The position numbers were made by a program, and so were the translations under genes. Below are positions 1 through 64,000 of a stretch of 64,000 nucleotides of DNA, piece by piece. Source of the stretch: an uncultured Caldilineaceae bacterium (GTDB lineage Bacteria; Chloroflexota; Anaerolineae; Caldilineales; Caldilineaceae). The notes below the pieces were generated by a model. It was not told the origin of the DNA, made no database searches, and worked only from the letters and a program-made list of their open reading frames with translations. How positions within the stretch are numbered: the stretch's first letter is position 1; every line of letters begins with the position of its first letter. The stretch spans positions 316 through 64,315 of the forward strand of contig CAZLMM010000024.1 in NCBI GenBank assembly GCA_964560495.1, given 5' to 3'.

Positions 1-96
1 TTGCCGAGAGCGCCGCGATTGCCACATTTTGCCGGCATGGGCTATGCTTGATGAATAGATCATTTTATTACCGCCAATTTTTAGACCAAACACACC

Positions 97-1149
97 ATGA
101 TCGATCTGCAAACAACTCAACTCCATCGAGAAATTCACGAACAGCCCGGCGTCCTGGCGCGCCTGCTCGTGGAACAACGAGCGACCGCCGCTGCACTGGT
201 CGCCGAGGTCAAGCGTCGCGACGTCAGCCATGTGGTCATTGCTGCACGCGGCACCAGCGACAACGCGGCGCGCTACGCCCAGTATCTTTTCGGCGCAGTG
301 AGCGGGCTGCAAGTCGGTCTGGCGACCCCCAGCCTGCACACCATCTATCAGCGTCCGCCCCGCTTTGGCAACGCCCTGGTCATGGGCATCAGCCAGAGCG
401 GCAAAAGCCCCGACATCGTCTCGGTGGTGGCCGAAGCCCGACGCCAGGGCGCGCTCACTGCTGTGATCACCAACATCCCCGATTCGGATTTGGGGCGAGC
501 AGGCGATTTCGTCCTGGATCTGTGCGCCGGCGAGGAAAAATCTGTTGCGGCCACCAAAAGCTACACAGCCCAGTTGGCAGCTATCGCGCTCGTGAGCAGC
601 CTGCTGAACGGCGATGCGGCCATGCTCGATGAGCTGATGCGCGTTCCCCAATGGGTCAATGAGGCGCTCTCCATGCCCCGCGACATGAGCCGTGTGGCCG
701 AACGCTATCGCTACATGCGCTCGTGCGTCGTCATCGGGCGCGGCTTTAACTATTCCACCGCCTTTGAGCTGGCGCTCAAGGTGAAAGAGCTGACCTACAC
801 CGTCGTGCAGCCCTACAGCAGCGCCGATTTTCTCCACGGCCCCCTGGCTGTCATCGAGGAGGGCTTCCCGGTCATCACCATCGCTCCGTCCGGTATGATT
901 CTGGAAGAAATGAAGAGTTTCATGGACACGGCGAAGAAGCGCGGCGCGGAACTGCTGGTGATCAGCGACGATGAGGAGGCGCTGGAGATGGGGCGCATCT
1001 CCTTGCGCCTGCCCACCGGCGTGCCAGAGTGGTTGTCGCCCATTGTCGCCATCACGCCGGGTCAGCTTTTCGCCATGCACCTGGCCCACACGCGTGATTT
1101 CGACCCAGACCGACCGCGCGCGCTGCGCAAGGTGACAGAGACGCTGTAA
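97..1149 (+). CDS. SIS-domain sugar-phosphate isomerase/deaminase (GlmS isomerase-half-like, no glutaminase domain)
   Basis: 350-aa ORF with SIS-type motifs '[11 protein letters not shown]', '[10 protein letters not shown]' and 'ATKSYTAQL'. Family assignment is from recalled GlmS C-terminal/AgaS-like sequences. Confidence 0.8.
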
Positions 1150-1202
1150 TGGTCAATGGATAATGGTCAATGGGTAATGGTCAGTGAGTAATGGTCAGTG
1201 GT
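1147..1202. repeat. 4 x 14-nt tandem repeat TAATGGTCA(A/G)TG(G/A)N between convergent genes
   Basis: Units at 1147..1160, 1161..1174, 1175..1188 and 1189..1202. The first TAA is the stop codon of the SIS gene. Confidence 0.9.
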
Positions 1203-1215
1203 TGACAGCCGATGG

Positions 1216-3045
1216 TCAATCCGTAAGGGTGCTTTCGTCTATCAACTGGTGGCGGTGCAGACGAGCGTAGTGACCGTTGTTCGCCAGAAGTTCGATGTGG
1301 CTGCCGTCTTCGATGATCCGTCCTTGCTCCATCACCAGGATGCGGTCGGCGCTGCGGATGGTGCTGAGGCGGTGGGCAATCACCAGGCTGGTGCGGCTGC
1401 GCAACACCCGGGCCAGCGCCTCTTGAATCAGCGCTTCGGTGGCGGTGTCGATGCTGCTGGTCGCCTCATCCAGGATCAACACGCCCTCGGGGCTGAGGGC
1501 CAGCGCCCGCGCCAACGCCAATAGCTGCCGCTGTCCCTGGGAAAGATTTTCGCCATTGGGCAGCACCTGGAAGTCGTAGCAGCCAGGCAGCTCCTCGATA
1601 AAGCGCGCCGCATTGCTAAACTCGGCTGCGCGCCGCACCTCGTCATCGCTCAAGTCGTCGCGATATAGACGAATGTTGAAGGCGATGGAGCCCGCCAGAC
1701 AGATCGGGTCTTGGGGAACGACGGCCACCGCGCGGCGCAAATCGTGCAGGGCAAAATCCTTGATATCCACGCCATCCAGACGCACCACACCCCGACACGG
1801 GTCGTATTGACGCGCCATCAGGCTGACCAGGCTGGACTTGCCAGCGCCGGTTGGCCCGACGATAGCCACACTTTGCCCGGCGGGAATGGACAGGGAGACG
1901 CCGCGCAGCACTGGTTCATCAGGGAGATACCAGAAGTGGACATCATCGAACTCCACCGCGCCGCGCACATGGCGCAGGGGCTGGGGATCGGCGCGTTCCT
2001 TGATGGTGGGCATGGTGTTGAGCAAGGCAAAGATGCGTTCCGCCGCGCCCAGGGCAATCTGCACAGTGTTGTACTCTTGGGAAAGGCGCAACACCGGCTG
2101 GAACGCCCGCTCGGTGTATTGGATGAAGGCCACCAACATGCCCAGCGTCGCCCAGCCCGCCAGGACGCCGCGTCCGCCGCCATAGAGAATCAGCCCCATG
2201 CCAACCGCAGAGAGAATCTCTTGCACCGAAAGAAAGACCGCGCTGCGCCAGCGCAGGTTGATGAGCGCGTCGCGATAGCGTTTGTTATAGCCATCGAACT
2301 CCTGCTCGCTCTCATCTTCGCGGTTGAAGAGCTGCACGACGGTCATGCCATGCACCTGCTCGTTGAGAAACGCGCTGATGCGCGCCTGGGCTGAGCGTTC
2401 GCCGCTGGAAGACTGACGGATGCGCTCCCGAAAGTAACGCGTCACGACTGCAACCAACGGCAGCACGGACAGCGAGAGCAGCGCCAGCCGCCAGTTCATG
2501 GCAAACATCACGGTCACGATGACGATGAGCGTCACCCCCTCCACCAGCACGATGACGATGCTGCGCGAGAGCACCGCATTGAGCTGGTCGATGTCGTTGG
2601 TCAGCCGCGCCACCAGTTCGCCCGTGGGTGTGTTGACCAGAAAAGCCCGATCCAGCCCCAGGATGTGGTTGAAGAGGCGGCTGCGCAGATCGGCCAGGGC
2701 GCGCTGCCCGGCCTGTTGTAAGAAATAGGTGAAGGCATAGGTGAGCAGGTAGATGGCGATGGCGGTTGCGCCATAGAGGATCGTGATCTGCACCAACGCG
2801 GCGACGTCGCCGTCGGCGATGGGGCCGTCAATAGCGACGCTCAGCAAGTAGGGAGGCACAGCGTTGAGGAGCGCGACGCCGGTCATGAGCACCAGCGCGG
2901 CGATCACCCAGCGCTTGTATGGCGCCAGCGAAGAAGCCAACAGCTGAAACAGAGCCGAGTCCTGGTTGGCGAGCTCAGAGAGGCGCACTTTTGCTTCATC
3001 TTCAGTTTCGTCACGGCGTCCTGAAGTTGCTTCAGCCTTCGCCAT
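1216..3045 (-). CDS. ABC exporter half-transporter (fused permease + ATPase), second subunit of a heterodimeric pair
   Basis: ORF 1216..3153 trimmed to ATG at 3045 ('MAKAEATS') because the upstream part overlaps the preceding gene. TM-rich N-half; Walker A 'GPTGAGKSS', signature 'LSQGQRQ', Walker B 'LILDEATS'. Overlaps the upstream partner by 14 nt. Confidence 0.85.
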   Translation of the reverse strand: MAKAEATSGRRDETEDEAKVRLSELANQDSALFQLLASSLAPYKRWVIAALVLMTGVALLNAVPPYLLSVAIDGPIADGDVAALVQITILYGATAIAIYLLTYAFTYFLQQAGQRALADLRSRLFNHILGLDRAFLVNTPTGELVARLTNDIDQLNAVLSRSIVIVLVEGVTLIVIVTVMFAMNWRLALLSLSVLPLVAVVTRYFRERIRQSSSGERSAQARISAFLNEQVHGMTVVQLFNREDESEQEFDGYNKRYRDALINLRWRSAVFLSVQEILSAVGMGLILYGGGRGVLAGWATLGMLVAFIQYTERAFQPVLRLSQEYNTVQIALGAAERIFALLNTMPTIKERADPQPLRHVRGAVEFDDVHFWYLPDEPVLRGVSLSIPAGQSVAIVGPTGAGKSSLVSLMARQYDPCRGVVRLDGVDIKDFALHDLRRAVAVVPQDPICLAGSIAFNIRLYRDDLSDDEVRRAAEFSNAARFIEELPGCYDFQVLPNGENLSQGQRQLLALARALALSPEGVLILDEATSSIDTATEALIQEALARVLRSRTSLVIAHRLSTIRSADRILVMEQGRIIEDGSHIELLANNGHYARLHRHQLIDESTLTD

Positions 3046-4789
3046 GGCCAATCTCCTCGCGCTCCTGTTGCACTTCCCGGCGATACATTGCGGCGTAGAA
3101 GCCATTCTGCGCCAGCAACTCCTCGTGGTTGCCGCGTTCGACAATCTGGCCATGATCCAAAACGATGATCTGATCCGCGTCCACCACAGTGGCGATGCGC
3201 TGGGTCACGATGATGCGGGTGCGCTTGAGTTCCGCCTGGCGCAGCTCACGCAGAATCTCGGCCGCGGTTTTCATGTCCACGCTTGCCAACGCATCATCCA
3301 GCAGCAGCACTTTGGGGTCGCGCACCAGCGCGCGCGCAATTGCGGCGCGCTGTCGCTGCCCGCCGGAGAGGGTCGCGCCGCGCTCGCCCACCGAACTATC
3401 CAGGCCATGAGGCAATTGGGGGAGATCGTTGGAGAGCCGCGCACGATCCATAGCTTGAAAAATGCGCTGGTCTGGCACATAGGAGATGCCTAGGGCAATG
3501 TTGCCGCGCAGGGGCATGTTGAAAAGCAACGACTCCTGGGGTACATAGATCACTGTGCGACGCAGCGCCGCCAGCTTGATTTCTCGCAGGTCGTGGCCGT
3601 CGATGGTCACCCGACCTTCTGTGGGGTCGTAGATGCGCCCCAACAGGCTAATGAGCATACTCTTGCCCGAACCGGTGGGACCGACGATGCCCAGAGTCGT
3701 GCCCGGCGGGATCTCCAGGTCGATATGACGCAGCGCCCACCGCTCTTGGTCTTCCATCCAGACGCCCACATCTTCCATGCAAATGTGGCCCACCAGTTCC
3801 ACATCGGGCGCGTTCTCGGGGTCGGCAATCTTGGGCCAGCGATCCAGCACCTCGCCAATGCGCACCGCGGCTGCGCTGCCCTGTTGCAAACGTTCATACG
3901 CATCAGTGATCTGCTGCGCGCCGTTGTTCAGCAACCCAAGATAGACAATGAACTCCACATACTGACCCACGGTCAGGTCGCCGCCGATGATGAGCATGCC
4001 GCCCACATAGACGACGATTGTCGCTGCCATACGCACCACCAGGCTCGGGATGGGCGAGATCGCACCGCTCTGGAGCACAAAATGGAGATTCTGTTTGACG
4101 TAATTTTCATTGGCGGCGCGGAACGCCCGCCCCACGGCTTCTTCCTGCACATAGGCCATGAGCATTCGCGCGGCGTTCAGGTGCTCTTGGGCAAAGGCGG
4201 AGAGTTTGGCGATCTCCTGCTGGACGACGATGAAGGAGTGCTCCAACACGCGCCCCAATCGCATCTGCACCGCGATGCTCAACAGCAGCATCACGACGAC
4301 CATCACTGCCAGCGGCGGGCTGGTGCGCCCCATGAGCGCGGCGCCGATTAGCAGTAGGAAGAAGGCGTGCATGAACATCTGGAAACCTGCGCTGTAAAAA
4401 CGCCAGATGTAGATGAAGTCGCTCGTGCTGCGCGAGAGTAAATCGCCTGTGCCGTAGGCCTGGCGTGTTTCCCGATCAAAGAGCAGGAGGCGCTGGAACA
4501 TATCCTGGCTCATGCGATAGGTGACGCCCGCAGCGATGTTGCCGGTGAGCATACGCAGGAGATAGCGAAAGAGGGCCACGGTGGCTGCCAGGAGCATCAG
4601 CCCGATGGCATACCAGGCCAGCGCGCGGGGAGTCGTGCCTTCGCTAAGCGCATCCACTGCCATCCCCAGCCACATGGGGCTGAACGCGCTGGCGGCTGCG
4701 CCGATGAAGGCGTAGACTGCGCCGATTGCCAGCGCCCGATAGTAGGGGCGCATGTAAGGGAGGAGAACTTGGAGACCGCTCTTCTGCAT
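3032..4789 (-). CDS. ABC exporter half-transporter (fused permease + ATPase), first subunit
   Basis: 585-aa ORF with TM-rich N-half, Walker A 'GPTGSGKSM', signature 'LSGGQRQR' and Walker B 'LLLDDALAS'. Confidence 0.9.
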   Translation of the reverse strand: MQKSGLQVLLPYMRPYYRALAIGAVYAFIGAAASAFSPMWLGMAVDALSEGTTPRALAWYAIGLMLLAATVALFRYLLRMLTGNIAAGVTYRMSQDMFQRLLLFDRETRQAYGTGDLLSRSTSDFIYIWRFYSAGFQMFMHAFFLLLIGAALMGRTSPPLAVMVVVMLLLSIAVQMRLGRVLEHSFIVVQQEIAKLSAFAQEHLNAARMLMAYVQEEAVGRAFRAANENYVKQNLHFVLQSGAISPIPSLVVRMAATIVVYVGGMLIIGGDLTVGQYVEFIVYLGLLNNGAQQITDAYERLQQGSAAAVRIGEVLDRWPKIADPENAPDVELVGHICMEDVGVWMEDQERWALRHIDLEIPPGTTLGIVGPTGSGKSMLISLLGRIYDPTEGRVTIDGHDLREIKLAALRRTVIYVPQESLLFNMPLRGNIALGISYVPDQRIFQAMDRARLSNDLPQLPHGLDSSVGERGATLSGGQRQRAAIARALVRDPKVLLLDDALASVDMKTAAEILRELRQAELKRTRIIVTQRIATVVDADQIIVLDHGQIVERGNHEELLAQNGFYAAMYRREVQQEREEIGHGEG

Positions 4790-5184
4790 GAAGTGACCCT
4801 CGCAACGATCAGCTCGAAATGCGTGCGTTCGTGGCCGGGGAAAGGGCGCTGCACAGAACAGATCACCTCGATTGTAACGGACGCGGGGTCATCAGACAAG
4901 AATGCAAACAACAGGGGTGTGCCTCAACCCGAACAGAAGACGATTGGGTGAATTGTCAAAAGCAACCCGTGATGGGCTTTTGATTTGACGTGACGCAAAT
5001 GCCTTTGTATGCTGGCTCAGCCAGAACACATGATGGTTTGACGGTCCGATGTCTGGAGACTTCGGCGTCCAACCAAAGAGGCGTGGGGTGGTCCTGGGAA
5101 CGCAGGCATTTCGCAGCCGCCGGAATGGCGGCGCACCCAGGTGCGTATGTCGTCTCCACAAATTCGAGAATAGGAGCAGAGTGG

Positions 5185-5853
5185 ATGTGGCATGTTCAAG
5201 AGGAAGGATACACGGCAGTTCCGAGCGCGGGCGCCGGACCGGGCGTTTTGGTTCTCCACCCCTGGTGGGGATTGAGCGACGCCATCAAAGACTTCTGCGA
5301 GCGACTGGCAGAGGAGGGCTTCGTCGCCTACGCGCCTGACCTCTATCATGGCAAATTGGCATTGACCATTGAGGAGGCCGAGGCGCTGAGCGGCCAGCTT
5401 GATGGCGAGACCGCCGACGCCGACATCGCCCGCGCAGTCGATCATCTCTGGCAGCGCGTCGCCCCTGGTCAGGCCGGGATTGGCGTGGTGGGGTTCTCCC
5501 TGGGCGCCTTTTTTGCCCTCAGGCTCTCGTCCGCAGACCCAGAGCGCGTGCGCGCGGTGGTCTTATTCTATGGCACGGGGAGCGGGGATTTCGGTCGGGC
5601 CAAGGCAGCCTATCTTGGACATTATGCCGCAACAGACCCCTATGAGCCGGCGGAAGAGGTCGCCGGCCTGGAAACGGCGCTCAAGTCGGCAGGCCGCCCG
5701 ACGACATTCTTCCGATACGAAAGTGTGGGGCATTGGTTCTTCGAGGCCGACCGCCCCGACGCGTTCAACGAAACCGCCGCCCGACTTGCGTGGGAGCGCA
5801 CAGTCGCCTTTTTGCAAGAGACGGTTGCACTCCCATCTCATCAGACGCCGTGA
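5185..5853 (+). CDS. dienelactone hydrolase family protein
   Basis: ORF 4990..5853 trimmed to ATG 5185, which is preceded by AGGAG at 5173..5177. Motifs 'VLVLHPWWGL' and nucleophile-elbow-like 'GFSLGA'; about 220 aa, typical of the DLH fold. Confidence 0.75.
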   Translation: MWHVQEEGYTAVPSAGAGPGVLVLHPWWGLSDAIKDFCERLAEEGFVAYAPDLYHGKLALTIEEAEALSGQLDGETADADIARAVDHLWQRVAPGQAGIGVVGFSLGAFFALRLSSADPERVRAVVLFYGTGSGDFGRAKAAYLGHYAATDPYEPAEEVAGLETALKSAGRPTTFFRYESVGHWFFEADRPDAFNETAARLAWERTVAFLQETVALPSHQTP

Positions 5854-5871
5854 CGCGCCCCACCGCGTCAC

Positions 5872-5950
5872 GTAGGGGTTTGAACGGCGGCGCAGACTTC
5901 TCTGTCCATGCAACAACACCGATTCGCTGCCGTTCAAGCCCTTCTTCGCG
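5872..5950. repeat. interspersed palindromic element, copy A (about 79 nt)
   Basis: gtaggggtttgaacggcggcg ... cgctgccgttcaagcccttcttcgcg. About 90% identical by eye to 18428..18506. Arms ggtttgaacggcggcg and cg(c/t)(c/t)gccgttcaagcc are inverted. Confidence 0.85.
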
Positions 5951-6010
5951 TGTACGTCTGGCCGCCCACCCCCTCTGCCGTGAGTTTTCAAACGGCCTCT
6001 TTCAATCCAT

Positions 6011-9000
6011 TTACTCGATCACCACTCGGTCGCTGCCGCTACGCCCGAAAACTTCCGGCATGTACATCTCTTCGGCCTTGGCCGGCGGCGCAACGAATTC
6101 GCCTGGCGTCGTGGCGCGCGCCACATAGCTGTAGTTGTAGACGCCATCCCACAGCAGAGGAGTGAAGGCTTCGGCGCGACTGTCGCGCAGGTTCTGGTGC
6201 TGATACCACGTGCCATACCACCACCAGCCATAGGGCGCGGCCATGGGGTCGCCGCCAGGCGCAGACTCGCTCGTGGCCAACGCCGGATTGATCGGCTCGA
6301 AGCCGGCCGGCAGCGGGTCCACCAGGGCCACGTGATAGCGCCGGTTGTCCGCCACCATGGTGAGGTTGATGCGCACACGCGCGCCGGCGCGCACATGCCA
6401 CACGCCATCCTCGTCGCGGCGCACATCCGCCGGGTCGTCCACCGCCGAATAAGTGCGCTGCACCACGAAGCCCATATCCAGCGGATCCAGACGCAGGTCC
6501 GTGGGCGCATAGCGCAGCCCCAGGCGATAGTAGAGCCGGCCGTCGCCCTCCTTGCCGATGACGAAATCCCGCACGCCCGGCTGCTCCACCAGAAAGGACA
6601 TGGGCACGGTGGTCAGCCGCGACTCATTGCTATAGCCCTCGAACTCGTGCTGCGCCACAAAGGTCTCGCCCAGCCACATGCGGGCGATGAAATCGGGCGT
6701 CACATTCTCGAAGGTGTTGAAGTAGCGATCCAGCGCAATGAGCACGAAGACATTTTCTTGCGTGTTGCTCCATGCGCCGTTGGTGCGGTGCGCCAGCAGC
6801 CCGGTTACCACCTTGGGAATCAGCTCATTTTCTGGGTCATCGTTGATCATGGCGTCCAGCACGATAGCGTCGGTGCGCCGGTTGGAATGGAGCAGCACCC
6901 AGGCGTCATCGCCATAGGATGTGGTGAAGTTGGCTGCGCCGGCTGTCTCCACCGCCCGGTTGTCCACATGGCGGCGGATGGCCTCCACCTCGGCGGTCGA
7001 GGCCGGGTCGTCGTTGAGCACCTGCCACAGCCAAGCGATCTGCTCGAGCGACTGGTCGTCCAGCGGTTTTTCGTTGAGCAGATTGCGCGCTTTCGTCGTG
7101 TCCGGATCGTCCATCAAATTGCGCACGTAGAGCGCATAGGCGCTGAGCGTGTCGCGCGTCAGCTCGCTATACCAGGAGGGATAGTATGCCTCGATATTGC
7201 GCAGATGCTCACGCGCCGCCGAAAGCGTTGCGTCAGAGACCCGGTAATCCTTGAGCCGCGCCCGCTGCAAGGCGTGGGCCACGTGGATGGAATAGAAGGG
7301 CACAGACTCCTTCCCCTTTTCCCAGATGGGCCAGCCGCCGTCCAGGTTCTGCATGGATTCCAGGCGCTGGATGTCCCGCGCCATGGCCGCGTCGATTTGC
7401 TCCGGCGGGGGCAGCCCCTCGGCCTGGAACGCGGTGAGTGCGTCGCGCAGAGAGGCGATGCCAAGAACGCGCGAGCTGATCTGCTCGCTGCACTCGAAGG
7501 GGTAATCGCTCAAATAGAGCACAGCGTCGGTCAGCGCAGAGAGCGCCGTAGAAGAAGAGCTCACTTCCAACCCGCCGAACTGGGGAAAGACATTCTGCGG
7601 CTGAGCGATGGGTTGGGCGATTGCGCCCTCGTCCACTACACCATAAACCGCAAAGGCTTCGGTCGTGGCCGGGGTGTAGACCGGCAGCTCGCCGCGCGCT
7701 GCGTCGGCGTAGGCGCCGCTGGCCGCGGCGGCCTGGAAGCGCGCCGTGCCAGCGTTGTCGGTGGTCGTTGGGAAGCGCACCTCCACCCGGTCGTTGGCCG
7801 GTACGACGACGCGCTGACCCGCATTGGCCGCGGTTCCTTCGCTTTGCTCAGGATCGCCCAAGAGCAGATTGCTCACCTCCACCGCTACATCCACTTCCAG
7901 CGCCTCTTCGGTTTGATTCTGCACTACGATGGGCAACTCGAAGCGGTCGCCAAAGTTGAGGAAGCGCGGGGCCGCAGGGCGCACCATGAGCGGCAGGCGG
8001 GCAGTGATGTTGGCCTCGGCTTGGCCGAACTGTTTCTCCGTGGCCGCCACCACCGTCACCCGATAGCGGGTGAGGTTGTCGGGCAGCGTGAACTCGACGC
8101 GCGCTTTGCCATCGGCGTCGGTGCGCACTGCCGGCGCAAAGACCGCCAGTGGGTTGAAGTCAGCGCGCACGGCGATGGGCGTGGGCGCTTCATTGCCCGC
8201 CGCCTGGTCGCCTCGCGCCAACATATCTGCAGCCATTGTCGGCATGGGCGCGGCGGCCGCGAGCATGGCTGCGCTTTCCATCATCGCCTCGCCCCCACCG
8301 CCGATGCCAAAGGCCATGTTGCCCGTCTGTTTGGCAAGTTCTTCCGGGTTGGCCAGCACAATGCTGCCGCGGCCATAGACGCTTTCCACACCGGCGCTGC
8401 GTTCGCTGTAGAAGACGATCAACGGGTCGGGGATGCGGTAGCCGGTCAACGCTAGGATAGCTTCATCCACCACCACCACTGCCAGCTCGGCGTTCTCCAC
8501 TGGCTCGCCGTTTGCATCCACGGCTCTCAGGTTGATGGCGGTCTCGGCGCCTGGCTCCAATTCTGTCGCCTCGGGATCAATCTCTAGTGATAGAGTGCGG
8601 ATCACCGGCGGGATGCGCAGGTTGAGGCTGCCGCTGGCGTAGGCTGGTCGCGGGGGAACGTCCTCCATGGGCTGCCCCTTGTCATCCAGTCGCGGGGCCG
8701 AGCCGTTCACATCCACCTGGATGTTCAGGTTGGGGATGTGTGCGTCCTCGATGGGCACTCTGAGTGTGGTTGAGCCTTCACCCAGCGAGAAGTGCTCGGT
8801 GTAGAGAATGCCGTCGCGGGCAACGGTCAGTTGTCCCTCCGCTGGCGCAAAGGGCGCAATCACCAGGATTTCGGCCACGTCGCCCGGTGCGTAGGTCTCC
8901 TTGTCTGGGATGAGTTCCACCTGCTCCTGCTCCACGCTGCGCGAGGGGATAGTCGGTCCGCCGCTCACCCAGCGGGTGAACATGGTGCGGTTGAGGCGTT

Positions 9001-12000
9001 CATGGTCGTCGCGCACTTCGGCGGTGATGCGATACTCGCCGCCAATGTCGGTGGTGAAGGTGCACAGCGTCGGCTCATTGCCAGAGATGACCGCACACTC
9101 CTGGGGATCGGCCTCAACTTCCTTCCATTCATTGCCCTCGTATTTCCATTCCAGCCGCGCCGCAGTGACGGTTGCGTCGCGCTCAGCGACCGGGTTGCCA
9201 TCCAGGTCGCTGACGATGACTTCCACTTCCAACGGGTCGCCTTGCTCCACAAAGGTGCGCAAGCTGCGCAGCCCCACGTACAGCTCGGAAGGGTGCACCA
9301 ACAGATTTGTGCTGGCGGCCCACGCCTGGCGGTTCACATCCATCACCCGGCCTTCAGCCAGCACAGTGTAGGGACGCGGCTGTTCGCTCTCCACAAAGGC
9401 CATGTCGAGATAGTGCTTGCCGGTGGGGTCGGTCTTGCCGGTGTATGTTTGCGTTCCGCCCTGACCGCCGCCAAAGTCGCCGAAAAAGACATCGCCGGCG
9501 TAGAAGCCGTAGTCATAGATGTACCACCAGGGCGTCCACTCGCCAAAGATAAAATCAGGCCAGTTGGGCGGTGAATAGCTGCCTGCCTGCGAGCTGACGG
9601 TCCAGGTCGTCTCGGCGTTGGGCAGGGGGCCGCCGGCGTAGTATTGGGCCGAGATGGAGACCGTGGCGTCGTCGCCCAGGAAGTAGGGGCCTTCGCCTTC
9701 GGGCTGGGCCTTGACCTCAAATTCTGGACGGCGAAATTCCTGAATTTGGAAAGAGTAGTAGCTATCCACCCCGTAGACGTTGCTCACGCCGCTCGCAAAG
9801 AGGCGGATGTCGCCATAGCCCAGGTTAGCGTTTTCGGGAATTGTGAAGTTGAAGGCGAAGCCGCCCAGGTCGTTGACATCGGCTGCGCCCTCGGCGATCC
9901 TGTTGCCCTGCGGCTCGGTCACCTCATAGTGGACTGAAGTCGGCCCACCCCCCACCAGACCAACATCGCCGTCCTGTCCAGCGCCTACGCGCCGCAGCCA
10001 ACCCTTGACGTGCACCTCTTCCGTGGGGCGATACATCTGGCGGTCATCGAAGACATACCAACGGAGCATGTCGTTGGTGGTTTGCTTGCTCCAGCCCGAA
10101 TTGCCGTAGTAGTCCCACTGGCTGCGGGGCAGGATAGCGACATCCTGGTCTTGAGAACCAACCAGCAAGTAGCCCACCTGGTTGGTCAATTCCAGATCGA
10201 GGCTGCCGTCGTCGCCGGTGACGCCTTCGCTGCTGGCGCCATATAGCTCGATTGTCACATCCTTCAGCGGCGCGCCGTCGGCCAAGGCGGTGGCCCACAC
10301 CAGCAGGTCGCTGTGATCCGAGAAGGCGTCCAGGCCGATCTGGGTAATCTGCACCCAGGATTGGACCACGGTGCGGTCGCGTTCGCCAAAGAGCGGCTCG
10401 GGCAGATCCACCACCACGATGAGATGGCCGGTCGTACTGTCGCCCAGAGCCGGTGTGAGGTCGATCATGGTTTCGGTGATCTCATCCGGCTGCCCTTCCA
10501 CCGAGATGGTGTCTTCCATGACGAGCTGGCCGGGCGGCGTTGGCTGAGGATTGTTCCAATAGTCGCGCAGATAGGTGAGCCAGCTTTTCCAATCATCCGG
10601 CGTCACTGCATAGACCCGCACATGAAGCCGCGGATAGTTGACCGAATAGACGTTAAAGGTGGGCTGTTGCGCCGTGGGGTCAAGGGTGCTCAACACCTGG
10701 GACGGGCCGGTCAGATAGGCGTCGGCGTTGCCAGTGCGGAAGGTGAAGCTTTGGTCGTCCCCCAGGGTCTGGCCAAAGACATCCACAATGGCGCCGCTCA
10801 CAGTCAGCTCGTAGGTGCTGCGTCCGGCGGTCGCGCCCTGCACCTGCAAGACGTTGCCAAACGCGTTGACCACCTTGCCAGGGATTTCAGGTTCGACTGC
10901 CACCCATGCGGGATCAAAGGCTTCAGAATTCAACGGATTGTTGAAGAGAACATCGAAGGGCGCGCCAGGTGGACAGCGTGCTCCTCCCCAACTGCAACGC
11001 GCTTCGGTGACGCGCAAAGGCGCGTAGGTCTGGAAGCTGAAAGCCTGCACCTCTGTCGTGGTCAAGGGTCCTTCAGCGGAGGGTGTACCAGGGCCGATGT
11101 TGACGTTGACCGTGGCGTCGGCCGGGAACTCCTCTTCAGCGCGGAAGGCCAGCCAGCGGCTTTCGCCGGCGCTCTTGGCCAGGTTGCTCACGTCCTTGTC
11201 AGCCGCCACCTCCTCTTCCGTCGCCAGGCGCAGGGCGAACTCCTCCCGGCCTGCGGTGACAAGGATCGTCTCCAACACGGCGACCGGGTCGATGCGCTGG
11301 TCGAGGGCAACGAACATGAGCGTGTCGCGATGCTGAGGGCCATAGCTCGGCCATGAGTTGATGACGGTCGGCGGCGGCGTGGAGAAGGTCCACTGGACGC
11401 TCTCTTCCAACACGCCGCCCGTGGCCGAAGTTGTCCCGGCGGGCACGGCCGCCTCGAAGATCGTAGCCATGGGGAAGCGGTCGATCTCGTCGGACTGATA
11501 CTCAAAAGTCAACGTCTTCGTGCCGTTCCATTTCCACACGCCGGGCAGCTCGGGCGTAAGTTTGACCGGAACATCCGCCGCGCTCAGTTCCTCCAGCGTC
11601 GCCAGGGGAACCATGGGCTGGTTGAAGCTCACCTGCAAGAAAGGCGCCAGGTCGATTGCGCCTTCAGGTGCAAAGCGCAGCACCTCCAGCGGACCGCTTA
11701 CAACATCCGCAGGCGTAGGCGCGGTGGCCGTGGGTGGAAAACTCTCCTCGATGACGACGCTGGGCGTAGGCGGCGGCAGACTGGCCGGCGGCAGGTTGAA
11801 CTCCTCTGCATCGCCAGTTTCTGCTTTCAGCGGCGGCAGGCGATCCAACAATGCCTGCGTTTCAGCGGCAGAGAGGAGGACGCCCGCGGTCGCCGTCGTG
11901 GCGACGGTTGTCTGGGGCCGTTCAGCGCCCTCGCCCAGCACGATGGTCAGGCCGCCAGGCGATGATGGCTGCTGGATGCGCCCGCCGGACGGCGAAGATT

Positions 12001-12151
12001 GGCGACTGGCGCTCCATCCCAGACTGCGGCTGGCGGCGAGGCTGGCGTTGCTGGCCGGGCCGACCTGCGCCAGCAAGAGCGAAAGAATGGCAAGCAGCGT
12101 GATAGCGGACAAGACGCGACGGTTGATAGGTCTTCTATTGGGGTGACGCAT
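6011..12151 (-). CDS. alpha-2-macroglobulin family protein, thioester type
   Basis: 2046-aa ORF with a GGAGGAGG RBS upstream. Hydrophobic signal-like N-terminus 'AITLLAILSLLLAQV' and CxEQ thioester motif 'FECSEQ'. Size and architecture match bacterial A2M (YfhM-type). Confidence 0.85.
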   Translation of the reverse strand: MRHPNRRPINRRVLSAITLLAILSLLLAQVGPASNASLAASRSLGWSASRQSSPSGGRIQQPSSPGGLTIVLGEGAERPQTTVATTATAGVLLSAAETQALLDRLPPLKAETGDAEEFNLPPASLPPPTPSVVIEESFPPTATAPTPADVVSGPLEVLRFAPEGAIDLAPFLQVSFNQPMVPLATLEELSAADVPVKLTPELPGVWKWNGTKTLTFEYQSDEIDRFPMATIFEAAVPAGTTSATGGVLEESVQWTFSTPPPTVINSWPSYGPQHRDTLMFVALDQRIDPVAVLETILVTAGREEFALRLATEEEVAADKDVSNLAKSAGESRWLAFRAEEEFPADATVNVNIGPGTPSAEGPLTTTEVQAFSFQTYAPLRVTEARCSWGGARCPPGAPFDVLFNNPLNSEAFDPAWVAVEPEIPGKVVNAFGNVLQVQGATAGRSTYELTVSGAIVDVFGQTLGDDQSFTFRTGNADAYLTGPSQVLSTLDPTAQQPTFNVYSVNYPRLHVRVYAVTPDDWKSWLTYLRDYWNNPQPTPPGQLVMEDTISVEGQPDEITETMIDLTPALGDSTTGHLIVVVDLPEPLFGERDRTVVQSWVQITQIGLDAFSDHSDLLVWATALADGAPLKDVTIELYGASSEGVTGDDGSLDLELTNQVGYLLVGSQDQDVAILPRSQWDYYGNSGWSKQTTNDMLRWYVFDDRQMYRPTEEVHVKGWLRRVGAGQDGDVGLVGGGPTSVHYEVTEPQGNRIAEGAADVNDLGGFAFNFTIPENANLGYGDIRLFASGVSNVYGVDSYYSFQIQEFRRPEFEVKAQPEGEGPYFLGDDATVSISAQYYAGGPLPNAETTWTVSSQAGSYSPPNWPDFIFGEWTPWWYIYDYGFYAGDVFFGDFGGGQGGTQTYTGKTDPTGKHYLDMAFVESEQPRPYTVLAEGRVMDVNRQAWAASTNLLVHPSELYVGLRSLRTFVEQGDPLEVEVIVSDLDGNPVAERDATVTAARLEWKYEGNEWKEVEADPQECAVISGNEPTLCTFTTDIGGEYRITAEVRDDHERLNRTMFTRWVSGGPTIPSRSVEQEQVELIPDKETYAPGDVAEILVIAPFAPAEGQLTVARDGILYTEHFSLGEGSTTLRVPIEDAHIPNLNIQVDVNGSAPRLDDKGQPMEDVPPRPAYASGSLNLRIPPVIRTLSLEIDPEATELEPGAETAINLRAVDANGEPVENAELAVVVVDEAILALTGYRIPDPLIVFYSERSAGVESVYGRGSIVLANPEELAKQTGNMAFGIGGGGEAMMESAAMLAAAAPMPTMAADMLARGDQAAGNEAPTPIAVRADFNPLAVFAPAVRTDADGKARVEFTLPDNLTRYRVTVVAATEKQFGQAEANITARLPLMVRPAAPRFLNFGDRFELPIVVQNQTEEALEVDVAVEVSNLLLGDPEQSEGTAANAGQRVVVPANDRVEVRFPTTTDNAGTARFQAAAASGAYADAARGELPVYTPATTEAFAVYGVVDEGAIAQPIAQPQNVFPQFGGLEVSSSSTALSALTDAVLYLSDYPFECSEQISSRVLGIASLRDALTAFQAEGLPPPEQIDAAMARDIQRLESMQNLDGGWPIWEKGKESVPFYSIHVAHALQRARLKDYRVSDATLSAAREHLRNIEAYYPSWYSELTRDTLSAYALYVRNLMDDPDTTKARNLLNEKPLDDQSLEQIAWLWQVLNDDPASTAEVEAIRRHVDNRAVETAGAANFTTSYGDDAWVLLHSNRRTDAIVLDAMINDDPENELIPKVVTGLLAHRTNGAWSNTQENVFVLIALDRYFNTFENVTPDFIARMWLGETFVAQHEFEGYSNESRLTTVPMSFLVEQPGVRDFVIGKEGDGRLYYRLGLRYAPTDLRLDPLDMGFVVQRTYSAVDDPADVRRDEDGVWHVRAGARVRINLTMVADNRRYHVALVDPLPAGFEPINPALATSESAPGGDPMAAPYGWWWYGTWYQHQNLRDSRAEAFTPLLWDGVYNYSYVARATTPGEFVAPPAKAEEMYMPEVFGRSGSDRVVIE
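7481..7492 (-). other. codons for the CSEQ thioester motif of the A2M protein
   Basis: Plus strand reads ctgctcgctgca, whose reverse complement tgc agc gag cag encodes C-S-E-Q within 'DYPFECSEQISS'. Confidence 0.8.
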
Positions 12152-12203
12152 AACGGTTTCCTCCTCCGGTGCGTGTGGTCAATTCATACCTTCCCCTTCA
12201 CAC

Positions 12204-12232
12204 CTTCCAGGAAGCTCTGAGCTTCCTGGAAG
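12204..12232. promoter_or_regulatory. perfect 13-bp-arm palindrome upstream of the A2M gene
   Basis: cttccaggaagct ctg agcttcctggaag, located 53 nt upstream of the A2M start codon at 12151. Confidence 0.5.
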
Positions 12233-12399
12233 ATTGGATGCGGGAAGATTCGATGCAAGAAAAATCTCAGACAAACCCTGTGCATGGATCATAGTGGTAA
12301 ACATGCCTGCTTGCAAGCTGATCCAGGACGGGTGAGCAGCGAGGAGTGTTCCGGGCAATTCTGGCGTCGTCTATGGGCCAGGCGTCGCTTCTCTCCAAC

Positions 12400-12430
12400 T
12401 GCGTTTGTCACGCTGCAAGCGTGACCTACA
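12400..12430. repeat. 31-nt direct repeat, copy 1 (contains a 7-bp hairpin)
   Basis: tgcgtttgtcacgctgcaagcgtgacctaca, with internal gtcacgc-tgcaa-gcgtgac. Confidence 0.9.
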
Positions 12431-12470
12431 GCAAGCCAATTTTTGGCAATAAACGATGATGAACTGGGGT

Positions 12471-12501
12471 TGCGTTTGTCACGCTGCAAGCGTGACCTAC
12501 A
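12471..12501. repeat. 31-nt direct repeat, copy 2
   Basis: Perfect match to 12400..12430. A 40-nt unique spacer (12431..12470) lies between the copies. Confidence 0.9.
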
Positions 12502-12622
12502 ATTACTGCAGAAAACGTTTGGCGCCCACCCTCTCAAGTCCGGCTGTAGGGTGAAATTCGGGACAATGGCACACAGAGATGTAGAACAGGCTGGTCTATG
12601 ATATGCCCCAGGGCATAGGAAA

Positions 12623-13474
12623 GTGGCTGGCGGCGATGGGGGTATCTCAGCAATGTCGGCGCAGCAAAGCGAGACGAAGAGCATGGATTACGCAGTGATA
12701 GAAAAAGTCAACGGGCCGTCGCCTGGGCGACAACCAGGAGTGGTCAACGGCGCAGCCGTCAAACCCACGCTCATCCGCCTGGAGGGGCTGACCAAAATCT
12801 ACACCGAGGCAGGCCAAAGCCGCATTGTCTTGGATGAACTGAGTCGTGAATTCTACGCCGGCGAATTCGTCTGTCTCCTGGGCAAGTCGGGCAGCGGTAA
12901 GAGCACCCTCCTCAATCTGATCTCTGGCATCGACGCGCCCAGCGCCGGCCATGTCCACATTATGGGGACGAGTCGCCCCGTCGCCATCACCGCGCTGAGC
13001 GAACACGAGCGCACCCTTTTTCGTCGTCGCCATATCGGCATCGTTTTTCAGTTCTTCAACCTGATCCCCACCCTGACAATTCTGGAAAACGTGACGCTAC
13101 CCCTGGAACTCAACGGTGAGCGGCGCAACATACGCCAGTCTGCCGCCGCCCTGCTCGACCGGGTGGGGCTGGGCAACCGACTCAACGCCTACCCGGACAA
13201 GCTCAGCGGCGGCGAGCAGCAGCGCGTCGCCATCGCTCGCGCCCTGGCCCACGACCCACTGCTGATCCTGGCCGATGAACCCACCGGCAATCTGGATGAA
13301 GAGACCGGTCAGCGGGTGCTCGGCCTGCTGCTGGAGCTGACCCGCGACAGCGGCAAAACTCTTTTCATGGCGACCCATGCGCCCGAGGTAGCCCGCCAGG
13401 CCGACCGGGTGCTCCATCTGGACCACGGCAAGCTGGTGAGCGATGCGGCGTGGCGCGAGGCGCACGAAGAATAA
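12623..13474 (+). CDS. ABC transporter ATP-binding protein (MacB/LolD family)
   Basis: Walker A 'GKSGSGKST', signature 'LSGGEQQR', Walker B '[12 protein letters not shown]'. Start is ambiguous: GTG 12623, ATG 12653 or ATG 12683. Confidence 0.85.
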
Positions 13475-16051
13475 ATGACACTCCACACCATTTTTCGACA
13501 AGTCTGGCGACATGCCCTGCGCCGGCCCCTGCAAAGCCTCTTTTTTGTTCTGGGCGTCGCCATCGGCGTTGCCATGATCGTCGCCATTGACCTGGCCAAT
13601 GGTTCGGCCCAGCGCGCCTTCGAGCTGGGCGCAGAGAGCGTCGCCGGCCGCGCCACCCATCAGATCAACGGCGGACCCCAAGGCATCGACGAGGCCGTCT
13701 ACACTGATCTGCGTCGAGAGATGGGCTATCGCCTGAGCGCGCCCGTCGTCGAAAGCTACGTCATCGCCGAAACACTGGATGTGCAACCCATGCGTCTACT
13801 GGGCGTGGATCCCTTTGCCGAAGGTCCCTTCCGCGCCTATCTGGGATTGGGCGACCAGTCCAGAAATCCGGCCGCCGACTATCTGGCCGAGTTAATGGCG
13901 ACGCCCAACACCGCCCTGCTCAGTCAGGTTGTTGCAGAGCGTTACGGGGTGAAGACGGGCGATGTCCTTTCTGTGCGCGACGGCGTGGCGGAGCATCTAC
14001 TCACTGTCGTTGGTCTTTTGCAGCCCTCGGATGCCCTGAGCCGTCGCGCGTTGGATGGTCTACTGTTGACTGACATCGCTACGGCGCAGGAGATATTGGG
14101 CAAGGTGGGACGGCTCGACCGTATCGACCTGATCATCGCCGAGGGCGAGGAGGGCGAAGCTGAGTTGACTCGACTGCGGCAGTGGCTGCCTGCGGGCGTG
14201 GCCCTCGACGTTGCGACCAGTCGCGGCGGAACCGTGGACGATATGACCGCCGCGTTTCGTCTCAACCTGAGCGCGCTCAGCCTGTTGGCGCTGGTGGTGG
14301 GCATGTTCCTCATCTATAACACCGTCACCTTTGGCGTGGTGCAGCGGCGTCCTGTGCTGGGCGCGCTGCGCGCCCTGGGCATGACTCGTCGCGAAATCTA
14401 CGCGCTGATTTTGCTGGAAGCCGGCGTTTTGGGTCTCATTGGTTCGGCGTTGGGTCTGGCTCTGGGCGTGTTGTTGGGGCGCGGCGCAGTGCAGTTGGTG
14501 ACGCAGACGGTCAACGACCTCTTCTTCGTGGTCTCCGTGCGCGAGATCGACATCCCCACGATGACGCTGGTCAAAGGCGGGATCATCGGCGTGGCGGCAG
14601 CGTTGGTGGGCGCAGCCCTGCCCGCCTATGAAGCCACCAGTACGCCGCCTGCTGGCGCGCTGCGTCGCAGCAGCGTGGAAGATCGGGCGCGGCGTCTGCT
14701 ACCCTGGCTGACCGCTGGCGGCGTGGGGCTGCTGCTCGCGGGCGGCCTGCTCATGATTCCCGACGCCAGCCTGGTCATTGCCTTTGGCGGCCTCTTCGCT
14801 CTTATCATCGGTGCAGCGTTCTGTACGCCTGTTTTGCTCTTGGGGATGATGATGCTCGTCCAGTCCGTTCTGCATGGCTCGGGCGTTATCGCCCGCATGG
14901 CGCCGCGCACAGTGACGCGCTCTCTCAGCCGTACTGCCGTTGCCGTGGCCGCGCTCATGGTGGCGGTCAGCGTCATCATCGGCGTGGGCGTCATGATCGG
15001 CAGCTTCCGCGTCACCGTGGTGCGTTGGCTGGATGATGTGCTGCAAGCAGATATTTTCGTCTCGCCGCCTTCGTTGCAGAGTAACCAGATTACGACCACT
15101 CTTGACCCGCAGGTTGTGGAGCGGTTGAGGCAGTTTCCCGGCGTCGTCCGCCTGGCGACGACGCGCGGGGTGGACATGACCGCGCGGCTGCCAGGGCGCG
15201 ACCAGCCCATCCAGACGCGGTTGGTAGCCTTGAGCCAGGATCTGGCCGGCGACGACCGGCGCTATCACGCGGCGGTGGGCGACGCCGCAGAAACCTGGCG
15301 GGCGGTGGAGCAGGGCGGCGTAGTGGTCAACGAACCCATGGCCAATCGCTATGATCTCGCGGTGGGTGATCCATTGGCGCTGATGAGCGATCATGGGCCG
15401 GTCGAATTCCCCATTGTCGGCGTGTCGGTGGATTTCAACGTCAACCCGACTGTCACCATGCACGACCCGGTCTACCGCCGTCACTGGCAAGATGAAGGCA
15501 TATCGGCGGTGGGTTTGTTCATCGAGCCAGGGCAGGATGTGGACGACAAGGTGGCCGAGTTGCGGGCAGCTTTTGCCGGGACGAACGAGCTGGTGGTGCG
15601 TTCCAATCGCGGGGTGCGCGGCGACGCGTTGGCGGTTTTCGACCGCACCTTTGCCATCACCGTGGCGCTGCAATTGCTGGCGACGCTGGTGGCCTTCATC
15701 GGCATCCTCAGTACGCTCATGAGTTTACAGCTTGAACGCACGCGCGAGATCGGCGTGTTGCGCGCCAACGGCATGACCCGGCGTCAATTATGGCGGCTCT
15801 CCCTGTTGGAAACAGGTCTCATGGGCGTCAGCGCCGGAATACTGGCCCTGCCCACCGGCGTGCTGCTGGCAGTGGTGCTCATCTACATCATCAACCTGCG
15901 TTCCTTTGGCTGGACCCTGGAGATGCAGCTTCAGCCCCAAACGTTCGTGCAGGCGTTTGCGGTTGCGCTCTTTGCTGCGCTGTTGGCTGGCCTTTATCCC
16001 GCCTGGCGTTTGGGGCAGATGCAGCCCGCCGCGGCGGTGCGCGCAGAGTGA
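13475..16051 (+). CDS. ABC transporter permease with two FtsX-type modules (MacB/YbbP-like)
   Basis: 858-aa ORF whose ATG directly follows the ATPase stop (TAAATG). Two clusters of TM helices are separated by large soluble regions, as in duplicated FtsX permeases. Confidence 0.8.
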
Positions 16052-16178
16052 GCTTGCCGCCTCTATCTCCAAGCTGTGTAATGGTTCGCGCTTCGGCCTT
16101 GCTGGATGCTACAATAAGTTGTTGTGGGCAACGACCCTGATACATTTCGTTCAAGAGCACTCCAAGGACTTGCACACG

Positions 16179-17372
16179 ATGAAACTAGCGAAGCAACTTG
16201 AAAAATTGGGCACCGAGACGGCCTTCGCTGTTTCGGCTGCGGCTGCGGCTTGGGCCGCAAAGGGTCACAAGGTCTATCCTTTCCATCTGGGCGACATGAA
16301 CATCCCCACGCCGGAGAACATCGTGGAGGCCACCTACAAGGCGATCCGCGACGGCTACACCGGTTATTGTCCAGGGGCCGGCATCCCGCAGCTGCGCGCG
16401 GTGCTGGCCGACGATGTAGGCGCCAAGCGTGGCGTGCATTACACGGCAGAGCAGGTCTCGGTTCAGCCTGGCGGCAAGCCGGTCATCGGCAAATTTTTGG
16501 CCGCAGTGATGAACCCCGGCGACGAGGTGCTCTACCCCAACCCTGGCTATCCCATCTACGAATCGCAGATCGAGTATCAAGGCGGGGTGGCTATCCCCTA
16601 TGGCTATCTTCAGACCGAGAGCGGCTATGTGTTGGACTTGGACGCCATCAGGCGCTCGGTGAACAACCGCACCGTCGCGCTCATCTACAACAACTATCAG
16701 AACCCCACGGGCGCGCAATCCACCCGCCAGGAGATGGAGGCGCTGGCCGAGATTGCGTTGGAACACGACCTGTGGGTGCTCAGCGACGACGCGTATTATG
16801 AGATTCGCTACGGCGGCGAACCGCTCTCGATTGTCAATCTGCCTGGAATGCAGGAGCGCACGGTCATCCTCTACACCTGCTCCAAGCGTTTCGCCATGAC
16901 GGGCTGGCGGTTGGGCGCAGCCATCGGCCCCCAGCCAGTCATCGACGCCATCAACAAATTCAACACCAACGCCGAATCGTGCACCACCCACTTCATCCAA
17001 CGCGCCATGGTTGAGGCGATCCCTGGCGACCCCAGCGGGCCTGACGCCATCGTGGAAATCCTGCGTCAGCGGCGGGATGCGGCCGTCGCCGGGCTGAACG
17101 CCATCGACGGCGTCTCCATCCATGCGCCTGAGAGCACCTTCTATCTCTTTATAAATGTCTCGCAGATCATGGCGCGCAAGGGGTTGACCCAGGTCAATCA
17201 GCTCATGGATGAGGCGCTGCAAAAGACCGACGTCTCCTTCTGTACGCGCAACCACTTTGGGCGCCCACTGCCCGGCCAGAACAATCACGCCATTCGCCTC
17301 GCCTATTCGGGCATTGATGTTCCCGACATTGTGGAAGGGCTGCAAAGGCTGAAAGTCTATTTCGAGGCGTAA
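16179..17372 (+). CDS. class I/II pyridoxal-phosphate aminotransferase
   Basis: ORF 15906..17372 trimmed to ATG 16179 ('MKLAKQLEKLG') because the upstream part overlaps the permease gene. Motifs 'YQNPTG' and PLP-lysine 'CSKRFAMTGWRLG'. Confidence 0.85.
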   Translation: MKLAKQLEKLGTETAFAVSAAAAAWAAKGHKVYPFHLGDMNIPTPENIVEATYKAIRDGYTGYCPGAGIPQLRAVLADDVGAKRGVHYTAEQVSVQPGGKPVIGKFLAAVMNPGDEVLYPNPGYPIYESQIEYQGGVAIPYGYLQTESGYVLDLDAIRRSVNNRTVALIYNNYQNPTGAQSTRQEMEALAEIALEHDLWVLSDDAYYEIRYGGEPLSIVNLPGMQERTVILYTCSKRFAMTGWRLGAAIGPQPVIDAINKFNTNAESCTTHFIQRAMVEAIPGDPSGPDAIVEILRQRRDAAVAGLNAIDGVSIHAPESTFYLFINVSQIMARKGLTQVNQLMDEALQKTDVSFCTRNHFGRPLPGQNNHAIRLAYSGIDVPDIVEGLQRLKVYFEA

Positions 17373-17375
17373 AAG

Positions 17376-18380
17376 ATGACCCCATTGATCAGTCGAGAGA
17401 TTCGTTTGAAAAGCAGGCCCGTGGGATTGCCCACCGCGGCTAACTTCGAGTTGGTGGAGACGCAACTGCCTGAGCCTGGACCAGGCGAGATGGTGGTGCG
17501 CAATCTCTTCATGTCGGTTGATCCCTACATGCGCGGGCGGATGAACGATGCACGCAGCTACACGCCGCCCTTTCAACTGGGCGAACCGCTGAGCGGCGGC
17601 GCAGTGGGAGATGTCATTGCTTCCAACGGCGGGCGCTTTCCGGTGGGCGCAGTCGTGCTCAGCAACATGGGGTGGCGCGAGGCTTTCGTAAGCGACGGAC
17701 GTAATCTGACGCAGGTGGACGTCACGCTGGCGCCGGCTCAAAGCTACCTGGGCGTCATGGGCATGCCTGGTATGACCGCCTACGTCGGGCTGCTGGACAT
17801 TGGCCGCCCCAAGGAGGGGGAGACTGTTTTTGTCTCTGCGGCAGCCGGCGCGGTCGGTTCGCTGGCCTGTCAGATCGCCAAACTCAAAGGCTGTCGTGTG
17901 GTGGGCAGCGCCGGCGCCGACGCCAAAGTGCAATGGCTGCTCGACGAGATCGGCGTGGATGCGGCCTTCAACTACAAGAACATTCCCCTGCCCGCCGCGC
18001 TGGCGCGTACATGCAAAGAGGGCATCGACATCTACTTCGAGAACGTGGGTGGGGCGCACCTGGAAGCTGCCCTGCAAAAGATGAACAACTTTGGGCGCAT
18101 CATCGTGTGCGGCATGATCGCCCAGTATAACGCAACCGAGGCGCAGCCAGGACCTCGCAACCTGGGGCTGTTCATCACCAGGCGACTCACCATGCAGGGC
18201 TACATCGTCTCTGACCACAACGACCGCCGCCCACAGTTTCTCGCCGATATGAGTCGCTGGATCGCCGACGGCAAGATCACATGGCGCGAGACTGTGGTGG
18301 ACGGGATCGAGAATGGGCCGGCCGCCTTTCTGGGGCTTTTCAGCGGCGAGAACCTGGGCAAGATGCTTGTGCGCCTGTAG
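17376..18380 (+). CDS. NADP-dependent oxidoreductase, MDR superfamily (YncB/CurA/PTGR1-like enone reductase)
   Basis: 334-aa ORF with glycine-rich 'AAAGAVGSLACQIAK'. Overall resemblance to the zinc-independent MDR reductase family, from recall. Confidence 0.8.
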   Translation: MTPLISREIRLKSRPVGLPTAANFELVETQLPEPGPGEMVVRNLFMSVDPYMRGRMNDARSYTPPFQLGEPLSGGAVGDVIASNGGRFPVGAVVLSNMGWREAFVSDGRNLTQVDVTLAPAQSYLGVMGMPGMTAYVGLLDIGRPKEGETVFVSAAAGAVGSLACQIAKLKGCRVVGSAGADAKVQWLLDEIGVDAAFNYKNIPLPAALARTCKEGIDIYFENVGGAHLEAALQKMNNFGRIIVCGMIAQYNATEAQPGPRNLGLFITRRLTMQGYIVSDHNDRRPQFLADMSRWIADGKITWRETVVDGIENGPAAFLGLFSGENLGKMLVRL

Positions 18381-18427
18381 GGCGAAAAAGTGCGTGATGC
18401 GTTAGAGTCCGTTTGAAAATTCACATG

Positions 18428-18506
18428 GTAAGGGTTTGAACGGCGGCGCAGACTTCTCTGCCCGTGCAACAGCACCCATTCGCCGCCGTTCAAGCCCTTC
18501 TTCCCG
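18428..18506. repeat. interspersed palindromic element, copy B
   Basis: Same element as 5872..5950. Both encode 'LLHGQRSLRRRSNPY' in the minus-strand ORF track, which reflects the nucleotide identity. Confidence 0.85.
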
Positions 18507-18526
18507 GCGTCAGTTTGGGCGTCGGC

Positions 18527-18599
18527 AGGGTTTGAATGGCGGCGAACCAACGAGCTCCATCCACGAAAAGATTCGCCGCCGCCATTCAAACCCCTACGG
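18527..18599. repeat. interspersed palindromic element, copy B' (diverged loop, perfect 17-bp stem)
   Basis: gggtttgaatggcggcg pairs perfectly with cgccgccattcaaaccc. Confidence 0.8.
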
Positions 18600-18629
18600 T
18601 CTGCTGTCCATGAATTTTCAAACGGTCTT

Positions 18630-18657
18630 TTACTCGTTACTCGTTACTTATTACTCG
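18630..18657. repeat. 4 x 7-nt tandem repeat TTACTCG (one unit TTACTTA)
   Basis: Read directly: ttactcg ttactcg ttactta ttactcg. Confidence 0.85.
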
Positions 18658-18702
18658 TGACGAGTCTGAATCGGCAACCTTGTGACAAGCTCGGAGGAAA
18701 CA

Positions 18703-19809
18703 ATGAATTCGATACAGCAACTCGCAGCAGCCGGCCAGAGCGTCTGGCTGGATTTCATCGAGCGGGAGATGGTGCACTCTGGCGAGCTGGCCCGGCTGGT
18801 GAGGACAGGGGTCGCCGGCGTCACCTCCAACCCCACTATCTTCCAGCAAGCCATCAGCAAGAGCGCCGCCTATGCCGACGATCTGGCGCACCTGGTCAAA
18901 CAGGGTCTCGACGCCAAGACGATCTTCGAGCGTTTGGCCGTGGCCGACATCCAGGCCGCGGCTGATGTCTTGCGCCCCATCTACGACGCGGCGGGCGGTC
19001 ACGATGGCTTTGTCAGCCTGGAGGTGTCGCCGGCCCTGGCCCACGAGACCGACGCCACGGTTGCCGAGGCGCGGCGACTCCACGCCGCAGTGAACCGCCC
19101 CAACTTGATGGTCAAGGTGCCGGCGACCCGGGCCGGCGTCCCGGCCATTCGCACGCTGATCGGCGACGGCGTCAACATCAACGTCACCCTCATTTTCAGC
19201 CTGGAACGCTATGATGCCGTCAAAGAGGCTTATCTCCAAGGGTTGTCAGATCGCCTGGACAGAGGCCAGGCCATCGACCGCATCGCCTCGGTGGCGAGCT
19301 TCTTTGTCAGCCGCGTGGATGGCAACGTGGACGCCCGGCTGGAGAAGATTGCAGCCGCTCGCCCCGACTGGGCGATGGAGGCGACCGCTTTGATGGGCAA
19401 GGCCGCGGTCGCCAACGCTAAACTGGCCTATCGCCAGTTCCAGACGAAGTTCTCCGGCGCACGCTGGGAGCGGCTGGCGGCGGCCGGCGCACGCGTGCAG
19501 CGCCCTCTGTGGGCCAGCACCAGCACGAAGAACCCGGCCTATCCCGACCTGCTCTACGTGGAGCCGCTCATTGGCCCCCATACGGTGAACACCATGCCGC
19601 CCAAGACCCTGGAAGCCTTTCTGGATCATGGGCGCGTCGAACAGACTGTGGAACAAGGCGTGGAGGAAGTCGCCGGGCAACTGGCTGCAATCGAGGCGCT
19701 GGGCATCTCTTTGGCGCAGGTGACAGAGGAACTTGAGGAGGACGGCGTCAAGAAGTTCGCCGATTCCTTCGTCGATCTGCTGGCTTCCATTGAGCAGCGT
19801 CGGCGCTAA
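18703..19809 (+). CDS. tal: transaldolase
   Basis: ORF 18682..19809 with preferred ATG at 18703 behind GGAGGA (18693..18698). Motifs 'SVWLDFI', 'GVTSNPTIF' and 'MVKVPAT'. Confidence 0.9.
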
Positions 19810-20019
19810 TGTAGGGCGACTGCACGAGCCGCCCCTACGGGCTGTTGGCTTGACTTCTGGGAAGCCGGAGGTTGTCCTTATCACCGCTCGACCTTACACC
19901 GCAAAACCACAGACCGCCAGGGTTCACGCTCACCCGCAACCCTGCCAAAACACCCCTATGTGAAACTAAACAGTATTCGACTTTTCATTTGCTTTTCTCA
20001 ATGAAGGAGCACAGAGACA

Positions 20020-22455
<2,436 letters not shown>

Positions 22456-22476
22456 TCAATGGTCAATGGTCAATGA
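22456..22476. repeat. 3 x 7-nt tandem repeat TCAATGG/TCAATGA in the fadN-like/thiolase spacer
   Basis: tcaatgg tcaatgg tcaatga starts directly after the TAA stop at 22453..22455. Shares the GGTCAATGG core with 1147..1202. Confidence 0.85.
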
Positions 22477-22517
22477 TGAATTGGCAATTGATGAACTATG
22501 GGAAAGAGAGATGAAGG

Positions 22518-23693
22518 ATGACGAACGCTGTGATTGTTTCCGCCGCTCGCACCGCCGTGGGCAGGGCGCCGCGCGGTAGTTTGCGTACTGTGCGCCCGGA
22601 TGATATGGCCGCCGAGGTGGTCAAAGCTGTCGTCGAACGCGCCGGCATAGAGCCGGACGTGGTGGAAGATGTGGTGTTGGGGTGCGCCTTCCCCGAGGCG
22701 GAGCAAGGCATGAACGTAGCGCGCATTGTCGCCTTGCGCGCTGGATTGCCCGAATCGGTCTGCGGCCAGACGGTGAATCGCTTCTGCTCCAGCGGCTTGC
22801 AGACTATTGCCAGCGCAGCCCAGCAGATCATGTCGGGCATGGGTGAAGTCATCATCGCCGGCGGCGTGGAAAGTATGTCCCATGTGCCCATGATCGGCAA
22901 TAAGTTTGTCGCCAATCCTTACCTGGCCGAGGAGTATCCCGGCGTCTATCTGGGCATGGGGTTGACCGCCGAGAATGTGGCAAAGAAGTATGGCGTCAGT
23001 CGCGAAGATCAGGATGCCTTTGCCTTGCGCAGCCATCGGCGCGCCGCCGCCGCGCAGGATGGCGGCAACTTCAACGCCGAAATCATCCCCTTGCAGGTCA
23101 AGATGAAAAGCGGTATGGGCGGCAGTGTCAAAGAGAGCAGCTACATCTTCGACAAGGATGAGGGCGTGCGCCGCGACACATCATCGGAGGCGTTGGCCAA
23201 GCTCAAGCCAGCTTTCGCTGCCAGCGGGACGGTCACTGCCGGCAATAGCAGCCAGACCAGCGACGGCGCTGCCGCAGTGTTGCTCATGAGCGAGGAGCGA
23301 GCCAACGCGCTGGGGCTAAAGCCGTTGGCGCGCTTCATCAGCTTTGCCGTGGGAGGCGTCTCGCCCGAGTACATGGGCATCGGCCCCATTGCAGCCGTGC
23401 CAAAGGCGCTCAAGCTGGCAGGGATGAGCCTGGGCGACATCGACCTCATCGAACTCAACGAGGCTTTCGCCGCGCAGGGGCTGGCGGTGATCCGCGAGCT
23501 GGATTTTGACGAGGAGATCACCAACGTCAACGGCGGCGCCATCGCCCTGGGACATCCCCTGGGCTGCACCGGCGCCAAGCTCACCGTGCAGATTTTGTAC
23601 GAGCTGGCGCGCCGCGACAAGAACGTCGGCCTGGTGACCATGTGCATCGGCGGCGGCATGGGCGCAGCGGGGATCATTGAACGGCTGAATTGA
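22518..23693 (+). CDS. acetyl-CoA C-acyltransferase (thiolase)
   Basis: 391-aa ORF with active-site region 'NRFCSSGLQ' and C-terminal '[16 protein letters not shown]' plus 'CIGGGMG'. Confidence 0.92.
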
Positions 23694-23710
23694 GGGGTGG
23701 AGAGGTATTG

Positions 23711-23746
23711 CAGGGTGGCAGGTTTCGACTTGCCACCCTGTTTTTG
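23711..23746 (+). terminator. Rho-independent terminator after the thiolase gene
   Basis: Stem cagggtggca (23711..23720) pairs with tgccaccctg (23731..23740), with a 10-nt loop and a following TTTTTG run. Lies 18 nt after the stop codon. Confidence 0.8.
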
Positions 23747-23907
23747 TACTGAAATTCCACGACTTGGGCAAAGTGATGGGATCTGTATCCAAGAAGATGC
23801 AACGCAAACTTTTCAGGCGATCACCCAGCTCCACGATATCTCTCGGATTTTCTGGATCTGTTCATCCGTCCGCCAGCGTTGTTTCAACCGTAGCCCATGC
23901 TGTCGCC

Positions 23908-25002
23908 TTATGTTGGGCGAGGCCACGCCACACCCACCTCATCAGCCAGACGCCGCAGGTCATCATAGACCTCTGGATCCAGGGGTGCGCCGTCCCGCAG
24001 CTTTTCCTGCTGGCGACGCCATTCCAGCTCGCCCGGCAGCAAAATCTCTTTGACGCCCGGACGTGGGCGACTGGCTTTGACCATGCGGATGAAGTCATGG
24101 AGATTGGCGTAGAATTGGCTTCGCTCCATGAACCAGTCGATGTGATAGGCGATGAACTGATGCGCCACCTCCTGACGCGCCGGGTCGCTGTAGGGGATGA
24201 CCCCATAGCCGCCGCCGCTCAGCACTCCCGTCAGCACGTCGGTGATGAGGCTCAACGCATAGCCTTTGTACTCGCCCATGGGCAGCAGCGCGCCGTCCAT
24301 GGCTGCGGCGGGGTCATCCGTCGTTTGCCCATCAGGGGTGATAGCCCAGTTGGTCGGCATCTTCTTCCCGTCGCGCAGCAGCCAGCGCATCATGCCCTTG
24401 CCCGCAGTGGTGAGCGCCATGTCCAGGATGATGGGCATGGCATCGGGTGTATCGCCGGTGGGCACGGCCACGGCCCACGGGTTGGTGCCGACCACACCAT
24501 CGATGCCGCCCCACGGCGCCATCTCCGGCCCTGCATTGGTCATGCTCACGCCGATGCAGCCGGCAGCCAACGCCTGGCTGGCCGAGTAGCTGGCCGAGCC
24601 GAAGTGGGTGCTGTGGCGCACGACCACGATGCCCACACCGCACTTCTGCGCCTTTGCGATGGCCAGGCGCATGGCCTTCACCGCCATGACGGTGCCAGGG
24701 CCGTTGTGGGCGTCCACCAGCGCCAATGCCGGAGATTCCTTGACGACATCGAAGGGCGCATTGGGATTGACATGGCGCAGCCGAACGCGCTCCACATAGG
24801 CGCGCACCCGGCGCACGCCCTGTCCCTGACCCTGCAGGTTGCGCAACTCGCTGGCGACCAACGCGTCGGCGATGATGTCGGCGTCTTCAGGCGCCAGATC
24901 CGTCGTGCGCAAGATCGCTTGCGTCACTTCGGCCAATGTATGAACCGCTACAAATCGCAATGGAATCTGTTCGGTCTTGTAGTCGGCGCTGTATTCACTC
25001 AT
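23908..25002 (-). CDS. Ldh_2 family oxidoreductase (malate/L-lactate/ureidoglycolate dehydrogenase type 2)
   Basis: ORF 23908..25458 trimmed to ATG 25002 ('MSEYSADYK'). Motif 'RHSTHFGSASYSA' resembles the family's HFG signature. About 364 aa, typical for the family. Confidence 0.7.
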   Translation of the reverse strand: MSEYSADYKTEQIPLRFVAVHTLAEVTQAILRTTDLAPEDADIIADALVASELRNLQGQGQGVRRVRAYVERVRLRHVNPNAPFDVVKESPALALVDAHNGPGTVMAVKAMRLAIAKAQKCGVGIVVVRHSTHFGSASYSASQALAAGCIGVSMTNAGPEMAPWGGIDGVVGTNPWAVAVPTGDTPDAMPIILDMALTTAGKGMMRWLLRDGKKMPTNWAITPDGQTTDDPAAAMDGALLPMGEYKGYALSLITDVLTGVLSGGGYGVIPYSDPARQEVAHQFIAYHIDWFMERSQFYANLHDFIRMVKASRPRPGVKEILLPGELEWRRQQEKLRDGAPLDPEVYDDLRRLADEVGVAWPRPT

Positions 25003-25064
25003 CGTTGCACCTCGAACGAACTCAGCCACAAGCAACGCAGAACGCACAAAAATTCTCGTTGATG

Positions 25065-26003
25065 TCACCGCCCGCGCAGCCGCGGGTCGAGAAAATCGCG
25101 CAACCAATCGCCCAGGATGTTCAACGAGAGCACCGTGAACATGATAGCCAGCCCGGGGAAGAGCGCCAGCCACCAGAAGCCGCCCAGGAGTTGGTCGCGG
25201 CTTTCGGCCAGCATCCCGCCCCAGGTGGGCACCTCTGGCGGCACGCCCAACCCCAGAAAGGAGAGCGCTGCCTCGGACAGAATGACGCCCGCCACGTTGA
25301 ACGATGCGATGACGATCAGCGGCGCCAGGATGTTGGGCAGGATAGCCCGCCCGACGATGCGCCGATGATTGACGCCGACAGCTCGGGCTGAATCCACGTA
25401 ATCCTTGCGCTTTTGGGCGATGGTTTCGCCGCGCGCAATGCGCGCATAAACGACCCACTGGCCCACTGCCAGGATGATCACCAGGTTCAGCAGACCCGAA
25501 CCGAGGATGACAAGCACCAAAATCGCCAACAAGATGAAGGGAAACGCCAGCTGCACGTCGGCCAGTCGCATGATCACATCATCGGTTCGCCCGCCGGTGT
25601 AGCCGCCGACTACGCCCAGGCTGACGCCGATGAGGCCGCCGATGGCGACGGCCGCCACGCCCACCGCCAGAGAGACTCGCGCGCCATAGACGAGCCGAGA
25701 GAGAACATCACGGCCCAGCCCATCAGAACCCAGAATGAAGGTAAACGAATGGTCGGCAATCTGCACCTCGGTCATGGGGGGCTTGAGGCGCAGGATCAAG
25801 TTCTGGCGATTGGGGTCGGCAGGGGCCAGTTGCGGTGCAAAGAGCGCGGCAATCACCAGGAACGCCAGGATCATGATTGCCAATAAAGGCCAGCGCGCCC
25901 GCAGCAGACTGGTCCATGCCTTGGCAGCATCGGAAGGCTGTCGCCGCGTTGGCGCAACGGGCATACTCGCATCTGTCTCGGGCGCCATCGTCTGGTTCGT
26001 CAT
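25065..26003 (-). CDS. peptide/nickel-type ABC transporter permease (DppC/OppC-like)
   Basis: 312-aa multi-TM ORF with an EAA-loop-like 'DSARAVGVNHRRIV', downstream of a DppB-like gene. Confidence 0.85.
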   Translation of the reverse strand: MTNQTMAPETDASMPVAPTRRQPSDAAKAWTSLLRARWPLLAIMILAFLVIAALFAPQLAPADPNRQNLILRLKPPMTEVQIADHSFTFILGSDGLGRDVLSRLVYGARVSLAVGVAAVAIGGLIGVSLGVVGGYTGGRTDDVIMRLADVQLAFPFILLAILVLVILGSGLLNLVIILAVGQWVVYARIARGETIAQKRKDYVDSARAVGVNHRRIVGRAILPNILAPLIVIASFNVAGVILSEAALSFLGLGVPPEVPTWGGMLAESRDQLLGGFWWLALFPGLAIMFTVLSLNILGDWLRDFLDPRLRGR

Positions 26004-26171
26004 GGTTCAGATCCATGCCCAAACGCGCTGAACAATGAAGATGTCCATGTGTTCCCTGCGCTCTTCGTGATTCATCATCTTCAGGTCAGGCCACATGTCC
26101 CTTCGGACACAAATAACAGAGAAAATGGCGCAAGTAACTTGTGACTCGTTACGAGTCGCAGACGATTGTCT

Positions 26172-27149
26172 TCAGGTCAGCCGGATACGCGGGTCGATCA
26201 TCGTATAGACCACGTCCACCGCCAGGTTGAGCAGCACAAAGAGCAGCGAAAAGACGACGACCGCAGCCTGCACAACCGGGATGTCGCGCTGGTTGATGGC
26301 GTTGAAGACCAGCCGCCCCACGCCCGGCCACGAAAAGACCGTCTCGATGACTACAACACCGCTGAGCAGAAAGCCAAATTCCAACCCCACAATGGTAATG
26401 AACGGGATGAGCGCGTTGCGAAAAGCATGACGCCCGATGACGGTGCGACCGGCCAACCCCTTGGCGCGCGCCGTCGTCACGTAGTCTTGACCTAACACTT
26501 CCAACATGGAAGAGCGGATCAGGCGCGAGTTGCGCGACAATGAGAAGACCGCCAGACAGATGCCGGGCAAAATGACATGGCGCGCCGCTTCGGGCAGATT
26601 GGCGACCGCAGTCTGAAAATCTCCGGCCAACAACGGCTGGATCACCGGCACATGGCCGGAAATAGGCAGCCATCTCAGCCACAAACCTACAAACAGGATC
26701 AACATGATGCCAAGCCAGAAGCTGGGCATGGACTGACCAATCATGGCGAAGAGCATGACGCCGCCGTCCCACGCTGTGCCGCGGCGCGTGGCAGAAAAAA
26801 TGCCGATGGGGATGGCGAGGCTTACTGCCACAAAGATAGCGAAAAAGGTCAGTTCCAGGGTGGCGGGCATGCGTTCCATCACCAGGGCAAAGGCCGGCGT
26901 GCGAGAGCGCAGCGAATTGCCCAGGTCGAGGCGGGCAAGCCCCCAAAGATAGTTGGCGTATTGCACGTAGAGCGGCTTGTCAAAACCGAGCTTGGCGCGT
27001 GTAGCCGCCACCTCTTCCTCCGTGGCGCGTTCAGAAACATATAGGTAGGTTGGGTCGCCGGCCAGGTGCAACGCAAAAAAGGTCAGCAGCGTAACGCCGA
27101 TGATCACCAACACCATTTGCAACAAGCGACGCACCAGGTAAGTCGTCAT
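26172..27149 (-). CDS. peptide/nickel-type ABC transporter permease (DppB/OppB-like)
   Basis: N-terminus 'MTTYLVRRLLQMVLVIIGVTLLTF' and 'TARAKGLAGRTVIGRHAFRNALIP' are typical of the family. Confidence 0.85.
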   Translation of the reverse strand: MTTYLVRRLLQMVLVIIGVTLLTFFALHLAGDPTYLYVSERATEEEVAATRAKLGFDKPLYVQYANYLWGLARLDLGNSLRSRTPAFALVMERMPATLELTFFAIFVAVSLAIPIGIFSATRRGTAWDGGVMLFAMIGQSMPSFWLGIMLILFVGLWLRWLPISGHVPVIQPLLAGDFQTAVANLPEAARHVILPGICLAVFSLSRNSRLIRSSMLEVLGQDYVTTARAKGLAGRTVIGRHAFRNALIPFITIVGLEFGFLLSGVVVIETVFSWPGVGRLVFNAINQRDIPVVQAAVVVFSLLFVLLNLAVDVVYTMIDPRIRLT

Positions 27150-27165
27150 GGGGCAGTGTTCAATC

Positions 27166-27226
27166 GTGCGTCGCCGACGCTACGTTTGCCCTGGCGAGCG
27201 GGGCAAGCGCAGCGTCGGCGACGCAC
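27166..27226 (-). other. intercistronic stem-loop (16-bp perfect outer stem) between SBP and permease genes
   Basis: gtgcgtcgccgacgct (27166..27181) pairs with agcgtcggcgacgcac (27211..27226). Inner ttgccc/gggcaa pairing is also present. Confidence 0.8.
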
Positions 27227-27243
27227 AGGGGAAAGTTAGCGGC

Positions 27244-28872
27244 TTATTGCGGGCTGGCTGTTGTCACGTCGATGATCTCGTCGCGGCGGGGCTGCCAATT
27301 CACGTCATTGCCAACGCCGTAGAAGTCGGGTTGGAAGTACATGAAGAGCCAGGGTGGATCATTGTACATGACTTCCAACATGCGGTCCGTGATCTCCTTC
27401 TCCTGCACCGGGTCGCGTGTGGCAGCCAGTTCGGTCCAGCCAGCGAACCAGTCTGGGTTGTTCCATTCGGTGTAGTTGGTGGCCGCATCGGGTTTGGAGA
27501 TGTCCGACATATCGTAGACCGCGCTCCACGTGCTGCCGCCAGTGCCCACGAAGAAGAGCGGGCCAACTTTGTGCTCGCGCAAGAGCGGTACGAACTCGGA
27601 GCCCCACTCCATTTGCTGTAAATTCACCTTGACGCCCACATCGGTCAGATATTGGGCGATTGCCTGGACGACGGCCACATCATTCAGATAGCGCCCTTTG
27701 CCAGCCATCATGCCCATCTCGAAACGGACGCCATCGGGTCCAGCGGGATAGCCCGCCTCGTCCAGCAGTTGCTTCGCCATTTCGGGGTCGTAGGGATAGG
27801 GTTGTAAATTGGCGTTGTTATTGGGCGGGTTGACCATACTCGAGGCGCGCTCACAGTCGAAGGCGAGGAGCGTCTGGCAGATGGTGGGCACATCCACGGC
27901 GTATTGCAGGGCGACGCGCACTTTGGGGTCTTGGAGAATCTGGCCGTCGGGTGTGCCGCTGAATTCGTCGCCCAGGTTGTAGCCAACGTACATCCGTCGG
28001 GTGCCAGAGACGCCTTTCACCTGGGCTGCGCCGCTGTCGTTGATGGCCTGGTGCTGGTCAGGCGGCACATTGGTGATGACGTCCACGTTGCCGGCGATCA
28101 GTTCAGCCGAGCGCGTCGAAGCTTCGGGAATGACCTTCCATTCCAGCTCATCATAGGCCACATCTTTGAGCGGGTAGTCAGCCACCTTTTCCAGCAGAAC
28201 ATGATCGTCCTTCACCCATTCCACGAACTTGTACGGACCGGAGCCGATGGGGGTGGCCGCGGCGTCCTCCAGGCTCATGGCCGAGTACGAGTCTTTACAG
28301 TGGATGAAGGCTTCGGAGATCAGACCCAGAGCCGGCGATGTGTACAGACCCATGAGGATGGTCACTTCCAGGTCGCTGTCCACCCGCACGCCCTGATAGT
28401 CGATGGCGTCCAAAACGAAGCCCGCCGTGTTGCCGGTGAAGCCATTGGCGTCGTCCGCCGCACGCTCGAAGGTGTAGGCCACATCCTCGGCGGTCAGCGG
28501 CTCGCCATCGTGACAGGTGAGACCTTCCTTGAGCTTGAAAGTCATCTCTTTGCCGTCTTCCGAGAGGGTGTATGATTCTGCCAGGTACGGGTCAAGGGAA
28601 CCGCTCTCGGTGATCTCGAAAAGCGTGGCGTACATGTGGGTGAAAATGTTGGATTCGGCGCGGGAGTTGACGTTCGACGGTTCCAACCCCTGGACATCCA
28701 CCGACTGGGCGATCACCAGTCGGCTCTTTTCGCCCGCTGGCTGCTCGGCAGCTGCGCCGGTGTCGGCGGCGGGAGCGGCGGGCGCAGCCGGCATGGCGGC
28801 GCAGGCCGTGAGCATCGCCATTACGCCGGCCATGAGGCCCACGATCCAGCCCTTTTGTCTACGTGTGGTCAT
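27244..28872 (-). CDS. ABC transporter substrate-binding protein, family 5 (peptide/opine/nickel type), probable lipoprotein
   Basis: ORF 27244..28968 trimmed to ATG 28872 behind AGGAGG. Signal peptide with 'MLTACAA'; about 540 aa, as in DppA/OppA-like proteins. Confidence 0.85.
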   Translation of the reverse strand: MTTRRQKGWIVGLMAGVMAMLTACAAMPAAPAAPAADTGAAAEQPAGEKSRLVIAQSVDVQGLEPSNVNSRAESNIFTHMYATLFEITESGSLDPYLAESYTLSEDGKEMTFKLKEGLTCHDGEPLTAEDVAYTFERAADDANGFTGNTAGFVLDAIDYQGVRVDSDLEVTILMGLYTSPALGLISEAFIHCKDSYSAMSLEDAAATPIGSGPYKFVEWVKDDHVLLEKVADYPLKDVAYDELEWKVIPEASTRSAELIAGNVDVITNVPPDQHQAINDSGAAQVKGVSGTRRMYVGYNLGDEFSGTPDGQILQDPKVRVALQYAVDVPTICQTLLAFDCERASSMVNPPNNNANLQPYPYDPEMAKQLLDEAGYPAGPDGVRFEMGMMAGKGRYLNDVAVVQAIAQYLTDVGVKVNLQQMEWGSEFVPLLREHKVGPLFFVGTGGSTWSAVYDMSDISKPDAATNYTEWNNPDWFAGWTELAATRDPVQEKEITDRMLEVMYNDPPWLFMYFQPDFYGVGNDVNWQPRRDEIIDVTTASPQ

Positions 28873-29068
28873 GGTTAGTTGTCCTCCTGTTGAAATGAGT
28901 AAGGCAATACGAACTGAAACGACTACCACTGCAAAACTGCGGTTGCTCTCGAATCCAGAAGTTTTCACAAATCAAGAACTCCTGGTTTCAAATACAGCCA
29001 AGTGTAAAGTCGACCCGCTGGCGCGACGCCCTGGCAGATCAGGGGAACCCGTCAAAGCGACGCGCTGA

Positions 29069-29098
29069 TTGGCGCGCATCTACTATCTATGATATAAC
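29069..29098 (+). promoter_or_regulatory. possible promoter for the M14/M24/M20 peptidase genes
   Basis: TTGGCG (29069..29074), an 18-nt spacer, then TATAAC (29093..29098) with an extended -10 TG at 29090..29091. The -10 region 'atgatataactc' parallels 'atgatacactcc' at 44996..45007. Confidence 0.35.
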
Positions 29099-29108
29099 TC
29101 GTTCAGTA

Positions 29109-29130
29109 ATTTGTCAACTGTCAACAGTTG
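29109..29130. promoter_or_regulatory. operator-like repeat, copy 1 (candidate GntR site)
   Basis: 22-nt perfect match to 45016..45037, again starting 10 nt after a -10-like hexamer. Lies between the divergent SBP (28872, minus) and M14 (29164, plus) starts. Confidence 0.6.
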
Positions 29131-29163
29131 GCAATCGTTATCGTTCTCGCCTACAGAGGAATC

Positions 29164-30906
29164 ATGCCCGCGCCACAGCTTCGCCCCACCTTCGACCACT
29201 ACCTTGACTACGCCGCCTTGACCGCTGCCGTCCATGAGCTGGCTGCGGCCTATCCGCGTTTCGTTCGGCTGCACGCCATCGGCCACAGCCACCGGGGGCG
29301 CGCCATCTGGCTGCTGGAAATCAGCAACTGGGCCACAGGCGACGAGACGGTCAAATCTGGCTACTACATCGACGCCAACATTCACGCCGAGGAGATCTGC
29401 GGAACCTCCGTGGCGCTCTATACGGCCTGGGCTTTGGTCAGCGACTACGGTCGCGACCCGTTGGTCACTCGCCTGTTGGATGAGCAGATCTTCTACATCG
29501 TCCCACGGGTCAACCCCGACGGCGCAGAGATCGTGCAGACGCTGCCCTTCTATGAGTGGATCGGCAACGGGCGCTATCTGCCGGGCGAGGAGCAGTTCGG
29601 ACCGGGTCTGCACTATGCCGACGTCAACAATGATGGCTTGATCGTGGACATGCGCATCCGCGACGACGCCGGCGAGTGGAAGGTGAGCGAACACGACCCG
29701 CGGCTCATGCTGCCGCGCGCGCCGGACGAAACGGGCGGCGTCTACTACCGGATCGTGCCAGAAGGCGTCCTGATCGATTGGGACGGCGGCGACTTCGTGA
29801 TCCTGCGGCCGCAGGATGGCAATCTCAATCGCAACTACCCTTCCAACTGGGTCCCCGAGAGCCAGCAATACGGCTCGGGTGAGTATCCGCTGAGCGAACC
29901 GGAGATCGCCGCAGTAGTGCGCTGGATCCTGGATCATCCCAACATTGCCGGCATGCAGTGCTATCACAGCCACAGCGGCGTGATCCTGCGACCCTGGCTG
30001 ACTTTCCCGGATTCCCATTTCCTGGGCGAAGACAAGCTCCTCTACCAGATGATCGGCGCAATGGGCGTGGCTGAAACCGGCTACCCCCTCATCTCTGTCT
30101 ACGAAGACTTCACGCCAGACAAGAATCTCAAACGCTACGGCTCCTCCATCGACTGGAGCTTTGGCAGCCTGGGTATCCCCACCTTCAGCACCGAGTTGTG
30201 GGATGTCTTCAAGGCCGCCGGCATCCAGCGCGATGACTATTATCCCTTGCGCAACTTCCCCGAGTGCGACTGGCTCAAGCTGTTGCACTGGCAGGACGAG
30301 GCGCTGGGCGGCGACGGTTTTATGCCCTGGACGCCCTTCGACCATCCCCAATTGGGGCCGGTCGAAATCGGCGGCTGGCGGCGCATGTTTACCTTTCGCA
30401 ACCCGCCGCCGGCGCGTTACCTGGAAGAGATGGCGCGCGTCAACTGCCGCTTCACCCTGCGCCACGCCGCCTGTGCGCCACAGTTGCGCCTGCGCGACCT
30501 CGCCGTGACGCCTGTCGGCGGCGACCTGTGGCAGGTGAGCGCCGTTGTCGACAACATGGGCTTCCTGCCCACGAACCTGAGCGCACAGGCTGTGGCTATG
30601 CACGAGGCAAAACCGGTCGTTGCCGAACTGACCGGGCCGCCAGGGATGACATTCGTGCAGGGTGCGGCGCGCACTGATCTCGGTCATCTAGCCGGCCGCG
30701 GGCAGCGCCACACCGCGTACTCGCGTTTCTACGACTGGCCGGCTTCGGCGCGGGCGGTGAAGTGGATCGTGCGGCTGCCGGCGGGTGAAGCGGTTGAACT
30801 GATGTTGCGCGCCGGCTGTCTGCGGGCAGGGATGGTGGCAGCGACAGTCCGCATCGACGGGCAAGGCGTTGTACACATCGAACTGCCCAACGCGACGTCC
30901 GGCTAG
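29164..30906 (+). CDS. M14 family zinc carboxypeptidase-like protein
   Basis: ORF 29128..30906 with preferred ATG at 29164. Zinc motif HxxE in 'DANIHAEE', preceded by 'GHSHRGRAIWLLEIS', which is typical of the M14 N-terminal region. Confidence 0.75.
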   Translation: MPAPQLRPTFDHYLDYAALTAAVHELAAAYPRFVRLHAIGHSHRGRAIWLLEISNWATGDETVKSGYYIDANIHAEEICGTSVALYTAWALVSDYGRDPLVTRLLDEQIFYIVPRVNPDGAEIVQTLPFYEWIGNGRYLPGEEQFGPGLHYADVNNDGLIVDMRIRDDAGEWKVSEHDPRLMLPRAPDETGGVYYRIVPEGVLIDWDGGDFVILRPQDGNLNRNYPSNWVPESQQYGSGEYPLSEPEIAAVVRWILDHPNIAGMQCYHSHSGVILRPWLTFPDSHFLGEDKLLYQMIGAMGVAETGYPLISVYEDFTPDKNLKRYGSSIDWSFGSLGIPTFSTELWDVFKAAGIQRDDYYPLRNFPECDWLKLLHWQDEALGGDGFMPWTPFDHPQLGPVEIGGWRRMFTFRNPPPARYLEEMARVNCRFTLRHAACAPQLRLRDLAVTPVGGDLWQVSAVVDNMGFLPTNLSAQAVAMHEAKPVVAELTGPPGMTFVQGAARTDLGHLAGRGQRHTAYSRFYDWPASARAVKWIVRLPAGEAVELMLRAGCLRAGMVAATVRIDGQGVVHIELPNATSG

Positions 30907-30946
30907 TACAGGTGGCCTTCAATAGGGCCAGGGTATTGTCCTGCGC

Positions 30947-31090
30947 GAGATGCTTCGCTGGCGCTCCGTAGAAACTCTCGCCGGCGCCAGATGCTTCACT
31001 GGCGTAGATGCTTCACTACGTTCAGCATGACAAAGGCGGTGTCTCTTGCCCGCGCTATGCCACGCGGGGAATTGAAAACTCAGCATGACA
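30947..31090. repeat. cluster of short direct repeats (AGATGCTTC(A/G)CT x3; TCAGCATGACA x2)
   Basis: gagatgcttcgctggcg (30947..30963), cagatgcttcactggcg (30988..31004), tagatgcttcactacg (31005..31020), ttcagcatgaca (31021..31032) and ctcagcatgaca (31079..31090). Confidence 0.8.
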
Positions 31091-31139
31091 ACCATTGGGT
31101 TACTTCCGCCCACGTACACTAGGCAATTTTGGGAGGTGA

Positions 31140-32321
31140 ATGATGCAACCAACGACCACAGCGTTTCGCCCCGTCTATCTCGGCGCGGGCTTCTACCGCG
31201 ACCGCGTTGCCCAGTTGCAGCGATCAGTGGGCGCGGTCGGTCTCGACGGCCTGCTGCTCCTAAACCCGGCCAATCTCATGTGGGCGACAGGCTTTTTCCA
31301 CATTCCCAACGAGCGGCCCATCGGTCTGTATTTGCCAGCCAGCGGCGCGCCGATACTCTTCGTGCCCTTCCTCGAAAAAGAGAACGCCGAAGAGAGCTGG
31401 ATCGCCGACATCCGCTGGTACCTCGAATACCCAGGCGAGACGCCAGCCGAGGTGTGGATGGTGAAGCAGATTGCCGAGGAGCGTATTGGCGTGGATGCAG
31501 CCAGCCAGCGCACTTTCTCCGCTTTGGCCGCTATCAAACCAGGGCTGACGTTGGACGACACAGTGAGCCAGGCCCGCTACATCAAGACAGAGGCCGAGAT
31601 CGAGCTGACGCGCCTGGCTGCGGGCTACGCCGATTATGGGCTGGCCGTCGCCCGCCGGGCTGTGGCCGACGGGCTGCACAGCGGCGTCACTGAGCTGGAT
31701 GTGGTGCAGATTGTTCAGGCCGAGACGACCGCTCGCATGAAGGCCGAACTGGCGGACCTAGTCAACTTCTACCGCGGCGCGGTCAGCCTGACGGCTCACG
31801 CCGGTGCACGCGGCGCGCTGCCCCACGGCCAGCCCGGCCCGGTCGCCATCAAGCCGGGCGATACGCTTATTGTTGGCATCGGCGTCAAGGTGGGCGGCTA
31901 TCACGCCGAGAGCGGCTGCACCTTTGTCGTCGGCGAACCAAGCGCCGATCAACGCTGCTGCCTGGAGGCGACCTGGGCCTGCGACCAAGCCGTCTTGGCT
32001 GCCCTCAAGCCGGGCGCGCTGTGCAGCGCAGTCAACGAAGCGGCCTGGGCGACTCTGCGTGAACATGGCTACGGCGACTTCATCCGCCATCGCATCGGCC
32101 ACGGCATGGGCGTGGAAGGGCACGAGGCGCCCTGGCTGTCCATCGGCGACGCGACGCTTGTGATGGAAAGTATGGTCTTTTCCAACGAGCCGGGCATCTA
32201 TCGCCCCGGCGTTGACGGCTATCGCATCATCGACAGCATGGTGGTCACTGCCACCGGCGCCGAGCGGCTCAGCCGCTATCTCGCCGCCCACGGTCCAGAT
32301 GACCGGGTGATTCCGGTTTGA
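31140..32321 (+). CDS. M24 family peptidase (Xaa-Pro peptidase/creatinase fold)
   Basis: 393-aa ORF with GGGAGG RBS. Pita-bread motifs 'HRIGHGMGVEGHE' and 'SNEPGIY'. Confidence 0.85.
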   Translation: MMQPTTTAFRPVYLGAGFYRDRVAQLQRSVGAVGLDGLLLLNPANLMWATGFFHIPNERPIGLYLPASGAPILFVPFLEKENAEESWIADIRWYLEYPGETPAEVWMVKQIAEERIGVDAASQRTFSALAAIKPGLTLDDTVSQARYIKTEAEIELTRLAAGYADYGLAVARRAVADGLHSGVTELDVVQIVQAETTARMKAELADLVNFYRGAVSLTAHAGARGALPHGQPGPVAIKPGDTLIVGIGVKVGGYHAESGCTFVVGEPSADQRCCLEATWACDQAVLAALKPGALCSAVNEAAWATLREHGYGDFIRHRIGHGMGVEGHEAPWLSIGDATLVMESMVFSNEPGIYRPGVDGYRIIDSMVVTATGAERLSRYLAAHGPDDRVIPV

Positions 32322-32358
32322 ATAGGATGTATTCAAAATCAGTTACAAGTGGTCATTC

Positions 32359-32431
32359 CGTAGGAGCTTGAACGGCGGCGAAGTCCTCATTCTGTAACAG
32401 CGAGGCTTTGCCGCCGCCCTTCAAGCCCGTA
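32359..32431. repeat. interspersed palindromic element, copy C (diverged)
   Basis: gtaggagcttgaacggcggcg ... tgccgccgcccttcaagcccgtac. Same arm sequences with a different loop. Confidence 0.7.
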
Positions 32432-32539
32432 CAGCAAACTAACTTTGAACACACCAATTTGAATAGATGCCCGCGGATCAATAGAGAATCTGCGCAGATC
32501 CGCCCGATCCTGTATCGGTCAAGATGATGGAAAAACGTC

Positions 32540-32560
32540 GGTGCGGTTACGAACCGCACC
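32540..32560 (+). other. 9-bp stem hairpin of the GTGCGRTT-NNN-AAYCGCAC-CTACG family
   Basis: ggtgcggtt acg aaccgcacc followed by tacgaatttc. Confidence 0.7.
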
Positions 32561-32630
32561 TACGAATTTCACGATGTTCTTGACCAGAACAAAATCCGCC
32601 CAATCCGCGTTATCTGCGTTTTTTTAGTTT

Positions 32631-34034
32631 GTGAAAGGAATGATCTTCATGACCGCGATTCACCCTGAACTCCAGGCTGCCTTCGACTGGATCGATGCGC
32701 ATCGCGCCGAGGCCATTGCCGACCTACAACGTCTGGTGCAGCAGAAGAGCGTCAGCGCACAGAACATTGGGTTGGAGGAGTGCGCCAGCCTGGTGGTTGA
32801 GATGATGCACGCGGATAGTCTTGACGCTGCGGCCTATCCACTGGATGGCGGCCCGCCCTGCATCATCGGCCACATGCCTAGCCGCTCCAACAGCAAGACG
32901 TTGCTTGCCTATGCCCACTATGACGTTCAGCCCGAAGACCCGGTGGACAAGTGGAGTTACCCACCCTATGGCGGCGTGATCGACAAGGGGCGGCTTTGGG
33001 GGCGCGGCGCAACGGACAACAAATCGGGCGTGTTGGCCTTCACCAAAGGCGCAAAAGCCTGGCTGCAGACGCGGGGCAGTCTGCCGGTCGGCGTCAAGTT
33101 CATCATCGAGGGCGAAGAGGAGATTGGTTCGATTCACCTCGGCCCTTTCATCGCAGCCAACCCGGAACTGGTACGCGCTGACGCCATGCACTGTCTGGAC
33201 GGCGGCGTCGATCCCAGTTCCATGGTTCCAGATATCGATCTCGGCCTGAAGAGTGTGCTCTTCGTGGAACTGGTGGCGCACGGCGCCAACGCCGACATTC
33301 ACAGCCTCAACGCGCCGCTGTTGCCGTCGCCTGCGTGGGATCTGGTGCGAGCGCTCAACAGCCTGATGGACGCCAACCGACGCATCTTGATCGACGGCTG
33401 GTATGAGGGGCTGTGGCAGTTGGGCGACGAGGAGATGGAGCAATTGGCGGCCAACGCGGCGCGGCTGGACCTGAACAAGCTCAAGGCGGAGTGGGGCATC
33501 GACCAGTTCGCCCTGGGCCGCGATGGGGTGGATGCCCTGCGGGCGCGCGCCTACGAGCCGACCTGTAACATCGCCGGGCTAACCGCTGGCTACCAGGGGC
33601 CGGGCAGCAAGACCATCGTTCCCAATGAGGCGCGCGCCAAACTGGACATGCGCCTGCCGCCGCTGATCGACCCGGTCAAGGCCATTGAAAAGCTCAAGCG
33701 CCATCTTGAAAAACACGGTTTTGGGCGCATCGAGGTGGTCATCCGCGGCGGGACGCCCGAGCCGCCCTACAAGATCAGCGTCAAGGAGGAGATCAGCCAA
33801 GCCATCATCCGCGCCGCCGAGCTGGTCTTCGGCGCGCCGCCGGTCATCAACGGCGTCAGCGCCGAAGGGACGATCCTCAAGCATGTGTGGATGCCGACGG
33901 TGCTCACCGGCTTTGCCCAGCCGGACTGTAATCTGCATGCGCCCGACGAGAGCATCGACCTGGAGCATTTCATCAAGGGAGTGAAGTACGCCGCCGCCAT
34001 CATGTGGGAGTATGGGCGCGAGGTCTCGAAATGA
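32631..34034 (+). CDS. M20 family dipeptidase/deacylase
   Basis: Motifs 'YAHYDVQP', 'GRGATDNKSG' and 'EGEEEIGS'. Start is ambiguous: GTG 32631, ATG 32640 or ATG 32649. Confidence 0.85.
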   Translation: MKGMIFMTAIHPELQAAFDWIDAHRAEAIADLQRLVQQKSVSAQNIGLEECASLVVEMMHADSLDAAAYPLDGGPPCIIGHMPSRSNSKTLLAYAHYDVQPEDPVDKWSYPPYGGVIDKGRLWGRGATDNKSGVLAFTKGAKAWLQTRGSLPVGVKFIIEGEEEIGSIHLGPFIAANPELVRADAMHCLDGGVDPSSMVPDIDLGLKSVLFVELVAHGANADIHSLNAPLLPSPAWDLVRALNSLMDANRRILIDGWYEGLWQLGDEEMEQLAANAARLDLNKLKAEWGIDQFALGRDGVDALRARAYEPTCNIAGLTAGYQGPGSKTIVPNEARAKLDMRLPPLIDPVKAIEKLKRHLEKHGFGRIEVVIRGGTPEPPYKISVKEEISQAIIRAAELVFGAPPVINGVSAEGTILKHVWMPTVLTGFAQPDCNLHAPDESIDLEHFIKGVKYAAAIMWEYGREVSK

Positions 34035-34129
34035 ATGACATCCACCAGGGGATCAAATTCGCAGCGATGATTTTTCAGGAGTTTGCAGAGCGAATCATGA
34101 ACGATTCACCACAATTCTGAGTTGCTGCC

Positions 34130-35512
34130 TCACGAACGCAGTGGTTGAATGAAACGCCCGCTGCCCGGTTCGGCCACGATCTGGCCAGCGTCGAACACCA
34201 CTTGTCCGTTGACAAGGGTTGTGCGCACAACGCCGCGCTGGCTGCGACCGTGATAGAGGCGAGCGATCTCTTTGGCCTTGGTGAACCAACGATTGGCGTC
34301 GATGACGCCGTGTGGCCGCGGGTCATAGATCGTCAGATCGGCGATAGCGCCCACCCGCAGCACGCCCCTCTCTGGGAAAAGGCCAAAGAGCTGCGCCGGC
34401 TGTGTGGAGAGCAAGCGCACTGCCATATCGAGGGAGAATCGTTCTGTCAATGCTTCGGTCATCACGCTGGGCAGGAGCGCCTCTACGCCCGGCGCGCCGA
34501 TGGCGCCCTGCCAGATGTCAGCGACGCCTCGTTCCTTTTCGGCAAGGGTGAAGGGGCTGTGGTCGGTGGTGATGGCGCGTAGCGACCCATCCATCAGACC
34601 GGCCCACAGGGCTGCCTGGTCGGTCTCGCTGCGCAGCGGCGGCTTGATCATGGCAAAAGGTCCCAGGCGATCCATGTCCGGCGCTGTGAAGTATAGATAG
34701 TGTGGGCAGGTTTCACCGGTCATGGGCAGCCCAGCGGCTTGCGCTCCTTGTAGAGTCTGAAGCGCAGCCGCGCAGGAGACATGGGCAATATGCACGTGAG
34801 TCCTGACTGCCGTACACATGACCGCCAACTGGGCCACGCTCATTGCCTCCACCACCGGGGGGCGGCTGGCAACAAAGGCCGCGGGATCAGTGCGCCCCGT
34901 TGCTTTGATGCGCCCCTCGAAGAGTTGGATCAGCCGCTCGTTTTCGGCATGACATGAAAGCAGCCGACCGGTCTCTTTGACCAGTTCCAACGCACGGTAA
35001 ATCTCGTCCTCTTGGTCAAGGCAAAGCCCTAAGAATTCGTCTTCGCGCCCTTTTTGGATGGCATGGGTGAAAATCTTGAAACCGCACGCCCCGGCGTCGG
35101 CCATGCCCAACACTTCGTCCCGGTCCAACAGACCCGGCGCGCCATAGAGACCGAAGTTGACATAGCTTTCCTTGCGTCCCAATGCCTTACGCATCTCGAA
35201 GACGTCGACGCGCGCACAGCAGGGCACGCTGATGGGCATTTCCAACACGGTGGTGACGCCGCCGGCCGCGGCCGCCTGGGTTTCGGTAATGAAGGTGCCG
35301 CGCTCGGGGTGGCCGGGCGCGCGCACATGGAAGTGAATGTCTATGACACCCGGCATGACCAGACAGCCTTCTGCGTTTAGCTCGCGACGGGCTGCGGGCA
35401 ATGCGCCGGGCTGTGCGATCACGGCGATGCGATCTCCCTCGACGCCCAGGTCAGCCGGGAGCTGACCCTGTTCCGTGATCAATACGCCGCCTTCGATGGC
35501 CAGATCTAGCAT
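34130..35512 (-). CDS. cyclic amidohydrolase (dihydroorotase/allantoinase/hydantoinase family)
   Basis: ORF 34130..35662 trimmed to ATG 35512 ('MLDLAIEGG'). HxH metal motif 'DIHFHV'; about 460 aa. Confidence 0.8.
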   Translation of the reverse strand: MLDLAIEGGVLITEQGQLPADLGVEGDRIAVIAQPGALPAARRELNAEGCLVMPGVIDIHFHVRAPGHPERGTFITETQAAAAGGVTTVLEMPISVPCCARVDVFEMRKALGRKESYVNFGLYGAPGLLDRDEVLGMADAGACGFKIFTHAIQKGREDEFLGLCLDQEDEIYRALELVKETGRLLSCHAENERLIQLFEGRIKATGRTDPAAFVASRPPVVEAMSVAQLAVMCTAVRTHVHIAHVSCAAALQTLQGAQAAGLPMTGETCPHYLYFTAPDMDRLGPFAMIKPPLRSETDQAALWAGLMDGSLRAITTDHSPFTLAEKERGVADIWQGAIGAPGVEALLPSVMTEALTERFSLDMAVRLLSTQPAQLFGLFPERGVLRVGAIADLTIYDPRPHGVIDANRWFTKAKEIARLYHGRSQRGVVRTTLVNGQVVFDAGQIVAEPGSGRFIQPLRS

Positions 35513-35525
35513 GAGTCGTAAACCC

Positions 35526-36689
35526 TCACAACAGCGCCTCCTCTGCAAAGCGCGCGAGGATGCACCGGGTCGTTTCCAGTTCTTCGATGACCACATATTC
35601 ATCCGCCGCGTGGGCGACCTCGTAGCTACCCGGGCCAAAGACCACCATTCCTTCCCTGGCAACGTTGGTCAGGTGCTTGGCGTCGCTGCCGGGCAGATAG
35701 CCGACAGGTTCAGGCGGCGCGCCGGTTTCGTCTGCGCAGAGGCGGACGAAACGCCGAAACAGCGCGCTTTCGACGTCGTTCTGAAACCAGTTGCTGATCA
35801 GGAAATCGCCCACGCGATAGGTGCGCTCCGGGTCAGCCGCCTGGCGCGCTGCGACGATCTCTTGCAGCTCCGCAATGACCGCTTGTGGGTCTTCGCCGGG
35901 CAGCATGCGCCGGTCCACGTAAATCGTGCACGCGTCGGCCACCACATTGACGCCCACCCCGCCGCTGATGACGCCCACATTGATGCTGGCCGGCCCAAGG
36001 AGTGGATGGGGGCGACGCTCCAGAACCTCAGACTGATAGCGTTCCAGGTCGAGAATCAGCCGCGCCATGCCATTGATGGCGTTGCGCCCGCGCCAGGGAT
36101 TGGTGGCGTGGGCGGTGCAACCTGCCACATGAAAGGCAGCGCGCAACACGCCCTTGTGCGCCGTCGCTGCCCGGTTGTGGGTCTGTTCGCCGACGACGAC
36201 AAAGTCGCACGCTGGGACGTAGCCGTTCTCCACCAGCCACTTCGTCCCCAACTGGCCGCCCACTTCTTCTTCTGCAGCGCAGACCACCACCAGGCGACCC
36301 TTGAGCCTGTCAGACTGCGCGCCGATTGCTGCGGCAGCGTGCAGCATGGCGGCTAGAGGCGCTTTGTCATCCACGCTGCCCAGGCCATAGACTTTCCCAT
36401 CGACCAAAGCGCCGGCAAAAGGATCGACGCTCCAGCGCGCATTCTGGCCCAGGGGCACGGTGTCGATGTGGGCGTGATAGAGCAGGGATAGCGAGTCTGC
36501 TTCACCCAACACACCGACGACGCTCCAGGCGCGATCATCGGGCGCAACCAGCGTGGTCGTAAAGCCGGCCCGCTGTAAGTAGTCGGCGCAGAACCCGGCA
36601 ATCGCGCGACAGTCGCCGGGCGGATTGGGAGAAGGGATACGGATCAGTTGCTGAAGCAACGCGACCAGTTCGTTGGCGGACAGGCTCAT
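35526..36689 (-). CDS. M20 family deacylase (ArgE/DapE/carbamoylase-like)
   Basis: ORF 35526..36953 trimmed to ATG 36689 ('MSLSANELVALL'), giving an ATGA overlap with the upstream gene. Motifs 'YHAHIDTVP', 'GLGSVDDKAP' and 'AAEEEVGG'. Confidence 0.8.
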   Translation of the reverse strand: MSLSANELVALLQQLIRIPSPNPPGDCRAIAGFCADYLQRAGFTTTLVAPDDRAWSVVGVLGEADSLSLLYHAHIDTVPLGQNARWSVDPFAGALVDGKVYGLGSVDDKAPLAAMLHAAAAIGAQSDRLKGRLVVVCAAEEEVGGQLGTKWLVENGYVPACDFVVVGEQTHNRAATAHKGVLRAAFHVAGCTAHATNPWRGRNAINGMARLILDLERYQSEVLERRPHPLLGPASINVGVISGGVGVNVVADACTIYVDRRMLPGEDPQAVIAELQEIVAARQAADPERTYRVGDFLISNWFQNDVESALFRRFVRLCADETGAPPEPVGYLPGSDAKHLTNVAREGMVVFGPGSYEVAHAADEYVVIEELETTRCILARFAEEALL

Positions 36690-37687
36690 GATGGGATCAG
36701 GTTGTCCACTGTTTGTTCGATGACGCCGAAGAAGCAGCACCACTGTCCCTCGATCACCGATGGTCGCGAGCGCAATCCAAAGACGACACCGTCGCGCGGG
36801 GCGGTCAATTCGGCCAACACATCGCCATAGAGATTGTAAATGACGCCCAGTGGCGTTCCCTGGGCGACAGGAGTCTCGAAGGGCAGGTCGCGATTGCCCA
36901 CAAAGATGCCCGTCGCCGGCGCCAAAAGCGCAATCTGATAGCCCTGCCGCCACGCCGGCGCATAGGCAGGCGTTCCTTCGATCATCTTATAGTGGCGCAT
37001 GACATTGAGGTAGCTGGCGGCCAGGTCCTCGGCCACAACATGGAAATCGCCTGTCAGCGAGCGGCAGTTGCCGCCCAGTTCCACTGTAATGCCGCCCTTG
37101 CCCAGAGACGCTATTATGGAGCTGGGGTTGCCGCCGCCCACTGGGGAACGAAAGACCAGGGACCACTGGGGCCCCATGGCCGCAGCCAATTCCAGGCTGA
37201 CCGGGTTGTCCGACGCAAAGATCATGTGCGCCAGGTAGGAATGTTCGCCGCCCGAATGGACAGCGATTTGCAGGTCGCAGTTCTCTTTCATAGCCAGCCA
37301 GTGAGCATAGGCGATGCGTTCGGTGGGATAGCCTTCGGCCTTGCCGGGATAGATGCGGTTCATATCATAGCTGAAGGTGTCCAGCGGGTCGCCGCGCGTG
37401 CCGGCCGTGAAAGCGTTCACGTTCATGGCGGGCACTGCCACGATTGTTCCGCGTAGGCGTTGCGGGTCGATCTGCTTGAGCGCCAGAAAGATCGAAAAAG
37501 CGCCTTCCGGCTCATCGCCGTGGGTGGCGCCGTTGATCCAGAGCCGCGGCCCTTCTTCCACCCCCCGTGCAACGATAATGGGCATGGCGTAGGGGCGCCC
37601 GGCCATATCAACGCCCGCCTGAATGACGCCCCGTTTCATCTCGCCCGGCATGACCGTCGTCACACCAATTGTCATTGCTTCTGTCAT
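36686..37687 (-). CDS. succinylglutamate desuccinylase/aspartoacylase family deacylase
   Basis: 333-aa ORF with zinc-site-like 'NGATHGDEPEG'. Family assignment is from recall. Confidence 0.75.
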   Translation of the reverse strand: MTEAMTIGVTTVMPGEMKRGVIQAGVDMAGRPYAMPIIVARGVEEGPRLWINGATHGDEPEGAFSIFLALKQIDPQRLRGTIVAVPAMNVNAFTAGTRGDPLDTFSYDMNRIYPGKAEGYPTERIAYAHWLAMKENCDLQIAVHSGGEHSYLAHMIFASDNPVSLELAAAMGPQWSLVFRSPVGGGNPSSIIASLGKGGITVELGGNCRSLTGDFHVVAEDLAASYLNVMRHYKMIEGTPAYAPAWRQGYQIALLAPATGIFVGNRDLPFETPVAQGTPLGVIYNLYGDVLAELTAPRDGVVFGLRSRPSVIEGQWCCFFGVIEQTVDNLIPS

Positions 37688-37696
37688 AGTTGCTCC

Positions 37697-38890
37697 CTAT
37701 CGATGTCGCGCCAGCACGCCAGCCATCCGTTCCAGCGCCAACGCCAGTTGATCCTCTGGCTGCAATACGCTGATGCGCAGCCAATCCACCCACTTTTCGC
37801 CAAAGGCGGTGCCCGGAAAGATGAGCACGTGCCCCTCTTTGAGAAGGAGATAAGCCAGCTCAAAGGCAGGAATGCCGCTGGAAGCAGCGTTGGTGTAGAC
37901 AAAGAATGCACCCTGCGGCTCGCCATAGGTGAAGCCCAGATCGGTCAGTCCGCTCTTCATCAGCGCAATGCGACGCCGGTAGATTTCCCGATACTCAGCC
38001 ACCACGTCCTGCGGACCGGTTGCCGCGGCCAGGGCTGCGTACTGGCTCACAGCCGACAGGGGGCCGGTCGTGGCAGCTTTCACCGCTGTCATTGCCGCAA
38101 TGAAGTCCGCCGGCGCGGCCGCATAGCCAACGCGCCAGCCGGTCATGGCGTAGGTCTTGGAAAAACCGCCCAACGTAACTGTGCGCTCAAACATCCCCGG
38201 CAAACTGGCGAAGCTCAATTGCTCGGCAGGGGGATAGATGTATTTCTCGTAGATTTCATCGCTGATGACGATCAAGTTATGGCGCTGTGCGATCTCGGCA
38301 ATTGCTCGCAGATTGGCCGGACTGACCACCGCCGAGGTGGGGTTGCTGGGCGAGATGAGCAGGATGGCCTTGGTCTTGGGCGTGATGGCCGCCTCCACCT
38401 CTGCGGGCCGCAAGTCGAAGTTGTCTTCCGGGTAGGTGGGCACAAGCGTCATCTTGGCCCCGGCCTGATGGATCGCCTCGTCGTAGCTCGTGTAGCGCGG
38501 GTCAGGCGCCAGGATTTCGTCGCCCGGGTCGAGAAGCGTCTGCATGAGCAGGTAGAGCGCCTCCTGCCCGCCATCGGTGATCAGAACATCGTCGCGTGTC
38601 AGCGGGATGTTGTTCTGGTCGTGCAGGTTGGCCGCCACTGCTTCGCGCAGAGCTGGCAGGCCAGCCGTAGGAACGGGCAGATCAGCCCGTCCATCCAGTA
38701 TGGCCGCGCGAGCTGCAGCAATGACATGTTCTGGCGTGTTGAGGTCTGGGTCGCCGCGGCCCAGAGTAATCGCGTCGGGAATTTGCCCCGCCAGTTCCAT
38801 GAGAGCATAGCGCAGTTTGACGCCGTCAGCGGCGACTGCGCGCAGTTCGTCTGGCGTCACAATCTGACCTGGTGCGACTTTCTGGCTCAT
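37697..38890 (-). CDS. class I/II pyridoxal-phosphate aminotransferase
   Basis: Motifs 'SPSNPT', 'SDEIYEK' and PLP-lysine 'GGFSKTYAMTGWRVGY'. Confidence 0.85.
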   Translation of the reverse strand: MSQKVAPGQIVTPDELRAVAADGVKLRYALMELAGQIPDAITLGRGDPDLNTPEHVIAAARAAILDGRADLPVPTAGLPALREAVAANLHDQNNIPLTRDDVLITDGGQEALYLLMQTLLDPGDEILAPDPRYTSYDEAIHQAGAKMTLVPTYPEDNFDLRPAEVEAAITPKTKAILLISPSNPTSAVVSPANLRAIAEIAQRHNLIVISDEIYEKYIYPPAEQLSFASLPGMFERTVTLGGFSKTYAMTGWRVGYAAAPADFIAAMTAVKAATTGPLSAVSQYAALAAATGPQDVVAEYREIYRRRIALMKSGLTDLGFTYGEPQGAFFVYTNAASSGIPAFELAYLLLKEGHVLIFPGTAFGEKWVDWLRISVLQPEDQLALALERMAGVLARHR

Positions 38891-38893
38891 TCA

Positions 38894-39982
38894 CTAACGT
38901 CCTTTCACCTGGCGCAGCCCAACCTCGAGCGCCTCCAGCGCATCGGCCAGCGAGCCGGAAGGCGCGGCAATGCGGAGCATGCCGGGCTGGCCGAGCAACG
39001 CGCCGTCGCCCACCAGGACGCCGGCAGAGCGGCACGCACCAGCCGCAGCGCTGCTGTCACCCACCTTGGCCGCAACGAAGGCCACCGTGTCCGGTTCCAG
39101 GTAAGCGATCTCAAGGCGGTCGAGGAGCGCAAGGATCGCTTCCATACGCTCGGCGTATTGGGCTTCGATCTCGCCTTCATCCACTTCGACGGCAGCCGCC
39201 AACGCCGCATACTGGCTGGCAGCCGCTGTGCAGATGGTGATGGATTGCTTGAGATCGCGCACCGGCGTAAAGACGCGCTTTGCGCCGGCGACCCAACTGA
39301 CGCGCCACGCCCCCAAGCCCGGCGCCTCGGCAAAGCTGCCGATAGTCAGTGTGCGCTCCGCCATCCCCGGCAGCGATGCAAACCGCACGAAGGGCGCCTC
39401 CGGCCGCACAGGGCCGACGCTCTCGTCTGCGATGACGGCAAGACCCGCGGCGGCAACCCACTCAGCCAGACGCTGCAAAAGCCCTGGCTGATAAACCTGA
39501 CCCGTTAGCGGGTGTGGATTGCTCACGATCAGCAGACCGCCGTGGATCTGCGGCAGTTCGCCCGCCAGATCGAGCACGTGTACGCGCGCGTTGGCGAACT
39601 CCAACCCGGCGCGATAGACCGTGGGCGCCGGCGCCGGCAGATAGACGTCCTGCCCAGCAGCCAGGCCGCGCACGGCTACATAACGCGCCTCGGCCACTCC
39701 GCCGCAGATGGTCGCCAGATTCTCGTCCATCGCCGCCCCAGCCGCAGTCAGGGATGACGCCACCGCACGGCAGAGCGGCGCGATGCCTGGGCGTCGCGTG
39801 TAATGGTCGCACAGGTGGCGTTCGATGGCGTCGATGGTTGACTCGCGCAGCGCGGGCGAGGTGCTGCTGGCAAGAAACTCTTCGCTCAGGTCGATCACAT
39901 CATCGTGCACCGGCGGTGGGACAGGCAGACTACGAGCGCGCTGCGCCGCCATGCCGCCGAGAATGGAAGAACCCATGGTCAT
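38894..39982 (-). CDS. aminotransferase-fold paralogue lacking the PLP-binding lysine (predicted non-catalytic or repurposed)
   Basis: 362-aa ORF collinear with class-I aminotransferases ('SNPHPLTG', 'ADESVG', 'GAWRVSW'). The position of the S-x-S-K lysine reads 'GSFAEAPGLGAWRV', with Glu codon gag at 39326..39328. Confidence 0.7.
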   Translation of the reverse strand: MTMGSSILGGMAAQRARSLPVPPPVHDDVIDLSEEFLASSTSPALRESTIDAIERHLCDHYTRRPGIAPLCRAVASSLTAAGAAMDENLATICGGVAEARYVAVRGLAAGQDVYLPAPAPTVYRAGLEFANARVHVLDLAGELPQIHGGLLIVSNPHPLTGQVYQPGLLQRLAEWVAAAGLAVIADESVGPVRPEAPFVRFASLPGMAERTLTIGSFAEAPGLGAWRVSWVAGAKRVFTPVRDLKQSITICTAAASQYAALAAAVEVDEGEIEAQYAERMEAILALLDRLEIAYLEPDTVAFVAAKVGDSSAAAGACRSAGVLVGDGALLGQPGMLRIAAPSGSLADALEALEVGLRQVKGR

Positions 39983-40437
39983 ACGCCCTGCGGTCGGTCG
40001 CCGCTTTCGCCTTCCTTGTAGACCTGCATGAACTCGATCTCGATACCGCTGACTTCATCCTGCAAGAAGGCCACCCAACCTTCGGGGTGGACGTGGCTGC
40101 CCGTCACCTTGCAGGCGGAGCACTCTTTGAGCGTGGCGCCATTTGCCTGAGCTTCCGTCAGCGCGGCGTCAATATCTTCCACTGCAAAGCAAATGTGGTG
40201 CAGTCCCTCATGGCCGCGCTGGGCGATCCATGAGGCGAAGCGGCCATCTGCATCCATGGATTGCGTCACCTGAAATTCCACGCCGCCCAGGTCGAAGACT
40301 GCGGCGCGATTGCGACTCTTGTTGAAGTCCTTGACCTGGACGCTTTCCGGCGCGCCCAATAGCCGCTTATAGGCGGCCAACGACGCATCCACGTCGCGCA
40401 CAGCAAAAGTCATGTGTTTGATCTGGGTTACTTTCAT
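39979..40437 (-). CDS. VOC/glyoxalase-fold protein (methylmalonyl-CoA epimerase-like)
   Basis: 152-aa ORF with 'HMTFAVRDVD' and 'GLHHICFAVEDID', the paired beta-alpha-beta-beta-beta module signatures. 4-nt overlaps with both neighbouring genes. Confidence 0.7.
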   Translation of the reverse strand: MKVTQIKHMTFAVRDVDASLAAYKRLLGAPESVQVKDFNKSRNRAAVFDLGGVEFQVTQSMDADGRFASWIAQRGHEGLHHICFAVEDIDAALTEAQANGATLKECSACKVTGSHVHPEGWVAFLQDEVSGIEIEFMQVYKEGESGDRPQGV

Positions 40438-41258
40438 GTGACCATCCTTCTGCTCATTTCATCTACGTAAAGCGTCACTTTATGGGGCGCAAACTCGAAA
40501 TCGTACCCTTCCGCAGCGATCGTATCTGCCACTGGGCCGGCGTCGAAGCGCAGACCCGAAAAGCGGCTGGGCGGCTGCAACGCCAGCCAGACGAAGGCCG
40601 ACGCCAACGTGAGCGGATCGGTCCAGCGGGCGCGCTCTGCGTCGCTCAACCCGTTCTCGTCGGCCCGGCGGATGGACGTGGGCTTGATGGGCTTACCCGG
40701 CCCCATGGTGTTGACGGCGATGTTGTGCGCTGCCGCTTCCAGCGCCAGCGCCTTGGTGAAGCCTTCGACGCCATGTTTGGCTGCACAATACGAGACTTCA
40801 TTGACAAAGCCGCGCATGCTGGATCCGCTGGCGATGGCCACGCAATGGCCGCCGCCTTGACGCACCATGTGCGGCCATGCGGCCCACACTCCGTGATAGA
40901 CGCCTGTCAGGTTGACAGCGATCATCTTGCTCCAGAAATCCGGCGTGTGTTGGGCGAAGGGGACGAGCGGCATGATCGCTGCATTGTTGACCACCATGTC
41001 CAGCCGTCCCCATTGGGCTGTGATGGCGGCCGCAGCGTTTTGCATCGCCTGAGCGTCGCTCACGTCGACGACCAGGCTCAGGACTGGGCCGCCGTCGCTG
41101 CGAATTTCGTCCCCGGTCAAAGCCAGCTCGTGCGCGTCGATATCCGTGATGCAGACGCGCGCTCCGGCGCGGGCCAGCCCGCGAGCGATGCCTGCGCCAA
41201 AGCCCCGTCCCGCTCCGGTGACCCACACCACTCGATTTTCCAGCAGGTTCGTCGCCAT
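40434..41258 (-). CDS. SDR family oxidoreductase
   Basis: TGxxxGxG motif 'VTGAGRGFGAGIA', 'NNAA', and catalytic YxxxK in 'YCAAK'. Confidence 0.85.
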   Translation of the reverse strand: MATNLLENRVVWVTGAGRGFGAGIARGLARAGARVCITDIDAHELALTGDEIRSDGGPVLSLVVDVSDAQAMQNAAAAITAQWGRLDMVVNNAAIMPLVPFAQHTPDFWSKMIAVNLTGVYHGVWAAWPHMVRQGGGHCVAIASGSSMRGFVNEVSYCAAKHGVEGFTKALALEAAAHNIAVNTMGPGKPIKPTSIRRADENGLSDAERARWTDPLTLASAFVWLALQPPSRFSGLRFDAGPVADTIAAEGYDFEFAPHKVTLYVDEMSRRMVT

Positions 41259-41275
41259 AGAGAGGGCCGAGAGAG

Positions 41276-41315
41276 ACAGGATGAACAGGACCTAGGGGCA
41301 TCCTGTTCATCCTGT
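41276..41315 (-). other. intercistronic hairpin built from CAGGAT units (15-bp perfect stem)
   Basis: acaggatgaacagga (41276..41290) pairs with tcctgttcatcctgt (41301..41315), with a 10-nt loop. Confidence 0.8.
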
Positions 41316-41324
41316 TAAGGCTTC

Positions 41325-42197
41325 CTAATTCACCTGTAGCAGTTCTTTGATGTTTGCGCCGGCTGTCATCACTGGTTGAATCACCGGCGCCTTGCTCGTC
41401 ATGAGCACGGCGATGCCCGGCCCATAGCCGCTGCGGAAACTGCCGCCTTGACAGACCACGCCGATCGCCATCGCGCCCGCCAGAAAACCGTGGCCATAAC
41501 GACTATCCCAATCAGCCACGGCCACGAGGTCGCCAAAGCGCAGGTCGGCCAAACCGGCCGCGGCGAAGCGCTCTGGGTCGGATGTTTGCAAATTGAGCGC
41601 GCCATTCTCGCTGCCCAAACCGGCCCCTGCCCCCGCCAATACACTCGGCGCGACGCCCCGCACCGGTACAACCAGCTTGCCGTCGCCGCTCACATCCGGG
41701 TTGAGCGCATCCAGCAACGCAGGCGAACAGCTCTTGAACTGGATATCGGGAAACTCAGCGAGCTGTAAACCCACGCCGTGGGCCTGCACCTGCACCTTGT
41801 CGCCCGGCGCCATCTTTTCCAGCGCCGCATCTTCGAAGTGGCAGATGACGTGCTCGGCAAAGCGTCCGCTCTTGCCGATGACAACGCCGATTGCGCCGCT
41901 TGCTGCGCCGCTGACCACCCGCGCTCTATTGCCCAGGCAGGCAAAGACGCTCAAGGCTGCGTTGGCCGGGCCGCTGGTTTTGATGGAGACCCCCGGCTGG
42001 ATCAGCTCCGCCGCCCAACCCAGCGCATGGTCGCCCAGTTTTACATTGTAGACCAGTCCGCCATAGGCCGGCACGACCAGCGGCTCGCCGTCAGCCGACA
42101 CCAGATAGGGACTGGCGGGTAGACCCGGCATGGATGGATTGGCGATCTCACCCAGAACGGAGATTTTTACAAGTTGTGATACGTTTGTTGTCAGCAT
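41325..42197 (-). CDS. uncharacterised protein, DUF4438-like (paralogue 1)
   Basis: 290-aa ORF collinear with the adjacent 286-aa ORF. Shared blocks: 'TN..QLVK', 'VYN..(L/V)G..A.GWA', 'PGVSI', 'GDLVAV.D.D.R.G.GF' and 'GANI'. The DUF4438 name is from memory of that family's length and N-terminus, not from a search. Confidence 0.65.
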   Translation of the reverse strand: MLTTNVSQLVKISVLGEIANPSMPGLPASPYLVSADGEPLVVPAYGGLVYNVKLGDHALGWAAELIQPGVSIKTSGPANAALSVFACLGNRARVVSGAASGAIGVVIGKSGRFAEHVICHFEDAALEKMAPGDKVQVQAHGVGLQLAEFPDIQFKSCSPALLDALNPDVSGDGKLVVPVRGVAPSVLAGAGAGLGSENGALNLQTSDPERFAAAGLADLRFGDLVAVADWDSRYGHGFLAGAMAIGVVCQGGSFRSGYGPGIAVLMTSKAPVIQPVMTAGANIKELLQVN

Positions 42198-42305
42198 GAT
42201 TGGCTCTCGAACATATTCATTTGGGTTTTGAGGTCTTGGGGAGACGGGTTTGGGAATTGCCTATTCCCAAAAACCTCATTGCCTCAAGACACCACTGCCC
42301 GGTGC

Positions 42306-43166
42306 TTACACCATCCCCAACATCCTGGCGATATTGGCCCCTGGGTCAATTACCGGTTCAATCTCGCCGTTGGCGCAGACGAGCATGTCCTGACAACCGG
42401 GGCCATGACCTGTCATGACCGAGTCGCCGTGCATGATCAAGCCGATGGTCACGCCCCCGGGCTTGAAGCCGCGGCCAAAGCGGTGGTCGGTATCCATGAC
42501 AGCCACCAGATCGCCCAACTTCAGGTTGTCGATGCCGTGCTCAGCCAGCGCCGCCCGGTCGCCGGTCATCAAGTCCTGATCGACAAACTCCGGCGTCAAC
42601 TCGGCGCCGCTGCCCATAATGTGGGCTGGGATGGTCGCCACAACCGGGACTTGCAGCCTGCCCGCCGCCGATCTGCCCAATCCCCACGCCTCGATCAGGT
42701 TGGGGCCGGCCTTCTTGACCAACACGCCTGGAAAGTCGAGCAGTTTCATGCCGCGCCCTTCAGTTTTGATCACGATGCGGTCGCCGACGCAGAGCTGTTC
42801 CAGTACATCAGGCGCAAAATCCACCAACAATCGGGCATGTTCTCCGGTGACGACGCCGCGTGCGCCTATGGCAGGCCCGCTGGCGACGAAGGCTTCGTTG
42901 CCAACGCAAGTCAGGTAGTGCATTGCGTGATCCACTGCGTCGTCAGGATGGGCGATAGAGACGCCCGGCTCCACGTGGTCGCCCGCCCAGCCATACGCGG
43001 GAGCGCCGACGCGGGCGTTGTAGACGATCCCTGCCATGCCAATGAGCACCCGTCCGACGCCTTCGGTGTCTGGGCGATAAGGCGAGCGATCCAGCGTCGG
43101 CGCGCTGATGAAACCGGAGACCGCCATTTTCACAAGTTGGTCACGATTCGTCCGCAACATGGGCAT
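42306..43166 (-). CDS. uncharacterised protein, DUF4438-like (paralogue 2)
   Basis: 286-aa ORF, full-length paralogue of 41325..42197. See that entry for the shared blocks. Confidence 0.65.
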   Translation of the reverse strand: MPMLRTNRDQLVKMAVSGFISAPTLDRSPYRPDTEGVGRVLIGMAGIVYNARVGAPAYGWAGDHVEPGVSIAHPDDAVDHAMHYLTCVGNEAFVASGPAIGARGVVTGEHARLLVDFAPDVLEQLCVGDRIVIKTEGRGMKLLDFPGVLVKKAGPNLIEAWGLGRSAAGRLQVPVVATIPAHIMGSGAELTPEFVDQDLMTGDRAALAEHGIDNLKLGDLVAVMDTDHRFGRGFKPGGVTIGLIMHGDSVMTGHGPGCQDMLVCANGEIEPVIDPGANIARMLGMV

Positions 43167-43193
43167 CCTTTTACTTATCGCGTAGTCAAATTT

Positions 43194-44210
43194 TCATATC
43201 ACCCGGTGGGCCAGCGAACCATTCTCTGCAAAGCGCCGGACATTGGCCAGAACATCGCTCATCTGCCGATCCCGTGCGCCGCCCGTGCCGCCGCCAATGT
43301 GGGGCGTCAGAATCACGTTGTCGCACTGCAAAAGTGGATGATCGAAGGGGATCGGCTCGTAGAGAAAGACATCCAGCCCGGCGCCGGCAATCTGACGGCG
43401 TTGCAGCGCGGTCACGAGCGCGTCTTCTTCGATGACGCCGCCGCGGCAAATGTTGACCAGGAAGGCGCTGGGCTTCATCAGCGCCAGCTCGCGCGCTCCG
43501 ATCATCTTCTCGGTCTCTGGCGTCAACGGCGTGGCAAGCAGCACGAAGTCCGACGCCCGCAGGAGATCGTCTTTTTCGGCAAAGACAACGCCTTCCGCTG
43601 TCTCTGCCGTGGAAGGCAGCCTCGTGCGCTTGTTGTAAAGGACCGACATGCCAAAGGCGCGCGCTCGCCGCGCCGTCTCTGCTCCGATCTCGCCGAAGCC
43701 GATGACGCCCAGAGTGCGCCCCACCACTTCGAGCATTTGCGATTGCATGTTCATCCACTGAAACTTGTGCTTGCGCTGTTCAGTGCGGATCGGCTCGACG
43801 CCCAGACTGCGGTACGCGCCAGTCACGGTGGCTACGTGACCGCGTATCAGGTTCTTGCTCAGGGCCAGGATCAAGGTCATGGCCAGCTCGGCCACGGCGA
43901 TGCAGCCGTGGAGCGGCATCGTTGCGACAGCCACGCCGCGGGCGCGCGCAGCGTCAAGATCGACGCCGTCGGGTCGTGCGCCGTAGCGCTGGATCAGCTT
44001 GAGGCGAGGCGAAGCGGCGATCAGTTCAGCATTGATGGCTGTGCTCTGCGTCACGATGGCGTCGGCTTTAGGAAGCAGATGGGCCATTGCTGCGGGCGAG
44101 TCGTCGGCTGGCGCAATCAGACCCAGTGATTGCGCTGGTTGCAGTTTGGTAATCCACTCGAAGTCGGTTGGCGTTTTGGGCTCGGCAAATAGGACGGTGA
44201 AGGTTTCCAT
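43194..44210 (-). CDS. D-isomer-specific 2-hydroxyacid dehydrogenase
   Basis: NAD motif 'GVIGFGEIG', plus 'NICRGGVIEEDAL', 'GAGLDVF' and 'ILTPHIGG'. Confidence 0.85.
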   Translation of the reverse strand: METFTVLFAEPKTPTDFEWITKLQPAQSLGLIAPADDSPAAMAHLLPKADAIVTQSTAINAELIAASPRLKLIQRYGARPDGVDLDAARARGVAVATMPLHGCIAVAELAMTLILALSKNLIRGHVATVTGAYRSLGVEPIRTEQRKHKFQWMNMQSQMLEVVGRTLGVIGFGEIGAETARRARAFGMSVLYNKRTRLPSTAETAEGVVFAEKDDLLRASDFVLLATPLTPETEKMIGARELALMKPSAFLVNICRGGVIEEDALVTALQRRQIAGAGLDVFLYEPIPFDHPLLQCDNVILTPHIGGGTGGARDRQMSDVLANVRRFAENGSLAHRVI

Positions 44211-44215
44211 ATGAC

Positions 44216-44917
44216 CTATACAATCTGGGCAGAGCTTTCCTGCCCGTCTTCTGGCGACCAGTTGGCCAACAGGTGATGAAGCGACTCGGCGATGTGGTCG
44301 CTGAGGATCTGCTTGGCCTGCGTCTTGTCACGCGCCTTGAGCGCCGTAATCAAGGTGGGATGGCTGCCCACGACCTCATCGAGAAATGTGTAAATCTTGT
44401 GGCGGGTGCGCAGACAGCGCCGTAGCCCGACTTCCAGGTTGAGCCACAATTTGAGCGCCAGCTCATGATTCGCCTGTTCGAGCAGATATTCATGAAAACG
44501 AAGGTCGATCTCGACCAAACGCGTAAGATCGCCGCTGCGCGCAGCTTGGCGCATCTCCTCCACGATTTCATCGAGATAGTCGATGTCGGCGTCAGACATG
44601 CGCTCGATGCTGTGGTCGAGAGCCAGGAGCTCGAGCGCCGTGCGCACCGAATATAGCTCCTCCACATACTTGCGGGTCAGCGGCGTGACGATGACGCCTT
44701 TGTAGGGCACGCTCTGGAGCAGTCCCTCTTGTTCCAACTGACCCAGCGCTTCACGGATTGGTCCACGGCTCACCCCAAGTTGTTCGGCGATCTGCGCCTG
44801 ATTGAACTCTGCGCCGGGCGCCAGAGCGCCGTCGATGATCAGCTGGCGGAGCACGCCGGTGACATTTTCCTTGAGCGTGCGCGGCTCAATTCGCTGCAAG
44901 TTCTCCAGATACGTCAC
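44216..44917 (-). CDS. GntR family transcriptional regulator, FadR/FCD subfamily
   Basis: N-terminal wHTH 'QIAEQLGVSRGPIREALGQLEQEGLL' and a helical FCD-like C-terminal domain. First gene of the minus-strand operon. Confidence 0.85.
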   Translation of the reverse strand: MTYLENLQRIEPRTLKENVTGVLRQLIIDGALAPGAEFNQAQIAEQLGVSRGPIREALGQLEQEGLLQSVPYKGVIVTPLTRKYVEELYSVRTALELLALDHSIERMSDADIDYLDEIVEEMRQAARSGDLTRLVEIDLRFHEYLLEQANHELALKLWLNLEVGLRRCLRTRHKIYTFLDEVVGSHPTLITALKARDKTQAKQILSDHIAESLHHLLANWSPEDGQESSAQIV

Positions 44918-44976
44918 TGTTCCTCACCCTCTGCGCCTCATCGCACATTTTTTGGGAAGTTGCTTGCAAATCATGA

Positions 44977-45005
44977 TTGACAACGGATGCGACTCATGAT
45001 ACACT
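44977..45005 (+). promoter_or_regulatory. sigma-70-like promoter for the island-2 transporter operon
   Basis: TTGACA (44977..44982), a 17-nt spacer, then TACACT (45000..45005) with an extended -10 TG at 44997..44998. Confidence 0.5.
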
Positions 45006-45015
45006 CCAAAATTAG

Positions 45016-45039
45016 ATTTGTCAACTGTCAACAGTTGAC
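45016..45039. promoter_or_regulatory. operator-like palindrome, copy 2 (candidate GntR site)
   Basis: atttgtcaactgtcaacagttg (45016..45037) is identical to 29109..29130. It contains 8-bp inverted arms gtcaactg/cagttgac around tcaa and starts 10 nt after the -10 element. Confidence 0.6.
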
Positions 45040-45184
45040 GGTATGATTGCTACATGTTCGCTACAGTCTTCTAACAGCGCCGTCTGTATCGTTCCTTGTG
45101 AACGACGCATGTCTCCCATGTGTTGTCCGCTTCGTTCGTTTTCATTCGTTTGTCGGCACGTTCGATTCAAAGGGGGGCACCATC

Positions 45185-46777
45185 ATGAAGTACAAGATAT
45201 CCTGGATATTGGTCGTCTTGATCGTTGGATTGGTCATTGCGGGCTGCGTTCAGCCCGCGCCAGGCGCAAGCGCGCCGGCGGCGGAGGCCGAGACCAGCGC
45301 AGAGGAAGCCGGGGCCACTGGAGGAGGCGTTTTGACCGTAGCGCGGTCGGCTGACGCCAATCTGTGGGATCCAAAGTTTACGAATGACAATAATTCCCTG
45401 TGGGCGCAGACTCAGATATTCGCCACATTGATGCAGAATTCCCCAGATGGCAAAGAGTTGCTCCCCTGGCTGGCGGAATCCTATGAGTTCAACGATGACG
45501 CCACCGAAGTGACCTTCAAGCTGCACGCGGACGCCAAGTTCTGCGACGGCAGCCCGATCACCGCCGAGGATGTGAAATGGTCGTTGGATCGCGGCAAGGA
45601 AGCAGACTCCGCCGTCTCCTGGCAATTCTTCTCCAACCCAGAAATCGAGGTCATCGACGATCTGACGGTCAAGTTCACCCTGGATCGCCCGAATGTGGCT
45701 TTCCCCCACTATCTGACCCTGTGGGGCATGTCGATCCTTTCCAAGAAATACGCCGAAGAAGTGGGCATCGAAGCCCTTGCCGAGAAGCCGCTGGGCTCTG
45801 GTCCCTTCTGCCTGGATCAATGGGACAAAGGGCAGTTGATCGTGCTCAAACCCAACCCCGGCTATTGGGGGGATGATGGCTCGAAGGTGGATGAGGTGCA
45901 CTTGCGCGTGGTACAAGATGACAATGCCCGCGTTCTCCAGGTGCAGACCGGTGAGGTCGATATCGCCCTGGACATCCCCTATGCACAGGTGGAGGCGCTG
46001 CGTGGGGCGGAGGGCGTCGAGGTGATGGTTGATACGCTTTACGGTACGGCAGCAATCCCGCTCAATCAGCGCACGGTGCCCCAATTTGCCGACAAGAAGA
46101 TTCGCCAGGCTATGGCCCACGTCATCGACCGTCAGGCGCTTGTGGACGCCGTGTTGTTGGGGCAAGGCGAGGTAGCCAAGTCACCCTTCTACGGGCCGGC
46201 GATCCTCTACTGGACAGGTGACTTCGAGATACCTTTCGACCTGGAAAAGGCCAAACAGCTCATGGCCGAATCGAGCGATCCCGATGGCTTCTCCGCCGAG
46301 TTGCTCATTCCCTCCGGCGACACGATGGCGCAGCAGACCGCTGTCATCCTCAAGGATCAGCTGGCGCAGATCGGCATCGACATCACCATCACGCCGGTCG
46401 AGTCTGGCACATGGTGGGAGATGTGGTCTGGCGGCACCTATCAGATGCTCTACAAACTGGGCACCAACGACGTGATTGACCCGGCGGAGAATCTCCCCTT
46501 CGACTTCTGGTCCATCGAGGAGGGCGGCTCGGATGCAGCCTTCACCGGCTTCTATAACGCCCGCATCGTGGAGCTGAGCCAGATGGCCGAGCGCGAGTTC
46601 GACTCGGCCAAGCGCGCCGAGCTCTACTACGAACTGCAGCAGATCGCCATGGACGAGACGCCGCAATTGTGGCTCTTCCATCCCTCCAACCGCTGGGCGA
46701 CGCGCGACAATATCGAAGGTTTCTCGGTTTTCCCCACCGGCTTGCACCGCTTCTGGTTGGCGTCGAAGGCGCAGTGA
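45185..46777 (+). CDS. ABC transporter substrate-binding protein, family 5, lipoprotein
   Basis: ORF 45047..46777 trimmed to ATG 45185 ('MKYKISWILVVLIVGLVIAGC', lipobox-like 'IAGC'). About 530 aa, DppA/OppA-like. Confidence 0.85.
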   Translation: MKYKISWILVVLIVGLVIAGCVQPAPGASAPAAEAETSAEEAGATGGGVLTVARSADANLWDPKFTNDNNSLWAQTQIFATLMQNSPDGKELLPWLAESYEFNDDATEVTFKLHADAKFCDGSPITAEDVKWSLDRGKEADSAVSWQFFSNPEIEVIDDLTVKFTLDRPNVAFPHYLTLWGMSILSKKYAEEVGIEALAEKPLGSGPFCLDQWDKGQLIVLKPNPGYWGDDGSKVDEVHLRVVQDDNARVLQVQTGEVDIALDIPYAQVEALRGAEGVEVMVDTLYGTAAIPLNQRTVPQFADKKIRQAMAHVIDRQALVDAVLLGQGEVAKSPFYGPAILYWTGDFEIPFDLEKAKQLMAESSDPDGFSAELLIPSGDTMAQQTAVILKDQLAQIGIDITITPVESGTWWEMWSGGTYQMLYKLGTNDVIDPAENLPFDFWSIEEGGSDAAFTGFYNARIVELSQMAEREFDSAKRAELYYELQQIAMDETPQLWLFHPSNRWATRDNIEGFSVFPTGLHRFWLASKAQ

Positions 46778-46811
46778 CGACGGAGTAACGGCTGTGTGAG
46801 GCAGTGAGGTA

Positions 46812-46858
46812 GTAAGGGAATGAGGTGATGGGGGTCGCCCATCACCTCATTCCCTTAC
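46812..46858 (+). other. intercistronic stem-loop (21-bp perfect stem) between SBP and permease genes
   Basis: gtaagggaatgaggtgatggg (46812..46832) pairs with cccatcacctcattcccttac (46838..46858), with a 5-nt loop. Confidence 0.8.
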
Positions 46859-46896
46859 CGCGGCGCTATTCCCGTTCGCGACCAAAGAAACGACAC

Positions 46897-47838
46897 GTGG
46901 ACATCCTGATTTTTCTGCGCAAGCGACTGATCCACATGATCCCGGTGCTCTTTGGGATTCTGGTGGTCGTCTTTCTCATGATCCGGCTGATCCCCGGCGA
47001 CCCGGCGCGCATCATGTTGGGCACCCACGCCACGCCAGAGAGCGTGGCTGCGCTGCGCGCCGAGCTGGGATTGGATGCGCCGCTGTGGCAGCAATTTCTG
47101 GTGTTCATGGTCAACGTCTTGCAGGGCGACCTGGGCATATCGCTCGTCTACCGTCGCCCGGTGATCAACGTGATCTTCGAGCGGCTGCCGCCCACCCTGT
47201 TCCTCATTGCCTATGCAGCGATTTTGTCCCTGCTCATCACCATTCCCCTGGCCCTGTGGGCTGCGCTGCGCCAGAACCGAGGGCCGGATCAAGCCGTGCG
47301 GGTCGGTTCCACACTGACCCTTTCCATGCCGAGCTTCTGGCTCGGTCTCAATCTGCTCATTCTCTTTGCCGTGCGTATCCCCCTTTTTCCCGTGGCTGGC
47401 TATGGCGACAGTTTCCTGGATCATCTCTGGCATCTCTTCCTGCCATCAGTGACCATCATGCTGCTTCTGGCGCCCATGTTGATCCGCAGTCTGCGCAGCG
47501 GGCTGATCGACGTGCTGAAAGCTCCCTATGTGGAGTTTGCCCGCGCGAAAGGCATCAGTGAGCGACGAGTGCTCCAGCGCCACGTGCTACGCAACGCCAT
47601 GATCTCGACTGTAACCATCCTGGGACTGAACATCGGCTGGTTGATCGGCGGCACAGTCGTTATCGAGACGGTCTTCACCATTGCCGGCATGGGGTCGCTT
47701 ATCGTCAGCTCCATCTACGCCCGCGACTATCCTGTCATCCAGGGTGTGACATTGGTCTTTGCGCTGCTGGTCATCTCCATCAACCTGGTGACGGACGTCG
47801 TCTACGCTCTACTGGATCCGAGGGTCAGCTATGATTGA
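46897..47838 (+). CDS. peptide-type ABC transporter permease (DppB-like)
   Basis: ORF 46825..47838 with preferred GTG at 46897 ('VDILIFLRKRLIHMIPVLFG' matches the usual DppB N-terminus). Upstream codons are encoded by the intercistronic hairpin. Confidence 0.8.
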   Translation: MDILIFLRKRLIHMIPVLFGILVVVFLMIRLIPGDPARIMLGTHATPESVAALRAELGLDAPLWQQFLVFMVNVLQGDLGISLVYRRPVINVIFERLPPTLFLIAYAAILSLLITIPLALWAALRQNRGPDQAVRVGSTLTLSMPSFWLGLNLLILFAVRIPLFPVAGYGDSFLDHLWHLFLPSVTIMLLLAPMLIRSLRSGLIDVLKAPYVEFARAKGISERRVLQRHVLRNAMISTVTILGLNIGWLIGGTVVIETVFTIAGMGSLIVSSIYARDYPVIQGVTLVFALLVISINLVTDVVYALLDPRVSYD

Positions 47839-48712
47839 CGCGCCTACAGCGAGCGAACGATCCGTGGACAGGCGGGAAGGCTGGTTGGCGCGCTGGGGTG
47901 CTCCGTCTTGGTTGCGACGCACATCCTTGATCTTTGGCGCGGCCGTTCTGCTGACAATCCTGGTCGCCAGTATCTTTGCTGGGCAGATCAGCCCACATGA
48001 CCCCATCGCTCAGAATTTGTCGAACACCCTGCGACCGCCCAGCACCGAACATCCCTTCGGCACCGACAACTTCGGTCGCGATATCTTCAGCCGTGTGCTC
48101 CACGCTGCCAAGCTCGACTTGATGATCGGCGTGCTCTGCGTGCTCTTTCCCATGATCATCGGCGTGCTGCTCGGCTGTCTGGCAGGCTACCTGGGCGGCC
48201 ACACTGACACGGTGATCATGCGCACGGTGGACACCTTCACCGCTTTCCCATTCCTGGTGCTGGTGATCGCCATCATCGCCATCATGGGGCCGGGGCTGTA
48301 CAGCATGTTCGTCGCGCTGACGCTGGCGGGATGGAGCGCCTACACGCGCATCGTGCGTGGGGAAATCCTGGTGGTGAAACGAGCGGAATACATCCAGGCG
48401 GCGCGGGCGTTGGGCTATAGTCGATCGCGCATCATGTTTCGCCATGTGCTGCCCAATGTGGTCTCGCCGGCCGTCATTTTTGCCATGGCCGACATCGTAC
48501 TCGTGATCCTCTCCACCACTGCGTTGAGCTTCCTGGGCCTGGGCGTACAGCCTCCCACGCCTGAGTGGGGCAGCATGATCGCCGAAGGCCGCGTCTACAT
48601 GATGACCGCGTGGTGGCTGGTAACGCTGCCTGGCCTGGCAATCGTGGCCGTAGGTTTGGCGCTCAGCTTTTTTGGCGATGGCCTGGCCGATCTCTTGCGC
48701 ACCGAGGATTAG
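47831..48712 (+). CDS. peptide-type ABC transporter permease (DppC-like)
   Basis: 293-aa multi-TM ORF that overlaps the upstream permease gene by 8 nt. EAA-loop-like 'QAARALGYSRSRIMFRHVLPN'. Confidence 0.85.
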   Translation: MIDAPTASERSVDRREGWLARWGAPSWLRRTSLIFGAAVLLTILVASIFAGQISPHDPIAQNLSNTLRPPSTEHPFGTDNFGRDIFSRVLHAAKLDLMIGVLCVLFPMIIGVLLGCLAGYLGGHTDTVIMRTVDTFTAFPFLVLVIAIIAIMGPGLYSMFVALTLAGWSAYTRIVRGEILVVKRAEYIQAARALGYSRSRIMFRHVLPNVVSPAVIFAMADIVLVILSTTALSFLGLGVQPPTPEWGSMIAEGRVYMMTAWWLVTLPGLAIVAVGLALSFFGDGLADLLRTED

Positions 48713-48715
48713 CCG

Positions 48716-49698
48716 ATGGAGCCAATTCTGGAGGTGCGCGACCTGACTACGCAGATCGCAACCAAACGTGGGACGCTGACCGCGGTGGATGAAGTCAGTT
48801 TTTCGTTGCAGCGCGGCGAAATTCTCGGTATTGTGGGCGAAAGCGGCTGTGGTAAGAGCATGACCTGTCGCTCCATCCTCCAGCTCCTGCCTGCATCTGG
48901 CAGGGTGGTGGGGGGCGAGGCCATCTACGGCGGGCGCGACCTTCTGAAGCTCCCAATCAAGGAGTTCAACCAGTTGCGTGGTCGGGAGATTGCCATGATC
49001 TTCCAGGACCCCATGGCCGTGCTCAACCCAGTGCATCGGGTGGGAGACCAGCTGACCGAGGCCATGTTGGAGCATGGCATCGTGAAATCGAAGGGTGCAG
49101 CCAGGGCGCGCGCCATCGAGCTGCTGCGCAAAGTGGGCATTCCCGCGCCAGAAGAACGGCTGGCCGCATATCCCCATCACTTCAGCGGCGGCATGTGCCA
49201 GCGCCTGGTGATCGCCATTGCCTTGGCGTGCGAGCCGGCCATCATCCTGGCCGACGAACCGACGACTGCCCTGGATGTCACGATCCAGGATCAAATTTTG
49301 AAGCTGCTCATTGGTCTCCAACACGAGTTGGGTCTGAGCCTGCTGTTGGTGACCCATGACATGGGGGTTGTGGCGCAAACATGCCAGCGAGTGGCGGTGA
49401 TGTACGCCGGTAAGATCGTGGAGCTGGCGGACAAGGTTGCGCTCTTTACCGCGCCCCGTCATCCTTACACACGGGGCCTGCTCGACTGCGTGCCCCGCGT
49501 CCAGGAAGATGGCAACGTGCGTCCCTTGACGCCCATCCCAGGCGCGCCGCCTGATCTGGTGCAGCCGCCCAGCGGCTGCCGTTTTCACCCGCGCTGCCCA
49601 TTGGCCAGCGACGAGTGCAAACAGGGCGACTTCCCACTCCGCGAGGTGGCGCCAGGTCATTTGAGCGCGTGCATCAAGCATGAGCAGATGAGAACTGT

Positions 49699-49702
<4 letters not shown>
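48716..49702 (+). CDS. peptide-type ABC transporter ATP-binding protein (DppD/OppD-like)
   Basis: Walker A 'GESGCGKSM', signature 'FSGGMCQR', Walker B '[11 protein letters not shown]', and the C-terminal oligopeptide-type extension 'GCRFHPRCP'. Confidence 0.9.
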
Positions 49703-50808
<1,106 letters not shown>

Positions 50809-50852
50809 CCATTCACACTTTTCCCAACAAGCACTCAACAAGGAAGATCACC

Positions 50853-51527
50853 ATGGCCCACGATCCCTACTACGATCTGATCACTCTCCCCCCCGAACCG
50901 CCTTTCGAGCCACAGCGCACTGCCCTGCTGACCATCGATCTGCAATATCTGGACGCGCATCCCAGCGGCTGGATGGGGCGACTGTGTCGCGACCAGGGCA
51001 AGCCCGACCACCTCAAAGAGCGTTTTGACTTCATCCAGGATATTTTGCCCAACGTGCGTCGCCTGCAAGACGCCTGCCGCGCCCATGGCGTCGAGGTGAT
51101 TCACATTCGTGTGGCGTATCGCACGCGCGATGGGCGCGATGGCCGCCGTGCGCTCAGCGCCGATCTGGCCACCGTCACCCACATGGAGGCGCGCGATGAT
51201 GATTTTCTGGAAGAGGTCGCGCCCATTGGCGATGAGATCGTCATCGACAAGACCAGCGCCGGCACCTTCAACTCAACCTCCATCGACCAGATTCTGCGCA
51301 ACATGAACATCAATCGTCTGTGGGTGACAGGCATTGTCACCGAGGGCTGTGTGGAGATGACCGCCCGCGACGCTGCTGATCGGGGCTTCCTGGTGACGCT
51401 GGTCAGCGACGGCTGCGCCTCATCCACCCACATCGCCCATGAAGATGCGTTGCAGCGCATGGGCGACGGCGGGTTGATCAAAGTGCGCACGGTGGATGAT
51501 CTGATCGGCCAGTTGGCCGCAGCATGA
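50853..51527 (+). CDS. isochorismatase-family cysteine hydrolase
   Basis: 224-aa ORF with D/K/C triad context: 'LLTIDLQ', 'IDKTSAG' and 'VTGIVTEGCVEMTARDA'. Confidence 0.8.
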   Translation: MAHDPYYDLITLPPEPPFEPQRTALLTIDLQYLDAHPSGWMGRLCRDQGKPDHLKERFDFIQDILPNVRRLQDACRAHGVEVIHIRVAYRTRDGRDGRRALSADLATVTHMEARDDDFLEEVAPIGDEIVIDKTSAGTFNSTSIDQILRNMNINRLWVTGIVTEGCVEMTARDAADRGFLVTLVSDGCASSTHIAHEDALQRMGDGGLIKVRTVDDLIGQLAAA

Positions 51528-51531
51528 TGCG

Positions 51532-52731
51532 ATGGAACCAATGACAACGCCAACCACGCCGCCGCTCTCGCGCAAGATTCAGTCTCTGCAAGGGGGCGCC
51601 GAGACATCCTTCACACGCATGTTGCGCCTGGCAAGCCAGACGCCCAATCTGATTTCTCTGGGCCGCGGCGATCCAGACGTGGCGACGCCGCCGCACATCG
51701 TGGAGGCCGCAGTCAAGGCCATGCAAACGCGCCATGTCAACTACACGCCGCCGCCAGGGATGCCGGCGCTGCGCGAAGCCATCGCCGACAAGCTGGCGCG
51801 AGAAAACGGCCTGCGCTATGACCCGATGAGCGAAGTCCTGGTCACCTGCGGCGCGCAGGAGGCCATTTCGGTCATCATGCAGACGCTCCTTGACCCAGGG
51901 GACGAGGTGCTGCTGCCAGACCCCTTCTACACCGCCTACGAGATGGCGATTGGCCTTGCCCATGGCAAGGTGGTGCATGTGCCCACCTACGCAGAACAGG
52001 GCTTCGAGGTGCAGCCCGCGGAGATTGCGGCGCGCATCAACGAACGTACGCGCATGATCGTATTGGTCTCGCCCAATAACCCGACCGGCGGCGTGATCTC
52101 GGCAGCCAGCCTGGAAGAAATCGCCGCGCTCGCCGTTCGCCACAACCTTATCGTTGTCTCGGATGAATTGTATGAAAAGGTGATCTTCGACGGCGCGCAG
52201 GCGCCCAGCATCGCCCGCCTGCCTGGGATGCGTGAGCGCACCATCATCATCAACGGCTTTTCCAAGACCTATTGTATGACCGGTTTTCGCGTGGGCTATC
52301 TGGCCGGGCCGGCAGCGTTGATGGCAGCCCTCTACGAGCCGCACCACATCCTTACCATCTGCGCGCCCACCGCCAGCCAACACGCAGCCCTGGCCGCCTT
52401 GGCCGGCGACCAGGGCTGCGTCGATGAGATCGTCGGCGTCTTCGCCCACCGACGCCGCGCCCTGCTCGACGGCTTGCGCAGCGTCGGCGTTCCCTTTCCC
52501 CATCCGGCAGGCGCGTTCTTTGCCTTTGGCGACATCCGTGCATCCGGCATGACCTCGGCGGATTTTGCGGTGAAGGTGTTGCAGGAGGCCGGCGTGCTGG
52601 TCTTCCCGGGGACGCAGTACGGGGCGTGCGGCGAAGGCTTTCTGCGCATCTCCTATCTCGCGCAGGTTGCGAACATCGAAGTAGCGGTGGAACGGTTGGG
52701 GCGAGTCTATCACAGCGCGCGGGGAGGGTGA
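51532..52731 (+). CDS. class I/II pyridoxal-phosphate aminotransferase
   Basis: Motifs 'SPNNPTGG', 'SDELYEK' and 'NGFSKTYCMTGFRVGY'. Close paralogue of 37697..38890 and 59165..60337. Confidence 0.85.
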   Translation: MEPMTTPTTPPLSRKIQSLQGGAETSFTRMLRLASQTPNLISLGRGDPDVATPPHIVEAAVKAMQTRHVNYTPPPGMPALREAIADKLARENGLRYDPMSEVLVTCGAQEAISVIMQTLLDPGDEVLLPDPFYTAYEMAIGLAHGKVVHVPTYAEQGFEVQPAEIAARINERTRMIVLVSPNNPTGGVISAASLEEIAALAVRHNLIVVSDELYEKVIFDGAQAPSIARLPGMRERTIIINGFSKTYCMTGFRVGYLAGPAALMAALYEPHHILTICAPTASQHAALAALAGDQGCVDEIVGVFAHRRRALLDGLRSVGVPFPHPAGAFFAFGDIRASGMTSADFAVKVLQEAGVLVFPGTQYGACGEGFLRISYLAQVANIEVAVERLGRVYHSARGG

Positions 52732-52738
52732 GACTCAC

Positions 52739-54103
52739 ATGGTCATCGACTACCTGAGACAGAATCGCCAGCAAATAATCGACGACCTGCGCCAGTTCAT
52801 GCAGCAGCCGAGCGTTGCGATCCAGAAGCTGGGCATGATGGAGTGCGCCGACCTGCTCTGCCGCCAGATGAGTGCATTTGGCATGTCCCCCCGGCTGTTG
52901 CCCACGGCCGGCTATCCGGTTGTCTACAGTCGGCTACAAGGGGAATCCGACTACACGCTGCTGATCTACGGTCACTACGACGTGCAGCCGGTTGATAACC
53001 TGTGGAGTTTTGATCCCTGGGGCGCTGTGATCGACGATGGACGCATCTATGGGCGCGGCGCAGTAGACGACAAGGGCGCAGTGATGGCTGCGTTGCAAGG
53101 CGTGCGCGCCTACCTGGCCACCAATACGCCCCTGCCCGTTTCAGTGATCTTCCTCATCGAAGGCGAGGAAGAGATCGGCAGCCCCAATCTGGCGCATTTT
53201 CTGTCTGCCCATCGAAATCTGCTGCGCGCCGATGCGCTGATCAACTTCGATGACAATGTTTGGCCCGACGGACGACCACGAGTCGTGACCGGCATCGGCG
53301 GCGGCGCGCTGATTCGTATCGAGGCGCGGCGGCCGCGCGAGTTTCACGGCATGATGGCGCCGCTCATCGAGAACGCGCTCTGGCGGTTGCAAAACGCGCT
53401 CGCAACGGTGCGTGCGCCGGACGGCGCCATCACCATCGACGACTTCTTCGAGGACGTGCGACCGCCCACTGCAGAGGAGATGGCGGCCATGGCCACGCTG
53501 CCCTGGGACGGCGCGCATTTGCTGCGCGACTCTGGCCAAACGGCCTTCGTGGGCGGCGTCAGCGGACTGGATGCCCTCACTCGGCTCTACCTGACGCCGT
53601 GCTGCAATCTCGTCGGTTGGGAGGGCGGCTATGTGCGTCCCATGCAAAAGAGCGTGGTGCCCCATTTCGCCGCCGCCGAGCTTGATTTCCGCACCGTGCC
53701 CAATCAACGGGGTGAGCGCATCGTGCAGATGTTACGCGACCACCTGGATCGGCGCGGTTTCACCGACCTCAGCGTGGAGCTCCTCGTCGAGACGGACTGG
53801 TATCGCTGCGCGCCCGATAGCCCGGCCGCGACCGCCCTGGGCAATGCTATCCGCAAGACCTTTGGTGTGGAGCCGGCGCGCCAGCCGACCTATCCGGGCT
53901 TCGGCCCTGAACCCCTCTTCGCCAAAATTCTCGGCATCGACGAGCAGGCCTACAGCGGCTTTGGCCCAACGGAGGATCGCCTGCACGCGCCGGATGAGTA
54001 CATTCGCATCGAAGACTACCTGAACGGCGCGGTCTGCACAGCAAATTTGCTGGAGGAGTATGTGAAGGTGAAACGGTCGGGCAACGGGGAGTTGAGGTCG
54101 TGA
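52739..54103 (+). CDS. M20 family dipeptidase/deacylase
   Basis: Motifs 'YGHYDVQP', 'GRGAVDDKGA' and 'EGEEEIGS'. Paralogue of 32631..34034. Confidence 0.85.
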   Translation: MVIDYLRQNRQQIIDDLRQFMQQPSVAIQKLGMMECADLLCRQMSAFGMSPRLLPTAGYPVVYSRLQGESDYTLLIYGHYDVQPVDNLWSFDPWGAVIDDGRIYGRGAVDDKGAVMAALQGVRAYLATNTPLPVSVIFLIEGEEEIGSPNLAHFLSAHRNLLRADALINFDDNVWPDGRPRVVTGIGGGALIRIEARRPREFHGMMAPLIENALWRLQNALATVRAPDGAITIDDFFEDVRPPTAEEMAAMATLPWDGAHLLRDSGQTAFVGGVSGLDALTRLYLTPCCNLVGWEGGYVRPMQKSVVPHFAAAELDFRTVPNQRGERIVQMLRDHLDRRGFTDLSVELLVETDWYRCAPDSPAATALGNAIRKTFGVEPARQPTYPGFGPEPLFAKILGIDEQAYSGFGPTEDRLHAPDEYIRIEDYLNGAVCTANLLEEYVKVKRSGNGELRS

Positions 54104-54140
54104 TGCCTTGGGGGTGGTGGGGAGCGAATCCCCATTCACC

Positions 54141-54180
54141 ATTTTCCATTGACTATTTTCCATTGATTATTTTCCACTAG
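54141..54180. repeat. about 3 x 14-nt tandem repeat ATTTTCCATTGA(C/T)T, reverse-complement relative of the GTCAATGG family
   Basis: Units at 54141..54154 and 54155..54168, plus a truncated unit at 54169..54180. The reverse complement reads agtcaatggaaaat. Confidence 0.85.
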
Positions 54181-54192
54181 AAAGACACAGCG

Positions 54193-55320
54193 ATGGCATC
54201 TCTCCTGGAACGTGACAGACGCTATGCGGCCCTGCGCGCCATGATGGAGGAGCAGGGCTACCGGGCGCTGATCCTGGCGGGCAACGCCGAAGCCATGCAG
54301 CGTGGCTATGTGCGTTATGTCTCCGACTGGCGGTTATGGGGGGGCAAAGGCTTCGCCGTCTTTCCCCTGGAAGGCGACCCGATCCTGGTGCTGGGCGCCG
54401 GCTCTCAGTCTTTCTGGGCGAAGGAGGTCGGCTGGATCAATGATGTGCGGCCCACATTGAACATGGTCGCCACAGTCGGCGATGCGTTGGCCGGCCTGGG
54501 ACTGGCGACTGAGCGTATCGGTGTGGTGGGACTGGGGCAGGTGATGGTCTATGGAGATGCGCTTGCCCTGCAAGTCGCCTTGCCTGCTGCGCAGCTGGAA
54601 GACGCCGCGCCCGCCGTCGACCAGATCATGGCGATCCGCAGCGCCGAAGAAATCGCCTTGCAGACGGAGAGTTATCGCTCCGTCGCGCTTGCCCATGAAC
54701 GGCTGGAAACTGCGCTTCGACCGGGGCGCAGCGAGCGCACGATCATGGCCGAGGCCGTGGAGCTTCTGGCCGAGCAGGGTTGCCTGGATGGCATTGCTCA
54801 CCTGACGGTGGGCGTTCGCCCGTTTTTGCGGCCGCCCACGGACCGGCTCATCAGCGCCGACGATGTGGTCAAGGTTTCGTTGGAGTTCGCCGGTCCCAGC
54901 GGCTTTTGGGTCGAGTTATCCGCGGTCTACTCGTTTCGCCGCCCGACTGCGCGCGAGTTGCACTACTTCGAGACCTGCGTCCAGGCCATCGAACGCGTCC
55001 AGGCGATGCTGCGCCCAGGCGTGGAAGGTCGCGCGGTGACGCAGACCATCGAGGCGACCTTCAGCGAAGCGGGCTGGCGCGTCAGCGGGCGCGGTCTGTG
55101 GGATGGACATCTCATTGGCCTCAATGTGATCCGCCCACCCTTCGGGCTGATGGATAACACAGACCGCTTCCAGGAAAACATGGTCTTCAACGTGCACCCT
55201 GGTCTGGTGGTGGATGACGATGGCTTTGGCATTTTTGTTCAGGACAATCTGCTTGTCACACCCACCGGCGGCAAACCGCTTGACGAGTTTGCACACCGGT
55301 GGCGCATCCTTGCCGAGTGA
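54193..55320 (+). CDS. M24-fold protein (creatinase/Xaa-Pro peptidase family)
   Basis: 375-aa ORF with an N-terminal creatinase-like domain ('YRALILAGNAEA') and a C-terminal pita-bread-like domain. The metal ligands are not clearly recognisable by eye. Confidence 0.7.
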   Translation: MASLLERDRRYAALRAMMEEQGYRALILAGNAEAMQRGYVRYVSDWRLWGGKGFAVFPLEGDPILVLGAGSQSFWAKEVGWINDVRPTLNMVATVGDALAGLGLATERIGVVGLGQVMVYGDALALQVALPAAQLEDAAPAVDQIMAIRSAEEIALQTESYRSVALAHERLETALRPGRSERTIMAEAVELLAEQGCLDGIAHLTVGVRPFLRPPTDRLISADDVVKVSLEFAGPSGFWVELSAVYSFRRPTARELHYFETCVQAIERVQAMLRPGVEGRAVTQTIEATFSEAGWRVSGRGLWDGHLIGLNVIRPPFGLMDNTDRFQENMVFNVHPGLVVDDDGFGIFVQDNLLVTPTGGKPLDEFAHRWRILAE

Positions 55321-55332
55321 GGATAGGAATCT

Positions 55333-56745
55333 ATGACTAATCAGAAATTCGTGGGCATTCAGATCAGCCCCATCAGCTTTATTGACGAAGGCGCTGACGC
55401 CGTGCTCCACGCGCTGCAAGAGCGTGTGGGCGTCAACGTGCTCATGATCGGCACGGTCTCCTGGCTGGGACTCAAAGCCGGGCGCAGCATCTCCCACAAG
55501 CTGGATGGCTGGCCCGACCACGGCGTGCCCGAACCCATCGAGATGAAAGGCGGCGCCTATTTCAACCCCCACCCGGAGTACTACGCTCATACCGCGATCA
55601 AAGAGTTCCGCGCCAGAGATGAGGCGACAGCCGGCTTCGATGTGCTGGAAGCGGTCATTCCTGCCGCCAAAACACGGGGAATGCGCGTCATGCCCGAGCT
55701 CATGGAGCCGCTCTTCAAATATGCCGGCCACGGTTCGGTGAATAACGTCGCCATTGCCAACATGCCCCAATATCTGGAGGTTGATCTCTATGGCCGCGTC
55801 GGTTCGGAGCCATGCACCAACCACCCGGATTACCGGCGCTGGTGGTGGAGCATGGTCGAGGATCAATGTCGCAGCTACGCCATCGACGGCGTCATGTGGT
55901 GCAACGAGCGGCGCAGCCCCCTGGATCAGATGGTTTCTGGCCAAGCGCCCGGTTGTTTCTGCGAGCACTGCCGTCGCGAGGCCGCGGCGCGCGGCGTCGA
56001 TGTGGAATCGGCGCGCAAGGCGTTCCTGCCGGTGTGGGAATTCTTTCAGCAGGCGCGCGCCGGCGACGCCTTCGTGGATGGCGCGCTCATCGAGTTCCTG
56101 CGCATGCTCTTTGCCAACCCGGAGATCCTCATCTGGGAGCGCTTCTGGCTGGAGCGCAACAAAGATTTGGATCGGGAGATCTACGGCCAAGTCAAGTGGT
56201 GCAATCCCGATCTGGAGTTCGGCCTCAACGTCTGGAATCGCAATCACTTCAATCTCTTTCGTAAGGCCCAGTGGCCCTGGGCCGAGCAAACGCGCTACGC
56301 CGATTGGGTCAAGCCCATCACTTACCAGCACCAGGCCGGCCAGGTCTATGTGAAAGAACTGAGCGACCTGCACAAGTCGATCTTGCGCGACTTCACGCCG
56401 CCCGAACTGACGCCCATCATGTACAAGCTGCTGGGGTTGCAGGAAGCGCCCTGGGAAAAGCTGGTTGCAACAGGCATGGACCCGGACACCTATGTTTACG
56501 GCCAGTGCGCCGATGCTGTACGCGGCGTCGGCGGGAAGATCCCGGTCTACATGGGCATTGGCGTGGACGCGCCGCGCGTGCTGCCCGAACAGGCCAGGTG
56601 CACGCCCGACATCGTTTATCGCAGTGTGCTGGCGACTTATCGCGCCGGCGGCCAGGGAGTGATCTTTGCGCCGAACTATGCCAGCATGCACCTGACGAAC
56701 CTGGACGGCGCGGCGCGCGCGTTGCGTGAGTTGGGAATTGCATAG
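55333..56745 (+). CDS. uncharacterised protein with a GH42-like Cys cluster (possible TIM-barrel hydrolase)
   Basis: 470-aa ORF with coding-like composition. Cys pattern 'EPCTNHPDY', then about 46 residues, then 'GCFCEHCRRE'. I can assign no confident family. Confidence 0.6.
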   Translation: MTNQKFVGIQISPISFIDEGADAVLHALQERVGVNVLMIGTVSWLGLKAGRSISHKLDGWPDHGVPEPIEMKGGAYFNPHPEYYAHTAIKEFRARDEATAGFDVLEAVIPAAKTRGMRVMPELMEPLFKYAGHGSVNNVAIANMPQYLEVDLYGRVGSEPCTNHPDYRRWWWSMVEDQCRSYAIDGVMWCNERRSPLDQMVSGQAPGCFCEHCRREAAARGVDVESARKAFLPVWEFFQQARAGDAFVDGALIEFLRMLFANPEILIWERFWLERNKDLDREIYGQVKWCNPDLEFGLNVWNRNHFNLFRKAQWPWAEQTRYADWVKPITYQHQAGQVYVKELSDLHKSILRDFTPPELTPIMYKLLGLQEAPWEKLVATGMDPDTYVYGQCADAVRGVGGKIPVYMGIGVDAPRVLPEQARCTPDIVYRSVLATYRAGGQGVIFAPNYASMHLTNLDGAARALRELGIA

Positions 56746-56755
56746 AACGCGAATT

Positions 56756-57703
56756 ATGAAAATCTATGTTGCCGACCCGGCCATCCGCGCCGAACAGATC
56801 GAGGCCATCCGCATTCGCCTGCCCACAGATTGGTCGCTGGTTGACGCACCTGACGGCGCAGCAGCTATCTTGACCGAGAACGTGGATGTGACGCCGGCCC
56901 TACTTGCTGCCGCGGGCGACACTCTGCGCATGGTCTTTCGCCTGGACACCGGCCACGCCGCTGTACCCGCTGGGCTGACCGCGCCTGTGGTTGACCTGCC
57001 CAATACCGCGCTGGTGGGCGTGGCCGAGCACACGGTCATGCTGATCATGGCGCTAAGCCGCCATCTGCTCGCCGTCATTCGCCAGACCAACGTCCAGCAG
57101 TGGCTGCCCGAACGCAGCCAGCCTATCCTCACCGACCAGCGGCGTTACACCTACAACTGGATCGGCCTGCGAGAGTGGGGTGTGTTGTATGGCAAAACCG
57201 TGGGGTTGGTGGGGCTGGGGCTGATCGGCCGCGCTGTGGCTGTCCGGCTGCGCGGCTTCGGCATGAAGCTGCTCTACACGCAGCGTCATCGCCTCGATCC
57301 GACCGCCGAGACGCGCCTGGGCGTGCAGTGGCGCGAGTTCGATGCGTTGCTGGCTGAGAGCGACTTCGTCAGCCTGCACCATCGTTTTCAGGAAGGGCCA
57401 GATGGCAATGACAAGCACATCGGCGCACGGGAATTGGCGCTGATGAAGCCGACCGCCTATCTGATCAACACGGCGCGCGGGCGGCTGGTGGATGAAGACA
57501 CGCTGGCAGATGCGCTGCGCCGCGGCCAGATCGCCGGCGCCGGTCTGGATGTTTTTCGCTACGAACCTTTGCCGGCCGACAGCCCGCTCTTTGCTTTGGC
57601 CGGCGACAATGTGATCCTCACGCCGCATGTGGCCGGCGCACCGTTGGCCGACGCCTGGGCGATGATCGCGCGCGAGCTGATTGAACATTTGCAACACGAA
57701 TAG
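56756..57703 (+). CDS. D-isomer-specific 2-hydroxyacid dehydrogenase
   Basis: ORF 56726..57703 trimmed to ATG 56756 ('MKIYVADP'). Motifs 'GLVGLGLIG', 'NTARGRLVDEDTL', 'GAGLDVF' and 'ILTPHVAG'. Confidence 0.85.
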   Translation: MKIYVADPAIRAEQIEAIRIRLPTDWSLVDAPDGAAAILTENVDVTPALLAAAGDTLRMVFRLDTGHAAVPAGLTAPVVDLPNTALVGVAEHTVMLIMALSRHLLAVIRQTNVQQWLPERSQPILTDQRRYTYNWIGLREWGVLYGKTVGLVGLGLIGRAVAVRLRGFGMKLLYTQRHRLDPTAETRLGVQWREFDALLAESDFVSLHHRFQEGPDGNDKHIGARELALMKPTAYLINTARGRLVDEDTLADALRRGQIAGAGLDVFRYEPLPADSPLFALAGDNVILTPHVAGAPLADAWAMIARELIEHLQHE

Positions 57704-57728
57704 GAATCGATCCGAAGCAACCAGCCAT

Positions 57729-57747
57729 GTGCGATTGGGAATCGCAC
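57729..57747 (+). terminator. hairpin of the same family, possible terminator after the 2-hydroxyacid dehydrogenase gene
   Basis: gtgcgatt ggg aatcgcac followed by ctacggttttcgc. Lies 26 nt after the stop codon at 57703. Confidence 0.45.
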
Positions 57748-57779
57748 CTACGGTTTTCGCACTTTGATCATTCATTTAT

Positions 57780-57893
57780 GTATCTTCTCAATGACTGGTG
57801 GTGCGGGCATGAGGTGGGGCGGAACAACCTGTTCATAGTGAGCGGTGATTGCCTTCCGCCCTATCTCACGCCTCCCACTTATTGAGAAGATAC
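57780..57893 (+). other. nested inverted repeats in the leader of the amidohydrolase gene (candidate structured RNA or tiny MITE)
   Basis: Outer arms gtatcttctcaat (57780..57792) and attgagaagatac (57881..57893) are perfect 13-mers. Inner arms tgaggtggggcgg (57810..57822) and ccgccctatctca (57856..57868) match at 11 of 13 positions. Confidence 0.6.
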
Positions 57894-57923
57894 TCATTCA
57901 TCATCTCAAGGAGACGTCACACT

Positions 57924-59150
57924 ATGCCCGAACCACCTGCCTGGCACTATCAGAAGATCATCAAGCCCATGTTCGACGCACCCAAAGAACAGCGCATCCT
58001 GCGGGGGCGCGTGCTCACCTGTGTGGGTGACGAAGTGTTCGAGGACGGTTTTGTCGAGTTCGCCGACGGCAAGATCGTTGCCGTTGGCCCGGCCAGCGAG
58101 CTGGGCGAGCGGGCAGCCCAGGCTGTCAACACCGGCGGCGCAATCCTGCCGGGGCTGTTCAACAGCCACGCCCACCTGGCCTGGGATGGCATCCATGACC
58201 TGGCGCGCCAATCCATGGACGATGCGCCGGAGATCAGCGCGTACAAGAGCGCGGGCAATATGCTCATCTCCTTGCGTTCCGGCGTCACTACTGTGCGCGA
58301 CCTGGGCATGAACAAGACCAATTTTTTTGCCAAACAAGCGGTGGCCCAGGGCATCTTCCCCGGCCCGCGGCTGCTCATCTGCGGCGAGGCCATCATCCAG
58401 ACAGGCGGCCACACCTATTGGTGCTGCCGCGAGGCCAGCGGCGCAGACGAGATGCGTCGCGCCGTGCGCGAACAGGTGCGGGGCGGCGCCGACCTGATCA
58501 AGATCATGGCTTGTCACGACACCCTGGAATTCACCGACGAAGAGCTGGATGCGGTCATCGACGAGAGCCATCGCAACGGCCTGCCCATCACCGCTCACGC
58601 CACCTACAATGCCTGCATCGAGCGCGTGGCGCGCTTCGGCGTAGACTGCGTGGAGCATGGCGGCAGCATGAGCGACAGCACGATCCAGCTCTTGCTCGAC
58701 AAGAACATCCCCATCGTCACCACCTTTGCGCCCCTGGTCATGCAGAGCAAGCCCGAGCTGGCGCGCCAGTTCAACGTACCCGAATGGAAGATCGCCGAAC
58801 GGCAAAAGGCTGTGGGCGACCCCAGCCGTTATCAAGGGCTGATCAACGCAGCCAAAGCCGGCGTGACCATCGGCTTTGGCACCGACGCCGGCAGCCCAGT
58901 GGTCGGCCATGATGTGATTGCGCCCGAGATGGAATTCATGGTGCGACTGGGGGTGAAACGCGACAACTACGACGCCATTCGCAGCGCAACCAGCGTTGCG
59001 GCCAGGATCAACCGGCTGGAAAAGAAGTTGGGAACGCTGGAGGTTGGCAAACTGGCCGATGTCATCGTGGTCGAGGGCAACCCACTGGAGGAGATCGACG
59101 CCCTCAGCCGGGTGACGATGACTTTTCTCGAAGGTAAACGCATGGTATAG
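57924..59150 (+). CDS. amidohydrolase family metallo-hydrolase
   Basis: ORF 57849..59150 trimmed to ATG 57924 behind AAGGAG. HxH motif 'NSHAHLAWDG', plus 'ITAHA' and 'GTDAG'. Confidence 0.8.
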   Translation: MPEPPAWHYQKIIKPMFDAPKEQRILRGRVLTCVGDEVFEDGFVEFADGKIVAVGPASELGERAAQAVNTGGAILPGLFNSHAHLAWDGIHDLARQSMDDAPEISAYKSAGNMLISLRSGVTTVRDLGMNKTNFFAKQAVAQGIFPGPRLLICGEAIIQTGGHTYWCCREASGADEMRRAVREQVRGGADLIKIMACHDTLEFTDEELDAVIDESHRNGLPITAHATYNACIERVARFGVDCVEHGGSMSDSTIQLLLDKNIPIVTTFAPLVMQSKPELARQFNVPEWKIAERQKAVGDPSRYQGLINAAKAGVTIGFGTDAGSPVVGHDVIAPEMEFMVRLGVKRDNYDAIRSATSVAARINRLEKKLGTLEVGKLADVIVVEGNPLEEIDALSRVTMTFLEGKRMV

Positions 59151-59164
59151 ACGGGAGCGCCATC

Positions 59165-60337
59165 ATGAACAATTCGCCTCTGATGCAGGCGCTGGCCGGG
59201 CGCATGGTGGAGGAGGATGTTTCTTTTCGCACCAGGATGTTGGAGACCGCCGCCAGCCTGCGCGACGTGATCGCGCTGGGGCGCGGCGACCCGGATTTTC
59301 ATACGCCCCGGCATATTGTCGAGGCGGCCAAGCGCGCCATCGACCAGAATCAGCACCACTACACCCATCCCGCCGGCCTGCCCCAGCTGCGCGCAGCTAT
59401 CGCCGACGCCCTGTGTCGCGAGAACAATCTGGACTATCGCGCCGACGAGATCATCGTGACCGCGGGCGTGCAAGAGTCCATCATGTTGTGTATGTTGGCC
59501 CTGGTCAATCCGGGCGATGAAGTGTTGATCACGTCGCCGCGCTTCACCACCTATGACCAGGCAGTGGTCATGTGCGGCGGCAAGCCCGTCCCCGCGCCCA
59601 CCTTCGAGGAGCACGATTTTGCCCTCATGCCAGAAGAAATCGAGGCGCGCATCACGCCGGCCAGCAAAGCGCTGGTGCTGGTGACGCCCAACAACCCCAC
59701 CGGCGCAGTGACGCCGCCGGCGGTCATCCGCCAGATCGCCGACTTGGTCGTGCGTCACAATCTCGTGTTGATCAGCGACGAGATCTACTCGAAGCTCATC
59801 TATGAAGGCTCCGAGCATCTCTCGGTCGCTTCGCTGGCTGGCATGAAGGAGCGCGTCATCACGCTCAACGGCTTCTCCAAGTCCTACGCCATGACCGGTT
59901 GGCGCGTCGGCTATCTGGCTGCGCCGGGCGAGTTCATCCAGCGGCTGATCGAACCGCGCCACACCCTGAGCATCAACACTAATACGCCTGCCCAATATGC
60001 GGCGCTGGCTGCGCTCACCGGCCCGCAGGATGTAGTGGAGGCCATGCGCGAGCAGTACGGCGAGCGTCGCGCCTATCTAATGAAGGCGCTCAAGGAGATG
60101 GGCTTCACCTATGGTCATCCGGGCGGCGCGTTTTACATCTACACCAACGTGGCGAGCACGGGAATGCCGTCGCCGCAGTTCTGCGAGGAGCTGTTGCGCC
60201 GGGCGCAGGTGATGATCTTCCCGGGCAGCATGTTTGGCGACGACTCGGATCGGTATGTGCGCATCAGCTACTTGCAGCCCATCGAGCGCATCGAGCAGGC
60301 AGTCGAGCGTATACAGCGATTCATGGAAAGCCTATAG
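59165..60337 (+). CDS. class I/II pyridoxal-phosphate aminotransferase
   Basis: Motifs 'TPNNPTGA', 'SDEIYSK' and 'NGFSKSYAMTGWRVGY'. Confidence 0.85.
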   Translation: MNNSPLMQALAGRMVEEDVSFRTRMLETAASLRDVIALGRGDPDFHTPRHIVEAAKRAIDQNQHHYTHPAGLPQLRAAIADALCRENNLDYRADEIIVTAGVQESIMLCMLALVNPGDEVLITSPRFTTYDQAVVMCGGKPVPAPTFEEHDFALMPEEIEARITPASKALVLVTPNNPTGAVTPPAVIRQIADLVVRHNLVLISDEIYSKLIYEGSEHLSVASLAGMKERVITLNGFSKSYAMTGWRVGYLAAPGEFIQRLIEPRHTLSINTNTPAQYAALAALTGPQDVVEAMREQYGERRAYLMKALKEMGFTYGHPGGAFYIYTNVASTGMPSPQFCEELLRRAQVMIFPGSMFGDDSDRYVRISYLQPIERIEQAVERIQRFMESL

Positions 60338-60392
60338 ACAGGATGGCAGGATGGACAGGAAAAGTTGATCCTGCAAATCCTGTCATCCTGTC
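60337..60392 (+). other. imperfect long hairpin built from GNCAGGAT units after the aminotransferase gene
   Basis: gacaggatggcaggatggacagga, then aaagtt, then gatcctgcaaatcctgtcatcctgtc. The outer 9 bp gacaggatg/catcctgtc are perfect. Confidence 0.7.
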
Positions 60393-60417
60393 CAATCACT
60401 GACTACCGGTGAACTCA

Positions 60418-61476
60418 ATGAACACAACACCATTGCGTATTCTCCAGGTTGGACTGGGCGCGCGCGGGCGCATGTGGGGCGAAATCATTGACCGACGGAG
60501 CGATGTAATGCACAGCGGGCTGGTCGATGTCAATCCCCAGGCTGTGGCGGCCTTCCAGTCGACGCGGCCGGGCGTATCCGGCTTTACCAATCTGGACGAG
60601 GCGTTGGCAACCGTCCAGAGCGACGCCGTGCTGTTGGTGACGCCGCCCGAAGGTCATCTGGCGCAGGCGCGACAGATTTTCGCGGCTGGGCTGCCGCTTC
60701 TGGCGGAAAAGCCGCTGACCGTCGACCTGCCCGAGGCGGTGCAGATTGTCGAGCTGGCGCGGCGGGCAAACCTGCCACTGATGGTGGGGTTGAACTTCCG
60801 CTACTTGCCTGTCAGTCGCAAGATTCGGGAGTTGGCGCTCAACGAAACATTGGGCAGTCCAGGTTTTGGCTGCTTCACCTATCTGCGCAACCGCGACGGC
60901 AGGCTGCCTCATCTCAACAAATATCCCCTTACCATGCAGCACCCTATGATGTTGGAGCAGAGCATTCATCATCTGGATCTGATCCGCTTCTGCTATGGCC
61001 GCGAGGTGGAGCAGGTGCACTGCCGCACCTGGAATCCCGGTTGGAGTATGTATGCCCACGACAGCAATGTGAGCTGTTTGCTGACTTTGGCCGGCGGTCT
61101 CGAAGTGACGTATCTGGGCACATGGACCGGCGGCTGGAACGAACTGCAATTCCAATGGCGCACGGATTGCAGCAAGGGCGTCATTGTGCAGCGTCAATTG
61201 TTCGAGGACCTGGCTGTTGCACGCACAGGCGACGCCAGTCTCACGCCCATCGAGCTGCCGCCCTTCCGCGCTTTTTATGACGACACAGACGCACTCATGA
61301 GCGCGTTCAAGGCTCATCTCCATGACGGCGCGGCGTTGGAATGCAGCGGCGTGGATCACCTGTATACGCTGGCGCTCTGTTTTGCCGCCATCGAGAGCAG
61401 CGCCAAGGGGCGCGCCGTGCAGATGCACGAATTCTATGCGCGCCAGGGCATTGCGCCTCCCGAAACAACACGATGA
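60418..61476 (+). CDS. Gfo/Idh/MocA family oxidoreductase
   Basis: N-terminal Rossmann 'LRILQVGLGARG' and 'LAEKPLT'. Start is either GTG 60409 or ATG 60418. Confidence 0.8.
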   Translation: MNTTPLRILQVGLGARGRMWGEIIDRRSDVMHSGLVDVNPQAVAAFQSTRPGVSGFTNLDEALATVQSDAVLLVTPPEGHLAQARQIFAAGLPLLAEKPLTVDLPEAVQIVELARRANLPLMVGLNFRYLPVSRKIRELALNETLGSPGFGCFTYLRNRDGRLPHLNKYPLTMQHPMMLEQSIHHLDLIRFCYGREVEQVHCRTWNPGWSMYAHDSNVSCLLTLAGGLEVTYLGTWTGGWNELQFQWRTDCSKGVIVQRQLFEDLAVARTGDASLTPIELPPFRAFYDDTDALMSAFKAHLHDGAALECSGVDHLYTLALCFAAIESSAKGRAVQMHEFYARQGIAPPETTR

Positions 61477-61482
61477 AGAGTT

Positions 61483-61527
61483 GACAAGATGATAATCCAT
61501 CCTGTGAATCCTGTCATCCTGTCTGTC
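61483..61527 (+). other. related CAGGAT/ATCCTGT repeat hairpin
   Basis: gacaagatg ... atccatcctgtgaatcctgtcatcctgtctgtc. Shares 'aatcctgtcatcctgtc' with 60376..60392. Confidence 0.65.
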
Positions 61528-61541
61528 AATATCCTACGCCG

Positions 61542-62513
61542 ATGAAAATACTTGTCACAGGCGGTTTGGGTTTCGTTGGCGTCAACGTGGTGAGAGCATT
61601 GGCTGACCACGAGGGCGTCCAGGTGATCGCCGCAGACATGCAGCCGTGGGATGCAGCCATCGAGCGTTTCCTTGCGCCGGTGAAAACGCGCATCCGCTAT
61701 TGTCGGCTGGATGTGCGCGATGCTGATTCGTTCGCCGGGCTGGTTGCCGACGAGGGCGTTACGCACGTGATCCACGCCGCCGCCGTCACTGTCAACGACG
61801 AACAGGAGTGCACGCGCGCCGCCGAAGTGGTGGGTGTGAACCTGGGCGGCGCCATCAATGTGCTCAATTCTGCGCTGCGGTGCGACCATGTCGAGCGTGT
61901 GCTGATGTTGAGCAGCAGCGGCGTCTATGGCGCACCCAAACGCCCACCCGGCAGAGCACAACGTGAAGGCGGCGCGCTCGATCTCACCAATCTCTACGCC
62001 ATCACCAAATACAGCGCCGAGCTACTTGCCGCCCGCTATGGCCGGCTGACCGGCAAGCCAATGGCCTCGCTGCGTCTTTCCGCGGTCTATGGACCCATGG
62101 AGCGACTATCGGCCAGCCGGCCAAACGTCAGCGCAATCCAGCGGCTCTTTTGCGCGCTGTGCGACCAGCGCCCCCTGCGGCTGGCCGGCCCTGCCGTGAA
62201 GCGTGACTGGACCTACGCCGCCGACATTGGCGCGGCGGCTTGGGCGATGCTCCATGCGCCCCTCTGGCGACACAACGTCTACAATGTAAGCTGCGGCACA
62301 GCGCTGCGCTTCGACGAGGCAGCGGCGGCGTTTAGCGAGAGGGGATTAGCGGTGACATGGGTGGACGACCCCGACCAGGCTGATGTGGCGATGCGTCCGC
62401 AGCAGGCGCGCGTCGCGTTGGATATCGGTCGCATTCAGCGAGATGCAGGCTTCCGGCCAGCCTTCTCGCTTGGCGCAAGCATCGACGATTGGCTGGCATG
62501 GAATTCGGGCTGA
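61542..62513 (+). CDS. NAD-dependent epimerase/dehydratase (extended SDR)
   Basis: Motifs '[16 protein letters not shown]' and YxxxK in 'YAITKYSAE'. Confidence 0.8.
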
Positions 62514-64000
62514 TAGGATTTTTCCAGACTGTCGCCTAACGCCGCCGCCAGGGACGCCACATTGGGCGGCAGATGGATGTTGCGATGCCCTCCCTCCACC
62601 GTGTGGACAGTGACGCCGCCCAGCGCCAATGCGCCCCACCCGCGCTGGGGATCGAGCGAGCCGGTGAGCGCGCTGGTGATGGTGCGCCCACGTGCGGCAA
62701 AGAACGTCACTGTCCCTCTGTAGGGTTGTGGACGATATGCGCGAATGGCGGCCAGATGGATTTCCATGAGCCGGCGTTGGTGGTCGGGCACGAAGACCGC
62801 GTCGTCGGCCAGCACATCACGGATATCCACGGGCGTCGCTTTCTGGGCTCCGTGGATAAGCCGCCAACGCCAACGATGCATTTTGCGCTGGGCGCGCCAG
62901 ACAATCTCTTGCGCGCCCAGCCGCCAATAATCTTCCAACCAGTAGGGTAGATTGCGCCAGATGGCGAGCAGGCGTTGCGCATCCAGACGGCGCGCGCTGC
63001 GGCGACGTGCGCCTGGCGCGTATCCTTCCATGATTGCCACCAGCGCCGCCTGTTCTCCCTGGGCTTCCAGTTGCCGCGCCATCTCGAAGGCAACCACGCC
63101 GCCAAAACAATAGCCCCCCATGCGGTAGGGGCCATGGGGCTGCACGCTGCGCATGGCGGCGATGTAGCGCGTCGCCATGTCCTCCACGCGCAGGTCCGGG
63201 GCTTCATTGCCATCCAGACCGGCAGCCTGCAGGCCGTAAAATGGCTGATCTGGCCCTAACAGCCGCGCCAGATCGACATAGCCCACCACGCCGCCGCCAA
63301 AGCCGTGGACGCAGAAGAAGGGCGGGCGAACGCCACTTGTCTGGATTGCCACCAGTGTAGGCCACTCCTGCGGCGCGTCGGGTTGCGCAAGATGGGGCGC
63401 AAGTTCAGCGATGGTCTGGCTGCGAAAGAGCAGGGCCAGCGGCAAACGCACGCCAAACTCATCTTCAATGCGGGCGAAGAGACGCACGGCCAGCAATGAA
63501 TGACCGCCCAGATCGAAAAAACTCTCGTGGATGCTGACGCTGGGCAGGCCAAGCACTTCGGCCCAGAGGGCGGCCAGCTTTTCCTCGACGGGAGTCGTCG
63601 GCGCGCTCACTGCCGCCGTGGATCGTTCGGCGTCGGGCAGTGGCAAGGCGCGACGGTTCACCTTGCCGTTGGCTGTCAGGGGCAGCGATTCGAGCTGAAT
63701 GTAGACAGCCGGCGTCATGTAGTCGGGCAGGGAAGCGCGCAGAAAGTTACGTAGATCGCTACTGGTTGGCGCGGACGGTCTGGCGGATGTGAAATAGGCG
63801 ACCAAGCGCATGTCGCCCGTCGCATCTGGCCGGGCGACGACCGCGCAGGCGCTCACATTGGGGTGCAGAGCCAGCGTCGCTTCGATTTCGCCCGGTTCCA
63901 CACGATAACCGCGTACCTTCACCTGGTCGTCCACGCGCCCTATAAACTCTAGCGCGCCGTCCCAACGCCAGCGCGCCAGATCGCCAGTGCGATAGATGCG
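62435..64000 (-). CDS. non-ribosomal peptide synthetase, C-terminal part (end of A domain, T, TE); 5' end lies beyond the window
   Basis: The frame stays open to 64000 and reads '[31 protein letters not shown]' (A8-like). A10-like 'NGKVNRRAL'; carrier motif '[12 protein letters not shown]' with Ser codon at 63497..63499. TE region has '[10 protein letters not shown]', 'GGYCFGG' and 'GGH'. Confidence 0.9.

Follow-up and report, generated by a model that had tools for sequence, protein, structure and literature searches.

Hydantoin-utilisation (Hyu) clusters and the ectoine-degrading DoeABCD enzymes are the closest described systems to the locus analysed here. In Hyu clusters a hydantoinase-like binuclear amidohydrolase adjoins an M20 hydrolase, while DoeABCD, under a GntR-superfamily regulator, carry out ring hydrolysis, AstE/AspA-type zinc N-deacylation, transamination, and dehydrogenation. 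For ectoine uptake, the known systems are TRAP or SBP_bac_3 ABC importers. FadR-subfamily (FCD) GntR regulators of catabolic divergons join a winged-helix GntR domain to an FCD domain and head their own operons, with a palindromic operator-like site in the divergent promoter region. Among PLP enzymes, eukaryotic serine palmitoyltransferase (LCB1/LCB2) is a heteromer with a lysine-less subunit. The DUF4438 family is represented structurally by TM1086, a structural-genomics orphan encoded as a single copy whose surroundings are non-catabolic (MetRS, followed divergently by DUF4438, rhomboid, and TrkA/TrkH).

The window, a stretch of 64,000 nucleotides from an uncultured Caldilineaceae bacterium, holds a hitherto undescribed variant of a GntR-controlled, probably catabolic cluster. 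On its minus strand (34130–44917), the ORF listing and Pfam/NCBIfam scans give 11 co-directional genes with the domains named in the preliminary description, and JGI gene calls, made independently on the near-identical source contig (99–100% amino acid identity), return the same 11. Our best explanation, which as a whole we hold with confidence and doubt in equal parts, is that these genes form one operon under predicted GntR/FCD control, that they are the central part of a regulon conserved in Chloroflexota, which in the window numbers ~33 genes (23.9–62.5 kb), and that the regulon encodes a catabolic pathway. The 11-gene unit described earlier keeps its standing as an operon, but would be only the core of something larger.

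From 5′ to 3′ in gene order, the junctions measure 5, 27, 108, 66, −4, −4, 3, 9, −4, and 13 nt, i.e. ATGA overlaps at three (the one at 40434–40437 seen directly in the sequence) and gaps of 3–13 nt at four. DUF4438-A homologues begin MLRTN, and a Shine-Dalgarno-like AAAGGA lies 5 nt ahead of the second ATG of this gene; as such, its start is most likely at 43160 and not 43166. The seven overlaps or gaps of at most 13 nt noted earlier stand, as do those of 66 and 108 nt, while the 27-nt gap becomes 33 nt. A promoter scan finds no internal promoter-like sites on the operon coding strand, and the number of terminator-like sites is at chance level. The 66-nt gap between the DUF4438-B and SDR genes (41259..41324, minus strand) holds a stem-loop with a 16-bp unbroken stem (−29.8 kcal/mol, z = −5.6; stability matched by 0 of 200 shuffles) and no U-tract. 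Given this strong hairpin, a single uniform transcript of all 11 genes is not assured. A related hairpin is present at 60338–60408.

The first gene of the operon encodes the GntR/FCD regulator (44216..44917, minus strand; PF00392 and PF07729), stands 5 nt from the next gene, and has an orthologue in 11/16 close and 24/31 more distant DUF4438-pair loci. Upstream, a divergent promoter/operator-like region (44918..45184) separates it from an ABC-importer array. This region contains the single strong promoter-like site of the operon (TTGACA-17-TATCAT, an 11/12 match, minus strand, 45024–44996) and two promoter-like sites on the plus strand. It also carries the motif TTTGTCAACTGTCAACAGTTG (45017–45037), within which lies the palindrome GTCAACAGTTGAC. 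The window has two exact copies of the 21-nt motif, where 0 are expected. The second copy (29110..29132) falls in another divergent promoter region, 16 kb away, between a second binding-protein gene and an M14 gene. The palindrome is kept ~100–125 nt upstream of GntR orthologues in most loci carrying them, and a distant clade has a related one, TTGTC(A/G)AC. We propose these as candidate GTCAAC-N-GTTGAC operators, at which GntR would repress all units as long as its FCD domain has no carboxylate intermediate bound. Compared with FadR-subfamily regulators, the predicted operator and effector are undescribed, and the same operator-like motif recurs at a second divergon.

The gene set around the DUF4438 A/B pair is conserved in ~47 Chloroflexota and Trueperaceae loci, compared here as 16 close and 31 more distant ones. 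Co-conservation is strong, with order kept across dozens of species, and at least 10 other genomes have the same gene order at 60–90% amino acid identity. DUF4438-A is adjoined by DUF4438-B in 46 of 47 loci (16/16 close, 30/31 more distant), and the pair has nearby the aminotransferase AT (14/16 and 25/31), the cyclic amidohydrolase AMH (10/16 and 24/31), the VOC protein (12/16 and 22/31), and the M20 deacylase M20a (10/16 and 15/31). SDR, HADH, AstE, and ATx are more narrowly linked to the pair than these core genes, with SDR found in 16/16 close and 7/31 distant loci. The canonical Anaerolineae order has GFO, U55, two permeases, binding protein, GFO, epimerase, and GntR on one strand, and DUF-A, DUF-B, VOC, Ldh_2, ATx, AT, (AstE), M20a, AMH, M14, and M24 on the other; all of these families are found in the window. 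In three loci (L013, L060, and L065), ATP-dependent HyuA/HyuB (hydantoinase/oxoprolinase), unrelated to AMH, adjoin the DUF4438 pair, and the last two have no detectable AMH orthologue, which supports a step that opens a cyclic amide. The HyuA/HyuB genes also strengthen the earlier proposal that an N-acylated, ureido, or cyclic amino-acid derivative is catabolised.

The two DUF4438 genes, A (42306..43160; TM1086-like) and its divergent paralogue B (41325..42197), lie on the minus strand and contain the N- and C-terminal domains PF14505 and PF20999, both above Pfam cut-offs. NCBIfam has no DUF4438 model, and a literature search on DUF4438 names or accessions gave no paper on the family. The only structural match is TM1086 (DUF4438-A vs PDB 3dcl/3n99, 221 bits), on which the predicted DUF4438-A model superposes with a TM-score of 0.87 (3dcl). 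DUF4438-A retains H64, E66, H110, S186, D196, D198, R232, H246, and H254, as do single-copy homologues, including the polar residues conserved in TM1086. By contrast, DUF4438-B, which is 38–39% identical to A, has replaced polar residues common to A and the single-copy homologues, and its S110, A186, and H232 are each 97% conserved across DUF4438-B sequences. DUF4438-A is probably the catalytic subunit, metal-dependent through this His/Asp/Glu set, with DUF4438-B as a re-specialised partner. The residue partitioning and a natural B-like/A-like fusion protein support a putative heteromer.

Unlike TM1086, the family is here duplicated as an A/B pair inside a probable catabolic operon, and with this locus DUF4438 acquires a strong functional context for the first time. 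Single-copy genes of Thermotoga and Clostridia sit in envelope- or housekeeping-type, non-catabolic contexts, so the DUF4438 reaction need not belong to this pathway. Neighbours of single-copy genes include a Peptidase_S11 DD-carboxypeptidase, an S58 DmpA-type aminopeptidase, alanine racemase, an M23 peptidase, and MurJ, each context representing one locus or a few. A PucR-type regulator is found near one Clostridial gene.

The aminotransferase pair consists of ATx (38894..39982, minus strand; PF00155 at 1e-18) and the canonical class I enzyme AT (37697..38890, minus strand; PF00155 at 5e-71). The lysine-less character ascribed earlier to ATx is confirmed: at the site of the missing lysine it reads SFAEAPGLGAWR, vs GFSKTYAMTGWR in AT. 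In this operon the Schiff-base position is E; none of 23 orthologues from other loci has K there, but instead A, D, T, G, N, E, W, P, V, R, S, or a gap. Wherever both genes are called, ATx lies directly upstream of the K-bearing aminotransferase. AT is below all NCBIfam cut-offs, and its closest solved structures are the subgroup Ib aspartate/aromatic aminotransferases 1dju and 1gd9 (~269 bits). The conserved tandem genes suggest that ATx is a pseudo-subunit in a heterodimer with AT. As in LCB1/LCB2-type heteromers, a fold-type I paralogue without the Schiff-base lysine is encoded beside an intact partner, and the lysine loss is conserved across species. The present pair differs in being class I aminotransferase-like on both sides and bacterial, in an operon, with a putative physical association.

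The gene set maps to no characterised operon. No operon enzyme reaches an NCBIfam equivalog cut-off, and a keyword literature search on the enzyme combination gave nothing relevant, in agreement with the preliminary description, which knew of no characterised pathway with this composition. The D-isomer-specific 2-hydroxyacid dehydrogenase (2-Hacid_dh, 43194..44210; PF02826 and PF00389) best matches PGDH and glyoxylate reductase (~205 bits vs cut-offs of ~455), and the SDR (40434..41258; PF00106) has generic matches only. The VOC-fold protein (39979..40437; PF13669, Glyoxalase_4) is closest to methylmalonyl-CoA epimerase (metmalonyl_epim, 61.8 bits vs a 115-bit cut-off); H8, Q56, H80/H81, and E133, and also C106, C109, H115, and H117, are at least 95% conserved in 32 orthologues. 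The AstE/AspA-type zinc deacylase (36686..37687; PF24827) has DoeB as its best NCBIfam match (81.5 bits vs 402.7) and PDB 6twl (DoeB, 65 bits) as one of its two best PDB matches, with H56, E59, and H144 at least 95% conserved. M20a (35526..36689) exceeds the subfamily cut-off of the ArgE/DapE-clade model TIGR01910 (223.5 vs 217.6 bits), and its PDB matches are DapE, ArgE, and acetylcitrulline deacetylase only. AMH (34130..35512; PF01979), of hydantoinase/allantoinase/dihydroorotase type, scores 318 bits for allantoinase (cut-off 357.85) and 275 for D-hydantoinase (393); its closest solved structure is the L-hydantoinase 1gkr (243 bits), and H60, H62, K146, H188, H244, and D317 are at least 95% conserved in 34 orthologues. 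All six genes are on the minus strand, and the catalytic residues of the operon enzymes are intact.

On the plus strand, beyond the divergent region, lies a Dpp/Opp-type ABC importer (45185..50808; Pfam and JGI calls) with an SBP_bac_5 protein, two permeases, and two ATPases; the closest solved structure of the binding protein is AapF 7kz8 (247 bits). An isochorismatase-like hydrolase, a third aminotransferase, an M20 dipeptidase-like protein, and an M24 peptidase follow (50853..55320; Pfam, NCBIfam, and JGI), and then U55 (55333..56745), a conserved protein with no Pfam or NCBIfam family above threshold. U55 has 650 homologues, the best 120 of them at 69–90% identity, and is linked with the DUF4438 pair in 19 loci. 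Its predicted model (pLDDT 84) has a glycoside-hydrolase-like TIM-barrel fold, with Foldseek matches to Cwp19 5oq2 (6e-10), the PgaB C-terminal domain (1e-8), and GH42 1kwg (2e-8); this modelled fold suggests that the regulon may handle sugars. Further downstream (56756..62513, plus strand; JGI calls and Pfam) are a second 2-Hacid_dh-like gene, a second amidohydrolase, a fourth aminotransferase, a GFO/IDH/MocA oxidoreductase, and an NAD-dependent epimerase/dehydratase. Orthologues of this amidohydrolase, oxidoreductase, and epimerase adjoin DUF4438 clusters in other genomes. On the other side of the operon, an M14A carboxypeptidase, an M24 peptidase, and an M20 dipeptidase-like gene (29164..34034, plus strand; tblastn, PDB, and Pfam) include the M14 gene, which M14 genes from DUF4438 clusters match at 49–70% identity (tblastn), with carboxypeptidase A4/T as PDB matches. 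A second SBP_bac_5 binding protein, two permeases, and an Ldh_2-family dehydrogenase (23908..28833, minus strand; Pfam and JGI calls) complete the set. The Ldh_2 gene is 70–72% identical to those within DUF4438 clusters, and its closest solved structures are an archaeal malate dehydrogenase (1v9n, 215 bits) and an L-sulfolactate dehydrogenase (2x06, 205 bits).

The probable role of the regulon is to degrade a modified amino-acid or peptide compound taken up from outside. In the pathway we propose, the two Dpp-type importers would bring in an amino-acid or peptide conjugate, N-blocked or cyclised and possibly glycosylated, from which the M14, M24, and M20 peptidases, together with U55, the GFO/IDH/MocA oxidoreductase, and the NAD-dependent epimerase, would remove ordinary residues and any sugar. 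The hydantoinase-like AMH would then open a cyclic amide, and the ArgE/DapE-type M20 and AstE-type deacylases would free the alpha-amino group. The AT/ATx heterodimer may turn the amino acid into a 2-oxo acid, to be handled by the DUF4438 A/B heteromer, the methylmalonyl-CoA-epimerase-like VOC protein (by enolisation or epimerisation), and the SDR. Finally, the D-specific 2-Hacid_dh and L-specific Ldh_2 would link 2-oxo and 2-hydroxy acids. Gene content, co-conservation, and the common conserved operator-like motif are observed; flux direction, step order, both heteromers, and all substrates are what we infer. The clues diverge in chemistry (cyclic amide, N-acyl group, sugar, peptide, and 2-oxo acid), and salvage or interconversion are alternative flow directions to catabolism.

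Other readings account for parts of this evidence. Utilisation of hydantoins or ureides (Hyu or allantoin/purine type) is unlikely: AMH would open a 5-substituted hydantoin, allantoin, or dihydropyrimidine, M20 would decarbamoylate the product, and the aminotransferase and dehydrogenases would dispose of the amino acid or glyoxylate. AMH is indeed nearest allantoinase and L-hydantoinase 1gkr, although under both the hydantoinase and allantoinase cut-offs, and HyuA/HyuB occur in some orthologous clusters. Ldh_2 belongs to the ureidoglycolate dehydrogenase family, but is nearer malate and sulfolactate dehydrogenases than AllD (136 bits); 2-Hacid_dh belongs to the glyoxylate reductase family, the downstream isochorismatase is weakly similar to BiuH/RutB, and the PucR-type regulator by a Clostridial DUF4438 gene also fits. 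However, the PDB matches of M20a include no carbamoylase, allantoate amidohydrolase, or beta-alanine synthase, domain scans of the region find no hydantoin racemase, cupin-type ureidoglycine hydrolase, or NCS1 permease, and the peptidases, Dpp-type importers, glycosidase-like protein, and AstE deacylase are left unexplained. The place of M20a in the ArgE/DapE clade, and not in that of the carbamoylases, weakens the hydantoinase/N-carbamoylase analogy drawn earlier relative to an ectoine-like scheme in which ring opening precedes N-deacylation. Degradation of ectoine-like or other cyclic-amidine/lactam compatible solutes by Doe logic (ring hydrolase, N-acetyl-diamino-acid deacetylase, transaminase, dehydrogenase) is itself improbable. 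In its favour are the succession from ring opening through deacylation to transamination, the DoeB matches of AstE, the N-acyl deacylase type of M20a, and a weak DoeA similarity in the M24 proteins; yet the scores are far under the cut-offs (for DoeA, 26–41 vs 613 bits), the aminotransferase is of a different class, with no class III DABA transaminase, and neither DoeC nor an aspartate-semialdehyde dehydrogenase is present. The DUF4438, VOC, SDR, and peptidase genes are extra to DoeABCD, and the importers are Dpp-type, unlike those known for ectoine.

Salvage or catabolism of peptidoglycan fragments or other D-amino-acid peptides is quite unlikely as the role of the gene set. MppA-like binding proteins would import muropeptides or stem peptides, the Cwp19-like U55 and sugar oxidoreductases would deglycosylate them, M14, AstE, M20, and M24 enzymes would cleave them, and DUF4438, VOC, and the aminotransferase pair would take D-Glu, diaminopimelate or ornithine, and D-Ala. 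The modelled U55 fold, closest to the peptidoglycan hydrolase Cwp19 and then PgaB, is compatible with this, as are the M14, M14-like deacylase, and DapE-like M20 enzymes, the neighbours of single-copy DUF4438 genes, and the ornithine-type peptidoglycan that the Chloroflexota and Trueperaceae carrying the cluster presumably have. Yet those single-copy contexts are one locus or a few each, domain scans find no AmpD, NagZ, MurQ, LdcA, or YcjG homologues in the region, the MpaA match is negligible (17.7 bits vs a 157-bit cut-off), and hydantoinase-like or HyuAB ring opening has no obvious substrate there. It is highly improbable that the genes supply a non-proteinogenic amino acid to the adjacent three-gene NRPS (A-T, C-A-T, C-A-T-TE; from position 62435). 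Such cassettes often hold aminotransferase, dehydrogenase, and epimerase sets, but the NRPS, convergent with the plus-strand array and ~17 kb from the operon, is missing from 82 of 82 other DUF4438 loci, and the locus, with its two importers, its GntR/FCD regulator, and eight or more hydrolases, has a composition typical of catabolism. Equally remote is chance juxtaposition, or several independent transcription units without a common pathway. The gaps of 33, 66, and 108 nt and the hairpin could divide units, and SDR, HADH, and AstE are less widely linked, but the ATGA overlaps, the lack of an internal coding-strand promoter-like site, and chance-level terminator-like sites argue against it, as do the synteny kept over dozens of species and the operator-like motif common to two promoter regions.

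The 11 co-directional minus-strand genes of the operon (34130-44917), with the domains that the preliminary description had given them, are all matched by the ORF listing and by Pfam and NCBIfam. From first to last, these encode a GntR regulator (44216-44917; GntR and FCD domains), a D-2-hydroxyacid dehydrogenase (HADH, 43194-44210), DUF4438-A (42306-43166, ORF as listed) and DUF4438-B (41325-42197), each with N and C DUF4438 domains, a short-chain dehydrogenase (SDR, 40434-41258), a Glyoxalase_4 protein (VOC, 39979-40437), proteins with a weak (ATx, 38894-39982) and a strong (AT, 37697-38890) Aminotran_1_2 match, an AstE/AspA deacylase (AstE, 36686-37687), an M20 deacylase of ArgE/DapE type (M20a, 35526-36689), and a cyclic amidohydrolase (AMH, 34130-35512). 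JGI independently called the same genes on contig 3300037501 Ga0394875_0000467, with 99-100% protein identity to the window. The G+C content is ~62%, and the closest relatives are Caldilineaceae MAGs, which places the bacterium in Chloroflexota.

The junctions (5, 27, 108, 66, -4, -4, 3, 9, -4, and 13 nt) agree with the earlier tally: 7 of 10 are at most 13 nt, with 3 ATGA overlaps, one of them seen directly in the sequence. Because homologues of DUF4438-A open with MLRTN, and a Shine-Dalgarno-like AAAGGA is suitably spaced before the second ATG, this gene probably starts at 43160, with an upstream gap of 33 nt rather than 27. Within the operon, no promoter-like sites were found on the coding strand, and sites resembling terminators are no more frequent than expected by chance. 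The 66-nt gap contains a 16-bp hairpin without a U-tract. The best promoter-like site of the region (11/12 matches) is directed into GntR.

A locus scan using one genome per species returned 80 DUF4438-encoding loci, most of them from Chloroflexota (Caldilineaceae, Anaerolineae, Thermomicrobiales, and Phototrophicaceae) and a few from Trueperaceae and Bacillota. Conservation was scored by tblastn with the window's proteins against all loci of at least 18 kb, grouped by DUF4438-A identity (16 loci at ≥70% and 31 at 50-70%). These counts were preferred over those of ORF clusters because clusters u21, c32, c33, and c35 are antisense artifacts of greedy ORF calling in high-GC DNA. Antisense ORFs of 534-682 aa in the window (37460-39508 and 42228-44129, plus strand; 29083-30687, minus strand) are likewise high-GC artifacts opposite real genes; the last ("Unk29") is not a conserved unknown gene but the antisense ORF of the plus-strand M14 carboxypeptidase gene.

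DUF4438-B is present in 16/16 loci of the closer group and 30/31 of the more distant one. The corresponding counts are 16/16 and 7/31 for SDR, 14/16 and 25/31 for AT, 12/16 and 5/31 for HADH, 12/16 and 22/31 for VOC, 12/16 and 6/31 for AstE, 11/16 and 24/31 for GntR, 10/16 and 15/31 for M20a, 10/16 and 24/31 for AMH, 10/16 and 9/31 for ATx, and 3/16 and 16/31 for U55, a gene at 55333-56745. In the 6 most distant loci (Bacillota and others), one DUF4438 gene is the sole gene in common. Gene maps and Pfam annotation of recurrent neighbors yield a canonical Anaerolineae arrangement, with GFO, U55, two permeases, a binding protein, GFO, an epimerase, and GntR on one strand, and DUF4438-A, DUF4438-B, VOC, Ldh_2, ATx, AT, (AstE), M20a, AMH, M14, and M24 on the other; all of these families are present within 23.9-62.5 kb of the window. 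A lack of co-conservation would, according to the preliminary description, have spoken against its reading; the tblastn counts and the gene maps show instead that the genes co-occur across genomes. Chloroflexota-type DUF4438 clusters also occur on contigs binned as Pleurocapsa sp. (L027) and Rhodobacteraceae (L071; an alphaproteobacterium), reflecting either horizontal transfer or mis-binning.

The operon is the core of a putative regulon of ~33 genes, whose further units flank it. On the minus strand, 23908-28833 carries an Ldh_2 family gene (23908-25002), two permeases, and a second SBP_bac_5 protein; on the plus strand, an M14A carboxypeptidase, an M24, and an M20 gene occupy 29164-34034. 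A 15-gene plus-strand array (45185-62513) encodes a Dpp-type ABC importer, an isochorismatase-like hydrolase, an aminotransferase, M20, M24, and U55, followed by a second 2-Hacid_dh-like protein, a second amidohydrolase, a fourth aminotransferase, a GFO/IDH/MocA oxidoreductase, and an NAD-dependent epimerase. The largest gap of this array (57704-57923, 220 nt), between the second 2-Hacid_dh-like and second amidohydrolase genes, could hold an internal promoter.

The regulator combines an N-terminal GntR winged helix (PF00392, 1.4e-15) with a C-terminal FCD domain (PF07729, 4.5e-24), and a candidate binding site recurs with it. Specifically, the 21-nt motif TTTGTCAACTGTCAACAGTTG, which contains the palindrome GTCAACAGTTGAC, is present exactly twice in the 64 kb (45017-45037 and 29110-29130; 0 expected by chance), both times in a divergent promoter region. 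The palindrome GT(C/T)AAC-N-GTTGAC lies just upstream of the GntR orthologue in 10 loci of other genomes (L005, L006, L007, L008, L010, L014, L016, L017, L020, and L021), at ~100-125 nt in most of these, and upstream of the binding-protein gene in L012. In distant Anaerolineae-type clusters, a palindrome akin to this one (TGTCGAttgTCGACA or ATTGTCGACAAT) lies between GntR and DUF4438-A, and the half-site TTGTC(A/G)AC is common to the window's palindrome and that of the distant clade. The palindrome is a putative operator that would link the regulon units. Another operator-like match, at 14058, is weak, lies inside a MacB-type gene, and was rejected. Overall, the architecture of operon and regulon is well supported, and we consider it very probably correct. 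Little is known of the heterotrophic substrates of Caldilineaceae and Anaerolineae, although both abound in activated sludge, soils, mats, and sponges; from the conservation of a regulon of 20-33 genes it follows that its substrate is important in these habitats. Orphan catabolic clusters are common, and this one is unusually well conserved.

Both DUF4438 proteins score far over the gathering cutoffs of PF14505 (24.9) and PF20999 (27), with 144 and 144 bits for A and 152.7 and 118.9 bits for B, respectively. The family is small, with 881 representatives at 50% identity in 1.84 billion proteins, and NCBIfam holds no model for it. Among solved structures, sequence matches are confined to TM1086 (3dcl and 3n99), and the DUF4438-A model superposes on 3dcl with a TM-score of 0.87 (Foldseek E = 8e-31). 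Foldseek against the PDB gave no other fold below E = 0.1; weak matches with beta-barrels of ribosomal and viral proteins (E >0.2) were regarded as noise. Literature searches by the family's names and accessions returned no paper on it, only unrelated uses of the strings (TM1086 as a C. elegans strain name or in a crystallization list; PF14505 for a different family). The crystal structures of TM1086 date from 2008, and the cluster gives this 18-year-old structural-genomics orphan its first strong conserved functional context, one that is directly testable through defined enzyme neighbors, a candidate regulator and operator, and two candidate binding proteins.

Residues H64, E66, H110, S186, D196, D198, R232, H246, and H254 are common to A-type proteins and single-copy homologues, including TM1086. 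In B-type proteins these are replaced, and the replacements S110, A186, and H232 are themselves 97% conserved. A 636-aa protein in the representative library (P0241) is a natural fusion of B-like and A-like halves. From these sequence patterns we infer an A/B heteromer with a His/Asp/Glu site on A that is probably metal-binding. The N-terminus of P0241 resembles a signal peptide, which hints at a role beyond the cytoplasm, independent of nucleotide cofactors, for at least some members. Single-copy DUF4438 genes neighbor amide hydrolases or envelope genes, i.e., S58 and Asparaginase_II in Bacillota MAGs, S11 and an Rce1-like gene in Zhenhengia, M23 and MurJ in Caloranaerobacter, and rhomboid and Trk genes in Thermotoga.

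A second pair of paralogues shows the same kind of asymmetry. AT keeps the PLP Schiff-base lysine in GFSKTYAMTGWR (motif SK(T/S)xxMTGxR), as do all 38 canonical aminotransferase sequences of the alignment, and its closest solved structures are subgroup Ib aspartate/aromatic aminotransferases. ATx is indeed without this lysine, as first noted; the position is E here, and the 23 orthologues of other loci show A, D, T, G, N, E, W, P, V, R, S, or a gap there, but never K. ATx lies directly upstream of the K-bearing aminotransferase wherever both genes are called. By its sequence, ATx is predicted to have an aminotransferase fold but not the usual aminotransferase activity. Given that enzymes of class I are obligate dimers, AT and ATx are proposed to form a heterodimer with one functional site. 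A literature search found no relevant paper on lysine-less aminotransferase heterodimers or on the operon's enzyme combination. Together, AT/ATx and DUF4438-A/B would be clean natural cases of pseudo-subunit evolution in one operon.

The remaining enzymes offer chemical clues. AMH residues H60, H62, K146, H188, H244, and D317 are each at least 95% conserved across orthologues, as are VOC H8, Q56, H80/H81, and E133 (32 orthologues); we take the latter to be the ligand pattern of methylmalonyl-CoA epimerase, and both sets presumably serve as the catalytic residues of their families. VOC further carries C106-x2-C109-x5-H115-x-H117, at least 95% conserved in the 32 orthologues, which suggests an extra metal site atypical of small VOC proteins. 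In L013, L060, and L065, the neighbors of the DUF4438 pair include HyuA and HyuB (ATP-dependent hydantoinase/oxoprolinase), and in L060 and L065 AMH orthologues were not detected by tblastn; the pathway therefore seems to include cyclic-amide ring opening as an integral step. The closest solved structures of M20a are DapE and ArgE, and those of AstE are DoeB and unnamed AstE/AspA proteins; the ArgE/DapE clade of M20a and the DoeB-like AstE favor removal of N-acetyl or N-succinyl over carbamoyl groups. AT, the L-specific Ldh_2, the D-specific 2-Hacid_dh, and VOC suggest 2-oxo-acid chemistry. Neither Pfam nor NCBIfam has a family for U55, although its 120 best-matching homologue clusters, Chloroflexota, Trueperaceae, and Acidimicrobiia among them, are 69-90% identical. 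The protein is modeled as a TIM barrel, with matches to Cwp19, PgaB, and GH42, and its invariant WCNERR motif, followed by CFCEHC, resembles the GH42 acid/base residue and zinc site. Together with GFO and the epimerase, U55 suggests a sugar moiety. The M14A carboxypeptidase, the M24 and M20 peptidases, and the two Dpp-type importers point to a peptide. The closest solved structures of the binding proteins (AapF, GsiB, AgaA, and DppA) give no pointer to the substrate.

That no pathway could be assigned, as the preliminary description stated, is borne out by comparison with known systems: no enzyme reaches an NCBIfam equivalog cutoff, the closest solved structures are all generic, and the broad ArgE/DapE subfamily model is passed by M20a alone. 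The locus resembles Hyu- and Doe-type pathways in combining ring opening, deacylation, and transamination. A hydantoin or ureide pathway draws on AMH, which belongs to the hydantoinase family, keeps all metal ligands, and has L-hydantoinase 1gkr as its closest solved structure, but AMH falls short of the hydantoinase/dihydropyrimidinase (TIGR02033, 274.8 versus 393.25 bits) and AllB equivalogs (TIGR03178, 318 versus 357.85; PRK06189, 304.6 versus 631). AllD is itself an Ldh_2 family enzyme; the Ldh_2 protein of the window scores lower with it (136 bits) than with malate dehydrogenase 1v9n (215) or sulfolactate dehydrogenase 2x06 (205). N-carbamoyl-amino-acid amidohydrolases of the M20 AmaB/AllC clade or nitrilase type were not found, the PDB matches of M20a include acetylcitrulline deacetylase and no carbamoylase, and the genes of 23.9-62.5 kb lack Pfam domains of hydantoin racemase (Asp/Glu racemase fold) and NCS1 permease. 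The suggested analogy with hydantoinase/N-carbamoylase pairs is weakened by the clade of M20a, and we judge this pathway unlikely.

Salvage of peptidoglycan or D-amino-acid peptides is also quite unlikely. MpaA scores 17.7 versus 157 bits, and Pfam results for the region contain no Amidase_2, GH3, SIS, or S66 domain, as sought for AmpD, NagZ, MurQ, and LdcA. A Doe-like cyclic-amidine pathway, despite the DoeB-like AstE, is improbable, with scores of 81.5 versus 402.7 bits for DoeB and 26.4 and 41.4 versus 613 for DoeA. By its predicted proteins, then, the locus falls outside the Hyu, allantoin, Doe, and peptidoglycan-recycling systems on their defining tests. A role in precursor supply for the adjacent NRPS seems highly improbable. 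The NRPS (62435-64000, minus strand, running past the window end; L085 13271-21173) meets the end of the plus-strand array in convergent orientation and comprises A-T (631 aa), C-A-T (1108 aa), and C-A-T-TE (1397 aa) proteins. None of the 82 other DUF4438 loci contains it, so it is probably unrelated. Chance juxtaposition of the genes, set against their clustering across genomes, is scarcely credible.

By kind, the locus is a predicted FadR-type GntR-controlled catabolic divergon with an apparently undescribed enzyme complement, i.e., the proposed DUF4438 heteromer, a pseudo-aminotransferase, and an unclassified glycosidase-like protein. In our favored reading, the regulon would be repressed by GntR and would catabolize an imported conjugate of an amino acid or peptide, N-blocked or cyclized and possibly glycosylated. 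Ring opening, then N-deacylation, then transamination would be provided by the 11-gene operon, and the resulting 2-oxo acid would be handled by DUF4438-A/B, VOC, and SDR, with the dehydrogenases. Both this sequence of steps and the class of substrate are tentative. It is possible, if doubtful at present, that DUF4438 is a new enzyme family whose A/B heteromer, with an A-borne His/Asp/Glu metal site, carries out the committed step of an unrecognized catabolic route, widespread in Chloroflexota, for an amino-acid conjugate that is common in the environment, cyclized or N-acylated, and possibly glycosylated, alongside a dedicated AT/ATx heterodimer and the new glycosidase-like family U55, none with a characterized isofunctional counterpart.

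Genes upstream (6011-23693) encode a 2046-aa alpha-2-macroglobulin-like protein, a MacB-type ABC exporter, an aminotransferase and a zinc-type alcohol dehydrogenase, a transaldolase, a FadJ-like fusion protein, and a thiolase, and appear unrelated to the regulon. Rfam detected no riboswitch or other RNA family over the whole window. Near-perfect hairpins of ACAGGATG repeats lie in two regulon gaps, the 66-nt gap of the operon (41259-41324, minus strand; -29.8 kcal/mol) and 60338-60408 (plus strand; -32.9 kcal/mol), each with z ~ -5.6, and a partial copy lies near 61498-61521; these may be REP-like elements, or mRNA-processing or stabilizing elements.

Follow-up and report, generated by a model that had tools for sequence, protein, structure and literature searches.

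Why would a bacterium keep, immediately upstream of an aminotransferase gene, a second gene for a protein of the same fold that lacks the Schiff-base lysine? The question is raised by a gene that we call psi, located at 38894..39982 on the minus strand of the window, a 64,000-nucleotide stretch of DNA from an uncultured Caldilineaceae bacterium; its open reading frame specifies a 362-aa protein of the PF00155 type, and every feature of psi and its downstream neighbor placed below lies on the same strand. A first-pass annotation, made from the sequence alone, had described psi as an aminotransferase paralogue in which Glu replaces the catalytic Lys, and had suggested a regulatory or scaffolding subunit or an enzyme with different chemistry. 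The surrounding operon is GntR-controlled and of a peptide and amino-acid catabolic type, with peptidases, deacylases, two DUF4438 genes, and genes for VOC, SDR and 2-hydroxyacid dehydrogenase proteins. The stop codon of the VOC gene overlaps the psi start codon in an ATGA (39979..39982), and the psi stop codon TAG (38894-38896) is separated by a 3-nt spacer (38891..38893) from the ATG of the aminotransferase at 38890, and an AAAGGA precedes that ATG by about 10 nt. Both distances are those given in the first pass, and the short spacer marks the pair as translationally coupled. Another in-frame ATG lies two codons downstream of the psi start and is the start used in public gene call P0001 (360 aa).

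By sequence and by fold, psi fits the class I/II aminotransferases. PF00155 is its sole Pfam match (E 1.1e-18; 68 bits against a cut-off of 19.7; residues 28-353). Because the AF2 model is confident (pLDDT 84.9, pTM 0.84) and Foldseek matches it at TM ~0.8 to the class-Ib aminotransferases 6F5V, 1GD9 and 1DJU, the predicted fold is taken to be intact. A regulator of the MocR/GabR type was considered and rejected, since psi has PF00155 only and Pfam found in it no DNA-binding domain, that is, no N-terminal GntR winged helix. When psi and its neighbor were searched against NCBIfam, no model reached its cut-off; the best, GntC_guanitoxin, scored 92 bits with psi and 302 bits with the neighbor, where its cut-off is 415. 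Neither Pfam nor NCBIfam has a model that tells the psi family apart from true aminotransferases, and its members are named publicly as "aspartate/methionine/tyrosine aminotransferase." Psi genes carry this annotation, yet they cannot be aminotransferases.

What psi lacks, as a candidate PLP-dependent class I/II aminotransferase, is the Schiff-base lysine together with the binders of the PLP phosphate and ring. Equivalent positions are given here in the numbering of aspartate aminotransferase and come from alignment to the neighboring aminotransferase and to 1DJU. BLASTP aligns psi with its neighbor at 31% identity and pairs FAEAPGLGAWRVSW of psi with FSKTYAMTGWRVGY of the neighbor, which places Glu219 (codon gag, 39326-39328) at the Lys258 position, just as the first pass had it. 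In the same degenerate Schiff-base loop, GSFAEAPGLGAWRVSW (residues 215-230; 39293..39340), Ala218 occupies the Ser255 position and Arg227 the Arg266 position. The motif ADESVG (residues 185-190; 39413..39430), which stands against SDEIYE, keeps Asp186, the Asp222 equivalent, and has Val189 in place of Tyr225. In PAPAPTVY (residues 116-123; 39614..39637), aligned with PDPRYTSY of the neighbor, Pro120 sits where an aromatic residue would otherwise stack on the PLP ring. The alignment also bears out two further readings of the first pass, the change of the SDE(I/L)Y block to ADESVG and an insertion in the NPTG block (NPHPLTG), SNPHPLTG in psi standing against SPSNP-TS in the neighbor. The equivalents of Asn194, Asp222, Arg266 and Arg386 are all kept in the psi protein of the window itself.

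These losses are shared by a family. Among 5.8 billion proteins we found about 80 relatives of psi at 38-78% identity, after which identity falls sharply, the ordinary aminotransferases that come next having no more than 30%. When 1.84 billion cluster representatives were searched with a profile, many more distant relatives without the lysine came up, and near the query at least 38 of the 120 full-length clusters at 50% identity are of this kind. The first-pass annotation had proposed aligning the Lys258 column and asking whether orthologues lack the lysine too. They do: across 85 relatives the column holds E in 20, G in 20, D in 16, A in 10, S in 6, N in 4, H in 4, R in 3, V in 1 and K in 1, and is hypervariable, without constraint. 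Since Lys occurs only once, in P0015, the missing lysine is a family property rather than an alignment artefact. P0015 is a close orthologue with Lys at the exact Schiff-base column (FSKSPGL); despite that Lys it is without the Tyr225, stacking-aromatic and Arg266 equivalents, and we read its Lys as a neutral Glu-to-Lys change. In the same 85 members the Tyr225 column holds A, V, G or D, the stacking-aromatic column is mostly proline (P49, L8, A6 and others), and the Arg266 column (Q50, H17, R8, N6) is Q, H or N in 73. Asp186 is kept in 83 of the 85 and Asn155 in part (41 of 85); the other PLP binders are gone. We also considered whether the catalytic lysine had migrated to the invariant Lys245 of psi, in the LKQ motif, and rejected this candidate. 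The corresponding column is Lys as well in partners that possess Lys258 (it is the invariant K530 of alignment A3), so that psi Lys245 is a general class-Ib residue.

In a tree of 137 sequences, all 51 full-length proteins without the lysine fall on one side of a single branch (SH-aLRT 99), and the psi family has a single origin. The aminotransferase partners that lack Tyr70, discussed below, are nearly as coherent, with 45 of 46 in one clan (SH-aLRT 94). The two clans adjoin, although the tree does not resolve them as sisters because the smallest clan that joins them includes 10 representatives with both Lys and Tyr. The genome of the window has one copy of psi. Genes of the window's type are rare and patchy, since only 3 of 401 sampled Chloroflexota genomes match at E <= 1e-52.

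Class-I aminotransferases are dimers in which both chains build each of two active sites: one contributes the Schiff-base Lys and the remaining PLP binders, the other Tyr70 and portions of the substrate entrance. Their N-terminal arm and Tyr70 loop act on the other subunit. In aspartate aminotransferase, the PLP phosphate of each site is hydrogen-bonded by Tyr70 of the opposite chain. A literature search on residues donated across the interface by class-Ib enzymes found nothing useful, so that the role assigned here to the Tyr70 equivalent rests on what is established for aspartate aminotransferase. In the 85-member alignment, psi is most conserved in exactly this loop, DHYTRRPG (residues 59-66; 39785..39808), which aligns with THYGPNIG of 1DJU; its Tyr61, the Tyr70 equivalent, is Tyr in 83 of 83 occupied positions, and its Arg64 is specific to the family. 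At least 95% of the members conserve A13 and R15 in the N-terminal arm; D59, H60, Y61, R64, P65, G66 and L70 in the Tyr70 loop; E98, R100, L107 and D186; core-strand residues between 202 and 233; and R242, L244, K245, Q246, T249, I250, Q257, A259, A260 and L261. This last group belongs to the block RDLKQSITIC...SQYAALA (residues 242-262; 39197..39259), of which residues 242-261 may, by residue offset only, correspond to the region of the trans-acting residues Arg292 and Ser296.

The block at 242-262 is the last conserved one, and truncated orthologues end right after it. Many lineages do without the C-terminal small-domain part that follows (residues 263-362; 38897..39196), which also evolves faster. 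It is missing from 11 of 20 orthologues, which end just past QYAALA, and from sister forms of 235-238 aa. We looked for a change in the partner loop that tracks the truncation of psi and saw none. Nei-Gojobori estimates for 15 pairs of loci gave dN/dS values of 0.10-0.36 for psi and 0.06-0.13 for the partner, and within psi 0.12-0.29 for residues 1-262 and 0.23-0.56 for residues 263-362. Given these values psi is under purifying selection, relaxed two- to fourfold relative to the partner.

The gene that follows psi in the window (37697..38890) encodes an aminotransferase of 397 aa with a PF00155 score of 240 bits and all cis PLP residues, including the Schiff-base lysine Lys245 (codon 38156-38158); its closest PDB sequences are 1DJU and 1GD9 (E 5e-79). 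A lysine-bearing aminotransferase gene stands directly 3′ of psi in all 29 examined loci in which the two are unfused (the window, L001-L020, L021-L024, L026, L028, L029 and L030), usually with a 4-nt overlap or a gap of 2-12 nt. In L001-L020, which come from species-representative genomes and are all Chloroflexota MAGs, the gene directly after psi is in every case (20/20) an orthologue of the window's partner, and the distance from stop to start, wherever these genes are cleanly called, is -4 or +3 to +6. The association extends well beyond close orthologues. Four homologues of the partner at 59-64% identity (P0213, P0205, P0221 and P0209) are each preceded by a lysine-less open reading frame of 235-238 aa that overlaps or abuts the aminotransferase start and that Pfam barely detects. 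For three distant lysine-less proteins (P0245, P0232 and P0238), an aminotransferase is the very next gene on all three contigs, and the rest of the operon is rearranged; L030 is a second such pair, with the same gene order, in the genome of one of the three.

In at least four proteins, and probably six, the two genes have become one. These natural fusions, of 616-655 aa, keep the order of the genes: a short N-terminal lysine-less module is joined through some 25-50 linker residues to a C-terminal aminotransferase with its lysine. They are P0230 (653 aa), P0373 (641 aa), P0374 (631 aa) and P0240 (630 aa), and P0277 and P0335 are probable further examples. The open reading frames of P0230 and P0240 proved unbroken on contigs of 44 kb and 1.4 Mb. 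The N-terminal, psi-like halves of P0373, P0374 and P0240 are about 39-40% identical to that of P0230. The AF2 model of P0230 has a pTM of 0.84 despite a disordered linker (residues 255-279, pLDDT <50), an indirect sign that the model positions its two modules with confidence and that they pack in a defined manner; the psi half of this model rests on four sequences only, since short psi sequences were left out of its alignment (A4) because MAFFT had put them on the catalytic half (A3). A Foldseek search with the fusion model retrieved single aminotransferase chains only (TMq ~0.54) and is uninformative on the packing of the domains.

The first-pass annotation had called the neighbor canonical. 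That is right for its lysine and its cis PLP residues; it does not hold for the Tyr70 equivalent, without which the partner is itself incomplete. The partner's loop, GRADLPVPTAG (residues 67-77; 38660..38692), has Pro at the Tyr70 position and a one-residue insertion. To compare the two losses, we scored Lys and Tyr in one joint alignment for four groups of proteins, in none of which any member lacked both residues. All 29 psi proteins from the loci have Tyr and no Lys. The 26 partners from loci and fusions of the window's clade have, without exception, Lys and no Tyr, and so do all 116 aminotransferase homologues at 59% identity or more. Among 120 unselected full-length library representatives, both residues are present in 78, Tyr alone in 38 and Lys alone in 4, so that 78 of the 82 lysine-bearing relatives in the same search keep Tyr70. 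The window provides an internal control, in that two stand-alone aminotransferases elsewhere in it (51532-52731 and 59165-60337) have both Lys and Tyr. Because the partner of the lysine-less protein in L030 still has Tyr70, the complementarity is not universal. We read the L030 pair as an earlier evolutionary stage.

We propose, with a probability of roughly 0.7, that psi is the noncatalytic subunit of an obligate heterodimeric class-I aminotransferase with one active site, and that the downstream gene encodes the catalytic subunit. The partner chain would supply Lys258 and all cis PLP residues, its own Tyr70 being gone; the psi chain would supply Tyr61 in trans, and perhaps Arg64, to the partner's PLP site. 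Such a heterodimer would contain one complete active site and one that is doubly dead. Once psi had died, the Tyr70 of its partner would have served the dead site only and would have been free to drift; with that residue lost, the partner would have become dependent on psi. Binding between the two proteins, contact of Tyr61 with the partner's PLP, and impairment of the partner on its own are inferences from sequence. Of the two suggestions made in the first pass, purifying selection, the 29/29 pairing, the natural fusions, and a Tyr70 equivalent that psi always keeps and the partner lacks favor the subunit; different chemistry is less supported. Also counted in favor of the heterodimer are the shortened orthologues, which keep the conserved blocks and have the same reduced layout as Ser4 of SerTA, a heterocomplex demonstrated by experiment (PMC11726168), to which we return below.

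Several observations weigh the other way. Tyr70 of aspartate aminotransferase is helpful and non-essential, and because the Y70F mutant retains partial activity, a homodimer of the Tyr-less partner could, by analogy, still work. The Arg of the partner's GRAD loop could stand in for Tyr. We also count against the heterodimer the Tyr70 of the L030 partner, the lysine regained in P0015, and rarity (3/401 genomes).

One alternative is that the gene is decaying, and a lysine-less, PMP-dependent enzyme of the ColD/E1 dehydratase type is another. The weak Pfam score of 68 bits, an evolutionary rate 2-4 times that of the partner, the many truncated orthologues, and the His found at the Lys column in a few distant members might all be cited for one or the other. 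The frames, as the first pass expected of a gene that is not a decaying pseudogene, are unbroken in cleanly assembled loci, and the random disruptions typical of pseudogenes were not seen there; in L017, where psi is cut short, several other genes on the same contig are broken too. The dN/dS values fall far short of 1, the family, which spans 35-78% identity, is monophyletic, and the truncations remove sequence cleanly, leaving all conserved blocks and the coupled partner start in place. As for a PMP enzyme, His is not conserved at the Lys column (4/85), the psi of the window has Glu there, and the phosphate and ring binders that such an enzyme requires are gone. Both readings are largely refuted, and we give them only a very small chance. 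More serious is the idea that psi acts independently, whether it binds a ligand, regulates, or catalyzes a step of the same pathway without PLP, with the partner working as a homodimer and the operon merely common to both. A retained ligand site would fit the conservation, at 95% or more, of Asp186, Glu98 and a new invariant residue, Arg100, in a supposedly dead pocket; the partner, moreover, has every cis catalytic residue, and operon neighbors are often mere pathway partners. We nevertheless regard an independent function as unlikely, for it leaves unexplained why the partner clade alone has lost Tyr70 when 78 of 82 other lysine-bearing relatives keep it, why the best-conserved motif of psi is a loop that acts on the other subunit, why same-order fusions have arisen repeatedly, and why the pair has stayed adjacent amid a shuffled operon.

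A further rival is that psi binds the partner as a modulator, whether inhibitory, stabilizing or specificity-switching, and is not an essential half of the active site. The evidence from pairing, coupling and fusion is the same for this reading as for the heterodimer, and allosteric tuning of an active enzyme by its dead paralogue has precedents, among them the deoxyhypusine synthase of trypanosomatids. A permanent fusion to an inhibitor is unlikely, however, and a Tyr61 that is invariant in psi, beside a partner that has lost its Tyr, points to a direct contribution to the active site; we consider a purely modulatory role quite improbable.

Aminotransferases are textbook homodimers, and so are the best matches of psi and its partner, the class-Ib enzymes 1DJU/1GD9 (P. 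horikoshii), 1BJW (T. thermophilus AspAT) and 5WMH/6F5V (Arabidopsis prephenate aminotransferase). Each chain of these enzymes has both Lys258 and Tyr70, whereas psi and its partner are each incomplete. In ACC synthase, also of PF00155, mutants of the Lys and of the Tyr can complement one another when paired as a heterodimer, because the active site is common to both chains. The pair described here resembles, by analogy, a naturally fixed version of that trans-complementation; the ACC synthase cases are laboratory mutants or isozyme mixtures of enzymes that are otherwise complete. Serine palmitoyltransferase (LCB1/LCB2, SPTLC1/2) and the glycine decarboxylase P-protein (alpha/beta) likewise combine paralogous chains without and with the lysine, with a single active site per pair. 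They are fold-type-I PLP enzymes, as psi and its partner are, and may be functional analogues; LCB1/LCB2 (an alpha-oxoamine synthase) and GcvP (GcvPA/PB) belong to other families with other chemistry, the fold alone being common.

The nearest parallel is SerTA (Ser4/Ser5) of Serratia sp. ATCC 39006, a heterooligomeric aminotransferase reported in FEBS Lett 2024 (PMC11726168). It consists of a short, lysine-less Ser4, mostly a large domain, and a full Ser5; the genes are in tandem, there is one active site per heterodimer, and Asn189 and Arg191 of Ser4 bind the PLP phosphate of the live chain in trans (PMC11726168). The paper, of December 2024, calls SerTA the first heterooligomeric aminotransferase (PMC11726168), and it was the only one that our literature search found, in another Pfam family. 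The likeness lies in tandem genes that place a lysine-less fold-type-I chain beside a full aminotransferase, a conserved arrangement present here in 29 of 29 unfused loci as well as in the fusions. SerTA is a GDP-perosamine-synthase-like sugar aminotransferase that belongs to a biosynthetic cluster and works with a carrier protein, whereas our pair is of class I/II (PF00155, subgroup Ib) and sits in a peptide and amino-acid catabolic operon. Our pair differs further in the full-length psi of the window, a live chain without its own Tyr70, and natural fusions. We found no homology of psi to Ser4/Ser5 (PF01041-like), PF00155 being the only Pfam match, and no SerTA chain among the PDB sequence matches of the psi profile at E <= 1e-5.

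If our proposal is correct, the heterooligomeric principle extends to the large class I/II family, in the form of a monophyletic and diversified family of its own. The forms we have seen can be arranged as a series, from a partner with Tyr70 to a partner without it, then to a truncated psi, and finally to a fused chain, and the series illustrates how a homodimer might ratchet into an obligate heterodimer. There is also a practical side, as expression of the partner alone, for example in work on the pathway of the DUF4438 operon, may give a crippled protein.

The dead pocket of psi deserves a last word. Asp186 is the equivalent of the residue that binds the pyridine nitrogen, and the invariant Arg100 is family-specific and lies on the former phosphate-binding helix. 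Because these two and Glu98 are so highly conserved, even in truncated forms, we speculate that the pocket may hold PLP or PMP with no Schiff base formed, or else a metabolite of the pathway, though we think it rather doubtful. A ligand there would give the heterodimer a means of allosteric control, or a second catalytic site, not for transamination, beside the live one.

When the operon that surrounds psi, the lysine-less aminotransferase-fold protein of the window, is rearranged (L024, L026, L028 and L029), the VOC, dehydrogenase, psi and aminotransferase genes are kept together as a core, in which the dehydrogenase is of the Ldh_2, SDR or 2-hydroxyacid type; within the stretch of L024 examined, the DUF4438 pair was not found. 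In L025 and L027 psi is fused to the aminotransferase (P0230 and P0240, respectively), and both fusion genes lie outside the DUF4438 operon and adjoin genes for PucR-like regulators (GGDEF_2/HTH_30), with M20 peptidase and HpaB/flavin-reductase genes as additional neighbors in L025. Since the fusions are found among other neighbors and outside that operon, we infer that the two-module enzyme has been recruited to other pathways.

Of the NCBIfam models, GntC, which describes a PLP-dependent gamma-hydroxy-arginine cyclodehydratase, fits the partner aminotransferase encoded directly downstream of psi (37697-38890, reverse strand) best; the score of 302 bits is under the cut-off of 415. P0245, a distant relative of psi, also touches VioD. 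From these family matches, the partner may be something other than a simple transaminase. The two stand-alone class-I aminotransferases of the window (51532-52731 and 59165-60337, both forward strand) served as the internal control for the Lys/Tyr pattern, and both Lys258 and Tyr70 (aspartate aminotransferase numbering) are present in each; the Tyr70 and Lys258 segments read RHVNYTPPPG with GFSKTYCMTGFR in the former and NQHHYTHPAG with GFSKSYAMTGWR in the latter. A 682-aa open reading frame antisense to both psi and its partner (37460-39508, forward strand) matches no family and is an artefact of the kind usual in high-GC DNA.

In L012, L014, L017 and L018, frame changes split several operon genes, not psi alone, and these breaks look like assembly errors rather than gene decay; L012 and L017 come from nanopore-derived MFD MAGs. 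P0015, an orthologue from a Logan assembly with 68% identity to psi of the window, is alone among the 85 aligned family members in having Ser-Lys back at the exact Schiff-base position (GSFSKSPGLGAWHV). The equivalents of Tyr225, the stacking aromatic residue and Arg266 are still missing, and the lysine probably arose by a neutral GAG-to-AAG change; P0015 would nevertheless be a naturally occurring protein on which PLP binding could be tested.

The genome that contributes L028 also carries a second, different pair, L030 (contig C262 of G401), in which the gene for a lysine-less protein (1120-2226; segments THYVDVPG and GELWPGVGLESLLIGY) comes first and is separated by 12 nt from that of its aminotransferase (2239-3399). 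Tyr70 is still present in this aminotransferase (NDYTPAEG), and the pair may represent an earlier evolutionary stage of the psi/aminotransferase system.

Follow-up and report, generated by a model that had tools for sequence, protein, structure and literature searches.

The DUF4438 family has been represented by a structure since 2008, namely that of TM1086 of Thermotoga maritima, without a function having been assigned to it. TM1086 displays the full-length two-domain architecture of the family, is a single-copy protein with canonical sequence motifs and the founding structure of the Pfam entry, and evidently forms homo-oligomers in its crystals, which contain 5 and 30 chains per asymmetric unit, the 30-chain form exceeding 1 MDa (PDB 3DCL, 3N99; PMC2661377). 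The literature that was searched yielded nothing on the function of DUF4438 and no documentation of the assembly state of TM1086 in solution; the mention of PF14505 found there concerned a different family name, and the other mentions of TM1086 turned out to be C. elegans strain names.

With regard to gene organisation, a second point of comparison is provided by SuyAB (sulfolactate sulfo-lyase) and TtdAB (L-tartrate dehydratase), in which two adjacent genes make up one enzyme. In routes of this type, an amino acid is converted into a 2-oxo acid by an aminotransferase and then into a 2-hydroxy acid by an Ldh_2-type enzyme, followed by the lyase step. The two subunits of SuyAB and of TtdAB are not paralogues of each other, and their folds and cofactors are different.

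In the window (i. e., the whole 64,000-nucleotide stretch from an uncultured Caldilineaceae bacterium that was analysed here), two DUF4438 genes, hereafter A and B, lie in tandem within one operon (Table 1). Because the two genes stay together in an unchanged order across at least six bacterial phyla, and do so within a nutrient-breakdown gene cluster, they probably encode a two-subunit enzyme that has so far remained uncharacterised. A and B share the two-domain architecture of TM1086 but, in contrast to it, are two diverged paralogues in a fixed order, one of which is devoid of the canonical polar motifs. Their resemblance to SuyAB and TtdAB lies in the gene pairing and in the Ldh_2/aminotransferase setting, whereas neither sequence nor fold is similar.

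Table 1. The DUF4438 pair, its spacers and the surrounding genes in the window
Feature	Position	Strand	Remarks
Cyclic amidohydrolase (allantoinase/hydantoinase/dihydroorotase-like)	34130..35512	-	Pfam Amidohydro_1; in 86 % of paired loci with full flanks
M20 ArgE/DapE-family deacylase	35526..36689	-	387 aa; Pfam; NCBIfam TIGR01910, 223 bits (cutoff 217.6)
AstE/AspA-family (succinylglutamate desuccinylase/aspartoacylase-like) deacylase	36686..37687	-	Pfam AstE_AspA_cat, E 7e-27
Class-I (aspartate-type) aminotransferase	37697..38890	-	Pfam E 5e-71
Degenerate class-I aminotransferase paralogue	38894..39982	-	Pfam Aminotran_1_2, only E 1e-18; without PLP-binding lysine
VOC/glyoxalase-fold protein, methylmalonyl-CoA-epimerase-like	39979..40437	-	Pfam Glyoxalase_4, E 1e-14
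Short-chain dehydrogenase/reductase (SDR)	40434..41258	-	Pfam adh_short, E 9e-51; immediately downstream of A
Strong hairpin, 15-16 bp stem	41276..41315	-	Between A and SDR (66-nt spacer), right after the A stop codon
DUF4438-A (remodelled paralogue)	41325..42197	-	ORF of 290 aa
B-A spacer	42198..42305	-	108 nt; 9-bp hairpin; lineage-specific insertion; no terminator-like T tract
DUF4438-B (canonical paralogue)	42306..43160	-	284 aa; alternative ATG at 43166 gives 286 aa
D-isomer-specific 2-hydroxyacid dehydrogenase	43194..44210	-	Pfam 2-Hacid_dh_C, E 1e-57; immediately upstream of B
GntR/FCD-family regulator	44216..44917	-	Pfam GntR, FCD; first gene of the minus-strand operon
Peptide/opine/nickel-type ABC importer	45185..50808	+	SBP_bac_5, two permeases, two oligo_HPY ATPases; divergent

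Family membership and arrangement of the two genes

The original prediction of two open reading frames of 290 and 286 aa that are collinear from end to end was borne out: both are present, and BLASTP aligned them over 288 collinear residues with 38 % identity and 55 % positives (E 8e-60), which is far above chance. All sequence blocks that had been proposed as common to the two recur in this alignment, that is, TN..QLVK, VYN..G..A.GWA....PGVSI, GDLVAV.D.D.R(Y/F)G.GF, G.GPG, and GANI. The start of B is more likely at 43160 than at 43166, because nearly all of its orthologues comprise 284 aa and begin with MLRTN, and because an AAGGA precedes the second ATG by 5-6 nt.

Both proteins match the N-terminal (PF14505) and C-terminal (PF20999) DUF4438 domains of Pfam in order and over their full length, with 152.7 and 118.9 bits for A and 144 and 144 bits for B (gathering cutoffs 24.9 and 27); the E values are 6e-45 and 2e-34 for A and 3e-42 for B, with an overall range of about 1e-34 to 1e-45. 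For neither protein did the Pfam search return any family besides DUF4438 or the NCBIfam search any match at all. The fold was assessed for A by sequence alone, which matches TM1086 over residues 3-287 (E 1e-56), and for B (43-44 % identical to TM1086) by an AF2 model (pLDDT 89, pTM 0.89) that was compared with the PDB by Foldseek. TM1086 (3DCL) was by far the closest fold with a TM score of 0.89 (0.88-0.90; E 2e-32), all further matches having E > 0.1 and being generic small beta-barrels. No function could be read from the fold, TM1086, which is itself uncharacterised, being the only significant structural match. Likewise, Pfam, NCBIfam, and Foldseek against the PDB gave no significant profile or fold match of A or B to an enzyme family of known activity, and a plasmid collection searched for DUF4438 gave no match. 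The initial assignment to a DUF4438-like family of unknown function accordingly stands. As no characterised enzyme fold was found to resemble DUF4438, its status as an enzyme is itself inferred.

The spacer between the two genes indeed harbours the 9-bp hairpin that had been described, with an exact inverted repeat at 42249-42257 and 42263-42271. In the predicted mRNA structure, this repeat caps a longer stem with imperfect pairing, but the spacer as a whole is only marginally more stable than its shuffled counterparts (z -1.73; equalled by 10 of 200 shuffles). Within the window the hairpin occurs once and is thus not a dispersed repeat, and the equivalent spacer measures 15-17 nt in the closest relatives and is replaced by a 4-bp overlap in most genomes. 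The hairpin is real but lineage-specific; a role as conserved regulatory element, terminator, or known RNA was dismissed, given that the spacer yielded neither a T tract or terminator call nor an Rfam match, that the z-score is weak, and that the hairpin is absent from the nearest relatives. The spacer is in frame and carries three stop codons, which rule out read-through from B into A or a fusion of the two in the window. The hairpin downstream of A consists of a 100 % complementary inverted repeat (I8) and folds with -31.4 kcal/mol (z -4.69; none of 200 shuffles was as stable). Related CAGGAT..CAGGAT motifs were found elsewhere in the window.

Conservation of the pair and asymmetry of its members

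Both paralogues were recovered at 77 of 80 related loci (the best 80 of at least 590 matches, ranked by similarity to A; many of these are close Alphaproteobacteria, so that percentages overstate the number of independent observations), and at all 77 B precedes A on the same strand. The loci belong to Chloroflexota, Deinococcota, Actinomycetota, Acidobacteriota, Gemmatimonadota, and Alphaproteobacteria, and no orphan A or B was seen among those with a pair. Stop and start codons of B and A overlap by 4 bp in 31 of 66 pairs, and 49 of the 66 are separated by no more than 4 nt; such tight spacing is not universal, as shown by the 108 nt in the window and by another clade (L093) in which the copies are two genes apart. 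Instead of the one gene per locus of canonical DUF4438, tandem paralogues are thus the arrangement both here and at 77 of the 80 loci, and the pair is conserved together in related genomes.

The mean identity is 58 % among A and 60 % among B sequences, as compared to 38 % when A is aligned with the B from its own genome. Conservation of at least 90 % was found for 82 alignment columns in A (76 orthologues) and 92 in B, and for 15 across the whole family, and the orthologues of A and B exhibit reciprocal fixed differences. Strong purifying selection thus acts on A and B separately, and together with the strict pairing these patterns strongly support the earlier proposal of an old duplication maintained as a pair. 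The possibility that A is a decaying duplicate was ruled out by its conservation across phyla.

This selection has preserved different residues in the two proteins. B retains the family motifs GDHVEPGVS, CVGN, and HGDS..GHGPG as well as the His of KHGG in the form of EHA, whereas A has AELIQPGVS, KSGR, and CQGGS..GYGPG in their place and retains CLGN. Measured against the canonical motif set (GDHxEPG, KHGG, H(G/S/T)xx....GHGPG, and CxGN), whose members in TM1086 are all common to B, B largely conforms and A deviates in three of four motifs; as a unit, the pair is hence a variant and not a canonical member of DUF4438. The original prediction, which recognised no catalytic motif, needs to be amended in this respect: a set of family-specific polar motifs does exist, including a near-invariant Cys (CxGN) as well as His and Asp/Asn residues, and was kept in B and, apart from CxGN, lost in A under continued purifying selection. 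A in turn features invariant residues of its own, namely KSGR, the Ser/His in DSRYGHG, and the Arg..Tyr in R.GYGPG.

Judging from these sequence comparisons, B may be the catalytic or ligand-binding subunit, with a polar site that would comprise Asp-His-x-Glu (GDHVEPG), the His of EHA, His..Gly-His (HGDS..GHGPG), and Cys-x-Gly-Asn; in B numbering, the motif residues are D61/H62/E64, H108, H244, H252, and C85/N88. A, in which the fold, the glycine scaffolding, and CxGN are kept and the His/Asp/Glu positions replaced, is proposed to be a specificity, regulatory, or structural subunit that would act as partner without catalysis, although the residues that are invariant in A alone might just as well belong to an active site of another kind.

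In principle, DUF4438 might also not be an enzyme at all but a protein that binds small molecules, serves as a scaffold, or builds a cage-like assembly, and that in this way organises or regulates the dehydrogenase and aminotransferase encoded next to it. This would be in keeping with a fold of small SH3/KOW-like beta-barrels that has no enzyme match, with the 30-chain crystals of TM1086, which are compatible with a very large assembly (PMC2661377), and with adjacent dehydrogenases from five superfamilies, as expected of a generic partner. However, besides structural glycines the conserved positions include polar residues (D, H, E, H, H, C, N) of the kind used in catalysis or metal binding, and the way in which these have jointly disappeared from one paralogue resembles known catalytic/pseudo-enzyme pairs; the literature searched, moreover, does not document in which assembly state TM1086 occurs in solution. 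We consider this scenario very unlikely.

Further clades of the family provide an instructive comparison. All six single-copy members examined are canonical, and multi-copy operons combine a canonical copy with one that is degenerate at the same positions, yet with different substitutions; the exception is L095, in which each copy is only partly altered. The degenerate copies were monophyletic in none of 60 bootstraps, 49 of which placed the two copies of L093 as sisters; the canonical-plus-degenerate arrangement arose at least three times. In the L084/P0241 clade, a degenerate unit is naturally joined to a canonical unit in a fusion protein of 636 aa, the gene order in L084 being opposite to that of the window's pair; in L093 two M24-like genes lie between the copies, and L098 possesses three DUF4438 copies. 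Like the window, the operons of L084/P0241, L093, L095, L098, and L101 combine two or three paralogues with a dehydrogenase, a peptide-type ABC importer, and peptidases, but they differ from it by their separate origins, their different substitutions, and the lack of aminotransferase and VOC companions. The dehydrogenase families differ as well (2-HADH, beta-hydroxyacid DH, Zn-ADH, GFO/MocA). Altogether, DUF4438 pairs of other clades adjoin dehydrogenases of five superfamilies, peptide ABC importers, peptidases, RidA, and RraA-like and DHDPS-family enzymes, while the contexts of single-copy members (L077, L078, L080, P0246, P0281, P0260) are heterogeneous or located on contigs too short to be informative.

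These observations bear on the question of whether A and B act as one complex or as separate homo-oligomeric isozymes for successive or parallel steps of one pathway that are adjacent only through co-regulation. Isozymes would explain why both proteins are strongly conserved, and the polar invariants of A (KSGR, the His in DSRYGHG, and the Arg and Tyr near GYGPG) could form a distinct site; the long spacer in the window, the intervening genes in L093, the third copy in L098, and the evident homo-oligomerisation of TM1086 also fit. They would not be expected to show a strict B-then-A order without any orphan in 77 of 77 loci, a predominance of 4-bp overlaps, or a natural fusion of a degenerate with a canonical unit. 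Moreover, residues that are near-invariant in every single-copy member have disappeared several times independently, and each time from just one copy, as is characteristic of a partner that can dispense with a site of its own. Separate isozymes are therefore unlikely. The hetero-oligomer suggested in the original prediction, on the other hand, gains indirect support from the fixed order, the overlapping genes, the reciprocal invariant residues, and the fusion found elsewhere, which point to such a complex without demonstrating it. Its presumed ancestor would have been a homo-oligomer resembling TM1086; if TM1086 is pentamer-based, a simple alternating A/B ring would be impossible.

Gene neighbourhood and a candidate catabolic module

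The operon is flanked by a divergent intergenic region (44977-45047) with sigma-70-like promoter matches and by the divergent importer, for which gene calls and Pfam assignments were taken from an identical contig (L001). A palindrome is located at 44964-44983. An oxidoreductase and an amide hydrolase each occur in 98 % of the 50 paired loci whose flanks are complete, an ABC importer in 96 %, a VOC protein in 94 %, and an aminotransferase in 92 %; aminotransferase, VOC protein, and oxidoreductase occur together in 88 %. Of all companions of the pair, the VOC protein is conserved best (48-92 % identity); among solved structures, methylmalonyl-CoA epimerases come closest to it. The type of oxidoreductase varies: an Ldh_2 enzyme, closest to malate and sulfolactate dehydrogenases and not to cyclic-imine reductases, is found at 63 of 80 loci and follows A by 0-13 nt in most of these, an SDR follows A by 0-19 nt in most Caldilineae-like loci (L003-L010; most without Ldh_2), and a 2-hydroxyacid dehydrogenase lies near the pair at 12-13 of 80 loci, that is, in the window's lineage and a few others. 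In this lineage, SDR and 2-hydroxyacid dehydrogenase hold the place of Ldh_2. Of the two companions anticipated for the pair, the aminotransferase is thus confirmed as a general one, whereas the 2-hydroxyacid dehydrogenase is lineage-specific and Ldh_2 is the general partner.

Among the neighbours, the M20 subfamily model alone passes its NCBIfam cutoff. The best matches of the aminotransferase are of aspartate, LL-DAP, and GntC type and all under cutoff, the cyclic amidohydrolase attains 318 bits against allantoinase (cutoff 358), the AstE/AspA-family deacylase (present at 37-38 of 80 loci) has a weak similarity to DoeB far under cutoff, and the 2-hydroxyacid dehydrogenase reaches no NCBIfam equivalog. 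Several substrates were considered, i. e., ureides/hydantoins, hydroxyproline peptides, peptidoglycan stem peptides, cysteate/sulfolactate, phosphonoalanine, and ectoine; each fits some of the neighbours, and none was retained, as equivalog-level matches were not obtained. Sulfite- or tartrate-specific genes were not seen in the cluster. The aminotransferase tandem (37697-39982) represents a same-operon example, from an unrelated family, of a presumed catalytic and pseudo-enzyme pair: the degenerate copy has SFAEAP where its neighbour has GFSKTY, so that, as in the DUF4438 pair, an adjacent duplicate without key catalytic residue(s) is still conserved. A heterodimer is hypothetical in both cases.

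Summed up, the chances appear about even that A and B together form an obligate hetero-oligomeric DUF4438 complex that operates in a module for amino-acid-derived oxo- or hydroxy-acids, with B as the catalytic or ligand-binding and A as the remodelled subunit. This module would consist of the aminotransferase, the VOC protein, the DUF4438 pair, and an NAD(P) oxidoreductase. Conceivably, a peptide- or ureide-like nitrogen compound is taken up by the peptide-type ABC importer and broken down by the amide hydrolases, and the unusual amino acid thus released may be converted into a 2-oxo acid by the aminotransferase. The DUF4438 complex would then catalyse a lyase- or hydrolase-type step on the 2-oxo or 2-hydroxy acid, directly preceding or following the reaction of the adjacent dehydrogenase. 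This step would do without an organic cofactor and may be metal- or His-dependent; signal-peptide-like leaders in some members of the family argue against a need for cytosolic organic cofactors.

Alternatively, the complex might not act on the downstream acid but hydrolyse an amide bond of the imported peptide- or ureide-like compound, as a Cys/His or metal-dependent peptidase or amidase. Here, the near-invariant Cys of CxGN along with His and Asp/Asn residues would provide suitable functional groups, and all contexts are rich in M20, M24, M32, M42, C69, TldD/PmbA, Asparaginase_2, hydantoinases, and peptide ABC importers. In addition, the forms with signal peptides adjoin a lytic transglycosylase, a C69 dipeptidase, and Amidohydro_3, and L080 adjoins peptidoglycan-binding and M23 genes. 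The tightest and most invariant neighbours, however, are dehydrogenases, VOC proteins, and the aminotransferase rather than peptidases, and Foldseek against the PDB found no likeness to known peptidases; that the degenerate A retains the Cys and loses the His is ambiguous. Altogether, amide-bond hydrolysis is quite unlikely, and a step on the oxo or hydroxy acid remains the preferred reading.

Implications for the family and, possibly, for nitrogen turnover

In its most far-reaching form, which is possible but tentative, the proposal would make DUF4438 a new enzyme class on a unique fold, in which a His/Asp/Cys site carries out a step free of organic cofactors, such as C-N, C-S, C-P, or C-O cleavage or an isomerisation, on a 2-oxo or 2-hydroxy acid derived from an amino acid, and which repeatedly evolved from a large homo-oligomer into heteromers of an active and a remodelled subunit. 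If this applies, the module of aminotransferase, VOC protein, DUF4438 pair, and Ldh_2 would be the core of an undescribed route by which a common nitrogen compound of peptide, ureide, or cell-wall origin is degraded, and this route would occur widely in Alphaproteobacteria of sea and soil as well as in Chloroflexota. The repeated and independent canonical-plus-degenerate pairs, moreover, represent a clean natural case of the transition from homomers to heteromers.

In any case, the question of what DUF4438 does has become testable, because the residues to mutate (kept in B, lost in A) are now named and the predicted two-subunit complex and its partner genes have been identified (aminotransferase, VOC protein, and Ldh_2-type or substitute dehydrogenase, as well as importers and amide hydrolases). 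Cultured hosts open to genetics include Devosia spp., Aureimonas jatrophae, Rhizobium straminoryzae, Pelagibacterium lentulum, and several Rhodobacterales. Should the module prove to be a real pathway, it would be present in abundant marine Alphaproteobacteria and thus bear on the turnover of dissolved organic nitrogen.

The DUF4438 pair and its conservation

Both of the full-length ORFs predicted in tandem, DUF4438-A and DUF4438-B (A and B below), are present on the minus strand and align collinearly from end to end (38 % identity, E 8e-60 in pairwise alignment), with every one of the shared blocks originally listed being recovered. Because nearly all B orthologues have 284 aa and the N-terminus MLRTN, and because AAGGA was seen on sequence inspection 5-6 nt ahead of the second ATG, B most likely starts at 43160. 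The proposed DUF4438-like character is borne out by Pfam, in which each protein matches PF14505 and PF20999 (E 1e-34 to 1e-45), and NCBIfam models gave zero matches for either; A and B are members of a known yet uncharacterised family, which is rare (clustered at 50 % identity, it makes up 873 clusters in a set of 1.84 billion representatives). Its sole relative with a solved structure is TM1086 of Thermotoga maritima, itself uncharacterised (3DCL, 3N99; E 1e-56), which a confident AlphaFold2 model of B, the one paralogue modelled (pLDDT 89, pTM 0.89), matches with a TM-score of about 0.89 in a structure search of the PDB. All other PDB matches to the model had E >0.1 and were generic small beta-barrels (the F1-ATPase crown domain, KOW/SH3-like ribosomal proteins). 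No characterised enzyme fold is therefore recognisable in the prediction; Pfam, NCBIfam and PDB searches likewise found no match to a characterised enzyme family.

An independent sequencing run and a 74-kb JGI contig both contain the same gene cluster. A scan with one genome per species yielded at least 590 confirmed relatives, the best 80 of which were examined; these rank highest in similarity to A and count many related Alphaproteobacteria among them, their ORFs were called crudely via six-frame translation, and all trees are neighbour-joining (NJ) trees. At 77 of these best 80 of at least 590 loci, a second DUF4438 gene lies directly upstream of the A-like gene on the same strand, invariably with the B-type upstream and the A-type downstream. 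The original prediction of a duplication maintained as a pair is therefore real in its finding and holds in its interpretation across several phyla, the hosts being Chloroflexota (several orders), Deinococcota (Trueperaceae), Actinomycetota, Acidobacteriota, Gemmatimonadota and many Alphaproteobacteria (cultured Devosia, Aureimonas jatrophae, Rhizobium straminoryzae, Pelagibacterium lentulum, several Rhodobacterales, and also marine single-cell genomes). Three loci depart from this: Thermoflexus, a Bathyarchaeia MAG and a Eubacteriaceae MAG each carry a single-copy canonical-type gene in an unrelated context. The end of B overlaps the start of A by 4 bp in 31/66 evaluable pairs, and the two are ≤4 nt apart in 49/66.

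Spacers, hairpins and repeats

The B-A spacer indeed measures 108 nt, and the 9-bp inverted repeat reported within it is exact. This length is peculiar to the window species: in its closest relatives, whose proteins are 83-84 % identical, the two genes are 15-17 nt apart, and at other Caldilineae-like loci the distance is 55-283 nt. Read-through from B into A was discarded, as the spacer is in frame but holds three stop codons. The spacer hairpin occurs once within the window, is followed by no T tract and has a marginal stabilising effect (z -1.73, fold versus shuffles); it is real, yet given the short spacers of the closest relatives, this z-score and the lack of an Rfam match for the spacer, it was rejected as a conserved part of the system and could at most tune relative B/A expression in this lineage. 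Far stronger is a hairpin between A and the short-chain dehydrogenase/reductase (SDR) gene (-31.4 kcal/mol, z -4.69; 0/200 shuffles as stable), past which there is no U tract; the A-SDR gap in the closest relatives is merely 5-19 nt. This hairpin might serve in mRNA processing or stability, separating the 2-hydroxyacid dehydrogenase (2-HADH), B and A genes from those downstream, and it may be one of a family of short dispersed repeats. As for the remaining repeats, the one behind the ABC substrate-binding-protein (SBP) gene occupies what would be a classic site for an intercistronic stabiliser raising binding-protein expression, the GntR/FCD regulator may have its operator at the promoter palindrome, and the 79-nt repeat is REP/MITE-like, as it has an internal inverted repeat.

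Coordinates of features (window positions unless a related locus is named)
Feature	Position	Strand	Description
DUF4438-A	41325-42197	minus	ORF, 290 aa
DUF4438-B	42306-43166	minus	ORF, 286 aa counted from first ATG
B-A spacer inverted repeat	42249-42257 / 42263-42271		9 bp
A-SDR hairpin	41276-41315		In spacer 41259-41324, directly past A stop codon; perfect 15-bp inverted repeat, 16-bp RNA-fold stem
ACAGGAT-N2-3-ACAGGAT motif	26693; 41276-41315; 60346-60383; 61499-61514		6 matches with ≤3 mismatches vs 0.42 expected
Inverted repeat	46812-46858		Perfect 21 bp, 5-nt loop, between SBP gene (end 46777) and first permease (start 46897)
Palindrome	44964-44983		TTGCAAATCATGATTGACAA; divergent GntR/ABC promoter region, overlapping -35-like TTGACA
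79-nt intergenic repeat	5872-5950; 18428-18506; 32359-32388		First two 91 % identical, third partial
Duplicated hairpin sequence	12400-12430; 12471-12501		Exact 31 nt, 71 nt apart
Tandem repeat	1134-1220		14-nt AATGGTCAATGGxT, about 5 copies; related copy at 22458-22488
Inverted repeat	27166-27226		26 bp, 92 % complementary
Lys-less aminotransferase paralogue	38894-39982	minus	Without PLP-binding lysine; SFAEAP aligned to neighbour's GFSKTY
Companion protein	L074 15503-16933		476 aa
Three tandem DUF4438 genes	L098 7001-9765		One operon
P0241	L083 865-2775		N-terminal signal-peptide-like leader
P0263	L086 7001-8005		N-terminal signal-peptide-like leader

Asymmetry of the two paralogues and its recurrence

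Over 76 genome pairs, mean identity within type is 58 % for A and 60 % for B, versus 38 % (range 34-47 %) between the A and B of one genome, and columns conserved to at least 90 % number 82 in A, 92 in B and 15 in the whole family. Near-invariant family-wide are glycines, N (TN), D (GD, three times), P (EPG), C-x-G-N, H (GHGPG) and N (AN). B retains GDHVEPGVSI, HGDS..GHGPG and a His (EHA) aligned to the family KHGG, and its invariant Glu sits in GSGAEL. In A, the GDHVEPG site has become (A/G)(D/E)x(I)x-P (AELIQP in the window, D-C-I-H-P in most orthologues), with KSGR and (Q)xxS..GYGPG as the other replacements; Ser/His in DSRYxHG and the Arg preceding GYGPG are A-specific invariants, and CxGN is present in both. 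Judging from these alignments, each gene is under strong and differing constraint, so that A, given its own strong conservation, is not a decaying duplicate. A and B might then be two separate isozymes, each with its own set of invariants; with the polar motifs kept in B and replaced in A, we consider this unlikely.

All six single-copy members examined (TM1086, L077, L078, L080, P0246 and the signal-peptide form P0263) are canonical, that is, they carry the polar motifs GDHxEPG, KHGG, H..GHGPG and CxGN. Among related multi-copy loci, L084 has a degenerate copy, with motifs replaced (GDRAEP, CCGPS..GKGIG), upstream of a canonical one; in the 636-aa natural fusion P0241, the N-terminal unit is degenerate (GDRATF, ASVGN, ALGIG) and the C-terminal unit canonical; in L093, two M24-like genes intervene between the canonical upstream and the degenerate downstream copy (GEDIEA, KQAG, GRGPG); L101 combines a canonical, B-like copy 1 with a partly degenerate copy 2; copies 1 and 3 of L098 are canonical and copy 2 is degenerate (ADNLHP); and in L095 neither copy is fully canonical, each being partly altered. 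Since the degenerate copies grouped together in 0/60 NJ bootstraps (smallest enclosing split, 56/67 tips), the L093 copies pair as sisters in 49/60, and the L084/P0241 degenerate and canonical clades are each recovered in 60/60, the canonical-plus-degenerate arrangement arose at least three times. The DH, KH, H and GH motif positions tend to be lost jointly in one copy, a correlation which suggests that they are parts of one functional site. TM1086 crystals contain >1 MDa per asymmetric unit (PMC2661377), with 5 and 30 chains in the PDB entries, and DUF4438 could conceivably be a non-enzymatic binding, scaffold or cage protein, a reading that we regard as decidedly improbable.

The L098 operon also encodes a peptide ABC importer, M20/M28 peptidases, an isoaspartyl-peptidase-like protein, RidA and a DHDPS-family enzyme. 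The leaders of P0241 and P0263, together with the genes flanking that of P0263 (SBP_bac_3+SLT lytic transglycosylase and VOC-like), suggest that some DUF4438 members work outside the cytoplasm.

Genomic context and proposed role

In the window, the minus-strand operon comprises a GntR/FCD regulator, a D-2-hydroxyacid dehydrogenase, B, A, an SDR, a glyoxalase-fold (VOC) protein (methylmalonyl-CoA-epimerase-like), the Lys-less aminotransferase paralogue, a class-I aminotransferase, an AstE/AspA-like deacylase, an M20 ArgE/DapE-type deacylase and an allantoinase/hydantoinase-like cyclic amidohydrolase; transcribed divergently, as an operon, are genes for a peptide/opine-type ABC importer, an isochorismatase-family hydrolase and a further aminotransferase. 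Except for the M20 subfamily, every neighbour scores below the curated equivalog cutoff. The Lys-less paralogue, found in 14/80 related loci, forms with the class-I enzyme a second enzyme-plus-degenerate-paralogue tandem of this operon.

Over 50 paired loci with full 10-kb flanks, the pair is accompanied by an oxidoreductase (Ldh_2, SDR or 2-HADH) in 98 %, a VOC protein in 94 %, an aminotransferase in 92 % and all three jointly in 88 %. At least one amide hydrolase (98 %) and an ABC importer (96 %) also lie beside it, and the complex might itself be an amide hydrolase for the imported compound, a reading that appears quite improbable. Of the two co-occurrences originally put forward for testing, that with the aminotransferase stands; 2-HADH is lineage-specific (12-13/80). 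The usual oxidoreductase is of the Ldh_2 family (63/80 loci, mostly 0-13 nt downstream of A); it most resembles archaeal malate dehydrogenase and sulfolactate dehydrogenase, and the cyclic-imine reductase DpkA least. Caldilineae-like relatives (L003-L010, L014) mostly lack it; in most of them A is followed at 0-19 nt by an SDR, and in several B is preceded at 0-27 nt by a 2-HADH, an apparent non-orthologous replacement.

Other frequent companions are M32 carboxypeptidase, M24 PepQ-like and amidohydrolase-type "Xaa-Pro dipeptidase"-like proteins, GFO/IDH/MocA oxidoreductases, and NAD-epimerase-, polysaccharide-deacetylase- and ureidoglycolate-lyase-family proteins. A conserved 476-aa protein, with zero Pfam, NCBIfam or PDB matches, occurs in 40/80 loci, its gene lying between the second aminotransferase and the cyclic amidohydrolase in alphaproteobacterial and Anaerolineae versions. 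Peptide ABC importers recur in other DUF4438 clades together with peptidases (M24-like, TldD/PmbA, M20/M28, M42, C69, Asparaginase_2), an adjoining dehydrogenase (2-HADH, beta-hydroxyacid DH, Zn-ADH or GFO/MocA) and 2-oxo/imino acid enzymes (RidA, RraA-like, DHDPS family, a VOC-like protein).

The searchable literature mentions neither DUF4438 nor PF20999 nor any TM1086 function, and as far as it shows, there is no earlier description of the conserved two-gene form with its subfunctionalised copies, or of the module. We propose, giving the whole model roughly even credence, that A and B would form an obligate hetero-oligomer derived from a TM1086-like homo-oligomer, in which B would hold the ancestral polar site and A, the remodelled partner, would supply structure, specificity or regulation. 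Downstream of the peptide-type importer and amide hydrolases, the complex would act on an amino-acid-derived 2-oxo or 2-hydroxy acid, as the constant company of aminotransferase, VOC and malate/sulfolactate-type (or substitute) dehydrogenase suggests; the signal peptides of some members argue for a reaction without a cytosolic organic cofactor, which may be that of a metal- or His-dependent lyase or hydrolase.

Follow-up and report, generated by a model that had tools for sequence, protein, structure and literature searches.

A 22-nt repeat in two divergent promoter regions of an uncultured Caldilineaceae bacterium as a predicted operator of the adjacent GntR/FCD regulator

Introduction

Operators of GntR-family regulators follow the general rule NyGT-Nx-ACNy, and those of the FadR subfamily carry the boxes TKGT/ACMA; weaker extra half-sites at 7 to 12 nt from the centre are common in the family (Suvorova et al. 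2015, PMC4494728). Predicted sites catalogued for this subfamily include those of PhnR, which read ACTGTTGACAGT in Verminephrobacter and ACTGTTGACAAT or ATTGTTGACAAT in Burkholderia, and those of PrpR in Bordetella, which read ACTGTCAACAGT and ACTGTTGACAGT (PMC4494728, S2 file). A different arrangement is that of Escherichia coli NanR, also of the FadR subfamily, of which three dimers bind cooperatively, a property that requires a 32-residue N-terminal extension (PMC8012715).

Regulator genes may also be transcribed from bidirectional promoters. Common distances between the divergent start sites of such promoters in E. coli are 18, 10 and 23 bp, and stimulation of one direction lowers transcription in the other (PMC12825309). 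In the case of PacrA/acrR, the gene of an autorepressor and its target share one bidirectional promoter (PMC12825309).

The DNA analyzed here is a stretch of 64 kb (64,000 nt; in the following, the window) from an uncultured Caldilineaceae bacterium. A previous reading made from its sequence had noticed a 22-nt repeat in two divergent intergenic regions and had proposed that it links both gene islands to one GntR regulator. In this work, the repeat, its promoters and its conservation were analyzed computationally. In all likelihood, the 22-mer is bound by the adjacent predicted GntR-family repressor. The regulatory switch as such is a textbook one, and the motif class has already been catalogued for the FadR subfamily.

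Results

Two copies of a palindromic repeat in divergent intergenic regions

The sequence ATTTGTCAACTGTCAACAGTTG has two exact matches in the 64-kb window, both on the plus strand and both at the positions originally reported: copy 1 (29109-29130) is located between the divergent SBP1 and M14 units, and copy 2 (45016-45037) between gntR and the SBP2 unit. None was expected by chance in 100 shuffles of the window, and a search of the 64 kb with up to 3 mismatches returned no further copies. The symmetric unit common to both copies, which is also kept in orthologues, is the 16-bp palindrome CAACTGT-CA-ACAGTTG. It constitutes the predicted operator at 29115-29130 (core 29117-29128) and at 45022-45037 (core ACTGTCAACAGT, 45024-45035). 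The 8-bp inverted arms GTCAACTG/CAGTTGAC described in the sequence-only reading are perfect in copy 2, with a right arm that reaches 45039, 2 nt past the 22-mer; the description does not hold for copy 1, which reads CAGTTGGC. When ACTGTNNACAGT was used as the query, only two sites in the 64 kb, both intergenic, were matched with at most 1 mismatch. The sole extra independent intergenic candidate at 2 mismatches, at 57828, was considered as a weaker site and rejected, being indistinguishable from chance.

The repeat is composed of the 7-nt phased units GTCAACT GTCAACA GTTGAC and contains three GT-N2-AC cores with a 7-bp period, the extra half-site being located 7 bp distal to the palindrome. 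In terms of symmetry, it agrees with a single dimer and an auxiliary half-site. A recent duplication or gene conversion as the origin of the 22/22 identity was discarded: spacer and flanks of the two copies show no relationship, and orthologues with about 80% protein identity have the same bases.

Copy 2 is located 99 nt from the start of gntR, as had been stated, with a GTG start codon at 44917. This gene (44216-44917, minus strand) encodes a 233-residue regulator with a GntR winged helix-turn-helix (wHTH) domain (PF00392, E = 1.4e-15, residues 16-77) and an FCD domain (PF07729, E = 4.5e-24, residues 87-210). The claim that it is the only regulator gene nearby was borne out, since it is the only one that Pfam detected among the likely-gene ORFs of the 64-kb window, a scan that covered ORFs other than short ones. 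According to Pfam annotation, gntR is the first gene of a predicted leftward operon (34130-44917, minus strand) that also encodes a D-2-hydroxyacid dehydrogenase, two DUF4438 proteins, an SDR, a glyoxalase/VOC protein, two aminotransferases, an AstE/AspA-like deacylase, an M20 peptidase and a cyclic amidohydrolase. The same gene order recurs in L002-L005, L086 and L087. On the other side of copy 2, the predicted rightward SBP2 unit (45185-57703, plus strand, 3' limit uncertain) encodes a family-5 binding protein, two permeases, two ATPases, an isochorismatase-like protein, an aminotransferase, M20 and M24 proteins, an unannotated 470-aa ORF and a 2-hydroxyacid dehydrogenase; its SBP-ABC-isochorismatase order is kept in L086, L100, L104, L121, L122 and L127.

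Copy 1 is likewise flanked by divergent units. The leftward SBP1 unit (23908-28872, minus strand), also present in L134 and L137, encodes a family-5 binding lipoprotein (true start ATG at 28872), two permeases and an Ldh_2 dehydrogenase. The genes for an M14 carboxypeptidase, an M24 and an M20 protein follow to the right (29164-34034, plus strand) and are adjacent in L134-L138 as well, although gaps of 233 and 309 nt make their co-transcription uncertain. The regulon of at least three to four transcription units that had been suggested thus corresponds to about four predicted units, with comparative evidence at both sites. An Rfam scan of the window gave no matches, which argues against a riboswitch in the long 5' untranslated regions of the SBP units.

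Both regions contain two predicted interdigitated promoters

As far as sequence can tell, each of the two regions is a bidirectional promoter made of two interdigitated sigma-70-type promoters. The repeat was correctly reported to begin 10 nt past an extended -10 element, TGATATAAC (29090-29098) for copy 1 and TGATACACT (44997-45005) for copy 2. The "identical promoter geometry" that had been proposed is indeed found at both copies, but it had to be refined by the addition of a near-consensus leftward promoter. At both sites, a consensus scan of the minus strand identified TTGACA-17-TATCAT (11/12 match), of which the -35 element is the reverse complement of TGTCAA within the repeat and the -10 element that of the ATGATA common to the -10 region of both copies. 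The -35 element of the predicted P_gntR (45019-45024, minus strand) lies within the repeat, overlaps the 16-bp operator by 3 bp and is invariant in the alignment of orthologous regions described below (A2). Its -10 element (44996-45001, minus strand), with a predicted start at about 44989, is equally invariant in A2 and was absent from the search patterns. The corresponding elements of the predicted P_sbp1 are located at 29112-29117 (TTGACA, minus strand; an 11/12 promoter, kept in L134) and 29089-29094 (TATCAT, minus strand), with a predicted start at about 29082.

In the rightward direction, the predicted P_sbp2 has the form TTGACA-17-TACACT with an extended TG (10/12, consensus scan). Its -35 element (44977-44982, plus strand) is the invariant TGTCAA block of A2, and its extended -10 element TGaTACACT (44997-45005, plus strand) places the start at about 45012. 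In orthologues, this extended -10 reads TGATACGCT or TGATATAAC, with unchanged spacing. The predicted P_M14 consists of the extended -10 TGaTATAAC (29090-29098, plus strand) and a weak -35, TTGGCG, at 29069-74, with a start at about 29105. A further candidate at site 2, TTGTCA-18-TATGAT, was considered as a third promoter and rejected because it is not conserved at site 1.

With start sites predicted from the usual 7-nt distance to the -10 element, the divergent starts, 44989(-)/45012(+) and 29082(-)/29105(+), would be 23 bp apart in each region. The opposed -10 hexamers overlap, at site 2 as TATCAT (44996-45001, minus strand) with TACACT (45000-45005, plus strand) and in both regions as ATGATAYAMY / TATCAT. 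In both regions, the palindrome core would occupy about -47 to -36 with respect to the leftward start and about +13 to +24 with respect to the rightward one.

This organization resembles that of E. coli PacrA/acrR, in which opposed -10 elements overlap, one arm leads to the gene of an autorepressor and the other to the target operon (PMC12825309). However, the predicted repressor of the present locus is of the GntR/FCD and not of the TetR type, its start sites are predicted, and its operator is situated outside the common -10 region, over one of the -35 elements.

The GntR protein compared with its described relatives

The relatives of the window GntR with entries in the PDB are FCD regulators (7xp0 and 4p9f, McbR), and its recognition helix reads GVSRGPIREALGQLEQEGLL. 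Its best NCBIfam match is phnR_burk (TIGR03338); however, its score of 114.5 bits falls well short of the equivalog cut-off (271.5), so that the protein is a relative of PhnR, with which it shares 47% identity over the DNA-binding domain, rather than a member of that group. In agreement with PhnR and PrpR, the 12-mers are identical (ACTGTTGACAGT, ACTGTCAACAGT), the helix has the form (V/I)SRGP(V/I)REA...LEQxGLL, and the sites are located in the divergent promoter region of the regulator itself. The palindrome also fits the general rule NyGT-Nx-ACNy as ACTGT-YR-ACAGT with x = 2, and its GT and AC are invariant in A2. The differences concern lineage, Chloroflexota here versus Betaproteobacteria, and gene content: the neighbours of gntR are peptide ABC transporters, peptidases, DUF4438 proteins and aminotransferases in place of phosphonate or propionate genes, and no phosphonate-utilisation genes were found around gntR.

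E. coli FadR shares the combination of a wHTH and an all-helical effector domain, as well as a dyad operator with conserved GT and AC; its dimeric binding and effector-released repression are also proposed for the present regulator. In contrast to FadR, the GT-AC spacing is 2 nt instead of the typical 3 nt, and the C-terminal domain is of the FCD type. The three GT-N2-AC cores with a 7-bp period are reminiscent of the phased short cores of the E. coli NanR operator, (GGTATA)3, which also overlap a promoter (PMC8012715). Unlike that operator, the present one has clear dyad symmetry around its middle core. The HTH of the window GntR begins at about residue 16 of 233 and is thus not preceded by a long N-terminal extension like that of NanR, for which reason a NanR-style stacking of dimers appears unlikely.

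Both sites are conserved in Chloroflexota

Phylogenetic footprinting, which had been proposed as a check, revealed that the palindrome is kept at both orthologous positions across Chloroflexota while its flanks drift. The homologues were derived from Chloroflexota MAGs (Caldilineaceae, Caldilinea, Ardenticatenaceae). For site 2, L004, L005, L086, L087 and L088/L089 were retrieved with the GntR protein alone (64-81% identity) and without use of the motif; these five loci represent four distinct sequences, L089 being a duplicate of L088. All of them contain ACTGTT(A/G)AC(A/G)GT-TGACAAA-N14-TAT(C/T)AT pointing towards the gntR operon. A telling case is L088 (Caldilineaceae), in which gntR comes third in a hydantoinase operon: the site does not adjoin gntR but is found 4.7 kb upstream, within the MR_MLE/HydA gap that holds the operon promoter.

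Alignment A2 comprises 10 distinct gntR/SBP2 intergenic regions with a mean column identity of 56%. It has only three invariant blocks, namely, GT..ACTGTT.ACAGTTGACAAA, a TATCAT 17 nt downstream and, 13 nt further, TGTCAA, which is the -35 element of the divergent promoter. Because neither TATCAT nor TGTCAA formed part of any search pattern, their conservation is unbiased.

For site 1, orthologues were identified through M14 homologues (L134/L135, 84%; L136, 74%; L137, 72%; L138, 71% identity). The divergent arrangement of SBP5 and M14-M24-M20 is kept in L134-L138, and the palindrome is present in the SBP/M14 gap of all of them (four other genomes). For a 400-nt gap, the expected number of 12-mers that deviate by no more than 1 mismatch from the 10 specified positions is about 0.01, so that chance does not account for this conservation. 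In L134, both promoters are kept, TTGACA-17-TATAAC being found where the window has P_M14, and the central dinucleotide is TG (ACTGTTGACAGT) as compared with CA (ACTGTCAACAGT) in the window, a flip that is expected of a dyad site. In L136-L138, the site reads ACTGTTAACAATTGACAG or forms a four-heptad series and begins 11-20 nt past the TATAAT of a rightward 11/12 promoter, T(A/G)GACA-17-TATAAT, in line with the earlier claim of an operator just downstream of the -10 element. The leftward TTGACA/TATCAT pair is not conserved in L136-L138; the dual-promoter geometry is therefore not shared by all genomes at site 1.

In several genomes (L134, L137), the gntR operon is found next to the SBP1/M14 island. 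In JACKBD01, the two sites (L088 and L138) have AACTGTTAAC..TTGACA in common.

A scan of a genome collection with the pattern ACTGTTRACRGTTGACAAA retrieved 44 loci. About 15 matches were from Chloroflexota: 8 in gntR/SBP2 gaps, 4 in MR_MLE/HydA gaps of a hydantoinase-type operon, and others between divergent hydantoinase genes (L094), upstream of an SBP1 orthologue with 67% identity (L124) and upstream of a GntR/FCD paralogue with 32% identity (L114). Since they were retrieved by the motif, these Chloroflexota loci are biased with respect to it, whereas their -10 and distal -35 blocks are not. Outside Chloroflexota, matches were found upstream of a GntR/FCD gene in L116 (Aeromicrobium) and of an SBP5 gene in L102 (Kiloniellaceae). 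About 17 cyanobacterial matches corresponded to (TTGACTG)n heptamer arrays and about 5 from Clostridia to promoters with duplicated -35 boxes; both groups were set aside as unrelated. None of the contigs or genomes among the 44 loci had two matches.

The recognition helix is linked to the motif in paralogous loci

A metagenome scan for which only the peptides G[VI]SRGP[IV]RE and [GA][QRI]LEQEGL[ILV] were used yielded 2 orthologues together with 78 distant paralogues (29-39% identity). These back-translated peptides proved too unspecific for the scan to serve as a source for footprinting, and the paralogues were re-used as a test set for the link between helix and motif. The test covered the 71 loci for which 150 nt or more of upstream sequence were available, in a region from -300 to +10 of the gene start. 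An exact TGTNNACA was present upstream of the regulator's own gene in 52 of these GntR/FCD paralogue loci, as compared with 0.063 expected per region, a value derived from the rest of the same loci. The location of the site in the regulator's own promoter is thus conserved with the gene, both in the gntR orthologues and in 52/71 paralogues.

Central CA and TG were equally frequent among the paralogue sites (16 each), which excludes an artefact of the -35 element. The flanks were complementary at position +/-2 in 33 of 50 sites (p = 1e-9). The symmetrised consensus, RAYTGT-YR-ACARTY, is matched perfectly by the window operator CAACTGT-CA-ACAGTTG. The conserved palindrome, its association with the gntR operon promoter in L088, the identity of the 12-mer with predicted FadR-subfamily sites and the same core upstream of regulators with the same helix all support the proposal of an operator for the adjacent GntR in both divergent regions, as predicted by the sequence-only reading.

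Discussion

The model that we favour, and which we consider likely as a whole, is that of one autoregulated GntR/FCD repressor acting on two bidirectional promoters and four transcription units. The 22-mer would be a composite in which a dyad operator of 12-16 bp, (CA)ACTGT-YR-ACAGT(TG), is fused to a TTGACA -35 element. A dimer of the adjacent FadR-subfamily (FCD) GntR would read the palindrome, possibly with the distal GT-N2-AC core, which is invariant in A2, as an auxiliary half-site. The bound dimer would occlude the leftward -35 element, that is, the promoter of the gntR operon at site 2 and that of the SBP1 operon at site 1, the 16-bp form of the operator overlapping its TTG; on the rightward side, the same dimer would obstruct the first transcribed stretch of the promoter of the SBP2-ABC operon or of the M14 unit. 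With an operator over the leftward -35 and at about +13 to +24 of the rightward transcript, one dimer should hence block RNA polymerase in both directions. We infer repression rather than activation from this position of the operator and from the near-consensus promoters. A small-molecule effector, probably a carboxylate or an amino acid derivative as is usual for FCD regulators, would release the repressor, and this release would induce the four units for oligopeptide uptake and for the breakdown of peptides and modified amino acids, gntR itself included (negative autoregulation).

Two rival explanations retain a regulator at these sites and differ in how it acts or in which protein is involved. 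In one of them, GntR would be a class II-type activator of the leftward promoters and a repressor of the rightward ones only, thus switching the direction of transcription; the palindrome is indeed centred about 41.5 bp upstream of the predicted leftward starts. A location at -41.5 is the classic position of class II activators, and FadR activates fabA from a site at about -40. A switch of this kind would also exploit the reciprocal relation of the two arms of bidirectional promoters (PMC12825309). Nevertheless, this possibility appears unlikely: the leftward promoters already match the consensus at 11/12 positions with a 17-bp spacing and would not need an activator, the 16-bp palindrome overlaps the TTG of their -35 element, and the sites in L136-L138 have no adjoining leftward promoter, yet lie just past a rightward -10. 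Furthermore, most FadR-subfamily regulators of catabolic operons are repressors released by an effector (PMC4494728). It is quite improbable, too, that the adjacent GntR serves only site 2 while site 1 answers to another FCD regulator, a paralogue encoded elsewhere that recognizes the same core. Such a division of labour is conceivable because the TGT-YR-ACA core is common to most regulators with a VSRGPxREA helix; however, the identity of the two sites over 22 nt extends to flanks that vary among the paralogue sites, Pfam detected no second regulator among the likely-gene ORFs of the 64 kb, L134 and L137 have the gntR operon next to the SBP1/M14 island, and the two JACKBD01 sites have the extended sequence in common.

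The repeat might be promoter sequence only, consisting of the -35 and upstream or extended elements without a dedicated transcription factor, which we judge to be very unlikely. The TTGACA and TATCAT/extended -10 hexamers do explain part of the conserved bases, and in the clostridial 'Fimenecus' the same 19-mer is a mere TTGACA duplication before TATAAT, but invariance and dyad symmetry extend to the bases distal to the -35 (GTnnACTGTT.ACAG), the palindrome persists in L136-L138 without an abutting -35, its central dinucleotide flips between orthologues, and the paralogue sites have CA and TG in equal numbers and palindromic flanks. The palindrome might alternatively act as RNA, in the form of a 5'-proximal stem-loop that stabilises or attenuates the SBP2 and M14 transcripts. 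Their predicted 5' ends fold into hairpins of 8-15 bp (-12.5 and -13.3 kcal/mol; z = -2.1 and -4.4), and the hairpin potential is kept, with a shifted centre, in L136-L138. This reading is nonetheless highly improbable, since conservation is base-specific (RAYTGT/ACARTY) with no compensatory substitutions in orthologues and 50 paralogue sites, and the element is upstream of the -35, and hence untranscribed, in the case of the leftward promoters and the L088 operon; there was also no Rfam match and no T-tract after the stem. The hairpin is therefore best seen as a by-product of the operator. Finally, the 7-nt phased units of the repeat and the cyanobacterial 19-mer matches that proved to be true heptamer arrays might suggest a dispersed or tandem short repeat (heptamer array, REP/MITE-like) present in two intergenic regions by accident. 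This is scarcely credible given that the window has two copies, both at promoters, and each matched Chloroflexota genome one, all at orthologous promoter positions with a fixed spacing to the -10, and that no long arrays, terminal repeats, coding copies or 3' copies were found in the window.

A wider reading, which is speculative and in our estimation rather unlikely, takes the operator as the signature of a regulon that is conserved in Chloroflexota and serves an undescribed catabolic route. This regulon would comprise the DUF4438 pair, an SDR, a VOC/glyoxalase protein, two aminotransferases, an AstE/AspA-like deacylase, M14, M20 and M24 peptidases, a cyclic amidohydrolase/hydantoinase, a D-2-hydroxyacid dehydrogenase and two peptide ABC importers. 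The route might process peptides that are derived from peptidoglycan or otherwise modified (D-amino-acid, cyclic-amide). One FCD sensor would switch it at two bidirectional promoters, a single site being enough to shut both arms, and several dimers might stack on the 7-bp-phased cores without an extension of the NanR type.

Although the mechanism is unsurprising, the operator may serve as a regulon anchor for unexplored genes of peptide and modified amino acid catabolism. For the uncultured Caldilineaceae-like Chloroflexota, the predictions amount to a testable regulon in which one sensor and two bidirectional promoters would control about 35 genes for peptide uptake and breakdown, and DUF4438 proteins as well as the unannotated 470-aa ORF would be tied to a defined, co-regulated pathway. 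Furthermore, the rule that connects the VSRGPxREA helix with RAYTGT-YR-ACARTY, found in 52/71 loci, offers a practical means of operator prediction for many unstudied metagenomic GntR/FCD regulators.

Gene content of the predicted regulon

The two DUF4438 genes of the window (41325-43166) form a paralogous pair that, in Chloroflexota, is invariably found within a predicted GntR-controlled operon, and its constant companions are an SDR protein, a glyoxalase/VOC protein, aminotransferases, and a 2-hydroxyacid dehydrogenase (the window and comparison loci L002-L005, L086-L089, L115, and L119). The Caldilineaceae locus L088 has hydantoinase A/B and MR_MLE genes fused to this gene set.

Within the rightward SBP2 unit, Pfam and NCBIfam searches with a 470-aa ORF (55333-56745, + strand) returned no match. 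The rightward M14/M24/M20 peptidase series contains intergenic gaps of 233 nt (30907-31139) and 309 nt (32322-32630) in the window; in the orthologous loci L134-L138, the M14 and M24 genes adjoin or overlap. It is possible that the window has gained promoters or terminators inside this series. The peptide-catabolism region is flanked by a gene for a 2,046-aa bacterial alpha-2-macroglobulin (6011-12151, - strand) and by a non-ribosomal peptide synthetase tail with AMP-binding_C, PP-binding, and thioesterase domains (62435-63934, - strand).

Additional repeated elements

A 30-nt hairpin element is present in two copies, GTGCGGTTACGAACCGCACCTACGAATTTC at 32541-32570 and GTGCGATTGGGAATCGCACCTACGGTTTTC at 57729-57758, with a compensatory G:C to A:T change in the stem. 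Both are intergenic and lie shortly upstream of hydrolase genes, namely, those of the M20 peptidase (32631) and an amidohydrolase (57849), and an Rfam search with the element gave no match. Short arrays of a TCAATGG(N) heptamer, with 9 matches compared to 1.7 expected, occupy three intergenic gaps (1151-1180, 22454-22476, and 54139-54168); these could be the site of another factor or a small dispersed repeat.

Motif matches in other bacteria and in GntR/FCD paralogues

The 19-mer of the genome-collection scan is also present in gut Clostridia and in cyanobacteria. In gut Clostridia it is part of a conserved promoter, ACTGTTGACAGTTGACAAA-N8-TATAAT (Candidatus Fimenecus; L108, L113, L125, and L132), of which the uncultured Clostridia locus L118 carries a near-identical copy, and a gene product starting with MSQVKVKE is encoded approximately 50 nt downstream. 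In the cyanobacteria Microcoleus and Calothrix, it is located inside long (TTGACTG/TTGACAG)n heptamer arrays (L091, L096, L097, and L099, among others).

Among the distant GntR/FCD paralogues from metagenomes (L008-L085), a TGT-YR-ACA palindrome lies upstream of the regulator gene itself in 73% of the cases in which the protein shares the G(V/I)SRGP(V/I)RE recognition helix. The correspondence between this helix and this palindrome provides a general rule for operator prediction in this block of the GntR/FCD family.
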